Origin: Gemmatimonadota bacterium
Lineage (GTDB): Bacteria; Gemmatimonadota; Gemmatimonadetes; Palauibacterales; Palauibacteraceae
Reading direction: 5' to 3'
DNA length: 64,000 nucleotides
NCBI GenBank assembly: GCA_963666735.1
Contig: OY762926.1
Span: 1,888,001 to 1,952,000, forward strand
The stretch's first letter is position 1. Every line of letters begins with the position of its first letter. A program made the position numbers and the translations under genes. The notes beneath the pieces were generated by a model. The model ran no database searches. It saw only the letters and a program-made list of their open reading frames with translations, and was not told the origin of the DNA. Of this stretch, positions 1 to 64,000 are shown in pieces.

Positions 1-223
1 CTCCAAGCCCGGCCTGGCCCATGAGGCCGTCGGTCCCGAGCGCGTGCGAGCCGTGCTTCGCTCAAGCGGGATTCCCTGTTTCGGCATCGGGGGCATCACC
101 GCCCGTAACGCCCCAGCCGTCTTCGCCACCGGCGCCGCCATCGCCGTCCTGGGCGCGGTCATGCACGCCCCCGAGCCCTCCCAGGTTGTGCGCAGCCTCC
201 TCAATCTCGCCCGGCGTCCCTAA
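1..223 (+). CDS. thiE: Thiamine-phosphate synthase, C-terminal part (truncated by window edge)
   Basis: Frame from base 2 reads SKPG...GIPCFGIGGITARNAPAVFATGAAIAVLGAV..., matching the ThiE C-terminal IPxFxIGGI motif; TAA at 221-223. Confidence 0.75.
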   Translation, partial: SKPGLAHEAVGPERVRAVLRSSGIPCFGIGGITARNAPAVFATGAAIAVLGAVMHAPEPSQVVRSLLNLARRP

Positions 224-246
224 GCTTCCCGTAAGCCTCTCGATGG

Positions 247-282
247 AAAAAACGCCCCGCATCCTCTCGGATCCGGGGCGTT
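247..282 (-). terminator. Rho-independent terminator after 5S rRNA
   Basis: AACGCCCCG...CGGGGCGTT stem followed by a T run on the minus strand. Confidence 0.7.
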
Positions 283-297
283 CATCCTCCTTCTAAA

Positions 298-414
298 CGC
301 CGGCAGCGACCTACTCTCCCAGGGCGTCCCCGCCCAAGTACCATCGGCGCTGAGGGGCTTAACTGCTGGGTTCGGGATGGGACCAGGTGTTTCCCCCTCG
401 CTAAAGCCGCCGGC
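298..414 (-). rRNA. rrf: 5S rRNA
   Basis: Reverse complement contains conserved 5S motifs (CCCATCCCGAAC, GCCGATGGTACT, GGGAGAGTAGGTCGCTGCC) with paired ends. Confidence 0.95.
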
Positions 415-491
415 AAACTGCGATCTGGCTAACGAGTCGAGTGCAGGGCGATCGAGCGCGCTGAAGCGCTTATCGACCTCGTATGAAAGAT

Positions 492-3520
<3,029 letters not shown>

Positions 3521-3584
3521 CTTCGTTGACGGCATCAAGCACCTCAGACGCACTCGGCGCCCAGCACTCTCACTCGCTACCGAA

Positions 3585-3598
3585 TTGTCAAAAAAGCA
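3585..3598 (-). promoter_or_regulatory. boxA-like antitermination element in 23S leader
   Basis: Minus strand TGCTTTTTTGACAA resembles rrn boxA TGCTCTTTAACA. Confidence 0.55.
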
Positions 3599-3639
3599 AA
3601 CCCGCAAGACGCCCCAGGGCGCTCGCAGGGAAGACGGGT

Positions 3640-3668
3640 AAAGTAGGGTCGGTTCGGGGGAGCGTCAA
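3640..3668 (-). promoter_or_regulatory. sigma70-type promoter for the 23S-5S unit
   Basis: Minus strand TTGACG-17 bp-TACTTT between the atpC stop and the 23S 5' end. Confidence 0.7.
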
Positions 3669-3693
3669 GCACCCGTCGAGGACCCTGAAGAAA

Positions 3694-5468
<1,775 letters not shown>

Positions 5469-5511
5469 TCATGGCTATTGGTTCGTGAGCGGCGCCGCCG
5501 CCCCGTGTTTG

Positions 5512-6378
5512 TTATCCGTCCAGCGCATCCGCGCCGCCGATGATTTCCGCAATCTGATTCGTGATCTCGGCCTGGCGGGCACGGTTGTACGTCCGCCGCA
5601 GGTTGTCGAGGAACTCGTTCGCGTTGTCCGTCGCCGACTTCATCGCCGTCCTGCGGGCCGCCTGCTCCGCCGCCGCCGTCTCCAGCAGCGCGCTGTACGT
5701 CGAGTTCGTGATGTAGAGCGGCAGGAGATGATCGAGGATTCCTTCCTCCGACGGATCCAGGATATAGAAGGGCTGCGGACCCTTTCGCGCCTCGCCCACC
5801 CCGACCGGCAGGACCTGACGGACGGTGGGCGGCGTGCTCACCATGTTCCGGAACTCTGCGAACACGAGCCGTACGGCGTCGAGTTCGCCCGCCACGAAGC
5901 GCGCGGCCAGATCATCGATCAGGCTCCGCGCATCGTTCACCGCCGGAGGGTCCCCCAGGTCGTTGCGGGTCTGCGTCATCCCTACGCCGCGGAAGCGGAA
6001 ATACGAGATCCCCTTGTTCCCGTAGACGTGGAACTCCACCTCGGCCCCCGCTTCCTCCAGTTCGCGGAGCTGTGCCTGCGCAGTGCGGATGAGATTCGTG
6101 TTGAAGGCGCCGCACAGTCCCCGATTACTCGTCAGGAGGACGAGCGCGGCCCGCTCGATGCGGGCGGGCTGCCGCAGCAGGGGCTGGGACTCCGCCAGGT
6201 CCGGGGTGGCGAGCCGGGCGATCATGTCCATGAGTTGCGCCGAGTACGGACGCGCACGGATGACCCGCCCCTGCGCCTGCGCCAGCTTGGCGGTCGCGAC
6301 CATTTCCATGGTGCGCGTGATCTTCTTCGTGCTGTCGACGGATTTCATCCGCCGATAGATGTCCCTCGACTTGCTCAT
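5512..6378 (-). CDS. atpG: ATP synthase gamma subunit
   Basis: [30 protein letters not shown] motifs. Confidence 0.97.
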
Positions 6379-7988
6379 GCCGCGGCGTCCGCAGCGTCCC
6401 CTCGGGAGGCGCCGTCGTGGGCGAAGATGTCGGAATAGGAGCCGATCGCCTCGCGCAGCGCGGCTTCGGTCTCATCCGACATCACCCTCTCCTCCCGGAT
6501 CGCCTGACCGGTCTCCGGATGGTTCGTGCTCATGTAGTCGAGGAAACCGACCTCCCAGCCGCGGATGCGCGACACGTCGAGGTCGTCGAGGTGTCCCTGC
6601 GTGGCCGCGAAGATCACCATCACCTGCTCCTCGACCGTCATCGGCTCGTACTGTCCCTGCTTCAGGATCTCGACCGTGCGCCGGCCCCGGTCCAGCTGGC
6701 GCTGCGTCGCTGCGTCCAGCTCCGTGCCGAACTGCGCGAAGGCCTCGATCTCGCGGAACTGCGCCAAGTCGAGGCGCAGCCGTCCGGCGACCTTCTTCAT
6801 GGCCTTGATCTGCGCGTTTCCGCCCACGCGCGAGACCGAGATCCCCACGTTCACCGCCGGGCGCACGCCCGAGTAGAAAAGATCGGTCTCGAGGAAGATC
6901 TGGCCGTCGGTGATCGAGATCACGTTCGTCGGGATGTAGGCCGACACGTCACCCGCCGCCGTCTGGATGATGGGGAGCGCGGTCAGCGAACCGCCCGGCT
7001 TCTTGATGTCCGGGTGGCCGGCGATGGCGTCCGCATCGTTGCTGATCTTCGCCGCCCGCTCGAGCAGCCGGCTGTGCAGGTAGAAGACGTCCCCGGGATA
7101 CGCCTCGCGCCCCGGCGGACGCCGCAGGATGAGGGAGGCCTCGCGGTACGCGTCGGCCTGCTTCGTGAGGTCGTCGTAGATGACGAGGACCGCCTTCCCC
7201 TCCTCGTACATGAAGTACTCGCCGATCGCGCAGGCGGCGTACGGGGCCATGAACTGCATCGGCGCGGGGTCCGCAGCGTTCGCGGCGACCACGACCGTGT
7301 AGTCGAGCGCGCCCTCCTCGCGCAGCCGCTCGACGATCCCGGCGACCGTCGAGCCCTTCTGCCCGATCGCGCAGTAAACGCAGATGACGTCCTCGCCCTT
7401 CTGGTTGATGATCGCGTCGATCGCCACCGCCGTCTTGCCCGTGCCGCGGTCTCCGATGATCAGTTCGCGCTGGCCGCGGCCGATCGGGATCATCGAGTCG
7501 ATCGCCTTGAGGCCCGTCTGCAGCGGCTCGTTCACCGGCTGCCGGTACACGATGCCGGGCGCCTTCCGGTCGACCTTCATGTAGGTCACCGTCTCGATCG
7601 GCCCGTGGCCGTCGCGCGGCTGCCCCAGCGTGTCCACGACGCGGCCGAGAATCGCCGGACCGACGGGCACGGCGAGGACGCGACCGGTACGGCGCACCGG
7701 ATCTCCCTCCTTGAGGGCGAGATAATCGCCGAGGATCACGGCGCCGATGTTGTCTTCCTCCAGGTTGGAGGCGAGACCGATCACCGAGACCCCGCTGTCG
7801 CGGGACGTGATCTCGAGCATCTCGTTGGCGACGCACGTCGAGAGACCCCAGATGCGGGCCACGCCGTCCTTCACCTCGAGAACCTCGCCCACCTCCTCGA
7901 CCCGGAGTTCCTCCTCGTAGCGGTCGATCTGCTCGAGCAGGGCCTTCTTGATCTCGCTCGCTCGAAGGGAGCTATCGAAACCTGTCAT
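6375..7988 (-). CDS. atpA: ATP synthase alpha subunit
   Basis: [40 protein letters not shown]. Confidence 0.98.
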
Positions 7989-8034
7989 CGTCTTCTCTTC
8001 TCTATTTCTCGTTGCTTCACGTTTGCCGACCGTC

Positions 8035-8568
8035 TCAGTACAGTTCGCGCCGCATCTGCTCGAGTTGCCGCCGCAGCGATGCGTCCAGCAACTCGTCGCC
8101 GACGCGGATGATCACGCCGCCCAGAATCTTCGGGTCCTCGTGGAACTCGGGGACGACCTCCCGCTCGAAGCGCCGCTCCAGCGCCGAAACCACCTCGCTT
8201 CGGACGCGGTCATCCGCCTCGAAGGGCAGCGTCACGGTGGCGCGGATCCGTCCCGCCTTCTCGTCCAGGAGATCGCGGTAGGCGTGTGCGATCCCCGGGA
8301 GGGCCCGCTGCCGGTGGCGGTCCAGGATGACGAGCAGGAAGCGGATGAAGAGATCCGGCGCCCTTCCGGAAAGTGCCGCCCGGATCGCCTCCTTCTTCTC
8401 GAACAGCGACACCGCGGGCACTTCCAGGAAACGCTGGAAGTCGGGGACGTTGGCGTACAGGTCGCCGATCTCCTCGATCAGCCGCCCGTACGCCGCCTCG
8501 CTCCCGTCCCGCGCCGCGAGTTCGAACAGAGTCCCCGCGTAGTTGCGGGCCACCGCCGAGGCGCTCAT
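8035..8568 (-). CDS. atpH: ATP synthase delta subunit
   Basis: [11 protein letters not shown]-terminus, [21 protein letters not shown]-terminus; operon position. Confidence 0.93.
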
Positions 8569-8598
8569 CGCTCCGTCACCGGTCCTCGGGCCATCACA

Positions 8599-9153
8599 CT
8601 AGACGTCCGACACGAACTCGCGCACGAGACGCCGGTTCTCCTCGGCGTCCAGCCGCGCCCGGATCAGCCGCTCGGAGGCCGCCAGCGCGAGATCCACGGC
8701 ATCCCGCCGGATCTCCTCCCGCAGCCGGTCCCGTTCGTGTCCGATCTCTCGACGGGCGTCGTCGAGCATCTGCGCCTGCTGCGCCCGCGCCTCCTCCAGC
8801 ATCTCCTTGCGGAGACCGTCGGAGTGCTGCCGAGCCTTCTCCAGCATTTCCCGTGCCTCGCCGCGGGCCGCTTCCAGCGCGGCTTCCTGCTGCGAGAGCA
8901 GCCTCTTCGCCTCGTCCCGCGCGGCGAGGGCATCGTCGATGGCGCCCTGGATCTTGTCGTGCCTCTGCTCGAGTCCGCCCGCGATGAGCGGGAAGACCCA
9001 CTTCGCCAGGACGAGGAGCGTGAGCACGAACAGGACGATCGTCCAGACGAAGAGTCCCAGATTGAGCGAGAAGATCCCGGTCTCCGTCTGGGCCGCCAGC
9101 GCCGGCGGCGTAGCGAGCGCCCAGCAGCCGGCGACCCCGGCCGAACGCATCAT
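8599..9153 (-). CDS. atpF: ATP synthase b subunit
   Basis: Single TM (GLFVWTIVLFVLTLLVL) followed by long coiled coil; operon position. Confidence 0.92.
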   Translation of the reverse strand: MMRSAGVAGCWALATPPALAAQTETGIFSLNLGLFVWTIVLFVLTLLVLAKWVFPLIAGGLEQRHDKIQGAIDDALAARDEAKRLLSQQEAALEAARGEAREMLEKARQHSDGLRKEMLEEARAQQAQMLDDARREIGHERDRLREEIRRDAVDLALAASERLIRARLDAEENRRLVREFVSDV

Positions 9154-9407
9154 CCGCGGATGAAGCCGGCGATCACGAGTCCGAACAGCGCCACACCCTC
9201 GATGAACACGGCCAATACGATGGCGGCCGTCTGGATGGTCTGCGCTTCCTCCGGCTGGCGGGCCATCGCTTCCGTCATGCGCCCGCCGATGAGACCGATT
9301 CCGATCCCGGCTCCGAGCACGGAGAGCCCGCCACCGACGATGGCGAGACCGATTGCGAGGCCGTCGCCCGTCGACATGCCCTGCAGTAGCGTCAACATGT
9401 TCAGCAT
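9150..9407 (-). CDS. atpE: ATP synthase c subunit
   Basis: GAGIGIG hairpin, ARQPE loop, conserved carboxylate in FIEG. Confidence 0.95.
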   Translation of the reverse strand: MLNMLTLLQGMSTGDGLAIGLAIVGGGLSVLGAGIGIGLIGGRMTEAMARQPEEAQTIQTAAIVLAVFIEGVALFGLVIAGFIRG

Positions 9408-9506
9408 CGTTGGCTCCAGTTTCCTTTCTCTGTCGGGGGTTCGGACGACACCCCCCGTTCCGTCCGCGCCTCTCCGGCGCGGAAGTTGCCCGCGGACCCT
9501 CCCGGG

Positions 9507-10505
9507 TCAGTGCGCGTGGCGAATCAATCCGATGAACACCGAGACCAGCATCGCGAAGATGTACGCCTGAAGAAGCGCGATGAAGATCTCCAGCATCATC
9601 ACGAACAGCGCGAGGCCCATGGACCCCAGAATCGTCGCGGCCCCGACCGTCGTCCCGAAGACTCCCTGACCGATCATCGGGCCGTAGGTGAGGATGAGGC
9701 CCATGAAGGCGAGGATGACGAAGTGCCCCGCCGTCATGTTGGCGAAGAGCCGGATCGCGAGCGCCATGATCTTCGAGAACTTCGCGATCAGTTCGACCGG
9801 GGCCATGATGAGCAGCGTAACCGGCTTCAGCGGCCCGGGCAGCCCGGGCGGCAGAAAGAAGACGGTTTTCGCGTAGCCCAGCGGGCCGAGGGCGATGAAC
9901 CCCGCCGTCTCGATGACGACGAGCGCGATGATCGCGAGCGCGGCGGTGACCATGATGTTCCCCGTCGCCGTCGCGCCGAAGGGGATCAGGCCGAGCAGGT
10001 TCGCGTACAGGATGAAGAAGAAGAAGGTGATGACGAGCGGGACGAACCTCTCTCCGCCGCGGCCGATGTTGGCCATCACGACGTCATCCCTCAGGTAGAG
10101 ATAGAAGGCCTCCATTCCGTTGAGGAGCCCTCCGGGGGCCTTCTCGCCCTCCTTGAGCCGCTCCGTCGAGCGGGCGGCCATGAACATCGTCACGATCGTG
10201 AGAACGGCCGCGAACATCAGGAACAGCACGTGCTTCGTGATCGAAAGGTCGACCTCGAGGCCGCCGATATTGAAGGCCGGGAGCTCCGGAAGATGGATCT
10301 CGCCGAAGGGTCCGAACTCCCAGGTGCCCGAGTCCACGACGTGGTGCATCATGACTTCGGTGCCCCACTCCTCGGCGTGCTCGCCCGCCGCCGCGGCTTC
10401 GCCGTGGTGTTCCTGGGCAGCCGCAGCCGCGGGGGCGGCGTGCTCCTGTACCCGCTCCGTCAGACTCCTCAGGGAGGCCATCGATCTATCGAGCACCCGG
10501 TTCAT
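9507..10505 (-). CDS. atpB: ATP synthase a subunit
   Basis: ALAIRLFANMTAGH and LQAYIF motifs; multi-TM. Confidence 0.95.
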   Translation of the reverse strand: MNRVLDRSMASLRSLTERVQEHAAPAAAAAQEHHGEAAAAGEHAEEWGTEVMMHHVVDSGTWEFGPFGEIHLPELPAFNIGGLEVDLSITKHVLFLMFAAVLTIVTMFMAARSTERLKEGEKAPGGLLNGMEAFYLYLRDDVVMANIGRGGERFVPLVITFFFFILYANLLGLIPFGATATGNIMVTAALAIIALVVIETAGFIALGPLGYAKTVFFLPPGLPGPLKPVTLLIMAPVELIAKFSKIMALAIRLFANMTAGHFVILAFMGLILTYGPMIGQGVFGTTVGAATILGSMGLALFVMMLEIFIALLQAYIFAMLVSVFIGLIRHAH

Positions 10506-10899
10506 CCGGTCGCGCGTTCCGTGTCGAGTTGGTCTTATTGGTCTTCGTGCGCGCGAGCGCGAGCCACAAGGCTTCCGTCCACAACAACACCAGCATGGCG
10601 AGTCCGTATGCGATGGGCAGATCGGGCGTCGCCGCTCCCGTCCATGCCAGTCCGCCCGTCACGGCCAGCCCTCCCATGCGGAGACCGATCCCGCCCAGCC
10701 AGGGCCGGGTCGCCCGCCGTCCCGCCAGGAGCGCACGGTTCAGCGGCCAGACCGCGACCACCTGAATCAACCAGGCCGAAGCGATCCCCCATGTGCGCTC
10801 GCCGTCCCGCAGCCACGCGGCCGCCGCCACCGCCAGCCCCAATGTGGCCAGCGCATAGGTCGGTGTACGCCGCATCCAACGTGTGGGAGTACCCTTCAC
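10486..10899 (-). CDS. AtpI-like membrane protein
   Basis: Four hydrophobic segments, immediately upstream of atpB. Confidence 0.6.
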   Translation of the reverse strand: MKGTPTRWMRRTPTYALATLGLAVAAAAWLRDGERTWGIASAWLIQVVAVWPLNRALLAGRRATRPWLGGIGLRMGGLAVTGGLAWTGAATPDLPIAYGLAMLVLLWTEALWLALARTKTNKTNSTRNARPDEPGAR

Positions 10900-11210
10900 T
10901 TCCCGCGGTCCGCCTCCCCGCCGGTCTCATCGGCCGCAGCGCGTTCGCGCTGTGCCGCCAGCCGGCCGAACATGCTGTAGCAACCTCCCGCGAACCCCGC
11001 GAACACTCCGAGGAGCACGAAGAGAGGCGCGGTCCCGAGACGGTTGTCGAGCCAGTTGCCGCCGACGGCGAGGAGCGCGATCGCCAAACCCATCGCGATC
11101 CCGAGGCTCGCGAATTCCGAGCCCGCCGCCTTCGCGTACCGGCGGCCGATGCTCCCCTGTGGTTTCTCGGGTTCCGGCCGGTTCGTCGAACCGGGAGGCG
11201 GCTGGCGCAT
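10896..11210 (-). CDS. AtpZ/AtpI family protein
   Basis: GGNWLDNRLGTAPLFVLLGVFAG motif; first gene of atp operon; ATG at 11210 chosen. Confidence 0.75.
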   Translation of the reverse strand: MRQPPPGSTNRPEPEKPQGSIGRRYAKAAGSEFASLGIAMGLAIALLAVGGNWLDNRLGTAPLFVLLGVFAGFAGGCYSMFGRLAAQRERAAADETGGEADRGK

Positions 11211-11249
11211 GAGGATACATCTCCGTCGTCGGAGCCCCACGCCGACCGC

Positions 11250-11300
11250 TTGTGAAAAATTTCCCAAGCCCAATCTGTCCGCTTGTGAAAAATTTCGCAA
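11250..11300. promoter_or_regulatory. Two tandem Rex-like operators upstream of atp operon
   Basis: TTGTGAAAAATTTCCCAA (11250-11267) and TTGTGAAAAATTTCGCAA (11283-11300), each one mismatch from TTGTGAA-N4-TTCACAA. Confidence 0.6.
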
Positions 11301-11443
11301 TGCCGGTTTCGCTTGACGCTGGGCAGAGAAGGCCTAGGTTGCTGCCACCATATTGAAGGCCTCTGGTCAACTCCGAAATGGCCTCGCCGACGCCCGGGTC
11401 TCGCAGTCCCGCGGCCCCCCTCACGCCTGGAGCCGATTGAGTC

Positions 11444-12454
<1,011 letters not shown>

Positions 12455-12534
12455 ACGTTGGACGAAACCGACAGTACGCAGCTCTCACCGACAGTTCGGG
12501 CGAGCCCCGAGGCTCCGGCCGGGGTCCGCCGCCC

Positions 12535-13758
12535 ATGACCGGCACCTTCGCGCTGCTCGCCTTCCTTCTCATCTGCTCCGGGTTCTTCTCCGGCGCCGAG
12601 ATCGCGCTCTTTTCGCTCGGGGAACCTCGGGTCCGCGCCCTTGCACGCGAGAATCGTCCGGGGGGGCGAGCGCTCGAGCGGCTGAAGCGGAACCCCGAGC
12701 GACTGCTCATTGTCATCCTGATCGGGAACAACGTCGCCAACATCGGGGCTGCGGCGGTTGCGACCTACACGGCGACCGAACTGTTCGGCTCCGCGGGGGT
12801 GGGGCTCGCCACGGGCGTCATGACGCTCCTGGTCCTCTTCTTCGGAGAGATCACGCCGAAGAGTTTCGCGGCGCGTAACGCGGACCGGCTCTCGCTGTTG
12901 GCCGCTCCGTTTCTCGCGGCCCTGGGGCGCCTGCTCCTGCCGGTCGTCCTCCCGCTCGAATGGCTCGTGCGGCGGGTGCTGCCCGACACCGGGAGCGGGA
13001 CGCACGTGAGCGAGTGGGAGATCCGCGCCATGGCGCGCCTCGGGCATCAGTCGGGCGACATCGAAGCGCACGAGCGCCAGTTCATCGACCGCGTGTTCAC
13101 GCTGGACCGGCGGCGCGCGAGGGAGATCATGATCCCCCGGGTCGAAATCCTCGCCTGGGAGGACTCGCGCAGCCTCGGGGACATCGCGGAGGAACTCGCC
13201 GACGTGCGCTTCAGCCGGATCCCCGTATACGGCGAATCGCTCGACGACGTGACCGGCGTGCTGTACCGGACCGAAGCGTACCGGGCGCTGCTCGGCGGGC
13301 GGCGGAAGCTCCCGCTCTCGGCCGTCGCCCGCGAACCCTACTTCGTGCCGGATACGGTCACCCTCATCGAACTGCTCGAGCAGTTTCGGGCGCGCCGCGT
13401 GCACATGGGGCTCGTGGTGGATGAACACGGCGGGCTCGACGGACTCGTGACGCTCGAGGACATCCTCGAGGAACTGGTCGGCGACATCGTGGACGAAACC
13501 GATTTGCCGCCCGAACCCATCATCCGGCTGCGAGGGGACGAGATCGCCGTGGACGGCGGCGCCGAACTGCGGGAGATCAACGACTTCTTCGGGACCGCGT
13601 TCCCGGTGGTCGAGCACCGGTCGCTGAACGGCTTCCTCCTGGGCGAGCTGGGCCGGGTGCCCGAGGCGGGAGAGGTGGTCGAGCACGGCGATGTGCGGAT
13701 ACGGGTCGTCGCGAGCACCGGCACGCAGGTGACGCGCGCCCGGATCCGCCGGAACTAG
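12535..13758 (+). CDS. Hemolysin/CorC (CNNM-CBS-CorC) family membrane protein
   Basis: FFSGAEIALFS, FGEITPK, FSRIPVY, VVDEHGG...VTLEDILEELVG. Confidence 0.9.
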   Translation: MTGTFALLAFLLICSGFFSGAEIALFSLGEPRVRALARENRPGGRALERLKRNPERLLIVILIGNNVANIGAAAVATYTATELFGSAGVGLATGVMTLLVLFFGEITPKSFAARNADRLSLLAAPFLAALGRLLLPVVLPLEWLVRRVLPDTGSGTHVSEWEIRAMARLGHQSGDIEAHERQFIDRVFTLDRRRAREIMIPRVEILAWEDSRSLGDIAEELADVRFSRIPVYGESLDDVTGVLYRTEAYRALLGGRRKLPLSAVAREPYFVPDTVTLIELLEQFRARRVHMGLVVDEHGGLDGLVTLEDILEELVGDIVDETDLPPEPIIRLRGDEIAVDGGAELREINDFFGTAFPVVEHRSLNGFLLGELGRVPEAGEVVEHGDVRIRVVASTGTQVTRARIRRN

Positions 13759-14543
13759 TGCGGCGTCGAGGCGACGAAACCTGCGGTGGCCGAGCGCAGA
13801 TACCAGTCGAACAGCGCGTCACCGAACAGGAATGCGACGGCGGCGCCGAGCGCGAGGAAGGTGCCGAAGGGAACGGGCTTCCCCGTGCGGAGCGAGACCG
13901 GACCGTAGACGAGAGCCCCGGCGAGCGCGCCCAGGAAGATCGTGAGGAGGGTGCCGCCGGGGCCGAGGAAGGCACCCACCAGCGCCATCATCTTCACGTC
14001 GCCGCCGCCGAGGGCGGGCTTGCGCAACGCCTTCTCGCCCAACCACCCGACCACGTAGAGAAGTCCGAAGCCCAGAACGGCGCCGGCGATCGCCGCGCCC
14101 GGCGGCGTCGACCCGGGGAGCGCCGAGAGGGCAAGGCCCGCGGCGCACCCGCCCACGGATAGCGCGTCGGGGATGATGTAGTGACGCGCATCGATCACCG
14201 CGATCGCGAGGAGGAGCGTGAACAGGACGGCGCCCGTCGGCGCGGCGACCGATGCTCCGTACCGCCACGCCATGCCGCCCCAGATCACGGCCGCCGCCAG
14301 TTCGATCGCCGGGTAGCGCCAGGAGATGCGGCCGCCGCAATCGCGGCAGCGTCCCCGCAGGCGCAACCATGAGAGCACGGGAACGTTGTCGAACCAGCGG
14401 ATCGCCGCGCCGCACGCCGGGCAGCGGCTGCGCGGGCGAACGACGCTGTGCTCTGCGGGCATGCGCGTGATGCACACGTTGAGGAAGGAGCCGGCCGCCA
14501 ACCCCAACAGCGCGGCTCCGCCGACAATCGCAGCGTCAGCCAC
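13755..14543 (-). CDS. Prepilin peptidase (A24)
   Basis: [14 protein letters not shown]...CRDC zinc motifs, [19 protein letters not shown] start at 14543 chosen. Confidence 0.9.
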
Positions 14544-15306
14544 TCGGGTGCCCGGTCCGCATCCGGTCGAGCAGGATGGCGCCCGCCGATGCCACATTCA
14601 GCGACTCCACGCCGTGGGCGAGCGGCACGGCGACGGCGCGGCCGGCGGCGGCGCGCAGAGAGGCGGAGACGCCGTGCGCCTCGCTGCCGAGCGCGAGCGC
14701 AACCGGCCCGGGAGGCGGACCCTCGAGCGGCGTACCGTCGGCCGCAGCGACCCAGATGGGGACCCCTCGCCCGGCAAGCCGCGCCACGGCATCCCGGGTG
14801 TGCGTTCGGAAGACGGGGCCGCGGAACGACGCTCCCGCCGAGGCCCGCAGCGCCTTCGGCCCCCAGGGATCGGCGGTCTCTCCAACGCCGATCACGGCGG
14901 CCGCTCCGAGCGCGAGCGCGGTGCGCACGAGGGCGCCGACGTTTCCCGGATCCTGCACGCCGTCGAGAAGCACGATCGCGCCCTCGCCCACGTCGTCCCA
15001 GCCGTACGCCGGCACTTCGCCGATCGCGAGGATGGGCTGGGGCGTGGCGGCATCGGCCAGCGTCCGGATGATCGCTTCGGGCACGGCTTCCGTACGCACG
15101 CCCCGCGCCAGCGCGCACGCGAGCAGCGCCTCCAGTTCCGAATCGCTACCCGCCGCTTCGGCGTGCAGCACCGCAACGGTGCGCCCGGTCCACTCGAGCA
15201 TCTCACCGACGAGCCGCCGCCCCTCGGCCAGGAAGCACCCGGTTTCCCGGCGTCCCTTTCCGCGGTGCAACGACCGCCAGGCCCTGATCTCCGCGCGCGT
15301 CGGCAT
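14536..15306 (-). CDS. TrmH/SpoU family RNA methyltransferase
   Basis: [28 protein letters not shown]. Confidence 0.92.
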
Positions 15307-15393
15307 ACCCCTATTTTACGCCGAGTCACAACGCAGTGTCATCGCGCCGGCGGAACCGGCGCACCAGAGCGAACCGGGCGGAGCGGATACGTG

Positions 15394-16209
15394 ATGCCGA
15401 AGAAGCCAGCGCGGGCGACCGCACTCACGATCGCGGGGAGCGATTCCGGAGGCGGAGCCGGGATCCAGGCCGACCTCAAGACCTTCCACGCGTTCGGCGT
15501 GTTCGGCACGAGCGCGGTCACCGCCGTGACCGCGCAGAACACCATGGGCGTCCAAGCGGTGCAGACGCTCGACCCGTCGATCGTCCGGCGGCAGATCGAG
15601 GCGGTCCGGACGGATCTGGCGCCAAGGGCCGCGAAGACGGGGATGCTCGCCGACGCGGACATCGTGCGGGCCGTCGTCGCAAGCCTGCGCGGCTTTGAAG
15701 CTCCGCTCGTCGTCGACCCCGTGATGGTGGCGACGAGCGGCGACCGGCTCCTCCAGCCGAAGGCCGCCGACGCGATCCTGGAGGAACTCCTCCCTCTCGC
15801 CACCCTCGTCACGCCGAACCTGCCCGAGGCGGAGATCCTTGCCGGGCGGACCGTGAGCACCGAAGCCGACATGTCCGCGGCGGCCAAGGCCATCCTCGCG
15901 CGGGGGGCGGGCGCGGTGCTGGTCAAGGGGGGACACATGGCCGGCGATGAGGTGGTCGACCTGTTCCGGAACGGAGAGAGCGAGCGGGTGTGGCGGACGC
16001 CCCGCATCCGGACGACGGAAACCCACGGGACCGGATGCACGCTCTCGGCCGCGATCACGGCGGGGCTGGCATCGGGGCTCACCCTCGAGCCGGCGATCGA
16101 ACGGGGACTCGCCTTCACGCACGCGGCCATCGCGGCGGCGCCGGGTCTCGGCTCCGGCCGCGGTCCCCTGAATCACTGGGCCCATCCCGGAGGCGGCTCC
16201 CGCGACTGA
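15394..16209 (+). CDS. thiD: Hydroxymethylpyrimidine/phosphomethylpyrimidine kinase
   Basis: [41 protein letters not shown]. Confidence 0.95.
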
Positions 16210-16212
16210 AGG

Positions 16213-18627
16213 CTATTCGCCGTACGGAACCCAGATGTTCTTGATCTGGGAGGCGTGACGGAGGAACTCGCGTCCCTCACCGCGGGGACCGAACCAGTCC
16301 CGCCCCCGAGCGACCGCCGTCCACGTGCGCTTCAGATTGGAGGCGGAGCGGCGCTCCACGTCGGCGGCCCCTTCTTCCGTCCCGAAGTACCACATCCCGT
16401 CCACCGCATCGTGGCCGGCGAGGGTGGGCCGCAGTTCCTCCTCGAGACCCGTGAGGATGTTGATGACGCCCGGCGGCACATCCGAGGTCTCGAGCACCTG
16501 ATAGAAGTCGGTGGCGAGGAGCGGCCAGCGTTCCGAGGCGACCGCGACGACGGAGTTCCCGAGGGCGACGGACGGAACCACGCTGGAGATGAAGCCGAGC
16601 AGCGCAGGTTCGGGCGGACAGATCACCGCCATCACGCCCAGCGGCTCGGGCATGGCCAGGGTCACGTTGCGGAAGGGCGTCCGGTGGACGGCCCCGTCCC
16701 ACTTGTCCGCCCACGCCGCGTAGGTGAAGAGGCGCCGCACCGACGCCTCCACCTCGCGCGCAGCCGCTTCCGCATCACAGCCGGTGAGCGCGCGCAGCCG
16801 GTCCTCGAACGCCGCCCGGCGGGCATCGAGATTCTCGCCCGCGTAGTACAGGATCTGCGCCCGCAGATGGGCCGTCGTGCCCGCCCAACTCGCGGCGAGT
16901 GCCGCCTCCACGGCGTTGCGGGCGTCCTTTCGGTTTCCGCGGGCCACTTCGCCCGCGGCGCGTCCCTGATGGTCGAGGACCTTCAGGCTGTACCCGCCAT
17001 CGGGCCGGGCCTGCCGGCCGCCGATGTAGAGTTTGGCCGTCCGGTCGACCGCCGGCCTCGCCGCGGGGCCGGCAGCACCCTCGCCGGAGTCCCCGCGGCC
17101 GCCGCCCTCCGAAGACACCGCGTCTTCCCCGGGGCCCGACTCCGCAGCCTCGGGGCGCCGGCGGACATACTCCCGGAGCCCTTCCCGGCCGCCCTCGCGG
17201 CCGAACCCGCTCTCGCGGTAGCCGCCGAACCCGGATGCGGCGTCGAACACGTTCGTGCAGTTGATCCACACCGTCCCGGCCTTGATCTGCGAGGCGATGT
17301 CGAGGGCGAGGTTCACGTTCTCGGTCCAGACGCTCGCCGCGAGGCCGTAGCGCGTGTTGTTCGCAAGCGCGACGGCCTCCGCGGGCGTGCGGAACGTCAT
17401 CTGAACGACCACGGGACCGAAGATCTCGACCTGGGCGATCTTCGCGGCCGGCGACACGCCGGTGCAGAGGGTCGGCGGGTAGAACCAACCGTCCTGCGGG
17501 ACGCTCCACGACGGCTGCCAGATCGTGGCCCCCTCCTCCCGTCCCTCCTCCACCAGCGACTCGATCTTCTGCAACTGGACGGGCGCGATGATCGCGCCGA
17601 TGTCGACGCCCTTGTCGAGCGGCGCCCCCATGCGAAGCGTCTCCATGCGGGCGCGCAGACGGTCGGCGAGCGCGTCGGCGATCCCTTCGTGGGCGAGGAT
17701 CCGCGAGCCGGCGCAGCACACCTGCCCCTGGTTGAACCAGATCGCGTCGACCACCCCCTCGACCACGCTGTCGAGGTCCGCGTCGTCGAAGACGAGGAAG
17801 GGCGATTTTCCACCGAGTTCGAGCGAGATCTTCTTGCCGGTCCCCGCCGTCGTCTCGCGGATGATGCGGCCGACCTCCGTCGAGCCCGTGAAGGCGATCT
17901 TGTCGACGTCCGGATGCTCGACGATCGCGGCGCCCGTGCGACCATCGCCGGTCACGATGTTCACGACGCCGGGCGGCAGATCGATCTCGCGGCAGAGTTC
18001 CGCGAACCGGAGCGCGGTCAGCGACGTGAACTCGGCGGGCTTGAGGACGACCGTGTTCCCGGTCGCGAGGGCGGGCGCAATCTTCCACGCCAGCATGAGC
18101 AGCGGGAAGTTCCAGGGGATGATCTGGCCCGCGACGCCCAGCGGCTCGCAGTCGGCGAACTCGGCGTCCATGAGCTGGGCCCAGCCGGCGTGGTGATAGA
18201 AGTGCCGCGCGACGAGCGGGATATCGATGTCGCGCGACTCGCGGATGGGCTTCCCGTTGTCGAGCGTCTCGAGCGTCGCGAAGAGCCGGGAGTGTTTCTG
18301 CAGGTGACGGGCGATCGCGTACAGGTAGCGCGCCCGCCCGTGTCCCCCGAGGTCGCCCCAGGCCGCCTGGGCCGCGCGCGCCGCCGCCACCGCGCGGTGC
18401 ACATCCACGGTGCAGCCCCGCGCGATCTCGCCCAGTTGCTCTTCGTTGCTCGGATCGAGGGTCGCGAAGAACTCGCCGTCCGCCGGTTCGCGCCAGGCGC
18501 CGCCGATGTAGTGCCCGAAGCGGGAACCCCGTGCCGCGATCCACGCCCGCGCCTCGTCCGCGGCCTCCGGGGCCGGGCCGTACTCCATCGTCTCGAACAG
18601 TTCCGCGATCTTCGGCATTCCCCTCAA
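16213..18627 (-). CDS. Two-domain aldehyde dehydrogenase (ALDH16-like)
   Basis: PWNFP, FTGSTEVG, LELGGKSP, GQVCCAG plus a second degenerate ALDH domain; adjacent to deoC. Confidence 0.9.
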   Translation of the reverse strand: MRGMPKIAELFETMEYGPAPEAADEARAWIAARGSRFGHYIGGAWREPADGEFFATLDPSNEEQLGEIARGCTVDVHRAVAAARAAQAAWGDLGGHGRARYLYAIARHLQKHSRLFATLETLDNGKPIRESRDIDIPLVARHFYHHAGWAQLMDAEFADCEPLGVAGQIIPWNFPLLMLAWKIAPALATGNTVVLKPAEFTSLTALRFAELCREIDLPPGVVNIVTGDGRTGAAIVEHPDVDKIAFTGSTEVGRIIRETTAGTGKKISLELGGKSPFLVFDDADLDSVVEGVVDAIWFNQGQVCCAGSRILAHEGIADALADRLRARMETLRMGAPLDKGVDIGAIIAPVQLQKIESLVEEGREEGATIWQPSWSVPQDGWFYPPTLCTGVSPAAKIAQVEIFGPVVVQMTFRTPAEAVALANNTRYGLAASVWTENVNLALDIASQIKAGTVWINCTNVFDAASGFGGYRESGFGREGGREGLREYVRRRPEAAESGPGEDAVSSEGGGRGDSGEGAAGPAARPAVDRTAKLYIGGRQARPDGGYSLKVLDHQGRAAGEVARGNRKDARNAVEAALAASWAGTTAHLRAQILYYAGENLDARRAAFEDRLRALTGCDAEAAAREVEASVRRLFTYAAWADKWDGAVHRTPFRNVTLAMPEPLGVMAVICPPEPALLGFISSVVPSVALGNSVVAVASERWPLLATDFYQVLETSDVPPGVINILTGLEEELRPTLAGHDAVDGMWYFGTEEGAADVERRSASNLKRTWTAVARGRDWFGPRGEGREFLRHASQIKNIWVPYGE

Positions 18628-18658
18628 CCCCCTCTCAACGCGACCCTCACCGCCGGTC

Positions 18659-19702
18659 TCATCCCAGCGGGTGCCGGTGGTGCGCGGAGTACCGCCCCGT
18701 CGCCCGGTGTTCCAACTGGCGTTCGATGTCCGCGAGCAGCGAACTCGCGCCGAAGCGGAACAGCGACCGGTCGAGCCATGCCCCGCCCAGTTCTTCCTTC
18801 ACGAGAATCAGCCACTCCAGCGCCTGCTTCGCCTTCCCTACTCCGCCGGCCGGCTTCAGCCCCACGTGGAAGCCGGAGAGTCGCCGGTAGGCCCGGATCG
18901 CGCGCGCCATCACGAGTCCGACGGGGAGCGTGGCGTTGACCTTCTCCTTGCCGGTCGAGGTCTTGATGAAGTCGGCTCCGGCCATCATGCAGGTCCAGCT
19001 CGCGCGGGCGACGTTGCGCAGGCTCCCGAGTTCACCGGTGGCCATGATCGTCTTCAGGTGCGCGTCGCCGCACGCCTCGCGGAAGGTGCGGACCTCGTCG
19101 TACAGCGCCTCCCAGTCGCCGGTGAGGGCGTGGCGGCGGGTGATGACGATGTCGATCTCGCGCGCCCCGGCCCCGACCGCCTCATGGATCTCCTCGACCC
19201 GCTGCGCGAACGGCGTGAGCCCGGCGGGGAAGCCGGCGGCGACCGCGCACACCGGGATGTCGTGGCCGGCGAGCGCCTCCACGACGGCGGGAACCATCGT
19301 CGGATACACACAGACGGAGGCCACGCACAGGCCGAGATCTTCCACCTCGAGCGCGCGGAGGAGGTCGGGACGCACGGGCTGGCGGGCCTTGGCGGCGAGG
19401 CGAGCCACCCGTCCCGGGGTGTCGTCGCCGGCGAGCGTCGTGAGGTCGATCATCGTCACGGCACGGAGGAGCCAGGCGGCCTGCCACTCCTTCTTGACGC
19501 TGCGGCGCTTCCCCAGCGTGGCGGCCCGGCGCTCGATCGCGCAGCGGTTCGCGGCCTGAGCCCGGATCAGGTCCAGGTCGAGCGGGATCCCCGCGTTACG
19601 CGCCCGCATCGGGACGATACCGGCACCCCCCACGATGCGGGCAGGAGGCCCGGACGACGTTGCGGGATTGAGCGAGACGCTCGGTTCCGGTGGCTTGGTC
19701 AT
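18659..19702 (-). CDS. deoC: Deoxyribose-phosphate aldolase
   Basis: IDLTTL, GAREIDIVI, GADFIKTSTGK, KPAGG, RFGASSLL; ATG at 19702 chosen. Confidence 0.92.
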   Translation of the reverse strand: MTKPPEPSVSLNPATSSGPPARIVGGAGIVPMRARNAGIPLDLDLIRAQAANRCAIERRAATLGKRRSVKKEWQAAWLLRAVTMIDLTTLAGDDTPGRVARLAAKARQPVRPDLLRALEVEDLGLCVASVCVYPTMVPAVVEALAGHDIPVCAVAAGFPAGLTPFAQRVEEIHEAVGAGAREIDIVITRRHALTGDWEALYDEVRTFREACGDAHLKTIMATGELGSLRNVARASWTCMMAGADFIKTSTGKEKVNATLPVGLVMARAIRAYRRLSGFHVGLKPAGGVGKAKQALEWLILVKEELGGAWLDRSLFRFGASSLLADIERQLEHRATGRYSAHHRHPLG

Positions 19703-19765
19703 GGCGAGAATATCGCGCACTCTCCTCACACTGGCGAGCGAACGCCTCCGGCGGGCATGAGCACA

Positions 19766-19794
19766 TTGCCTAGTGTCGCTAGACACTTTACACT
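19766..19794 (+). promoter_or_regulatory. higBA promoter with palindromic operator in spacer
   Basis: TTGCCT-17 bp-TACACT; spacer contains AGTGTC-GCTA-GACACT inverted repeat. Confidence 0.65.
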
Positions 19795-19800
19795 CCGTGG

Positions 19801-19838
19801 ATGATACGGAGTTTCCGGCATCGAGGGCTGCAGCGAAT
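19801..19838 (+). pseudogene. HigB (RelE-like) toxin remnant
   Basis: ATG at 19801 reads MIRSFRHRGLQR, the typical HigB N-terminus; sequence then runs into the higA RBS with the rest of the toxin missing. Confidence 0.7.
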
Positions 19839-19840
19839 GA

Positions 19841-22444
<2,604 letters not shown>

Positions 22445-22458
22445 GCGCAGGCCAGACG

Positions 22459-22497
22459 ACGTGGTGCGCTACGGCTCGATGTCGTAGCGCACCACGT
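22459..22497. repeat. 15-bp inverted repeat at katG / propeller convergence, recurring at cassette junctions
   Basis: ACGTGGTGCGCTACG-9 nt-CGTAGCGCACCACGT; related copies near 25939, 29256/31613, 42151 (half) and 45489. Confidence 0.85.
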
Positions 22498-23656
22498 ACG
22501 GGATGTCGAGCGCGTCCTTCTCCACGACCCAGATCTCGGCTTGGTTCGCAGACTCGACCACCGAGGAGGCGGAGAGCCGGACGCGGCCGATTCCCGCCCC
22601 TGACGCATCCAGGACAAACCACCATCTTTGGCCCTCATCATTGGGGCCGGCGAGCCATGTCGTTCCGTCACTGCCCGCCGTGAGATGCGTCACCGGTGGA
22701 AAATACTGGCGACGTTCGTAGAACTCCCGCAGGGCACCGGCGAAGGCCCGCCGGTCGACGATGCCGCCGCCGCCCGCCGCACCATAGATCTCGTTTTCGA
22801 AGAAGCCACTCGGGATCTGACGCGGCTCGTAGGCAAAGCGGCGATGAAACAACGTGTCGCCCCGAACATCGATTTTCGCGACCTCGAACTCGGCGGGGCC
22901 CCTGCCGAGCCAACTCTTCCGTCTGACGAGTACGGCCCCCGATCCATCGGGCGCGAAGGATATCATGTCGTCGTCCGGAAGCGGATGGGTCACGAAATCC
23001 CATGTGTCGCGCGGTAGTCCAGCCGTAATCTCGGCAGTCTGCCCCGCCACCGACCGCAGCGTCAAGGTGTCAAGCGTGGCGATGTCGGCATCGGAAACAA
23101 CCACCGGCGTCTCCGTGATGCCGCCCCGGGTGAGGCCCACTACGGACAGGACTTCGGATCCCGCCAGGCGACCGTCGGCCAGAACGGCCCTTGGCGCAAT
23201 TCTATCAATGTAATAGGTATCGGGAACGTCGACCCGGTACGGTATCGTCTCGGCCGCGCCGGTCTCCACATCTATTAATGTGAACCGCAAATTTCTGAAA
23301 TCGGCTACCCAGAGCCGCGACTCGTACCAGCCCATCGACGACGGCGAGACGAACTCGCCCGGTCCCTGGCCCCGGCCCCCGAAATCTCGGACGAAGTCAC
23401 CATCGCGCGTGAAGGCCCTGACTACTCCATCCTGAGACAGCAGCACGTACACACGATCCGAGTCCGCCAACACATCACGAACGACGGACAAGCCGTATCT
23501 CGGGTCGTCCGCGCTGCCAATCCCGACAACGCTCGTGAGCGACCACTCACGGATTCCATCGAGCGCTTGTCCAGAAAGTCGAGCGGAGCCACTCGCAACC
23601 GCTGCTGCCCAAAAGAGGACTTGGATTGCGTGCGAACTGCGTCTTTTCATCCGCAC
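22469..23656 (-). CDS. Secreted beta-propeller-like protein (module A1)
   Basis: Signal peptide, NHL-like G-GQGPGEF motif, C-terminal DALDIPYVVRYDIEP; paralogous to 31613 and 33606 genes. Confidence 0.75.
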   Translation of the reverse strand: MRMKRRSSHAIQVLFWAAAVASGSARLSGQALDGIREWSLTSVVGIGSADDPRYGLSVVRDVLADSDRVYVLLSQDGVVRAFTRDGDFVRDFGGRGQGPGEFVSPSSMGWYESRLWVADFRNLRFTLIDVETGAAETIPYRVDVPDTYYIDRIAPRAVLADGRLAGSEVLSVVGLTRGGITETPVVVSDADIATLDTLTLRSVAGQTAEITAGLPRDTWDFVTHPLPDDDMISFAPDGSGAVLVRRKSWLGRGPAEFEVAKIDVRGDTLFHRRFAYEPRQIPSGFFENEIYGAAGGGGIVDRRAFAGALREFYERRQYFPPVTHLTAGSDGTTWLAGPNDEGQRWWFVLDASGAGIGRVRLSASSVVESANQAEIWVVEKDALDIPYVVRYDIEP

Positions 23657-23659
23657 GCC

Positions 23660-24133
23660 TTACAGCCGCAACCGCGAGGTGGCGGCGCGAATCCGGCTCT
23701 CGGCGGCTGGCGAATACCACTTCGAGATGATCCCACCATCGCATGACCGACTGGTTTCCGTCGCGCTCCCCGTTGGTGCTGGAGAACTCACGAAGTACGC
23801 GAACCCAGCCAACAGCGGGACCGCTTGCCTCAGCGCCGCCGAGCCGGGAAGCTCCCCCGACGCTGGCGGAGAAACGCGCCCATCGTGCATGACGAAGAAG
23901 ATGCACAACCCGGAGAGGCGGCAGTACCCGCACCTGGGTGTTGAGCAATGATCGGCGAAACCGATCGGTCCATCCGCGGAGCAGTACATGCACCCGTCCT
24001 CCGCCTTGAAACAGGTCCAGCACGGACCTTCTCCTTCCTGTGCAACTTCCTGTGCGACGGCGGATTCCGTGGCCGCCATGCACGTCAGGATGGCGAGACC
24101 GAGGCCGAACATGAGAAGTCGTGCGCTCTTCAT
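23660..24133 (-). CDS. Secreted 8-Cys protein with conserved C-terminal domain (module A1)
   Basis: Signal peptide ending AVAQ; CWTC..CMYC..CSTPRCGYC..C; VMHDGR; RSCDGGII; ATGA overlap with upstream gene. Confidence 0.8.
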   Translation of the reverse strand: MKSARLLMFGLGLAILTCMAATESAVAQEVAQEGEGPCWTCFKAEDGCMYCSADGPIGFADHCSTPRCGYCRLSGLCIFFVMHDGRVSPPASGELPGSAALRQAVPLLAGFAYFVSSPAPTGSATETSRSCDGGIISKWYSPAAESRIRAATSRLRL

Positions 24134-25215
24134 CGTCCTCCTCCTTTGCTTCCACTCGAGTTTGGGACGGTTTCCCAAGAGTACTTCACGAGTTCGATGC
24201 GGTTCAACGTGCGTATCGCGAGGAGTACGGGGGCGTCCGCAGCGCTGGCAACGAGTCCGAACGGAGCATCGACGGCCGTGTACCTGAGGAAGCGCCCAGC
24301 GGGGTCGAACCAGAGTAAGAGCCGTTGGTCGGTGCCGCGGTGTGCCAGGGTCTGGACGTATCCGGGCCCGACCGCGACAACGGAAGTCGCGCTCCAGATG
24401 CCGGTATCGAAGCGCAAGGAACGGGTGGCATCGTCAGCGAACCAGTCCGCGTCGACTTGCTGCAACGCCAAGGGCACCCACTTCGTGCGGGTGCCGAGGC
24501 GCCATGCCCGGAAGGGGCTGAAGCTCTGCCATACCAGCACCTCATTATCCCCGGATGCCAGCGAGATGGCCCTTGTGTACGTCGAGTCGGGCGTCCAATG
24601 GCCTCGGCTGGCTGGGAGTCGGAGGTTAGGTGGCGAGGAATCGGGGAACGCCAGGAACCACCCGGTCCCGGTTCGCGCCGCCCCGCCGGCATCCCGCACG
24701 GCCGGCAAGCTCCGCCGGGCAATGAGGTTCCCGTCCGTGTCGGCGACGACCAGATCACCGCTTGCGGCGTCGACGATTTCCAGCTTGGCCTCGTCGAGGA
24801 ACCCGACGCCGACTGCTTGTCCGACTTCATCCGGGAGGATGTCCGTCGCGACAGCGCCGCGGTACACGCGAACACCCGGCTCGCCGTGGAACCAGGCGAC
24901 GATCAGTTCCCCCGACGGTGACGGGACCGCTCCCCGTAGCAGTCTCCCCTGCGGTATCGCGACGCTCGCCTGCTCCGTCAACTCGACTGAGGCGTTCGAC
25001 CGCTGAGGAGATGTTGACTGTCCGAATTGCATCGCCGGCGGCATCGGTTCGTTTCGGATCGAATCCGCATAAGATCCGGCGGGATGGGAGAGGAGCAGAA
25101 CGGGAAGCGCAAGGCGGACGCGACCGACCCGGCTGCCCGGCGGGCGTTCCCGGGCATGTCGCCGACAACGGCGAATGTATGAGGCGTTCCAAACTGCGTG
25201 TTCGATTCCCCACAT
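24130..25215 (-). CDS. Putative exported protein/lipoprotein (module A1), start uncertain
   Basis: Clear paralogue of the 36558-39177 gene ([43 protein letters not shown]). Confidence 0.65.
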
Positions 25216-25343
25216 CGAAACTGCTCGTCATGTCAAGAAAAACAAAGCCGACTCGACCCCTCCATCCTACCCCCCCCCCTAAGCCGGCCGTCAACCCCTT
25301 TGACGCCGTGGAAGCCGGCGGCGGGCGAGGCTCGATGGCTCCC

Positions 25344-25922
25344 TGCGCGGCGGCCATTGAACGGGCTGCGCGCGCTGCCGGGCACGACGTGCAGGTGCCG
25401 TTCGCGCCGGGGCGGACGGATGCATCGGAGGAGTGGACGGACGCGGAGTCGTTCGTCGTCCTCGAACCCGTCGCCGACGGGTTCCGCAACTACGCGAAGG
25501 CCGGGAACAACGGCTCGGCGGCCGAGCGTCTCGTGGAGAAGGCATGCCTGCTCACGCTGACCGCGCCCGAGTTGACGGCGCTCGTCGGCGGCATGCGCGT
25601 CCTCGACGCGAACACCGGGCAGTCCGCGCACGGCGTGTTCACGGACCGGCCGGGCGCGCTGACGAACGACTTCTTCGTGAACCTGCTCGACATGAGCACG
25701 GAGTGGCGGGCGGCCTCCGATGGCGCCTTCGAGGGCCGGGACGCGGCCTCCGGCGACGCCAGGTGGACCACCACCGAGGTGGACCTGGTGTTCGGTTCGA
25801 ACTCCGAACTCCGGGCCCTCGCGGAGGTGTACGCGTGCGGCGACGGGCAGGCGGCGTTCGTACGCGACTTCGTGGCGGCCTGGAACAAGGTGATGAACCT
25901 CGACCGGTACGACCTGACCTGA
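25344..25922 (+). pseudogene. katG: katG 3' fragment (copy 2)
   Basis: Highly similar to the katG C-terminal coding region through RYDLT-stop, with several substitutions; no 5' part. Confidence 0.9.
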
Positions 25923-26013
25923 TCGCGGAGCGGACGGCGTGGTGCGCTACGGCTCGATGTCGTAGCGCACCAGGTAGGGGATGTCGAGCACGCGACCTTC
26001 GATCACGAGGACC

Positions 26014-27204
26014 TCAGAGCCCCTCGATATCGAGCGCTACGATGGAGGATTCTTCGAAGCTGCCGGTGTGGAGGGTCCAGACCCTGCGCCCTCTCGCTTC
26101 CAGTAGTCGGTGATCTTCGGGAAGGCGGATCGAGCCGAGGAATTGTCCGGAGGAGAGAAATACGTCATGTATGGCTCCCGGGGCCCCGTGTGGGCCGGAT
26201 GCACCGGGGGCGGGGCGGTCCCGCTGGACCCAGATCCGTCCATCCGCATCGACGAAGATCCGGGAGATGATCGCCGGTTCCGGGGGCTCGCCGATTTCGC
26301 GAAGGGCGGCCTGCCACGCCTCGGGCATTCGCTCATCCGCCTCGCCACCCCGCTCGGCAGGCGAGAGCGGGAGGGCTTCAGCGGGATGACAGAACCGCAC
26401 GCGCATTGTGTCATCCCGGTCGGAGACCGTCAGTTCGTACCGTCCATCCGGGTGCGAGACGACCCAGGTCTCCGCGCCCACTCCCACCAATGACCGTGGC
26501 CATGCGGGCAGGATCGTACGCTCCAGGACTCTGGCGCCGGACCGGGTGACCGTATCGTTCACAGGACTGGCGGGAGACCAGCGGACGAAGGACCGCTCCT
26601 CCCAACCATCCTCGATGGGGCCGGGGAACTCCAGCCATACGGTGTGATCCGGCTGTAGCGCCACGAACGTGACCTCGCCGGATGCGAATACCGGTGACAG
26701 GAACGCCGCATCCACCGCCGTGACGGTGGCCGAGCGAGAATCGAGATCCAGTGTGGTCAGCCGAAACGCCCCGAAGTCCAGCACGAGGAGCGTGTTGGCA
26801 TCTTCCCAGGTCACCGCGGCGGGTGCCTGGACCTCACCGGGGCCTTCACCGCGGGTCATGACCGGCCCCAGCCAATCTCCATCGGGGTTGAGCAGAATGA
26901 CTTCGGCGAGGCCCCAGTCCGCGATGGCCACCGATCCGTCCGGGCTTACGGCGACGTCAGCCGGGAAGATCAGTTCTTCCGCTTCCTCGGAGCCTCCGAC
27001 ACGCCACACTTCACGCCAGGAGAGCTCCGCCGGCCACTCGCCGACGCGCGTGTTCCTTACAACCCGACCATCGGTGTCGGTGACCTCGCACGCGGTGGAT
27101 GCGGGTCGGTCACAAGCGGCGATGGTCGCGGCCAGCAGCAACGTCACAGTCCGGGATCGCAGGGCCATGTGGTGACACTGACCGGCCGACGGGCTCACGG
27201 TCAA
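26014..27204 (-). CDS. Beta-propeller-like lipoprotein
   Basis: Lipobox-like LLLAATIAAC, GEGPGEV, IFVDADGRIWV; overlaps the stop of the upstream propeller gene. Confidence 0.7.
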   Translation of the reverse strand: MTVSPSAGQCHHMALRSRTVTLLLAATIAACDRPASTACEVTDTDGRVVRNTRVGEWPAELSWREVWRVGGSEEAEELIFPADVAVSPDGSVAIADWGLAEVILLNPDGDWLGPVMTRGEGPGEVQAPAAVTWEDANTLLVLDFGAFRLTTLDLDSRSATVTAVDAAFLSPVFASGEVTFVALQPDHTVWLEFPGPIEDGWEERSFVRWSPASPVNDTVTRSGARVLERTILPAWPRSLVGVGAETWVVSHPDGRYELTVSDRDDTMRVRFCHPAEALPLSPAERGGEADERMPEAWQAALREIGEPPEPAIISRIFVDADGRIWVQRDRPAPGASGPHGAPGAIHDVFLSSGQFLGSIRLPEDHRLLEARGRRVWTLHTGSFEESSIVALDIEGL

Positions 27205-28340
27205 CCGGGATCCTCCTCCCGAAAGCTGAGCTTTGCGATGCGCCAGGGCGGGAAACGGGTGTCCTGAAGGACATAAAGATGCCTCCCCCCGCCCAGGACC
27301 CGTGAGTTTTCCGGTAGGGGCACGTCCTCGTACAGTTTGCGGCCGGTGTCACGGTCGTAGATGTCGAGGGAAGCATGATACGCGCCGAAGGCCCCCCCGG
27401 ATCTCGGGGAACGGAAACGGCCGTGTACTACTGCGAGATAGGAACCAACCACAGCGATGTGCGAGATCGTGCTGCGCCCCCCAAGCAACTCTGGTATTTG
27501 GGTGCCGTACCCGCCGGGCCCGAACGCACCGGACTCGAACACGGGAACCGGCTCGAACGTCGGGGGTGGAACACCGAATTCACCGATCGAATCGCCTGTC
27601 GCGTTCAGGATCGCGACAGGATAGCGGAGAGAGAATGCCATGTAGATGGAGTCGCCCGCCACGTCGAACGAGAAGCGTGCGATCGAATTCCAGTAGGGTC
27701 TCTCCGCAGGAAGAAACGGCCACGTGTACGAACTCCACACCACCTCGTTCTCCCTGAGGCGATGCAGCATCAGGGGGCGACGATGGAAACGCGAGAGGTC
27801 GTCAGCCCCACCCGATACGCCGCCGAGTCTCATATCCAACAGGAGGTCGTCGCCGATGGCCTTCGCACGCCAGGGAATCCCGGGTAACGAAACCGTGGTG
27901 TCCGCCAGCAGCTCACCGGTCAACCAAGTCAATCGGGTCTGACGGCTATCGAGCACGGCGACCCGGCCCGAGCCTGTTTCCGCCAAGCCATCGATGCCCT
28001 GGAACTCGAAGGGGCCCACTCCGAATCGTCCGAAAGCTGCCTCGAGCCGACCGTGCTCGTCGTAGCTCCGGACCTTGGGGAGCTGCCCGTCACTCAAGAG
28101 GAAGCCCCTGTTAGCACGCTCCTGAAAAATGCCAGGCACGGCGATCGAGTCCTCCGGACTCTCTTCCAGCACGATGACCGTGTCGGTATCGAACGCAACG
28201 TCCAGTGCGATCCCGGCTAATGGTTCCGCAGGATCGGGCGCGATGTCGCATGCTACAATAGCCAGCACCGTCACGAACGGGGCGGTAGAAACCCGCCACC
28301 GCCGCCGCCTGAGACCCGTCAAGATCCTATTGAATGACAA
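27201..28340 (-). CDS. Beta-propeller-like lipoprotein (module B1)
   Basis: LAIVAC lipobox-like, GRFGVGPFEF; paralogue of 42215-43309; start uncertain. Confidence 0.7.
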   Translation of the reverse strand: MSFNRILTGLRRRRWRVSTAPFVTVLAIVACDIAPDPAEPLAGIALDVAFDTDTVIVLEESPEDSIAVPGIFQERANRGFLLSDGQLPKVRSYDEHGRLEAAFGRFGVGPFEFQGIDGLAETGSGRVAVLDSRQTRLTWLTGELLADTTVSLPGIPWRAKAIGDDLLLDMRLGGVSGGADDLSRFHRRPLMLHRLRENEVVWSSYTWPFLPAERPYWNSIARFSFDVAGDSIYMAFSLRYPVAILNATGDSIGEFGVPPPTFEPVPVFESGAFGPGGYGTQIPELLGGRSTISHIAVVGSYLAVVHGRFRSPRSGGAFGAYHASLDIYDRDTGRKLYEDVPLPENSRVLGGGRHLYVLQDTRFPPWRIAKLSFREEDPG

Positions 28341-28441
28341 TGACGTAGCGCCATCGGACGCACGGTCTTGGATGCGATTCCGAAGGTAAAGAGCACCGCC
28401 AGCACGGTGGCGATACGGGTCAATTGTGCGAACCGGTCCAT
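28319..28441 (-). pseudogene. Core-deleted homologue of the 6-Cys secreted peptide (module B1)
   Basis: MDRFAQLTRIATVLAVLFTFGIASKTVRPMAL matches the leader of 43326-43583; core absent; out-of-frame VIVIQ-stop matches the EIVVR-stop tail. Confidence 0.75.
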
Positions 28442-28453
28442 TTTCTCCCTCCT

Positions 28454-28915
28454 TTAGGGATTCACGAGTTGACTACGAATGAGGCCGGTCGTGAGAGTTC
28501 CACGCAGAACGCCCACCTGAGCCTCGAAGTTCCAACCACAATCGGAGGCGGCGTTTCTGGAATCGGCCATCAATACGACTCCGGTGCGATCGACGAGAAG
28601 CTTCGTGCTCGGGAGAAGTGGCCCGAGGGCGGCCTCCAGGTCTTGTCGCGATGCGGCGGTGAACGTCGTGCCACGCAACGCCCGTCGCGCATCCTGAGAC
28701 ACGTCGTCGTCACCAACCACCACGACATGGCGCTTCAACGCGTATCGTCCCCAAGAGCATTCCATACGGCCGACCTGCCACTCAAGCAGGTTCGGCACCG
28801 TGCGACATCAACGATCCAAACCAGGTGTGCCTCCGCAGGATCCGGTTCTTCGAGTCCGAGCCACGACAGGGACGCCGAGGTGCCGACCAGACGGTCCCGG
28901 ACGTTCGTCCGCCAC
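28454..28915 (-). pseudogene. Frameshifted, 5'-truncated CxxC thioredoxin-like gene (module B1)
   Basis: VRDRLVG...WIVDVARCRTCLSG in one frame, RHVVV...CGWNFEAQVG in another; paralogue of 43608-44204. Confidence 0.8.
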
Positions 28916-28949
28916 CGTGCCTCCACGGGCTCGGCCGGTGCCACCGTCG

Positions 28950-29215
28950 CCAGAATGGCGATGGCGAAGCAACGAACCCGAATGGCGCCTCGACAGCGAC
29001 ATATCGCACGAATCAGCTCTGCTCGTCGAACCAGAGGAGAATGCGGTCGTCAGTGCCGCGATTTGCCAGCGTCCCGACGTAGCCGGATCCGATCGAGACG
29101 ACGGAAGTTACGCTCCAGATCGCCCGACTCGCACGCAAAGCATCGGCGATGTTCCGCCGAACCAGTCGGCCGACACACGCTCGAACTCCAGGGGCACCCA
29201 GTCGCGGCCCGCTTT
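28950..29215 (-). pseudogene. Fragment of module A lipoprotein gene
   Basis: WVPLEFERVSADWF and RYVAVEAPFGFVAS in shifting frames match the C-terminal third of 24130-25215. Confidence 0.65.
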
Positions 29216-29223
29216 CTCCTCAT

Positions 29224-29270
29224 CCGTACCATCTCACCTGATCGCAGGCCAGACGACGTGGTGCGCTAGG
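29224..29270 (+). repeat. Minimal katG tail plus hairpin left arm (copy 3)
   Basis: CCGTACCATCTCACCTGATCGCAGGCCAGACGACGTGGTGCGCTA aligns with 22426-22471. Confidence 0.75.
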
Positions 29271-31611
29271 TGTAGATGCCACGATGGTTGTTCACCGGAT
29301 CGACGAGTAAAATGAGAGTTCCCGTCAGAGAGCTCACACCCTACTCGTCGGAGGATCCGGTGAACGTGCACAAGAATGCGAAGTTTGGAGTTACCCCGAT
29401 TTGGTGGACACCTTTGAGCGTTGGTCACAACGAGGAGGTGTCGCATGTCGGGACGGAGATACGCGCCGGAGTACAAGGCGCGGATGGTGGAACTGGTCCG
29501 TGCGGGACGGAGCGCGGACCGGCTGGCTCGCGAGTTCGAGCCCTCGGCGACGGCGATCCGGCGCTGGGTGGAGCGGGCCGACCTGGACGAGGGGCGTCGC
29601 ACCGACGGTCTGACGACGGTCGAGCGCAAGGAAGTCCGGGAACTGAAGCGCGAGCTTCGCCGGGTGAAGATCGAGCGCGACATATTGGCAAAAGCCACGG
29701 CCTGGTTCGCCAAGGAGAGCGGATCGATCCCCCGGGGGGGTTCCGGTTCGTGAGCGATCACCAGGCCATGTATCCCGTGCGCGTGATGTGCCGCCTGCTG
29801 GGTCTCTCCCCGAGCGGGTACTATGCGTGGCGGACGCGGGAGCCGTCTCGGCGGGCGCGGGAGAACGAGGCGCTCAGTGCGGAGATCGTCGAGATCCACG
29901 CCATGAGCGGGGGGACGTACGGGGCGCCGCGGGTCCATGCGGAACTCAAGGCGCGGGGCCGCGAGGCGGGTGTGGGCCGGGTGGCGCGGCTGATGCGGGC
30001 GGCGGAGATCGAAGGGGTGAGCCGGCGCCGCAAGGGCAGTACGACGAAGCGGGCCGCGAAGTCCAGGCCCGCGCCGGATCTCGTGGACCGAGACTTCTCG
30101 GCCTCCGGACCCGACGAACTCTGGGTGGCCGACATCACGTACGTGCCGACCTGGGCGGGCTTCCTCTATCTGGCCGTCGTGCTCGACGCCTGGAGCCGCC
30201 GCATCGTGGGCTGGTCGATGGCGACGCACCTGAGGACGTCCCTGGTGCTGGATGCCTTCGACATGGCGCTGGCGCAGCGGCGCCCCGACGGGGTGATCCA
30301 CCACAGCGACCAAGGCAGCCAGTACACGTCCTACGCCTTCGGCGGGCGCTGCCGGAGGGCCGGGGTCAGGCCCTCGATGGGCTCGGTGGGCGACGCTTAC
30401 GACAACGCCATGTGCGAGTCGTTCTTCGCCACGCTGGAGTGCGAACTGATCTGGCGGCGCTCGTTCCGGACGCCCGGCGAGGCCCGCCGGGGGGTGTTCC
30501 GGTTCATCGAGGGCTGGTACAACCCGCGCCGGCGGCACTCGAGCCTCGGCTACGAGTCGCCCGCCAGCTTCGAGGCGCGCGAGAAAGGAGAGGCGGCGTG
30601 ACCCCCCGGGCCGCGGCCCTCTCCCGCGAGGTGGCGAGAATGGAGGAAACCACCACTTTCACCTGTCCACTAAAACGGGGTAAGCCCAGTTGACGCCCGC
30701 GGGGCGAGCGGTGCTGGTGAAGCGGGTGCTGGCCGGGGAGCCGGTCGAGGTGGCGACGCGGGAGATGGGGGTGAGCCGCCGGACGGGGTTCAAGTGGCTC
30801 AAGCGGTTCCGGGAGGAGGGAGAGGAAGGGCTTCTGGACCGTAGTTCGAGGCCGCACCATCACCCGCGCCGGATCCCTCGGCAACGGCGCCGCCGGATCG
30901 AGCGGTTGAGGCGGGAGCGCTGGAGCTGTCCGCGGATCGCCGATCAGTTGAACATGCCGGTCTCTACGGTGACGCTGGAGGTGAGGCGGCTGGGTCTGAG
31001 CCGGTTGGAGAAGCTGGCGCCTCCGGAGCCGGTGGTGCGCTACGAACGGTCGCGGCCGGGGTCTCCGGTGCACATGGACATCAAGAAGCTCGCGCGGATC
31101 GTACGGCCCGGACACCGGATCGACGGGGACCGGAGCAAGAGGGTCCGGGGCGCGGGGTGGGAGTACTACCACGCGGCGGTCGACGACGCGTCGCGGGTCG
31201 CCTGCGGAGATGTGCTGCCCGGCGAGCGGAAGGAGGACGCGGTGGCGTTCCTGTTGCGGGTGGTCGCCTTCTTCGGGAGCCAGGGGGTGAAGATCAGCCA
31301 GCTCATGACCGACAACGGGGGCTGCTACCGGTCGAAACGGTTCCGGCGGGTGCTCCGGGAACTCGGGATCAAGCACATCTTCACCCGTCCCTACACGCCC
31401 AGGACCAACGGGAAGGTGGAGCGCTTCATCCGCACCTCGCTCGCGGAGTGGGCCTACGACCGGTCCTATCCCCACTCGCGCGTGCGGACGGAAGTCCTCC
31501 GCATCTGGCTCCGCTACTACTACCTGAGGCGACGACACACCGCCATCGGACGCCTCACACCCATGCAAAGACTCGTCGAGCTAAGGGTCACCAACGTCCT
31601 TGGCATCTACA
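29271..31611 (+). mobile_element. IS481-family element interrupted by an IS3-family element
   Basis: TGTAGATGCCA terminal inverted repeats, 6-bp TSD GCTAGG (29265-29270 / 31612-31617); 1035 bp after removing the nested IS; transposase VNVHKNAK|LTPAGR...HMDIKKL...TDNG...TNGKVERF. Confidence 0.92.
29386..30688 (+). mobile_element. IS3-family element (1303 bp), copy 1
   Basis: TG...CA ends with imperfect IRs, 3-bp TSD GTT; orfA 29445-29753, orfB to 30601 with WVADITY, HHSDQGSQY, DNAMCESFF. Confidence 0.95.
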
Positions 31612-31612
31612 G

Positions 31613-32797
31613 CTAGGGCTCGATGTCGTAGCGCACCACGTACGGGATGTCGAGCGCGTCCTTCTCCACGACCCAGACCTCGGCCCGGTTTGCCGCCGAC
31701 ACGCGCGAGGTCGTGGGAAGCTGCACCCGGCCAATACTCGCTCCTACGGCATCCAGCACGAGCCAGTCGCGCTCGCCGTCTTCGTCCGGCCCAGCCAACC
31801 AGATCGTACCGCGGCTCCCAATGCGAACGGTGGTAACCGGCGGAAAATACCGGCGTTGTTCATAGAATTCGCGGAGGGCCCTAGCATGAGCTCGATGATC
31901 GGTAACGCCCGGCCAATCTAGCTGCTCACGTATCTCGTCAGCAAAAAAACCCTCTGGGACCGGACGAGGCTCGTACTCGACGCGACGTCGAAACAGCGTG
32001 TCACCCAGAACGCCGATTCTCGTCACCTCGAACTCCGCGCGGCCCGAACCCGCCCAACTCCTGCGCTTGACCCAGACCGCGCCGGACCCGTCGGGTGAGA
32101 AGGCTATCAGGTCGTCTTCCGGCAGCGAATGCGTCAGATACACTCCCGCGTCGGGCGCAAGTCCAGCCTTGATCTCGACGGGTCCACCTCCGAGGGAAAG
32201 TAGAGCCAACGTGTCGCGCAGCGAGCCCGTGGGGTCGGAAACGAGCAGCGGCAGGTTCGAGATACCCCCCCGTGCGGTGGCTCGGAGAGCTGAGAAGGTC
32301 CGGGATCCGACCAGTCGACCGTTAGCAAGGATGGCTCTCGGCACGACGCTCAAGAAGTAGTACGACAACGGAGGATCCACGTCATATGGGACCGTCTCGG
32401 CCTCACCGCTCAAAACATCGAAGAGCGTGAAGCGCCTCAAGCTCGGATCAGCGACCCACACCCGCGATCCATGCCAGCCCATTGACGACGGAGTCATCAA
32501 CTCTGCCGGGCCCTCGCCTCGGCTGCCAAGATCACGAACAAACTCCCCGGTCCGTTTAAAGACCCTGACTGTCCCCTCTTGGGCCAGCAACACGTACACG
32601 TAGTCGGTGTCCGTCAGAACGTCGCGCACTTCTGACAAACCGTAGATCGGGTCGTCCGCGCTCCCGATCGAAGCAACCCGTTGAAGGGACCATTCCGGCG
32701 TCTGGCCCAGAATCGGGCCAGACGCCCATTGGATCACGCACGCGAGCACGAGCCCCGGCAGCCCACGGTCGATGAATCCTCTATACGTTTGAAGCAT
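31613..32797 (-). CDS. Secreted beta-propeller-like protein (module A2)
   Basis: IGSADDPIYGLS, GSRGEGPAEL, DALDIPYVVRYDIEP; GGAGG RBS; stop lies in the IS481 TSD. Confidence 0.75.
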   Translation of the reverse strand: MLQTYRGFIDRGLPGLVLACVIQWASGPILGQTPEWSLQRVASIGSADDPIYGLSEVRDVLTDTDYVYVLLAQEGTVRVFKRTGEFVRDLGSRGEGPAELMTPSSMGWHGSRVWVADPSLRRFTLFDVLSGEAETVPYDVDPPLSYYFLSVVPRAILANGRLVGSRTFSALRATARGGISNLPLLVSDPTGSLRDTLALLSLGGGPVEIKAGLAPDAGVYLTHSLPEDDLIAFSPDGSGAVWVKRRSWAGSGRAEFEVTRIGVLGDTLFRRRVEYEPRPVPEGFFADEIREQLDWPGVTDHRAHARALREFYEQRRYFPPVTTVRIGSRGTIWLAGPDEDGERDWLVLDAVGASIGRVQLPTTSRVSAANRAEVWVVEKDALDIPYVVRYDIEP

Positions 32798-32817
32798 TGC
32801 CGTTCCCTCCCTACCGC

Positions 32818-33279
32818 CTACAATTGCAGCTTCGCGGTCTCGCTTCGTATCCCACTCACTTTGGCTGGCGCATACCATTTCGTGACGATCCCTCCATCAC
32901 ACGATCGCTTGATCTCGCTCGCCTGTCGGGGGAACGCGATGGGATTGGCCGATCCGCGCGCCACGCTGGCCGCTTGTGGTTCAGTTGAGGTTGCCTCGAA
33001 CTGTTCCATCGGCACGGCGGGTGCCGCGCGCCCGTCTAGCATCACCGTAACTACACAGCGTGGCCCTCCGACGCGACAGGTAGTGCATCTTGGTGTGGCA
33101 CAGTACTCGGCGCCGAGCCCTTGTTGGCCTGCCACGCAGTGGGCGCACTTATTACCGTTCTCATCAGAAAGTGCACCGTACTGACAATCCCAGCACTGTG
33201 CGCTCACGGGTTCGACCGACACCGCCCCGGCCAAGACGGCAAGACTGAGGCTCAGCATGAGAATTCGTGCGAGTCTCAT
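32818..33279 (-). CDS. Secreted 8-Cys protein (module A2)
   Basis: Signal peptide ending VSAQ; CWDC..CAHC..CATPRCTTC..C; VMLDGR; RSCDGGIV. Confidence 0.8.
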   Translation of the reverse strand: MRLARILMLSLSLAVLAGAVSVEPVSAQCWDCQYGALSDENGNKCAHCVAGQQGLGAEYCATPRCTTCRVGGPRCVVTVMLDGRAAPAVPMEQFEATSTEPQAASVARGSANPIAFPRQASEIKRSCDGGIVTKWYAPAKVSGIRSETAKLQL

Positions 33280-33425
33280 CGTCTCTCTCCTTTGTTTCGG
33301 TTGGAATCTCGGACGCTTGCCCAAGATACTTCACGAGTTCACTGGCATTCGGCGTTCGCATTGCGAGTGCGGCGCGTGCCTCCGTGGCGCTGCCGACAAA
33401 CCCGAAGGGTGCTTCGACCCTGGTG
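33276..33425 (-). pseudogene. 3' remnant of module A lipoprotein gene (A2)
   Basis: TRVEAPFGFVGS...NASELVKY then a frameshift; directly upstream of the 8-Cys gene. Confidence 0.7.
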
Positions 33426-33605
33426 TCCTCAGGTGGAGATGTCCCGCTTTCACGGACGGTTGATTTCTGCGGTTGATCACCTCCGGTTCTGCTCCCTTCG
33501 GTCTCTCTCGGACGCGGGAGAGAGGCTCCGGGTGCGCGCCCGCGGTGCGCCTCGGGGGGACACGCGGAGTGTGGCCACGGGGGAGGGGAAAGCCGACGTG
33601 GCTCC

Positions 33606-34778
33606 TCACCGCACAATTTCGTAGCGCACTAGGTACGGGATGTCGAGTGCATCCGACTCCACCACCCAGCAATCGGTCTTGCCGGCAAATGCCACATGTG
33701 ACGACGCGGGCAGCTGCAATCTTCCAACCGTCGCTCCGGCACCATCGAGGACAAGCCAAATCCGCTCGCCAGCTACTTCCGGTCCCGCCAGCCATGTCGT
33801 TCCGTCGCTTCCCGCCGAGACCCGCGTCACGGGCGGAAAATACTCCCGCATTCGAAAGAACTCGCGCAAAGCCGCTTCGTACGCCCGTCGATTAACGACG
33901 TGAGGGCTGTTCGCGGATTCAGCTATGGTCTCGTCGAAGAAGTCATCCGGCACCCGATGGGGCTCGTAACCAACGCGACGTCGGAAGATCGTGTCACCGC
34001 GAACTTGAACTTTGGTGACCTCGAATTCGGCCGGCTCATCGCCATCCCAACTCGTCCGGTCCACAATCACTGCATGGGAACCGTCCGGCGCTATCGCGAT
34101 CAGCCCGTCCTCCGGAAGTGGGCTGAGTCTGTATTCCATGTTAGATCCAAGGCCATCGGTGATCTCGCCCGTCTGCCGGTCGATCGCAAGTACGGCCAAG
34201 GTGTCGTGTAGGGCCCCATCCGCGTCCGTAACGACGACCACCCGGTCCGTAACGATCCCGCGAGCCTCAGCCCTCGCGGAGAACTGTGGATACCCAGCTA
34301 ACCGTCCGTCATCGAGTACGGCCCGGGGTACCATCCCGCGGACCGTGTATGACTCTTTGACCGGCGCGTGATACGGAACCGTTTCCGCGTCACCCGTCGT
34401 GACATCGAAGAACGTGAACCTCATCAACCGATAATCGGCCACCCACAACCGCGACCCGTGCCAGCCCATCCATGTAGGGTGCAGCAACTCGCCGGGTCCC
34501 CGTCCCTTGCGACCGAGCGCGCGAACGAAGGTACCGTCGCGCGAAAAAACACGGATCTGTCCGTCCTGCGGCTGAAGGACATAAACTTGATTCGCGTCCG
34601 CCAGCACTCCCCCAACCGGTGTGAGCCCGTAGGGGGGGTCGTCAGCGCTCCCGAGCTTTAGGTCGAGCCGCAGAGTCCACTCCGGCACCTGGCCCGCCGC
34701 CGAACCAGACGCGGACAAGGCACCGCAGACCAAAGCGGGCACCAGTATGGACACACGCCACTGGCCAATTCGCAACAT
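33606..34778 (-). CDS. Secreted beta-propeller-like protein (module A3)
   Basis: Signal peptide, LGSADDPPYGL, GRKGRGPGEL, DALDIPYLVRYEIVR. Confidence 0.75.
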   Translation of the reverse strand: MLRIGQWRVSILVPALVCGALSASGSAAGQVPEWTLRLDLKLGSADDPPYGLTPVGGVLADANQVYVLQPQDGQIRVFSRDGTFVRALGRKGRGPGELLHPTWMGWHGSRLWVADYRLMRFTFFDVTTGDAETVPYHAPVKESYTVRGMVPRAVLDDGRLAGYPQFSARAEARGIVTDRVVVVTDADGALHDTLAVLAIDRQTGEITDGLGSNMEYRLSPLPEDGLIAIAPDGSHAVIVDRTSWDGDEPAEFEVTKVQVRGDTIFRRRVGYEPHRVPDDFFDETIAESANSPHVVNRRAYEAALREFFRMREYFPPVTRVSAGSDGTTWLAGPEVAGERIWLVLDGAGATVGRLQLPASSHVAFAGKTDCWVVESDALDIPYLVRYEIVR

Positions 34779-34784
34779 TCCCCC

Positions 34785-36561
34785 CTATAACCGCAGTTGC
34801 GCGGTCGCAGTCCGAACCGCACTCACCTCGTCGGCAGAATACGGCGTCGAGATGATGCCCCCGTCGCACGATCGCCTCGTCTCCGGCCACTCTGGTGTAC
34901 CCGTGGCTCCTCCGTCTATCGCGACCACGAGCGCACCGCTTGCTCCCGCCGACCACTTCGTCGCTGGCGACTCAAGGGGCTCCGGGGGTGAGACTGGGCT
35001 TACCCCGTTTTAGTGGACAGGTGAAAGTGGTGGTTTCCTCCATTCTCGCCACCTCGCGGGAGAGGGCCGCGGCCCGGGGGGTCACGCCGCCTCTCCTTTC
35101 TCGCGCGCCTCGAAGCTGGCGGGCGACTCGTAGCCGAGGCTCGAGTGCCGCCGGCGCGGGTTGTACCAGCCCTCGATGAACCGGAACACCCCCCGGCGGG
35201 CCTCGCCGGGCGTCCGGAACGAGCGCCGCCAGATCAGTTCGCACTCCAGCGTGGCGAAGAACGACTCGCACATGGCGTTGTCGTAAGCGTCGCCCACCGA
35301 GCCCATCGAGGGCCTGACCCCGGCCCTCCGGCAGCGCCCGCCGAAGGCGTAGGACGTGTACTGGCTGCCTTGGTCGCTGTGGTGGATCACCCCGTCGGGG
35401 CGCCGCTGCGCCAGCGCCATGTCGAAGGCATCCAGCACCAGGGACGTCCTCAGGTGCGTCGCCATCGACCAGCCCACGATGCGGCGGCTCCAGGCGTCGA
35501 GCACGACGGCCAGATAGAGGAAGCCCGCCCAGGTCGGCACGTACGTGATGTCGGCCACCCAGAGTTCGTCGGGTCCGGAGGCCGAGAAGTCTCGGTCCAC
35601 GAGATCCGGCGCGGGCCTGGACTTCGCGGCCCGCTTCGTCGTACTGCCCTTGCGGCGCCGGCTCACCCCTTCGATCTCCGCCGCCCGCATCAGCCGCGCC
35701 ACCCGGCCCACACCCGCCTCGCGGCCCCGCGCCTTGAGTTCCGCATGGACCCGCGGCGCCCCGTACGTCCCCCCGCTCATGGCGTGGATCTCGACGATCT
35801 CCGCACTGAGCGCCTCGTTCTCCCGCGCCCGCCGAGACGGCTCCCGCGTCCGCCACGCATAGTACCCGCTCGGGGAGAGACCCAGCAGGCGGCACATCAC
35901 GCGCACGGGATACATGGCCTGGTGATCGCTCACGAACCGGAACCCCCCCGGGGGATCGATCCGCTCTCCTTGGCGAACCAGGCCGTGGCTTTTGCCAATA
36001 TGTCGCGCTCGATCTTCACCCGGCGAAGCTCGCGCTTCAGTTCCCGGACTTCCTTGCGCTCGACCGTCGTCAGACCGTCGGTGCGACGCCCCTCGTCCAG
36101 GTCGGCCCGCTCCACCCAGCGCCGGATCGCCGTCGCCGAGGGCTCGAACTCGCGAGCCAGCCGGTCCGCGCTCCGTCCCGCACGGACCAGTTCCACCATC
36201 CGCGCCTTGTACTCCGGCGCGTATCTCCGTCCCGACATGTGACACCTCCTCGTTGTGACCAACGCTCAAAGGTGTCCACCAAATCGGGGTAACTCCAGAC
36301 ACGTCCGTCGAGCATCACGCCACCCAGTACCTTGCAGAATCCTCCACCCAGGGTGCAGCGCGTGCACTCCGGGGTCGTACATTCGAGAGCTCCGAGTCCC
36401 CAATCGTCCGCTTCGCAGAAAACGCACCTGCGGCCGGGATCGGAGATCGGGCCGGGACCGGGTATGCAGTCCCAGCACTGTGCAACCGCGGGTTCCGCGG
36501 ACGCGATCCCGGCAAGAATGGCAAAGCCGAGGCCCAGCATGAGGATTCGTGTGCGTTTCAT
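34785..36561 (-). pseudogene. Secreted 8-Cys protein (module A3) split by IS3 copy 2
   Basis: N-part CWDC..CVFC..CTTPECTRC..C..VMLDGRV (36561-36298) rejoins in frame with SPPEP...RRSCDGGIIS...TAQLRL-stop (34991-34785). Confidence 0.85.
34995..36297 (-). mobile_element. IS3-family element (1303 bp), copy 2
   Basis: Inverted, near-identical copy of 29386-30688; 3-bp TSD GAC. Confidence 0.95.
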
Positions 36562-39177
36562 CGTCTCTCTCCGTTGCGCCGGATGGAGTCTCGGGCACGT
36601 GCCCACGAGTACTTCACAAGTTCACTGGCATTCAGCGTTCGCACGGCGAGCACGACGGGGGCCGCAGTGCCGCTCGCAACGAGTCCGAAGGGGGCCTCGA
36701 CCTTGGTGTACTTCAGGAATCGGCCATGTGAGTCGAACCGGAGCAGGAGCCGTTCGTCGGTCCCGCGGTGCGCCAGAGTCTGCACGTATTCGGGCCCGAC
36801 GGCGACGACCGAGGTCGAACTCCAGATGCCGGGATCCAGCCGCAATGATTGGGCCACGGCATCGGCGAACCAATCAGGATTGACCCGTTCAAGCTTCTCG
36901 GGCACCCAATCGATGGCGTTCCCGATACGCCACACCCGAAAGGGGCTGGAACCCTGCCACACAAGGGCTTCTCGCCCAGCCCCCCCAAGTGCGACAGTCC
37001 TCGCGTAAGCGGAATCCGGCGTCCAAGTACCGTTGCCCGCTGGCAGTTGCAGGTGGGACGGCATCGAATCGGAACCGGAGATTGCGACGATCCACCCGGT
37101 GGTTGTCCACGCCGCCGCGCTGGCTTCCCGCGATCCCGGTAGGCGGCGCCGAGTATGTGCGACGCCCGCAGTATCGGTGGCGACCACCTCGCCGCTCGCG
37201 GCATCCACGATCTCCAGATCCTTCTCGTTCAGGAACTGAACGCCGATCGCGCGCCCCACGTCGGCAGCGAGGATGTCTCTCGAAGCGGATCCACGGTACA
37301 CGCGAACGCCCGGAGTTCCGGCGAACCAGGCGACGATCAGGTCGCCCGACGGCGAGAGCGCTGCGCCGCTGAGCAGGCGATCTTCCGGGAGAGCGATGGC
37401 GGCTCGCTCGGTGAACTCGATTCCCTCTCTGCCAACACGCGCGAGACACGAGAGGAGCAAGAGATTAGAGTAGGGCGAGACAGAGAGATTGAGGATGGAA
37501 CGAGGAGAAGGAATGAAGGTGAACGGAACGCCCCTCTCTTCAGGGGAGGGCGGGCGAAGCGCGGCGGCTTCCGCGGCGGATCCGGAGGTGTCGGCGAAGG
37601 CGACGCGGCGGCGCTTCACGGCGGCGTACAAGCTGTCGATCGTCGAGGAGGCGGACGCCTGCGAGACGTCGGGCGAGATCGGAGCGTTGCTTCGGCGCGA
37701 GGGATTGTACGGCTCGCACCTGTCGGCGTGGCGGAAAGCGGCGCGGGAGGGATCGCTGCGGGGGCTGGCGAAGAGACGCGGACCGAAGCCCTCGGGCGGG
37801 AAGCGTGAGGCGAGGAGGGTGCGGAAGCTGGAGCGGGAGAACGCGCGGTTGCGCGAGGAACTCCGCAAGGCGCGCATCATCATCGATGTCCAGGGAAAAG
37901 TTGCGGGGCTGCCGGGCGTGAGCCCCGGGGACGGGAAGCGCTCTTGAGCGCGGCCGGAGGCTTGGCCGGGCACGTGGGCGTACGCGCGGCGTGCGAGGCC
38001 CTCGGGGTCGCGCGCGCCACGTTCTACCGTCGCCGGAGGCCGAAGACCGGGCGGCGGCGGCCCCGGCCGGCTCCCGCCCGGGCCCTGGACGCGGCGGAGC
38101 GGGCGGAGGTCTTCGGCGTGCTGTGCTCGCCGCGCTTCGCCGACCGCGCGCCGGCGGAGGTGTACGCGACGCTGCTGGACGAGGGCGTCTATCTGTGTTC
38201 GGAGCGGACGATGTACCGGATCCTGGCCGAGAACCGGGCGGTCCGCGAGCGCCGGGCTCAGCGCAGCCATCCCAACCACCCGAAGCCCGAGGTGGTGGCC
38301 AAGGCACCGAACGAGGTGTGGTCTTGGGACATCGCCCGGCTGCTGGCGCCGGAGAAGTGGCGGTACTTCTATCTGTACGTGATCCTGGACATCTACAGCC
38401 GCTACGTCACCGGATGGATGGTGGCGGAGCGCGAGACCGCAGGCCTGGCCGGACACTTGGTCGGCGAGACGTGTCTCAGGCACGGTGTGCGGCCCCGGGT
38501 CCTCACGCTGCACTCGGATCGGGGATCCCCCATGACGGCCAAGTGCACGGCGCAGCTCCTGGCCGACCTGGGCGTCACGCAGTCGCTGGGCCGCCCCAGG
38601 GTCTCGAACGACAACCCGTACTCGGAGGCGCACTTCAAGACCCTCAAGTATCACCCGGGCTTCCCCGGTCGGTTCGGCTGCATCGAGGAGGCGAAGGACT
38701 TCTGCCGGGAGTTCTTCCAGTGGTACAACACCCAACACCGCCACGGCGGCATCGGCCTGCTCACCCCCGAGCAGGTCCACCTCGGCCGCGCCCCCGAGGT
38801 GATCGAGCAACGGCGGAACGTGCTGGCCGCGGCCTACGCCGCCCGCCCCGACCGCTTCGTCGTCGGCCCGCCGAGGGCTGTGGAACTCCCGGAGGAAGTC
38901 TGGATCAACCGCGCACTCCCCGTCACGCCGGTTGATGGATCGGAGTCGGCCAACGGGAGGAAGGAGGCCTCACTAAACTGAATCGGAAAGTGTCTCACAT
39001 TCGTTGGCAGGTTCCGATTTCCGAGGCCGCCTGTGCCACCGGTTCGACGCTCTCCGCCCCTGCCCGCCGGTCATCGGGGATCCCGTCACGAGCGTGCTGT
39101 ACGTCACCGCATCCCGATGCGAGGGCGCACGCAACGACAGACCACGTGAACAGATTTTGGATCCGGGCTCTGTGCAT
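36558..39177 (-). pseudogene. Module A3 lipoprotein gene split by an IS
   Basis: MHRARIQNLFTWSVVACALASGC lipobox (39177) ...SEIG rejoins IEFTERAAIALP in frame once 37425-39011 and one TTCC are removed; ATGA overlap with the 8-Cys gene. Confidence 0.8.
37425..39011 (+). mobile_element. IS3-family-like element (orfA ~37513-37947, orfB 37944-38981)
   Basis: IRs CTGCCAAC...GAGACAC / GTGTCTC...GTTGGCAG; DDE motifs WSWDI, LHSDRG, NDNPYSE; flanked by TTCC direct repeat. Confidence 0.85.
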
Positions 39178-39280
39178 TGTCCCATTCCCGATTCCGGGGA
39201 ACCCGAACATCGACGACTTCGGCATGGTAGCTCGTGTTGCGCGGCACCTGCAACCAGAGAGAAAATCGTATCAACTTGAC

Positions 39281-39991
39281 TCAGACTGTGTACTCTTGAT
39301 CAAGAATGACTACTCGGTCCGATTCGGCCGGAAGGATGGGCCGGACATGGTCCGCCGTGAACGCTGCGAAGAGCCGGTCCGTCGTCAGCCGCTCCAGTTC
39401 CCCCGACCGGCGAAGCTCGTATACCCTGAGGACCGAGAGAGCGGCGAGGAACGCGCCCAGCGTCGTGGCCCCGTTCGCTCGCGCTCCGAACTGCTTGAAC
39501 AGCGTGACTGGCGCACAGCCCACGTCCCCGGCCAGTTCCCGCACGTTGCGAACCGGTCGGTCGGCAGCCTGCCGCACCGCATGAACGAGGGCCGCCTGGA
39601 GAGCGGAAGGCAACGACGAGCGCTCGAACGATTTCGCCAAGCTCCACAGACCCCGTGTCGCGCGCGCGGCGTCGAGGCGGGGCCGGAGACCCGTTCGGTA
39701 TTCGGTGAACCAGACCATCGCCGCCACACGCACGCGAAGCAGTTGCCTGGCCAACTGGGGATCGGGATTCGTCACGAGAGCCACCGGCACCCACGGCCGC
39801 TCGCGCTCGAACCTCGCCAACAAGTCGATCTGCGCCGGCCGAACCCGGCCCACGCAAGCGATCACGACCGCCTCGACCTCACGGTCGAAACTGGCGAGCG
39901 CTTCGGTGGCGTCCGCCTCCCGGGCGCCGGGGCCCGCGGCTCGGCATACCTCCCGGGCTGTCTGCGGCGTGTCCGCGACTACAAGGATCAT
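39281..39991 (-). CDS. Receiver-like/AraC-type HTH regulator, copy 1 (30-aa internal deletion)
   Basis: MILVVAD...PWVPVALVT receiver-like pattern; VRELAGDVGCAPVTLFKQF HTH; paralogue of 44302-45093. Confidence 0.6.
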   Translation of the reverse strand: MILVVADTPQTAREVCRAAGPGAREADATEALASFDREVEAVVIACVGRVRPAQIDLLARFERERPWVPVALVTNPDPQLARQLLRVRVAAMVWFTEYRTGLRPRLDAARATRGLWSLAKSFERSSLPSALQAALVHAVRQAADRPVRNVRELAGDVGCAPVTLFKQFGARANGATTLGAFLAALSVLRVYELRRSGELERLTTDRLFAAFTADHVRPILPAESDRVVILDQEYTV

Positions 39992-40426
39992 GGCGGCCTC
40001 TGCGGCCTCTTCTGAATGGGAACGCGGCGGCGCCCCGCATTCGATGTACCTCCGGTCTCTACTCTCTAGACGCCATGAGCGAGCGAAACCCCGCACGAGC
40101 CGGCCGACCGGATGGCGAACGTTCATCGGCGTTCGTCTCGTAGACTGCTTGTAACACAATGTGTGGCAGTCGATTAAGAAGGTCGGCGTCTGAGCCCGGG
40201 AAGCAGCGGCGGCTGCGGTGGGATCGCCGGTGGCCGTTGCATCGATCCCACGAATCGTCGTGGGACTCGGTCGAATTCGGCGCCAAGAGCAGCGGCGGCG
40301 TCCCGGTCCGGCTTGAGGCCGGCACCCGGTTGACACCACATTGATGGACATCTGGAGGTTTGCCATATGCGGACGGCCGCTCCGGCGACGCGTCGCAGTG
40401 AACCTTTCAGCGGGAGATTCTGGGCG

Positions 40427-40795
40427 ATGGGGTTTGATGTGATCGGACTCATCACGGTGGTGCTGGCCATCATCGGCGTGGGCGTGAAGCTGGAACTGGG
40501 CAACCGCAAGCTCGGCGGCCGGGTCGGCAAGATGCGCGACGAACTCCGGGGTGAGATCCGGGACACGCGCGACGAACTCCGGGGCGAGATCAAGGATGTG
40601 CGCGACAAGCTCGGGAACGAGATCGGTGCGCTCCGGGGCGAGATCAAGGACGTGCGCGACAAGCTCGGGGACGAGATCGGTGCGCTCCGGGGCGAAGTGG
40701 CGAAGACGAGCACGTCGGTGGCCCGGCTGGAGGGCCATGCCTTCGGCATTCCCTTCCCGGACGCCGGCGGCGGCCGAGGGATTGGTCAGGGCTGA
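40427..40795 (+). CDS. Small TM-anchored coiled-coil repeat protein
   Basis: N-terminal hydrophobic helix, repeats RDELRGEI and LRGEIKDVRDKLGxEIGA (33- and 54-bp units), VARLEG. Confidence 0.7.
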   Translation: MGFDVIGLITVVLAIIGVGVKLELGNRKLGGRVGKMRDELRGEIRDTRDELRGEIKDVRDKLGNEIGALRGEIKDVRDKLGDEIGALRGEVAKTSTSVARLEGHAFGIPFPDAGGGRGIGQG

Positions 40796-40855
40796 CGGAG
40801 AACGGCCGGTGTGATCCGACCGCAACAGCCGGCGCGACGAAACGTGTTGGTGACG

Positions 40856-42135
<1,280 letters not shown>

Positions 42136-42214
42136 CGGCGAGACAGCCGCCGCGGTGCGTTACGGCACGATGATTTCCGGGAGGCCTCGGATCCGTTCAA
42201 TCGTCACCCTGGCG

Positions 42215-43309
42215 TCACCCTGGACTCTCCTCGCGGAGGCTGAGCTTTACGATGCGCCAGGGCGGGAAACGGGTGTCCGCGAGAAGGTACAGGTGCCGCC
42301 CGCCACCCAGAATCTGTGAGTTCTCCGGTAACGGCACGTCCTCGTACAGTTTGCGGCCGGTGTGCCGGTCGTAGATGTCGAGCGACGAGTGGTACTCGGT
42401 GAAGCCAACCTCGGAGCCAAAGCGTCCGTGTACGACGATTAGGTGAGACCCCACCACCGCCATCTGCGAGATCGTGCTGTGGCCCCCAAGCAGGTTCGGT
42501 ATCTGATTGGCGTACGCCCCCGGAGCAAGGGCACCCGGTTCGAACACGGGAAGGGGGTCGAACGAAGCCGGGGGAACGCCGATTTCCCCGATCGAGTCGC
42601 CCGCCGTGTTCAGGACTGCCACCGGATAGCGGACAGAGGAGGCCGTATAGATCGAGTCGCCCGCAACGGCGAACGGAAAGACGACTAGCGAAATCCAATA
42701 CGGCCTCTCCGCCGGAACGAAGGGATACCGATAAGCGCTCCATGCCACTTCGTTGTCCGTTAGCCGGTGCAGCAGCAGAGGACGCCGGAAGAAGCGTGAA
42801 GCGTCCTGTGGTCGCTCGGCGGCCCGCATCATCCCCACCAGCAGGTCGTCGCCCATTCGTATGACGCCCCGCGGGACCCCTGGAAGTTGTACCGTGGTAT
42901 CGGGCTCGAGTTCTCCGGTCAGGTACGTCAAGCGACCGCTCCGCGAGCCGAGGACCGCGATCTTGCCAGAGGCAGTCTCGGCCAAACCGTTGATGCCCTG
43001 GAACTCGAACGGGCCCTCTCCGAACCGTCCAAAGGCCGCTGCAAGCCGCCCATCCTCATGGTAGCTGCGGATCCTCGGAAGCCGTCCATCGCTCAGGAGG
43101 AAACCGCTTTTCACGCGTTCCGCAAAGATTCCCGGGGTTGCGATCGAGTCTTGCGGATCCTCACCTAGCGTGATCACCGCTTCGGTTTCGAACACCTCCT
43201 CCAGTGCGACCCCGGCCGGCGGCTTGTAATCGGGTCCCGCCGCGCACGCCGTAATCGCCAGACCGGCCGCGAACGGAGCCGGACAGCTCGCTCGCGCAGC
43301 CGCCCGCAT
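42215..43309 (-). CDS. Beta-propeller-like lipoprotein (module B2)
   Basis: LAITAC lipobox-like, GRFGEGPFEF; paralogue of 27201-28340; ATG at 43309 chosen. Confidence 0.72.
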   Translation of the reverse strand: MRAAARASCPAPFAAGLAITACAAGPDYKPPAGVALEEVFETEAVITLGEDPQDSIATPGIFAERVKSGFLLSDGRLPRIRSYHEDGRLAAAFGRFGEGPFEFQGINGLAETASGKIAVLGSRSGRLTYLTGELEPDTTVQLPGVPRGVIRMGDDLLVGMMRAAERPQDASRFFRRPLLLHRLTDNEVAWSAYRYPFVPAERPYWISLVVFPFAVAGDSIYTASSVRYPVAVLNTAGDSIGEIGVPPASFDPLPVFEPGALAPGAYANQIPNLLGGHSTISQMAVVGSHLIVVHGRFGSEVGFTEYHSSLDIYDRHTGRKLYEDVPLPENSQILGGGRHLYLLADTRFPPWRIVKLSLREESPG

Positions 43310-43325
43310 GAGAGCGATCACGAGC

Positions 43326-43583
43326 TTACCGGACGACGATCTCAGGCAGGCAGCAAACCTCCCACGTCGTCCAGCACGCCGAGCCTTCACATGTTTCCCA
43401 CCAAGGGTCGCGATGCTGGAGGTCCACACACGGGCCAACTTCCTCCTCCCATTCCTCGACGCACGGGTCCCCACTGTCCTGTCCTTTCAGGGCCGAGGGG
43501 CCGACGGTCGTCGATGCGACCGCGAAGATGAGAGCCACCGCGAATGCGGTAGCGATACGTATGAACCGCGAGAACCTGTCCAT
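43326..43583 (-). CDS. Secreted 85-aa peptide with 6 Cys and 5 Trp (module B2)
   Basis: Hydrophobic leader then QDSGDPCVEEWEEEVGPCVDLQHRDPWWETCEGSACWTTWEVCCLPEIVVR; AGGAGG RBS. Confidence 0.78.
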   Translation of the reverse strand: MDRFSRFIRIATAFAVALIFAVASTTVGPSALKGQDSGDPCVEEWEEEVGPCVDLQHRDPWWETCEGSACWTTWEVCCLPEIVVR

Positions 43584-43607
43584 TCTTCCCTCCTAACGGG
43601 ATTCGAG

Positions 43608-44204
43608 TTAACTGCGGATGACGCCAGTGGAGAGAGTCCCCCGCAAGGCGCCGACCTGAGCTTCAAAGCTCCAGCCGCAGTCCGAGCCGACAGCCCTGGA
43701 ATCGGCCATCACTACGACTCCGGCGCCATCAATGAGTAGCTTCGTGTTCGGGAGAAGTGGACCCAACGCTGCTTGCACGTCCCGTCGTCGCGCTTCCGTG
43801 AGGGCCGTGCCCCGCAGGGACCGACGCCCATCCTCCGGTACGTCATCCGTATCAAACACTACGACATGGCGCCGCAACGAATCGTCGTCTCCGAGGGCAT
43901 TCCAAACGGCGGGCCTGCCACTCAGGCACGTCTGACAGCGTGCCAAATCGACGATCCAAACCAGGTGCGCCTCCGCAGGATCCGGTTCTTCGAGTCCGAG
44001 CCACGACAGGGACACCGCCCTTCCGACCAGGCGATCCCGGACGCTCGACCGCTCTGCGAGCGGAGCCGTCGACTGCAGCGTCGCCGCGAGCTCGCGGTTC
44101 GACGCGGCCGTGTTCCAGACCGCGACCGCGCCGCAAAGCACCAGGGCGAACACAGCCAAGTCCAGAACCTTCCTGAAGGATTTTCCTGCAGCCATGAGCC
44201 CCAT
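43608..44204 (-). CDS. Membrane-anchored CxxC thioredoxin-like protein (module B2)
   Basis: N-terminal TM, LVWIVDLARCQTC, PNTKLLIDGAGVV resembling the cis-Pro/beta-hairpin region of TlpA-like folds. Confidence 0.62.
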   Translation of the reverse strand: MGLMAAGKSFRKVLDLAVFALVLCGAVAVWNTAASNRELAATLQSTAPLAERSSVRDRLVGRAVSLSWLGLEEPDPAEAHLVWIVDLARCQTCLSGRPAVWNALGDDDSLRRHVVVFDTDDVPEDGRRSLRGTALTEARRRDVQAALGPLLPNTKLLIDGAGVVVMADSRAVGSDCGWSFEAQVGALRGTLSTGVIRS

Positions 44205-44301
44205 CCGCCTGCGATGAAACCGGGTTTCTCCTCGGGCTCAAACTGTATTCCCCAGCGAGGTTACGGCAACGGCTATAGTGTATCGGTTTTGCTCAAATCG
44301 A

Positions 44302-45093
44302 CTACTCTTGGTCGAAAGTGAATACTCCGACCGATTCTGCAGGCAGGATCGGTCGGACATGTTCCGCCGTGAACGCCGCGAAGAGTGGGTCCGGGGCCAT
44401 CCGCTCAAGCTCCCCGAGCGGGCAGCCCGGCCATGCGCGCACCCTTCGGGCCAAGGTTGCCCGGTGTATCTCCGTGCGGTGTAGCACGCGCTTCCAGCCT
44501 AAACCCGACCGGCGAAGCTCATGCACCCTGAGAACCGATAGAGCGCGGAGGAAAGCGCTCAGCGTGGTCGCACCGTCTGCTCGCGTTCCGAACTGCCGGA
44601 ACAGCGTGACGGGTGCGCAGCCCACGTCCCGGGCCAGTTCCCGCACGTTGCGAACCGGTCGGTCGGCCGCCTGCCGCGCCGCATGAACGAGGGCCTTCTG
44701 GAGAGAGGAAGGCAACGACGTGCGTTCGAACGATTCCGCCAGGCTCCACAGGCCCCAAGTCGCACGCAAGGCGTCGAGCCGGGGTCGGAGACGGGTCCGG
44801 CGTTCGGTGAACCAGACCACTGCCGCCACACGCACGCGAAGCAGTTTCCGGGCCAACTCGGGGTCGGGATTCGTCACGAGCACCACCGGCACCCACGGCC
44901 GGTCACGCTCGAACCTCGCCAACAGGCGGACCTGCTCGGGCCGAACCCGGCCATGGCAAGCGACCACCACCGCCTCAACCTTACCGTCGAGAGTGGCGAG
45001 CGCTTCGGTCGCGTCCGCCACACGGGCGCCGGGGCCCGCGGCTCGGCCTACGTCCCGGGCTGTCTGGAGCGTGTCCGCGACCACAAGGATCAT
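44302..45093 (-). CDS. Receiver-like/AraC-type HTH regulator, copy 2 (full length)
   Basis: Two HTH-like segments (VRELARDVGCAPVTLFRQF; WKRVLHRTEIHRATLARR). Confidence 0.62.
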   Translation of the reverse strand: MILVVADTLQTARDVGRAAGPGARVADATEALATLDGKVEAVVVACHGRVRPEQVRLLARFERDRPWVPVVLVTNPDPELARKLLRVRVAAVVWFTERRTRLRPRLDALRATWGLWSLAESFERTSLPSSLQKALVHAARQAADRPVRNVRELARDVGCAPVTLFRQFGTRADGATTLSAFLRALSVLRVHELRRSGLGWKRVLHRTEIHRATLARRVRAWPGCPLGELERMAPDPLFAAFTAEHVRPILPAESVGVFTFDQE

Positions 45094-45215
45094 GTTGGCT
45101 TCTTCCGAACGGGGTGGTTTTTCCCATGTTCTCGCATGCCGCTTGTATCGCACCGAATGACGAGCGACTGGAACGAAGGGTTTCCGAGGTCGGAAGACAG
45201 GGGTGGGCCTTGGCC

Positions 45216-45471
<256 letters not shown>

Positions 45472-45645
45472 CCGTAGAGCAGCCGACATGGTGCGCTACG
45501 GTACGATCTCGTAGCGCAGAAACCGGGGCAACTCCACCTTGCTTCCTGTACGCCGCCGGGGGGCTGAACCTTACATCCGTCTTCCGGCTCTTGCGATCCG
45601 CCGCACCCGGGGTGCGGTCTCGTTTCCGGAGTACCGTTCCCGCGG

Positions 45646-46491
45646 CTACGGGAACCGGCGGATCGACTCGGCGACGAGGCGCTGGAAGCCGGCTTGGGCG
45701 AGTTTCGTCGTCTCGAGCACTTCCTCGTGATTCAGCGGCTCGTCGAGGACGCCCGCCGCGTAGTTCGTGAGGCAGGAGACGGCCACGCAGCGGATGCCGA
45801 GGGCACGCGCCGCGATCACCTCCGGTACCGTGGACATGCCGACGGCGCCGGCGCCCAGCGTTCGCAGCATGCGGATCTCGGCGGGGGTTTCGAAGGCGGG
45901 ACCGTGCATCGCCGCGTAGACGCCCTCGTGCAGCGTCTGCCCGAGCTCGGCCGCGGTCTCGCGCAAGATCACACGTAGTTCGCGGTCGTAGGCGAAGGTC
46001 AGGTCGGGGAAGCGATTCTCCGTCCCCACGACGGAACCGATGAGGGGGCTCGTGCCGGTCAGGTTCAGGTGGTCCGAGATCAGCATCAGTTCGCCGGGGT
46101 GCCAGCCCTCGCGGATCGCCCCGGCCGCGTTCGAGAGGAAGAGGACGGGGATCCCCAGCGCCGCCGCGACCCGCACGTAGAAGACGACGCGGTCCGGCGG
46201 GCCGCCCTCGTAGAGGTGGACGCGTCCGCCGAGGCCCAGCACGGGCCGGCCGCCGAGCGTCCCGATCAAGGCGTGCCCGGCGTGCCCGGTCACCGTCGGG
46301 CGGGGCCAGCCGGGAAGATCCTCGTATGGCACCCGCACGGGATCCTCGATCTCCGCGCCGAGCCCGCCGAGCCCCGAACCCATTGTGACCGCGACATCCG
46401 GCACGGCGCCGTCCAGCCGGTCCTCGATGCGGGCTCGCAGCGCCGCAGCCGCCGCCTCGACGCCGGCCTGGATGTCGGCGGCGCGGGTCAA
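45646..46491 (-). CDS. Purine nucleoside phosphorylase (trimeric type)
   Basis: GSGLG, GHAG, GRVHLYEG, SNAAG, GPAFETPAE, VGMSTVPE; TTG start overlapping the nupC stop. Confidence 0.92.
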   Translation of the reverse strand: MTRAADIQAGVEAAAAALRARIEDRLDGAVPDVAVTMGSGLGGLGAEIEDPVRVPYEDLPGWPRPTVTGHAGHALIGTLGGRPVLGLGGRVHLYEGGPPDRVVFYVRVAAALGIPVLFLSNAAGAIREGWHPGELMLISDHLNLTGTSPLIGSVVGTENRFPDLTFAYDRELRVILRETAAELGQTLHEGVYAAMHGPAFETPAEIRMLRTLGAGAVGMSTVPEVIAARALGIRCVAVSCLTNYAAGVLDEPLNHEEVLETTKLAQAGFQRLVAESIRRFP

Positions 46492-47906
46492 GCGAGGACG
46501 CCGGCCAGCGTCGCCGTCATCCACGTCGCCACGGTACCCCCCAGCATCGCCCGCAGGCCGAGCTTCGACAGGTCCTCGCGGCGGGCCGGCGCGATCCCGC
46601 CGATACCCCCGATCTGGATCGCGATCGAGCTGAAGTTCGCGAAGCCCGTCAGCGCGTACGTGCACATGATGAGCGACTTGTTCGAGAGCTGCAGGTCGCC
46701 GCCGAGCCCGGCCCCGAGGTTGGTGAAGGCGAGGAACTCGTTCGCGACCATCTTCACACCGAACAGCGTTCCGACCTCGGCCGCGTCGGCCCACGGCACG
46801 CCGATGAGCCAGGCCACCGGCGCGAAGACCCAGCCGAAGATCCGCTCGAGCGTGATGCCCTCCACGCCGAACAGCCCCGTCACCCAGCCGATGATGCCGT
46901 TCCCCAGGGCGATGATGGCGAGGAAGGCGAGGAGCATGGCTCCCACGTTCAGGGCGAGCTTCAGCCCGTCCCCGGCCCCCCCCGCCGCCGCGTCGATCAC
47001 GTTCGCGTGCGCCTGCGGCGGGTCGATGTCCAGCGTGCCGCGCGTCTCGGGCTCTTCCGTCTCGGGCATCAGCATCTTGCTCACCACGACCCCCGCCGGA
47101 GCCGCCATGATGCTCGCCGCCAGCAGGTGCCCCGCGATGCCCGGGAACACCCCCACGAGGATCGCCACGTACGCCGCCAGCGCCCCACCCGCCACGGTCG
47201 CGAAGCCCCCCGTCATCACCGTGTTGAGTTCCGACATCGTCATCCGGTCCACGAAGGGCCGGATGAGGAGGGGCGCCTCCGTCTGGCCGACGAAAATGTT
47301 GCCGGCGGCCGAGGTCGTCTCGGCGCCGCTCGTCCCGAGGGTCCGCTGCATCGCCCAGGCGACGCCCCGCACGACGCGCTGCATGAACCCCAGGTGATAG
47401 GCGAGGGCCATGAGAGAGGAGAAGAAGATGATCGTGGGCAGGACGCTGAAGGCGAAATTCGCGCCGATGTTCACGATGCCGCCCGCGCCTCCGTCGACCG
47501 GCGTCGAGCGATCCACGAGCGACCCGAACACGAAGCGCGACCCCTCGTTCGTATAGCCGATGAGGGCGACGAACACGTCGTTGACGGCGCTGAAGAAGGT
47601 TCGGCCGATCCCCGTCTTGAGGACCAGGAGGGCGAACGCAACCTGAAGCCCGAGCCCCTTCGCGACGAGGGGCCACGAGATCGACTTCCGGTGCGCGGAG
47701 CAGAGCCACACGGTCGTGAGCAGGAACGCGATCCCGAGCAGGCCCCGCGCCAAACGCGAGAAGAAGGGTTCGTCGATCGTGCCGCCCACCCCCTCGAGCC
47801 CCTGCGCCGCCAGCGGCGCCGCCGTCGCGGCCAGCAAGAGGCAGAACGCCGCGGTTGCGGCCGCCGCGGCCAGTGCGGAGCGGCGTGGGTCGCGACGCTG
47901 GGACAT
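46488..47906 (-). CDS. nupC: Concentrative nucleoside transporter (NupC/CNT family)
   Basis: [53 protein letters not shown]. Confidence 0.92.
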
Positions 47907-47993
47907 CGGCGCACTCCGGTTGAGGTTCGCGGCGACGGGAGCCGCGGAAACATATCCCGTCCCGTCTTCCGCGCCACGCGACACCCGCTTCCA

Positions 47994-48093
47994 TGCCAAT
48001 TTGGCACCCAACGCCGACCGACCGTGCCGGCGAGTGCCATTTTGTCGGAAAAGTCGGCGTACCGGCGGGCCGCGGCGCGGCACGGCGATTGCA
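47994..48093 (+). promoter_or_regulatory. sigma54 (-24/-12) promoter and candidate enhancer sites upstream of dnaK
   Basis: CGGCACGGCGATTGCA (48078-48093, GG-N10-GC); upstream TGCCAATTTGGCA (47994-48006) and TGCCATTTTGTCG (48035-48047). Confidence 0.65.
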
Positions 48094-48219
48094 ACGTGCT
48101 TCTTCCTGTTCGCGGGTGCGCGCCGGAAACGAGGCGCCGCTCCGTGCGATTCGGATGTGGTTCGGACTGGGACGAAACCAGCGGAAACAGCAGACCAGCA
48201 CAAAGCCAAGGACAATCGA

Positions 48220-50160
<1,941 letters not shown>

Positions 50161-50323
50161 TCCCCGGCGCGGTTCCGGCGGCCCGCGACCCGGGAGCCCG
50201 GCCCTCTGGCAACCCCGGGTCGCGCACCGCTCATCCTATGTGCACGGCGGAAGGAAACGCTAAGTTTGATTCGATATACTGTTCGGCTGTGCGGTGACGC
50301 GGCCGGGAGAGGGAGATGGAGGA

Positions 50324-51952
50324 ATGAGCGACTCGCTGCGTACTCGACTGAACCTGCTGATCGCGACGGCGTTCGCGTTCGCGTTCGGCGTGGGATTGGC
50401 TTCGGTACTGGACCTGACGCCGGTTTCGATCGCGGCGGACGGCAACCGGGACCCGGGGTGGGTGATCGGGGCCCCGGCAAGCGCCGGGATGACGATGGAG
50501 AACGGCTTCGCCAATGTGGCGCAGCGCGTGGCCCCCGCGGTCGTCACGATCTACCTGACGGCGGAGCGGGAAACCTCGTTTCCGAACGCATCCCCGTTCC
50601 CGCCGGGCTTCGAGCCGCCGCCGGGCTTCGAACCGCCGCCGGGGCTCGAGCTTCCGCCCGGGTTCGAGCTGCCGCCCGATTCCGAGCAGGACCGCGAGGA
50701 GGAGCGGCGGCCACGGACCGTCGAATGGAGCGGGTCCGGCTTCATCGTCTCGGACAACGGCTACGTGGTGACGAACAACCATGTGGTGGCCGGCGCGGAG
50801 CGCATCGACATCGAACTCCACGACGGACGGGTCTTCGACGACGTGGAACTCGTGGGGCGCGATCCGCAGACCGACGTGGCGCTGCTCCGGCTCGAGGTGG
50901 ACGACATCGCCGTCCTTCCCATCGGCTCGAGCGACGAGACCGCGGTAGGCGAGTGGGTGCTGGCCATCGGGAGCCCCGGCTTCCGCACCGCACCGGGACC
51001 GCTGCTGTCGTCCGTGACGGCGGGGATCGTCTCCGCCAAGGGGCGCAACATCTCCATCCTCCGGGACCGCAATCCTCTCGCGATCGAGGATTTCATCCAG
51101 ACGGATGCGGTGATCAACCGGGGCAACTCGGGCGGGCCGCTGGTGAATGCGGCGGGCGAAGTGATCGGAATCAACACGGCGATCCTGTCGACGACGGGGA
51201 GCTACCAGGGGTACGGCTTCGCGGTCCCGATCGAACTCGCCCGCGAGGTCGTCGACGACCTGATCGAATTCGGGGAGGTCCGGCGGGCGCTCATCGGCGT
51301 CTCGATTACCGATGTCGACGCCGCGGACGCGGCGTTCTACGGCTTGGAGCGCGTCGAGGGCGCGAAGATCCAGACCTTCTCCTTCGACAACAGTCCCGCC
51401 AGGCTTGCCGGACTCGAAGGCGGCGACGTCATCGTCGGCGTGGCGGGGCAGCCCGTCTCCGGCGTGTCGGAACTGCAGCGGCGGATCCGCGCTTTCGAGC
51501 CGGGGGAGACGGTGGCCCTCGACATCGTCCGCCGCTCCACGCTGGAGCGCGACCGGGCGCGCGTCCGCCTCATCTCGGCGGACGACGACTCGTCTCCCCG
51601 GGTCGCGGCACGCTCCGAGGCGCCCGAGGCGACAGGCGACGTGCTCGGCCTTGAAGTGAGAGATGACACGGAGGTCGAACCCGGGGAATACGCACCGTAC
51701 CGCATCGAGCCGGGGTTCAGGGGCGTCGTCATCACAGGCGGAGATTCGAGGGGCGCGGTGGGGCGGCTGCGCCTTCCCGCAGGGACGCTCATCCTCGACA
51801 TCAACGGCGAGGAGATCCAGGGGCGGGCCGATTACGAGCGAATCCTCTCCGCGCTGGAGCCCGGCGATGCGCTGAGCGTACAATTCAACGTCCTGCTGAT
51901 CGACGGGAGTCGACGGAACATGTTCCGGAGCGTCGTAATCCCGGAACGCTGA
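50324..51952 (+). CDS. HtrA/DegP-like serine protease with PDZ domains
   Basis: GSGFIV, TNNHVV, TDVALL, IQTDAVINRGNSGGPL. Confidence 0.92.
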   Translation: MSDSLRTRLNLLIATAFAFAFGVGLASVLDLTPVSIAADGNRDPGWVIGAPASAGMTMENGFANVAQRVAPAVVTIYLTAERETSFPNASPFPPGFEPPPGFEPPPGLELPPGFELPPDSEQDREEERRPRTVEWSGSGFIVSDNGYVVTNNHVVAGAERIDIELHDGRVFDDVELVGRDPQTDVALLRLEVDDIAVLPIGSSDETAVGEWVLAIGSPGFRTAPGPLLSSVTAGIVSAKGRNISILRDRNPLAIEDFIQTDAVINRGNSGGPLVNAAGEVIGINTAILSTTGSYQGYGFAVPIELAREVVDDLIEFGEVRRALIGVSITDVDAADAAFYGLERVEGAKIQTFSFDNSPARLAGLEGGDVIVGVAGQPVSGVSELQRRIRAFEPGETVALDIVRRSTLERDRARVRLISADDDSSPRVAARSEAPEATGDVLGLEVRDDTEVEPGEYAPYRIEPGFRGVVITGGDSRGAVGRLRLPAGTLILDINGEEIQGRADYERILSALEPGDALSVQFNVLLIDGSRRNMFRSVVIPER

Positions 51953-52057
51953 TCCGCCGGACGCCGGGAGGAGCGGGGGTTCTTGCTTGCCCCCGTTCCT
52001 CGCGATCCCGAGATTCCCCGGCCGATCCCGGCGCCGCCTTCGACTTGGCGGAGTCGC

Positions 52058-52140
52058 GCGAAAGTGGCGGAATTGGCAGACGCGCCAGCCTTAGGAGCTG
52101 GTGGCCCTTGGCCGTGGGGGTTCGAGTCCCCCCTTTCGCA
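52058..52140 (+). tRNA. tRNA-Leu (anticodon TAG)
   Basis: Acceptor GCGAAAG/CTTTCGC, anticodon arm CCAGC-CTTAGGA-GCTGG, long variable arm, TTCGA loop; no encoded CCA; precedes tig. Confidence 0.95.
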
Positions 52141-52215
52141 CTTCGTGCCGTACACGGGTGTGCACACACTGAGCCGTTCGCCCGTCCGGGAACACGAGCG
52201 GGAGCCAAACCGACC

Positions 52216-53487
52216 TTGAGCGCAGCCGACCCACAAGCCGCCACGACGGATCCGTTCGACGTCGCGATCAAGCAGGAGAACGATTACCTGCGCCGCCTCG
52301 ACGTGTCCGTGGACCCCGCGCAGGTGGCGGCGACGCGCCGCCGCGAAGCCGCCAAACTCCGGAAGACAACCCGCATCAAGGGATTCCGGAAGGGGAAGGT
52401 CCCGGTGCGGATCGTCGAGGAACGCTACGGTCCCCTCATCGACGAGCGGACGGTCGACGCGCTCGTCAACCGGGCGTATCGGAACGCCATCGAGCGGCAC
52501 GACCTTTCCACCATCGGGGAACCCGTGGTGAGCGAACTGGATTACCGGCCCGGTGAGCGGCTCTCCTTCCGTATCGACGTGGAGGTGATGCCGGCGATCG
52601 AGCTTGCGCGGACCGGAGGGTTCCGGGTCCAGCGGCGCGAGGTGGCCGTCGAGGATGCGGACATCGACGAGGTCATCGAGAACATCCGCAAGGAGAACGC
52701 GGTGCTCCAACCCGTGGACCGGGCGCCGCGGAGCGGGGATGTCGTCGCCGTGGCCATCCGCGAACACGGGAGTGGCGACGGCGCCGCGGAGAAACCGTAT
52801 CGGTTCGAACTGGGCGCGGGCTACGCGATTCCGGATGTCGAAGCCGCGATCCTCACGCTGGCGCGCGGCGAGGCAGGCTCGTTCACGGTTTCCTACCCGG
52901 AGGATTTCGGAGCCGGGGAACTCGCGGGCACCACCCGGTCGCTGCAGATCCGTCTCGACGATGTCCGGGCCAGCGAGCTTCCCGACCTCACGGACGAGTT
53001 TGCGAGCGAGATCGGAGATTTCGGGACGCTGGCGGACCTTCGCGAAGCGGTCGGAAAGGAACTCCTGGCGCGGGGTGAACGTCAGGCGGACGAGGAAGTC
53101 GGCGAACAACTCCTCGACGCGGTGATCGAAGCCAACGCCTTCGAGGTGCCGCCGAGTCTCACGTCGCGTTATCTTGACCAGGTGATCGACGCCCCCGAGG
53201 GAGCGGATCCCGAGCAGGTCGAGGAGGCCCGCAACTCCGTGGCCCCCCAGGTGGAGCGCCAGATCAAGCGGGATATGGTGCTCGAGCGACTCATCGAGGA
53301 TCAGGGGCTCGATCTGTCGAGCGAGGAATTCGACGAGCGCCTGTCGGAACTCGGGAGGGCGAGGAGCAAGAGTCTGGTGGAGATACGCCGGCAGCTCGCG
53401 AAGGAGAAGCAGCTCGACTCGCTCCGCCGCCGTTTTGCCATCGACAAGGCGTTCCGGTTTCTGATCGACGGCTCGGACGTGAGCTGA
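52216..53487 (+). CDS. tig: Trigger factor
   Basis: IKGFRKGKVP ribosome-binding motif, FKBP-like middle domain; TTG start chosen. Confidence 0.92.
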   Translation: MSAADPQAATTDPFDVAIKQENDYLRRLDVSVDPAQVAATRRREAAKLRKTTRIKGFRKGKVPVRIVEERYGPLIDERTVDALVNRAYRNAIERHDLSTIGEPVVSELDYRPGERLSFRIDVEVMPAIELARTGGFRVQRREVAVEDADIDEVIENIRKENAVLQPVDRAPRSGDVVAVAIREHGSGDGAAEKPYRFELGAGYAIPDVEAAILTLARGEAGSFTVSYPEDFGAGELAGTTRSLQIRLDDVRASELPDLTDEFASEIGDFGTLADLREAVGKELLARGERQADEEVGEQLLDAVIEANAFEVPPSLTSRYLDQVIDAPEGADPEQVEEARNSVAPQVERQIKRDMVLERLIEDQGLDLSSEEFDERLSELGRARSKSLVEIRRQLAKEKQLDSLRRRFAIDKAFRFLIDGSDVS

Positions 53488-53517
53488 TGGGCTTCGCAAA
53501 CCACGTGAGGGACTGAC

Positions 53518-54153
53518 TTGAGCACGATATTCGCACCGTATGTCATCGAACGGTCGAGCCGCGGGGAACGCACGTACGACATCTTCTCGCGTCTCCTCAT
53601 GGACCGGATCGTCTTCCTCGGAGCTCCGATCAACGACGATGTGGCGAACGTGGTGATCGCCCAGTTGCTCTTCCTGGAGGCGGACAACCCGGAGCGCGAG
53701 ATCAACATCTACATCAACTCGCCGGGAGGGAGCGTCCAGGCGGGACTCGCGATCTACGACACGATGCAGTTCCTGAACGCCCCGGTGGCGACGATGTGCA
53801 TGGGGATGGCGGCGTCGATGGGAGCCTTCCTGCTCGCCGCCGGCACGCCCGGCAGACGGCGCTCGCTGCCGAACGCGCGGATCATGATCCACCAGCCTTC
53901 CGGCGGCTCCTACGGGACGGCGGCGGACATCGAGATTCAGGCGAAGGAAATCCTCAACGCCCGCGAGCGGCTGAACGGGATTCTCGCCGGACACACCGGA
54001 CAGGACCTCGACCGGATCGCCGAGGATGTCGATCGCGACCGCTTCATGTCCCCGGAGGAAGCGCGGGATTACGGGCTCATCGACCTGGTGGTGGCGCGCG
54101 AGGCGGAGGTTGACGGCAAGAACGGGCGACCCCGCCCCGCCGTGGCGAAGTAG
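53518..54153 (+). CDS. clpP: ATP-dependent Clp protease proteolytic subunit
   Basis: [31 protein letters not shown]. Confidence 0.97.
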
Positions 54154-54186
54154 CAGGGCAACCCGGGGGACCGAGGGGAGGCGACG

Positions 54187-55431
<1,245 letters not shown>

Positions 55432-55471
55432 GGTCACTACTCCGGTCCGGACGGCCGAGTTCATCGGCGCG

Positions 55472-56035
55472 GTGGGCGCGGCCGGACAGAAGCCGCCGCG
55501 CGACCTCCAACAGATCGCGATCGCCGGGCGCTCGAACGTCGGAAAGTCCTCGCTGCTCAATCGTCTCGTGGGGCGCAAGAGCCTCGCGCGAACCTCGAAG
55601 CAGCCGGGGCGCACGCGCGAGATCAACTTCTTCCTCGTCGACGACCGCTATATGCTCGTCGATCTGCCGGGCTACGGGTTCGCGAAGGCGCCGAAGACCG
55701 TGCGGGAGAAGTGGGGACGGCTGATCGACGGGTACCTGCGCCGGACGCCGAAGCTGCTCGGCCTCGTGCTGCTCGTGGACGCGCGCCGCGGACTCACGGA
55801 CGACGATGAGCGGATGATCGAGTTCCTGGGGGCGACGGGCACGCCGACGCTCTTCGCGCTCACGAAGACGGACAAGCTGAACCGGTCCGGGCGTCGGCGG
55901 GCGACGAAGGAGCTGCGCGAGGCGCTCGAGCTCGATGCGGACCAGCTGGTCGAGACGTCCGCGCGCACCGGGGCCGGCGTCGACACGCTGCGCGAGAGCA
56001 TCGCCGCCCTCATCGCCGAGGCGGAGACCGGCTAG
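55472..56035 (+). CDS. yihA: Ribosome biogenesis GTPase YihA/EngB (true start probably further upstream)
   Basis: GRSNVGKSS, DLPGYG, TKTDK. Confidence 0.92.
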   Translation: MGAAGQKPPRDLQQIAIAGRSNVGKSSLLNRLVGRKSLARTSKQPGRTREINFFLVDDRYMLVDLPGYGFAKAPKTVREKWGRLIDGYLRRTPKLLGLVLLVDARRGLTDDDERMIEFLGATGTPTLFALTKTDKLNRSGRRRATKELREALELDADQLVETSARTGAGVDTLRESIAALIAEAETG

Positions 56036-56185
56036 CCGATCGGACTCCTCGCCTGAAGCACGACGCACCTGAGACCAGGGGCCCGCGCGGAGAGGAGACA
56101 CGATGAGAAAGCTCGCATCGGACTGCTCGGAACCTTTCGGCGCCTTTCGCTCGCGGCGCGGAGGCGGCGCGGCCGGACGCCGGCG

Positions 56186-56335
56186 AACACCCGGCTGCGC
56201 GCGGAACACCTGCTTCGGAGGCACCCGGAGATTCTCGACTTGGATCCGGGGCGGATCCTCCTCATCGCGGGCCTGCAGCGTACCGCGACGACGACCCTGC
56301 ACCGATTGCTCGCGGCGGACCCCGGGATTCGCGCG
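56186..56335 (+). pseudogene. Sulfotransferase gene remnant
   Basis: Frame reads RHPEILDLDPGRILLIAGLQRTATTTLHRLLAADP, resembling the PAPS-binding GxxRTGTT N-terminal region; no complete ORF. Confidence 0.6.
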
Positions 56336-56473
56336 TCGTGCAAGCTGCACCTGTGCGCTGCGGGTTCAACGACGTGGCACGAGGGCTGAAGGCCCGCGCG
56401 GAGGCCGGTTCGGCGGACGGGGGAGCCCGCGCCGGTGTGGGACCCGACGCTGGGAAGGGGCCAGCGAGAGTCA

Positions 56474-56542
56474 GCGGGTGCCCAGCCTGTAGGCCTCGAA
56501 CTCCCGCTTGAGGTTCTCGATGTCCACGCTGAGGTCGACGAG
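56474..56542 (-). repeat. Diverged fragment of the neighbouring sigma54 activator gene
   Basis: 63/69 nt identical to 58508-58576 (LVDLxVDIxxLKREFEAYRLG). Confidence 0.85.
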
Positions 56543-56581
56543 CCATCCGATGCGGATTGCCGGTTCCCCATCGCCGATTCG

Positions 56582-57943
56582 TCAGTCGGGTGGACAGGAC
56601 TCGACGATGACTAGCGCGCCTGTCTCCCCTTCGAGGCGCAGGTGCAGCACGTAGTCCACGTCCAGATTGTCAGAGACCACGCCAAAAACTCCGCCGCCCG
56701 CGCCAAAGTGCAATGCTTCCAGCTCCGCGGACGCGGCCACCATGCCTCGATAACGCCCGCAGTTGTCCAAGAGATCCCAAGTCGAGCCAGCCTCGGCCCC
56801 TGTTCCCGGCTCCCGCTCGGCCCACAACCACCCTTCCGGCGACACTTCCAGGGCCGCCAATACAGGCCTCATGTCCGACTCCTTCTCACCTCTTTCCGGC
56901 AAGGGAGGAGGGGTGCCCAACTCCACGGTACGAAGGGTATCCCCGTCAAAGTTGACTTCGTGGAAGCGTCGGGCCGACCGATTCGCTAGCCACACTGTTC
57001 CGCCGGGTCCAGCCGCCCAAACGACCCGGGGTTCGGCGGCGGCAGCCGTGGTCAGATTCGTCGTGCCACCCCTGATCCGCCCCGCGTCGCGCCGGGTTTC
57101 CCTAGTTCTGCCCTCACCCAACGTTATGGGTCTCAGTTCGATCAGGAGCGTGTCCCCCGAGAGTATCTCGTGTTCAGCGGACACCGGCAGACGCGCCACA
57201 TGCAATTCCTGTCGACCAACGGAGGAGTTGAATGAAATGTGGGTCAATTCCCGATAAACGGAACCGAGAGTATCCGTGCCCACAACCCTTGTCATTGGCT
57301 TCGGATCCCAAGCCAAGGTAGCTACCGTGCCGCCGGATCGGCCCAGCTCGTTACCCAGCGAATCCAAGAGCAGTTGTTGCGAACGGTCGCCGACCCACAA
57401 TCGGTTGGGTGCCTGCCACACAATCCGGCCGCGCCCAGCCAGCTGGTTGGAGTAGCGTTTCTCGCCAGGTCCGTCTCCCTCTCGCGCCATGCTCCGCAGG
57501 TATCGCCCATCGCGATCGAAAACGCGGACTTCTCTCCATCCGACATCAAGGACATAGATTCGACCGCCCCCATCCACCGCCAGGTCGTGGATGTCGGCGA
57601 AGGCATCAGGTCCAGACCCGGACAGTCTTCCGATCCTCAGTTCCTCGACCAGCCGCCATTCTTCGGCAACCTCGGGGCCAGCCGACGCGACGTTGGACAC
57701 CACCGCACGTCGCCCACCCAAGGTGTCTTTCGGAAGTCCACCAGCCCCGCGTTCGACCTGGGCCGCCGACGGAATCGCCATGATCGCACATGACACCGTC
57801 GCCACGATAGCGTGCCGTGGCGAACGCAAGCGGTTGCCACCTCTTCTGGCCAATATCGCTTTCCAGGGAAGGGCGCTCGGCGCTCGGCGCGGGGGCAAGG
57901 CTCGGCCGGATCCGACCGGGATGGTTTGGCGGCGGCTGTGCAA
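56582..57943 (-). CDS. Secreted beta-propeller-like (NHL-like) protein
   Basis: WRLVEELRIG, LAVDGGGRIYVLD, REGDGPGE, DNLDVDYV; start uncertain. Confidence 0.7.
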   Translation of the reverse strand: MHSRRQTIPVGSGRALPPRRAPSALPWKAILARRGGNRLRSPRHAIVATVSCAIMAIPSAAQVERGAGGLPKDTLGGRRAVVSNVASAGPEVAEEWRLVEELRIGRLSGSGPDAFADIHDLAVDGGGRIYVLDVGWREVRVFDRDGRYLRSMAREGDGPGEKRYSNQLAGRGRIVWQAPNRLWVGDRSQQLLLDSLGNELGRSGGTVATLAWDPKPMTRVVGTDTLGSVYRELTHISFNSSVGRQELHVARLPVSAEHEILSGDTLLIELRPITLGEGRTRETRRDAGRIRGGTTNLTTAAAAEPRVVWAAGPGGTVWLANRSARRFHEVNFDGDTLRTVELGTPPPLPERGEKESDMRPVLAALEVSPEGWLWAEREPGTGAEAGSTWDLLDNCGRYRGMVAASAELEALHFGAGGGVFGVVSDNLDVDYVLHLRLEGETGALVIVESCPPD

Positions 57944-58165
57944 GTCACTTACTCCACGATAAAGATGCAGGTTACGTCAACAGAGAAGTGCCACATGCCG
58001 CCGCCGAGATAGTAGCATCGTATGTCCCCTACGTGAGCGGCGTCCGCATCGAGATCTGCGCAGGCGTCAACAGCCTCGAGAATCCAACCTGTGACTGCAC
58101 TTTCCAGATCATGGGGGGGGGCGAGCGGAAAATGTCAAGATTGGCGTTCCTCTCGCCTGTTTAGG

Positions 58166-59809
58166 TTAATGTTCGATGCGGTACTTGCGGATCTTGCGGT
58201 AGATCGTGCGCTCGCCGATGCCCAGGGCCTGCGCGGCTTTCCGGCGGTTTCCCCCGGTCTGGCGGAGCACCGCGACGATCGCCTCGCGCTCGATCTCCTC
58301 CATCGTCATCCCGGGCCGGATCGCGATCATGTCGGCGTCCTCCGGGTAGGGACTGTCCCAGGCCGGCTGGGCGACTTCGTCCCCGGCGGGCGAGGCGCCG
58401 GCGGCCCCGGCCGCATCGGACGCGTCGACCGCGTCGGTGATGTCGATCTCGATCGCGTCTTCGATGTCTTCCCCCGCCCCGCTCCGGGAGGGGGCCGGAG
58501 GGAGTCGGCGGGCGCCCAGTCTGTAGGCCTCGAACTCCCGCTTGAGGTCATCGATGTCCACCTTGAGGTCGACGAGGGTGCGGAAGACGAAGGCGAGTTG
58601 CGGTGAACCGGGGATGGATCCGGCGCCGGCGCCGGCCGGAGGCGCGACGTGCCCGGGGGACGGCACGAGGCTCACGCCCCCGGTCCGGATCTCCGGCGGG
58701 ATGTCCTCCGGGCGGATGACGGAGCCGGGGGCGAGCACGACCATGGACTCGATCAGGTTCCGGAGTTCACGGACGTTCCCCGGCCAGTCGTAGTCGAGCA
58801 GGATCTGGAGCGCTTCCGGAGCGAGTCCGCGGAACTCCCGGTCGTGCTGCCGGCTGAACTCCGAGATGAAGCGGCGGATGAGGACCGGGATATCGCGGCG
58901 GCGCTCGCGGAGCGGCGGCATGTGGACGTTGAGGACGTTGAGGCGGTAGTACAGGTCGCGGCGGAACTCCCCCGTCTCGACCGCCTGCCTGAGGTCGCGG
59001 TTGGTGGCGGCGACGACGCGCACGCTGACCTGGATCTCGTGGTCCCCGCCCACCCTCATGAAGCGGCGGCTCTCGAGCACCCTCAGGAGCCGCGTCTGAG
59101 TGGGGAGCGGCATCTCGGCGATCTCGTCGAGGAGGAGCGTACCGCCATCGGCAAGTTCGAACATGCCCCGCCGCAGTGAGGTCGCTCCGGTGAAGGCGCC
59201 CTTCTCGTGCCCGAACAGTTCGGATTCGAGCAGCGACTCGGGGAGGGCGGCGCAGTTCACCGCGATGAAGGCCTTGGCGCGCCGCGGGGAGAGCCGGTGG
59301 AAGGCGCGCGCCACGAGTTCCTTTCCGGTCCCGCTCTCGCCGGTGAGGAGGACGGTGCTCATCACGGGGGCGATCATGTGCACCCGCTCGAGGATCTCGC
59401 GCATGGCCTCGGCGCGCCCGATGATTCCCGTTTTGCGCTGCAGGTCGTAGCGGTCGAGGTGCGTCTGCAGGACGACCCGCATCTCGTCGGGATCGAGGGG
59501 AACCGGGAGCGCCTCGTCGAGATCGAAGGACCGTGCCATCCGCCGACGCGCGTCCGGGTGAGTCTCCTCCGTGAGTCCGAGCACGGGCGGACGCGGAATC
59601 TCCGCCTCGAACAGGCCGCGCATCGCGGCGGCGCGCGATTCGTCGGGGGGACCGGTGAGGACGAGGGCGACCTCTGCCGCGCCGCCCAGCCGTCCCTCGA
59701 GTTCGCGCACGGATTCCACGAACTCGACCTCGTGCCCGTCGGCCTGCGCGGCCTGCCGGACGGCGATGGCGGCCTCCACTGCGCGCCCGTCGACGAAGAC
59801 GCGCGCCAT
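58166..59809 (-). CDS. sigma54-dependent transcriptional activator (NtrC/Fis-type)
   Basis: GESGTGKE, ELFGHEKGAFTGA, WPGNVREL, C-terminal Fis HTH. Confidence 0.93.
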   Translation of the reverse strand: MARVFVDGRAVEAAIAVRQAAQADGHEVEFVESVRELEGRLGGAAEVALVLTGPPDESRAAAMRGLFEAEIPRPPVLGLTEETHPDARRRMARSFDLDEALPVPLDPDEMRVVLQTHLDRYDLQRKTGIIGRAEAMREILERVHMIAPVMSTVLLTGESGTGKELVARAFHRLSPRRAKAFIAVNCAALPESLLESELFGHEKGAFTGATSLRRGMFELADGGTLLLDEIAEMPLPTQTRLLRVLESRRFMRVGGDHEIQVSVRVVAATNRDLRQAVETGEFRRDLYYRLNVLNVHMPPLRERRRDIPVLIRRFISEFSRQHDREFRGLAPEALQILLDYDWPGNVRELRNLIESMVVLAPGSVIRPEDIPPEIRTGGVSLVPSPGHVAPPAGAGAGSIPGSPQLAFVFRTLVDLKVDIDDLKREFEAYRLGARRLPPAPSRSGAGEDIEDAIEIDITDAVDASDAAGAAGASPAGDEVAQPAWDSPYPEDADMIAIRPGMTMEEIEREAIVAVLRQTGGNRRKAAQALGIGERTIYRKIRKYRIEH

Positions 59810-61398
59810 CAGCCGCCTGGCGACGCGTGCGCGGTATCGCCGCGCAACAGGTCGACCGCGTGGTCGACCACCGGTTCGAGCGCGGCCAGGCCGTCGGACA
59901 CGCCGCCCGGGCTCCCGGGCAGGTTGATGAGGAGCGTCTCGCCGCGGACTCCGGCCAGCCCGCGGCCGAGCGCGGCGTAGGGCGTGGATTCGGCACCGAC
60001 GCGGCGCAGCATCTCGGCGATCCCCGGCGCCTCGCGCTCGAGGACCGTGCGCGTCGCTTCGGGCGTCACGTCGCGCGCGGCAAGTCCGGTTCCGCCAGTC
60101 GTGAGGACGAGATCGACCCCCCGTACATCACACCAGTGCAGGAGGCGCGAGGCGATCGCGTCACTCTCGTCCGGCACGACATCCGCGCCGGACAACGAGT
60201 AGGCGCGCCCCCGAATCCACTTCCGGATGAGATCTCCGGAACCATCTTCGCGCTCGCCGGCGTACACGCCGTCGGAGATGGTCACGACGGCGATCCGCGG
60301 GGCGATCCGGTGCAGCGATCCGCGCGGATAGAAGGGCGGGCGCACGACTTCGCCCGCGATCGCCTTCCCCCGAATCATGATCTCCACGGCGTCGCCGAAG
60401 CCCGCGTCGACCGGCAGGTAGGCGGTCGCGATTCCGTGCCCCATGGAAGGGCTCACGGTCCCGCTTCGGACCTTTCCGACCGCCTCCCCGCCGAGTCGCA
60501 CTTCGTAACCCGCCCGCGGGAAGCCCCGCTCGAGCAGTCTCAGGAAGCGCAGCTTGCGGGCGAGACCGGCGGCGCGCTGGACGGCGAGGGCTTCCGCGCC
60601 CATGAAGTCGCCCTTGGCGTGCTTCACGAGCCACCCGAGTCCGGCCTCGAGCGCGGTCGTCTCATCGTCCACGTCGTTGCCGTAGAGCGCGTACCCCATC
60701 TCGAGCCGGAGCGAGTCCCTGGCCCCCAGGCCCGTGGGGACGGCGCCGGCCGCGACGAGCGCCCGCCACGTCGCCACCGCGTGCGCGTTCGGCATATAGA
60801 GTTCGAACCCGATCTCCCCCGTGTAGCCGGTCCGGCTGATGACGCACGGCGCCCCCGCGACCTCGCCGTGCACGAACCGGTAGTACTCGATCTCCGCCAG
60901 CGGCTGGTCCGTCAGCGGCGCCAGCATCACCTCGGCCATGGGTCCCTGGAGGGCGAGGAGGGCGATCTCATCGCTCTCGTCCGTCATCTCGACGTCGAAG
61001 CCCCGCGCGAGCCCGCTGAGGTGCGCCCAGTCCTTGGCCAGGTTGGCGGCGTTGACGACGAGCCGGTAATCCGCCTCGCCCATGCAGTAGACGATGAGGT
61101 CGTCGATGACGCCGCCGGTCTCGTGGCACATCGCGCTGTACTGGGCGTCTCCCGGCGCCAGGCGCGAGGGGTCGTTCGTCGTCGCGTAGGCCACGAACGC
61201 CCGCGCGTCCTCGCCGCGGACGCGGAACTCTCCCATGTGGGAGACGTCGAACAGGCCCGCGGTCTCGCGCACGGCATGGTGCTCGGCCCGGATCCCGGTC
61301 GGGTACTGGACGGGCATCGCGTACCCGGCGAAGGGAACGATCTTTCCGCCCAGGCGGACGTGTTCTTCGAATAGCGGGGTTTCTTTCAGGTCCTTCAC
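59809..61398 (-). CDS. gcvT: Glycine cleavage T protein fused to a MogA/MoaB molybdopterin-binding domain
   Basis: [28 protein letters not shown], then in frame VVTISD...TTGGTG..RDVTPEA...NLPGS. Confidence 0.88.
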
Positions 61399-62312
61399 GA
61401 TGCCGCTCCCATGAGCATGGCGAGGATCGCCTTCTGCGAGTGGAGCCGATTCTCCGCCTCGTCCCAGACGCGGGACGCCGGCCCGTCGATGACTTCGGCC
61501 GCGACTTCCTCGCCCCGGTGCGCGGGCAGGCAGTGGAGGAAGATCGCATCATCGGCGGCCCGGGCCATGATCTCCGCGCCCACATGGTATCCGTCGAAGG
61601 CCCGCGCACGCTCCACGGCCTCTTCCTCCTGTCCCATCGAGGCCCAGACATCCGTCGTCACGACGTGCGCCCCCTCGGCCGCCTCGGCCGGCGCCCGAAA
61701 GAGATCGACCTGCGTCGCGCGTCCCGCCGCGGCGAGGATCGCGGGGTCCGGATCGTAGCCTTCCGGGCAGGCGAGACGGAGTCGGAAGCCGAGCTTCGCG
61801 GCCGCGTTCAACCACGAGTTCGCCACGTTGTTGCCATCGCCGATCCAGGCGACGGTCCGCCCCGAGAGGTCGGGGCCGAACTCCGCGCGCGCGGTCTGCA
61901 GATCCGCCATGATCTGGCAGGGGTGCAGCAGGTCCGTGAGGCCGTTGATGACGGGAATCGAACCGTGCTCGGCCAGCGCCTCGACATCGGCCTGCGCGAA
62001 CGTCCGGATCATGATTCCGTGCACGAAGCGCGACAGGACACGGGCCGTATCGGAGAGCGGCTCCCCGCGTCCGATCTGGATGTCGCGCGCGGACAGGAAG
62101 AGCGCCTGCCCGCCCAGTTGGTGCGTCCCCACCTCGAAGGACACCCGGGTACGGGTCGAACTCTTCGTGAAGATCATGGCGAGCGTCTTCCCGGTGAGGG
62201 GACGGCCCGCCGCGCCGGGGTCGGCCTTGAGGCGGTCGGCGAGATCGAGCGCCTCGCGCAGCCGCCCGGGCGCCCAGTCGGCGATCGAGAGAAAATGTCG
62301 GGTCCGGTCCAT
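61395..62312 (-). CDS. argF: Ornithine carbamoyltransferase
   Basis: [27 protein letters not shown]. Confidence 0.95.
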
Positions 62313-62338
62313 GGCCTCGTGTGCCCTCGGGTCTCCGC

Positions 62339-63823
62339 TCAGAGGATGTAGCGTCTCAGGTCTTCGTCGTCCGCGATGCGCGACAGACGGTCCCGCACGA
62401 AGTCCGCGTCGACGGTGATCGTCTCGTTCGCCCGCGCTTCCGGCAGATCGAAGAGGATCTTCTCCAGGAGTGTGCTGAGGACGGTGTGGAGACGCCGGGC
62501 GCCGATGTTCTCCGTCCTCTCGTTCACGTGGCTCGCGATGCGGGCGATTTCGCGGACCGCGCCCTCCTCGAACTCGAGCCGGGCGGACTCGGTCTCCACG
62601 AGTGCCCGGTACTGCGCGAGCAGGGCGTAGCGGGGTTCCCGGAGGATGCGCGTGAAAGCCTCCGCGTCCAGACTCTCGAGTTCCACGCGGATCGGGAACC
62701 GGCCCTGCAGTTCGGGGATCAGATCCGAGGGCTTCGCGATGTGGAACGCCCCGGCCGCGATGAACAGGATGTGGTCCGTGCGGACCATCCCGTACCGCGT
62801 CTGGACCGTGGACCCCTCGACGATGGGCAGGAGGTCGCGCTGCACGCCCTCGCGCGAAACGTCGGGTCCCGCGCCGCCGTGCTTCCCGGCGACCTTGTCG
62901 ATCTCGTCGAGGAAGACGATCCCCATGCTCTCGGTTCGGCGCAGCGCCTGCTCCGTGACCTCCTCCATGTCCACCAGGTTCGCGAGTTCCTCGGAGCGGA
63001 GGATCCGGCGGGCGTCCGCTACGGTGACCCTGCGGCGGCGCGTCTTCTTCGGAAGCACCCCCTTGAGGACTTCCCCGATGTTGAAGTCCACGCTCTCCAT
63101 GCCGCCCCCCACATCCAGCATGGGGATCGAGCTTTCGCTGACCTCGACTTCGACCTCCCGTTCATCGAGCATGCCGTCGCGCAGGAGGCCGCGGAGCTTC
63201 TCGCGCGTGCGCTGCTTGCGCTGCTCGGAAGGCTCGCCGGAGCGGGTCTCGGATGCGTGTCCCGCAAGCGACACGACGAACTGCCGCTGCGGGTCCCCGC
63301 CGGAACCCGCCACGGGCTCACCCTCCGCCACGGGAGGAAGAAGCAGGTCGAGGAGGCGCTCCTCGACTCGCCGGTCGGCGATCTCACCGTGCCGGGCTTC
63401 CTGCTCCTCGCGCACGAGCTTGATCGCGATCTCGACGAGATCCCGGATCATCGATTCCACATCGCGGCCGACGTAGCCCACTTCGGTGAACTTCGAGGCC
63501 TCGACCTTGATGAACGGAGCGCCCGCAAGCCGCGAGAGACGGCGGGCGATCTCGGTCTTCCCCACACCGGTCGGGCCGATGAGGATGATGTTGTTGGGGA
63601 GGATCTCCTCGCGCATCCCCTCGTCGACGTTCTGCCGCCGCCAGCGGTTGCGGAGCGCGATCGCGACGGCCTTCTTCGCCTCGTCCTGTCCGATGATGTA
63701 CTGGTCGAGTTCCTCGACGATCTGTCGGGGGGTGAGCGCCGCCGCGATTCCGGGGTCGCCGGGATCCGGGGCGGGGACGATATCGGGGCGGTGCGTCACT
63801 CGCCCGCCATCGCTGGTCGTCAT
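62339..63823 (-). CDS. hslU: HslU ATPase
   Basis: [37 protein letters not shown]-terminal DLRRYIL. Confidence 0.96.
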
Positions 63824-64000
63824 GGTTCGTTTCCGTTCCCGTTCGCGTTGCCGTCCGCGCTGCCCGGGAGTTCGAGCACCGTGATCTCCCGGTTCGTGTA
63901 CACGCAGATCTCCGCCGCGATCTCCAGGGCCTGCCGGGCGACTTCCGCGGCCGGCAACTCCGTCCGGCGGACGAGGGCCCGGGCGGCGGCGAGCGCGTGC
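63820..64000 (-). CDS. hslV: HslV protease, 3' part (truncated by window edge)
   Basis: ALAAARAL...[22 protein letters not shown] overlap with hslU. Confidence 0.9.

What the first reader, a model, noticed from the sequence alone, without database searches (positions are those of the whole stretch)
22469..39177. Recurrent three-gene module: lipoprotein + secreted variable 8-Cys protein + beta-propeller (candidate undescribed system)
Seen: three copies (22469-25215, 31613-33425, 33606-39177) share one gene order, with ATGA coupling between the lipoprotein and the Cys protein. Each Cys protein has a signal peptide ending A-Q and an invariant scaffold CWxC-CxxC-CxTPxCxxC-C with variable loops. 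A conserved C-terminal part follows (VMxDGR ... RSCDGGI ... LxL-stop) carrying a ninth Cys. Each copy has its own diverged propeller downstream. Inference: a disulfide-scaffolded, diversifying secreted effector or signal paired with a cognate receptor, immunity or assembly protein. It is architecturally reminiscent of Bacteroidota NVEALA-peptide / 6-bladed propeller loci, but I recognise no known family here.
Basis: partly seen in the sequence, partly recalled or inferred. Interest (0 to 1): 0.85.

Follow-up and report, generated by a model that had tools for sequence, protein, structure and literature searches.

The report
Swappable cysteine mini-protein between two propellers
Many Gemmatimonadota bacteria carry an apparently undescribed three-gene cassette in which a small cysteine-rich protein with a highly variable head and a fixed tail is encoded between two different propeller-shaped proteins; it is likely exported and likely acts as an exchangeable recognition piece, gripped at the head by its own matching propeller and at the tail by a shared one, but neither binding nor function has been tested.

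Summary
The module is real and extends far beyond this window. Order: U (upstream protein), C (Cys protein), P (propeller). C homologues occur in 57 of 401 genomes of the class and 228 protein clusters. None matches a curated Pfam or NCBIfam family or a solved structure. C has a signal peptide, an acidic variable head with an even number of Cys (mostly 6 or 8), and a conserved basic tail whose lone Cys lies exactly 27 residues from the end in 125 of 140 proteins. The head tracks P better than U, one U can head several C-P pairs, and mature C plus P are exchanged together. Positive selection is not shown (dN/dS 0.52). Best reading (0.45): an envelope U-C-P complex with allele-specific C-P recognition. 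Binding is untested. This scan noted the same family before in another genome (e1-5143330). My paper searches found no description.

The parts
24130..25215 (-). U1: upstream six-bladed propeller (predicted); no lipobox; true start uncertain (ATG 25215 or a later codon)
   Evidence: AlphaFold mean pLDDT 88, pTM 0.87; NHL-like fold, Z 19.3; no Pfam hit
23660..24133 (-). C1: signal-peptide-like N-terminus, 8-Cys head, linker, tail with lone Cys; intact
   Evidence: ATGA overlap with U1
22469..23656 (-). P1: DUF5128/NHL-like propeller with Sec-type N-terminus; its 3' end faces the 3' end of katG
   Evidence: (PF17170 21.0 bits, cut-off 22.9)
33276..33424 (-). U2 remnant: 3' end only, frameshifted, about 48 codons
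32818..33279 (-). C2: intact Cys protein; head predicted as a four-stranded beta-meander
   Evidence: pLDDT 88-96 over residues 1-50 of the mature chain
31613..32797 (-). P2: cognate propeller, 81% identical to the P of genome G010
39015..39177 (-). U3 N-terminal piece with lipobox
   Evidence: (P0166 residues 1-75)
37418..39014 (.). Insertion sequence splitting U3 (IS3-like by recalled motifs, not scanned); absent in contigs of X7 and X13
36558..37417 (-). U3 propeller body, 60% identical to U1
36297..36561 (-). C3 signal peptide and 8-Cys head
   Evidence: P0013
34991..36296 (.). Insertion sequence splitting C3, 99.6% identical to 29383-30699; absent in contigs of X7 and X13
34785..34990 (-). 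C3 linker and tail
33606..34778 (-). P3: cognate propeller
   Evidence: (PF17170 23.1 bits, over the cut-off)
39291..40030 (-). Remnant of a putative HTH regulator; a full copy lies at 44302-45105 and upstream of U in several relatives
   Evidence: weak HTH hits for the G026 homologue
28959..29209 (-). Further U remnant from a decayed fourth cassette
25350..26000 (.). Duplicated katG 3' end plus last codons of a P gene: boundary of a tandemly added unit

Best explanation
U, C and P are neighbouring genes conserved across the class, and they likely form an exported three-protein envelope complex in which C would act as an exchangeable specificity piece: its variable, likely disulfide-stapled head is likely bound by the matching propeller P, and its constant tail is likely docked by the shared propeller U. 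Shown: gene order, conservation, the two-part design of C, arrays with one U and several C-P pairs, joint exchange of mature C with P. Predicted: U is a six-bladed propeller; the C head is a four-stranded beta-meander. Inferred: (1) all three go out by Sec, and C is cut before Gln; (2) the even-numbered head Cys form 3-4 disulfides, helped in one subfamily by a MauE/redoxin pair; (3) the tail stays attached as a small docking module whose lone Cys forms an intermolecular or transient disulfide; (4) C-P matching gives allele-specific recognition, most likely self versus non-self among related strains, which would explain why strains collect several foreign alleles at one site.
For: Linkage: 59 of 66 tail-bearing C genes outside this genome have P within 500 bp downstream; 51 of 64 have U within 400 bp upstream. 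Reverse test: 12 of 15 newly found full-length U genes, and 17 of all 30 new U loci, have a C-family gene directly downstream. Cognate P proteins group apart from most of the genome's other propellers (label changes 3 against 32.9 shuffled; tree). One U heads several C-P pairs in L046, L083, L085 and in this window. In 12 close modules head identity follows P (rho 0.78) more than U (0.48), and more than the intervening linker plus tail does (0.66). G002 against G003: synonymous difference 0.14 in U and the signal peptide, 0.61-0.82 in mature C and P, so the swap point lies behind the signal peptide. Tail: lone Cys exactly 27 from the end in 125 of 140, Arg/Tyr/Arg and hydrophobic last and third-last residues conserved, dN/dS 0.27. 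Head Cys number even in 121 of 122; median charge -4, so not a cationic antimicrobial type. No family other than U, C and propellers recurred in more than 4 of 20 extended loci.
Against: No interaction was computed or measured. The tail-U link is not phylogenetically independent: 44 of 45 strict-motif tails have U nearby, but so do 12 of 24 without the strict motif, and the independent-pairs test gave median p 1. The U and P profiles were built from these neighbourhoods, so one search is partly circular, and propellers are common (95 hits in this genome). 13 of 30 new U loci lack an adjacent C. The correlations rest on non-independent pairs, and physical linkage alone can carry C and P together; over 33 distant modules head-P correlation is weak (rho 0.19). 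The tail is modelled with only low to moderate confidence (pLDDT 57-76). Four other propellers of this genome fall inside the P branch without a C gene. No evidence bears directly on kin recognition.
Confidence: 0.45

Rival explanations
1. C is a precursor: the tail is a follower sequence read by U as a maturation or export factor and then removed, the released disulfide-rich head is an antibacterial effector, and P is its cognate immunity protein.
For: Effector-then-partner order, exchange behind a constant N-terminus, collection of foreign alleles at one site, acidic head with basic tail. P3 stays intact where C3 is broken.
Against: No peptidase or exporter family recurs in the 20 extended loci (minor families not all annotated). 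No conserved cleavage motif was seen between head and tail apart from DG, which the model places at a hairpin turn. Only 1 of 122 heads has charge +2 or more. dN/dS stays below 1.
Confidence: 0.25
2. The module handles or senses thiols or metals in the envelope: the head Cys bind a metal or cycle redox state, and the lone tail Cys relays it to a propeller.
For: CxxC pairs in the head; invariant lone Cys; MauE plus redoxin beside 4 of 20 extended loci; location next to katG in 6 other genomes of the genus.
Against: Even Cys counts of 4, 6, 8 or 10 with variable spacing fit added disulfides. A sensor would not need allele-specific exchange with P. katG was not a neighbour in the distant loci.
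Confidence: 0.1
3. The proteins are host-interaction factors of a sponge symbiont (NHL-type eukaryotic-like proteins with a secreted effector aimed at the host).
For: The DNA is held by sponge metagenome runs. NHL repeats are reported as enriched in sponge symbionts (PMC5524777, passages). U is NHL-like in fold.
Against: The same cassette occurs in 7 of 10 sampled families of the class, whose habitats I could not read from the coded handles; the phylum is widespread outside sponges (PMC10469786, passages).
Confidence: 0.08
4. U, C and P form an enzyme of the methylamine dehydrogenase kind: a small disulfide-rich cofactor subunit on a propeller.
For: Small Cys-rich protein plus propeller, with MauE and a MauD-like redoxin in one subfamily.
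Against: Tat-like motif in 0 of 121; 50 of 121 mature proteins have fewer than two Trp; head non-Cys identity is 13% at the median; no structural match to a solved small subunit stood out, which is inconclusive.
Confidence: 0.05

Closest known systems
Bacteroidota NVEALA proteins (PF14055) beside DUF5128 (PF17170) / TolB-like (PF15869) propellers (neighbourhood recalled, not tested)
   Same: Small exported Cys-rich protein next to a six-bladed propeller; P1-P3 match PF17170 weakly over about 45 residues.
   Different: 0 of 139 C members match PF14055; the conserved part of C is a C-terminal tail, not an N-terminal motif; a second dedicated propeller U with no Pfam family.
Polymorphic toxin / cognate immunity cassettes (general features recalled)
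   Same: Variable gene followed by a cognate partner, exchanged together behind a constant N-terminus; several alleles per strain.
   Different: No recognisable toxin domain; the variable part is a 45-residue disulfide-type head; the partner is a conserved 390-residue propeller; the constant part is C-terminal.
Methylamine dehydrogenase (MauA/MauB with MauD/MauE; features recalled)
   Same: Small disulfide-rich subunit, propeller, MauE and a redoxin in 4 of 20 loci.
   Different: No Tat motif, no invariant Trp pair, hypervariable head, two six-bladed propellers; MauD model 28 bits against a cut-off of 189.
Six-bladed propellers that bind Cys-rich modules in animals (nidogen-laminin 1NPE, LRP6-DKK1 peptide 3SOQ, LDL receptor)
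   Same: Fold class of U (Z 15-17); propeller as receptor for a small disulfide-rich module (binding mode recalled). This is what it may work like.
   Different: 6-12% identity, no homology claimed; bacterial operon with exchangeable cognate pairs.
Streptomyces umbrella toxin particles (bioRxiv 10.1101/2025.04.24.650519, passages read)
   Same: Secreted multi-protein system with diversified propellers that give specificity.
   Different: There the propellers are lectin domains fused to a trypsin-like domain and target cell-surface polymers; no Cys-rich mini-protein partner ('disulfide' occurs 0 times in the main text).

Membership tests
NVEALA protein (PF14055) | Match to the PF14055 profile / NVEALA motif | tested here: not met
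   0 of 139 members at E 0.01; no such motif in the alignment
DUF5128 six-bladed propeller (PF17170), for P | Score at or above the gathering cut-off 22.9 | tested here: inconclusive
   P3 23.1, P1 21.0, P2 18.1 bits, each over about 45 residues; three distant P homologues 15.9-18.0
NHL-repeat propeller (PF01436), for U | Six-bladed propeller fold | tested here: met
   Predicted model, best Z 19.3, rmsd 4.4, 251 aligned, 7% identity
NHL-repeat propeller (PF01436), for U | Sequence match to the NHL profile | tested here: not met
   No NHL hit for U1, U3 or three distant U proteins; Atlas feature score 0.91 is weak at recognition 2205
Methylamine dehydrogenase small subunit (MauA) | Tat signal peptide (recalled) | tested here: not met
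   0 of 121 with a Tat-like motif by regular expression
Methylamine dehydrogenase small subunit (MauA) | Two invariant Trp for the TTQ cofactor (recalled) | tested here: not met
   11 of 121 have no Trp and 39 have one in the mature chain
Methylamine dehydrogenase small subunit (MauA) | MauD/MauE and MauG in the cluster | tested here: inconclusive
   MauE over the cut-off and a redoxin in a subfamily, 4 of 20 loci; neighbours not all scanned for MauG
Polymorphic toxin / immunity pair | Variable gene and downstream cognate gene exchanged together behind a constant region | tested here: met
   one clear breakpoint pair (G002/G003), few modules
Polymorphic toxin / immunity pair | Toxic activity neutralised by the cognate partner | not testable with these tools
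   needs an assay
Class II bacteriocin / defensin-like peptide | Cationic mature peptide (recalled) | tested here: not met
   median head charge -4; 1 of 122 at +2 or more
RiPP with follower peptide | Conserved modifying enzyme or dedicated protease in the cluster | tested here: inconclusive
   none recurs in 20 extended loci, but U or P could be an unrecognised enzyme
RiPP with follower peptide | Proteolytic removal of the follower | not testable with these tools
   needs proteomics

The most novel reading that the evidence does not exclude
A class-wide bacterial ligand-receptor code built from genetically exchangeable disulfide-rich mini-domains and cognate six-bladed propellers, with a shared second propeller that reads a fixed 27-residue C-terminal docking signal: a bacterial counterpart of animal propeller/Cys-module recognition, used for strain-level self/non-self discrimination, and a natural library of hundreds of small disulfide scaffolds with matched binders.
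Probability: 0.25. Interest if true: 0.85.

Novelty: categorically new. Interest (0 to 1): 0.63.

Why it matters
Gemmatimonadota genomes hold dozens of unexplained propeller genes (95 profile hits in this 4.0 Mb genome). This cassette ties one branch of them to a large family of small Cys-rich proteins with no curated family (228 clusters at 50% identity). If C-P matching is allele-specific, it offers a testable mechanism for strain recognition or antagonism in an abundant, mostly uncultured phylum. The fixed-length C-terminal motif would be a new sorting or docking signal. All three proteins are small enough to express and test in a laboratory host.

Tried and rejected
Complex prediction (U1 with C1) was not available, so no interface was modelled. 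Fold searches with the C model gave no match (Foldseek best E 3.5; none of 48,161 chains at Z 2 or more); this shows neither a new fold nor a different one. The Atlas gave no usable hit for C2. PDB sequence search with the 139-member profile gave only two peroxidase hits at E 0.06 and 0.9, taken as chance. No RNA holder was listed among the sequencing runs. Run X13 has no cover over 22828-24819, which is not taken as absence of copy 1. The PF14055 search of the own genome rang nowhere, controls included. No plasmid match for C2. The search for related loci could not use either alignment, so no organism names were obtained for the distant genomes and the range outside the phylum is unknown; cluster look-up of 10 of the 150 listed representatives gave only 'hypothetical protein' or no name. 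Rejected: diversifying selection as shown (dN/dS below 1); tail-U co-occurrence as independent evidence; recent local triplication (each copy is closer to copies in other genomes); assembly artefact; U and P as close paralogues (hhalign probability 0.2). Dropped rows: 10 long proteins among the 150 representatives (9 repeat proteins matching a short stretch, 1 U-C fusion); 2 incomplete and 3 near-identical modules of 38; 2 of 17 pairs with high synonymous difference from the pooled dN/dS. The 'Cys3C' query was in the wrong frame and was not used.
Full report
SETTING. The window is C1:1888001-1952000 of a single-contig 3.98 Mb genome. A close homologue of C2 is named from Candidatus Palauibacter, and near-identical DNA is held by sponge metagenome runs. 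I call the three genes U (upstream), C (Cys protein) and P (downstream propeller).

OBSERVATION. Three C genes lie on the minus strand, each with an ATGA overlap upstream and a propeller downstream. The 8-Cys pattern occurs three times in the window, nowhere else in the genome, and in 0 of 30 shuffled windows. Only copy 1 looks complete. Copy 2 has intact C2 and P2 but only a frameshifted U remnant. In copy 3, U3 and C3 are each split by an insertion. Contigs from two other studies (X7, X13, of 4 runs laid) join across both sites, and P0013 is an uninterrupted C3 allele, so these insertions are strain-specific. The copies are not recent local duplicates: P proteins are 53-60% identical, while P2 is 81% identical to a P in G010 and U3 84% to a U in G026. 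The stretch between katG and the nucleoside phosphorylase gene is built of tandem units bounded by repeated 3' ends of both genes at 93-96% identity. The katG 3' end also lies beside the module in six other genomes of the genus. I infer additive uptake of allelic cassettes at one site.

THE C FAMILY. C2 alone found 11 of 61 related genomes. A 35-member profile found 57 of 401 genomes in 7 of 10 families of the class (includes this genome and one unpublished genome, G529, on which no other claim rests; only 9 candidates per genome were scored). A 15-member profile found 228 clusters at 50% identity. Of the 150 listed, 140 are short proteins; the last Cys lies exactly 27 residues from the end in 125 and 27-30 from the end in 136. 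The profile favours tail-bearing hits but does not fix where the stop codon falls. 122 of 136 have a small-residue-Gln site at 14-45, read as the signal peptidase site (regular expression, no SignalP). Head Cys number is even in 121 of 122 (6 in 63, 8 in 54). The head is acidic (median -4) and the tail basic (+3). AlphaFold models the head as a four-stranded beta-meander at pLDDT 88-96, the linker as disordered, and the tail as short strands plus a helix at 57-76. No member of 139 reaches a curated Pfam family (two single weak hits), C1, C2 and one distant member match no NCBIfam family (one chance-level hit, E 0.38), and the profile finds no solved relative.

U AND P. U has no Pfam match. Its model is a six-bladed propeller (pLDDT 88, pTM 0.87), closest to NHL domains (Z 19.3, rmsd 4.4, 251 aligned, 7% identity). 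Its conserved Trp, Asp, Arg, Glu and Tyr residues cluster in the last two blades; that they line a top-face pocket is my inference from strand order. P matches DUF5128 weakly and NHL domains by sequence over about 55 residues; P was not folded. U and P do not align. Lipobox-like motifs were found in 4 of 49 U and 9 of 49 P, so most are likely soluble exported proteins. In a FastTree tree the cognate P proteins group apart from most of the genome's 47 other propellers (branch support 0.89, not starred), with four partner-less propellers of this genome inside.

LINKAGE. Outside this genome, 59 of 66 tail-bearing C hits have P directly downstream, 51 of 64 have U directly upstream and 59 of 64 have U within 6 kb. 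C relatives with another tail keep P (24 of 27) but mostly lack U (3 of 28 upstream, 7 within 6 kb) (halves of broken genes are counted separately, and the U and P profiles came from such neighbourhoods). Searching with U instead (53 of 401 genomes), 17 of 30 new loci and 12 of 15 with full-length U had a C-family gene directly downstream. Against a simple reading: the U-less group is largely one clade, 12 of 24 tails without the strict motif still have U, and independent pairs give no signal. Arrays with one U and several C-P pairs occur in L046, L083 and L085. In 20 extended loci no other family recurred in more than 4; MauE plus a redoxin accompanies one subfamily.

EVOLUTION. Pooled over 15 of 17 close pairs, dN/dS is 0.52 for the head (shared Cys left out), 0.57 linker, 0.27 tail, 0.30 P, 0.29 U. 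The head is permissive, but positive selection is not shown. G002 and G003 share U and the signal peptide (synonymous difference 0.14) but not mature C or P (0.61-0.82); G026 and G010 show the reverse (U 0.64, P 0.22). In 12 close modules head identity follows P (rho 0.78) more than U (0.48), and more than the linker plus tail that lie between them (0.66). P varies most in a few segments of its middle blades. The pairs are not independent, and across 33 distant modules the signal is weak.

MECHANISM. The most economical reading is a U-C-P envelope complex in which C is the exchangeable piece: P is a cognate binder of the head, inherited and swapped with it, and U is a shared reader of the constant tail. 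I put this at 0.45, with allele-specific self/non-self recognition as the likely role. The main rival (0.25) is a follower-bearing precursor of an antibacterial peptide with P as immunity. It shares the C-P pairing but needs a cut and toxicity, and no recurring protease or exporter supports it. My first reading was that precursor model; an earlier scan note (e1-5143330) argued for an uncut subunit, and the tail model, the fixed tail length and the neighbourhoods fit that better. No interface could be modelled, so binding stays open.

NOVELTY. Paper searches found no description: NVEALA (0 papers), DUF5128 (0), six-bladed propeller with Gemmatimonad (1 unrelated listing), Gemmatimonadota with cysteine-rich, propeller and signal peptide (1 unrelated listing), follower peptide with propeller (0), and (listings and abstract starts only). 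In PMC10469786, which describes the order, 'propeller', 'cysteine', 'secreted' and 'bacteriocin' occur 0 times in the main text (passages); its supplements were not read and may list these genes. Passages of PMC5524777 and of the umbrella toxin preprint were read for comparison. The library lacks most subscription papers. This scan has noted the same family once and tail-less sister modules several times in other genomes; these notes are leads, not support.

VERDICT. A real, class-wide, apparently undescribed cassette with a clear internal division of labour and no tested function. Interest 0.63.

Noticed in passing
window 42215-44204 (-), broken copy 27201-28977: Sister module: a CxxC-bearing membrane protein, an 85-residue six-Cys secreted-type peptide without the tail, and a propeller lipoprotein; none has a Pfam hit.
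   Followed up: partly
G000:C1 353667, 2262016, 2416910, 2420538, 2430844, 2889406, 2901716, 2901983, 2944106, 3873180: Ten further small 5-9 Cys secreted-type ORFs lie just upstream of propeller genes in this genome, one with a DsbA-like gene between; four more lie away from a detected propeller.
   Followed up: partly
window 21699-22481, 25350-26000, 40855-42172, 45216-46180: Tandem units bounded by duplicated 3' ends of katG and the nucleoside phosphorylase gene, 93-96% identical, suggesting additive uptake of allelic cassettes; no integrase gene other than IS transposases was noticed nearby.
   Followed up: partly
window 44302-45105 and 39291-40030; L059:6927-7724: A putative HTH regulator family sits upstream of the cassettes in this genus; another HTH-like family flanks them in family f3.
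   Followed up: no
L043, L044, L046, L062: A subfamily of the module carries MauE (over the Pfam cut-off) plus a MauD-like redoxin and a further propeller.
   Followed up: partly
L102, L105, L107, L108, L110 and others (family f6): A related C type with a different tail after the R-x-C-D motif, paired with its own P clade and without U.
   Followed up: partly
L015 (P0019) and L016: Deletion-fused remnants: U joined in frame to the second half of C, and a regulator joined to a C tail.
   Followed up: no
window 40367-40795 (+): 142-residue protein with an N-terminal hydrophobic segment and a short coiled-coil repeat; weak CCDC90-like hit.
   Followed up: no
window 29383-30699, 30690-31616, 34991-36296, 37418-39014: Four insertion sequences cluster in the array; contig joints show three of them absent in other samples, and an X13 contig runs from 29264 to 31612 without the first two.
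   Followed up: partly
window 26014-27168 and 56582-57781 (-): Two more propeller genes of other branches, without a C gene.
   Followed up: no
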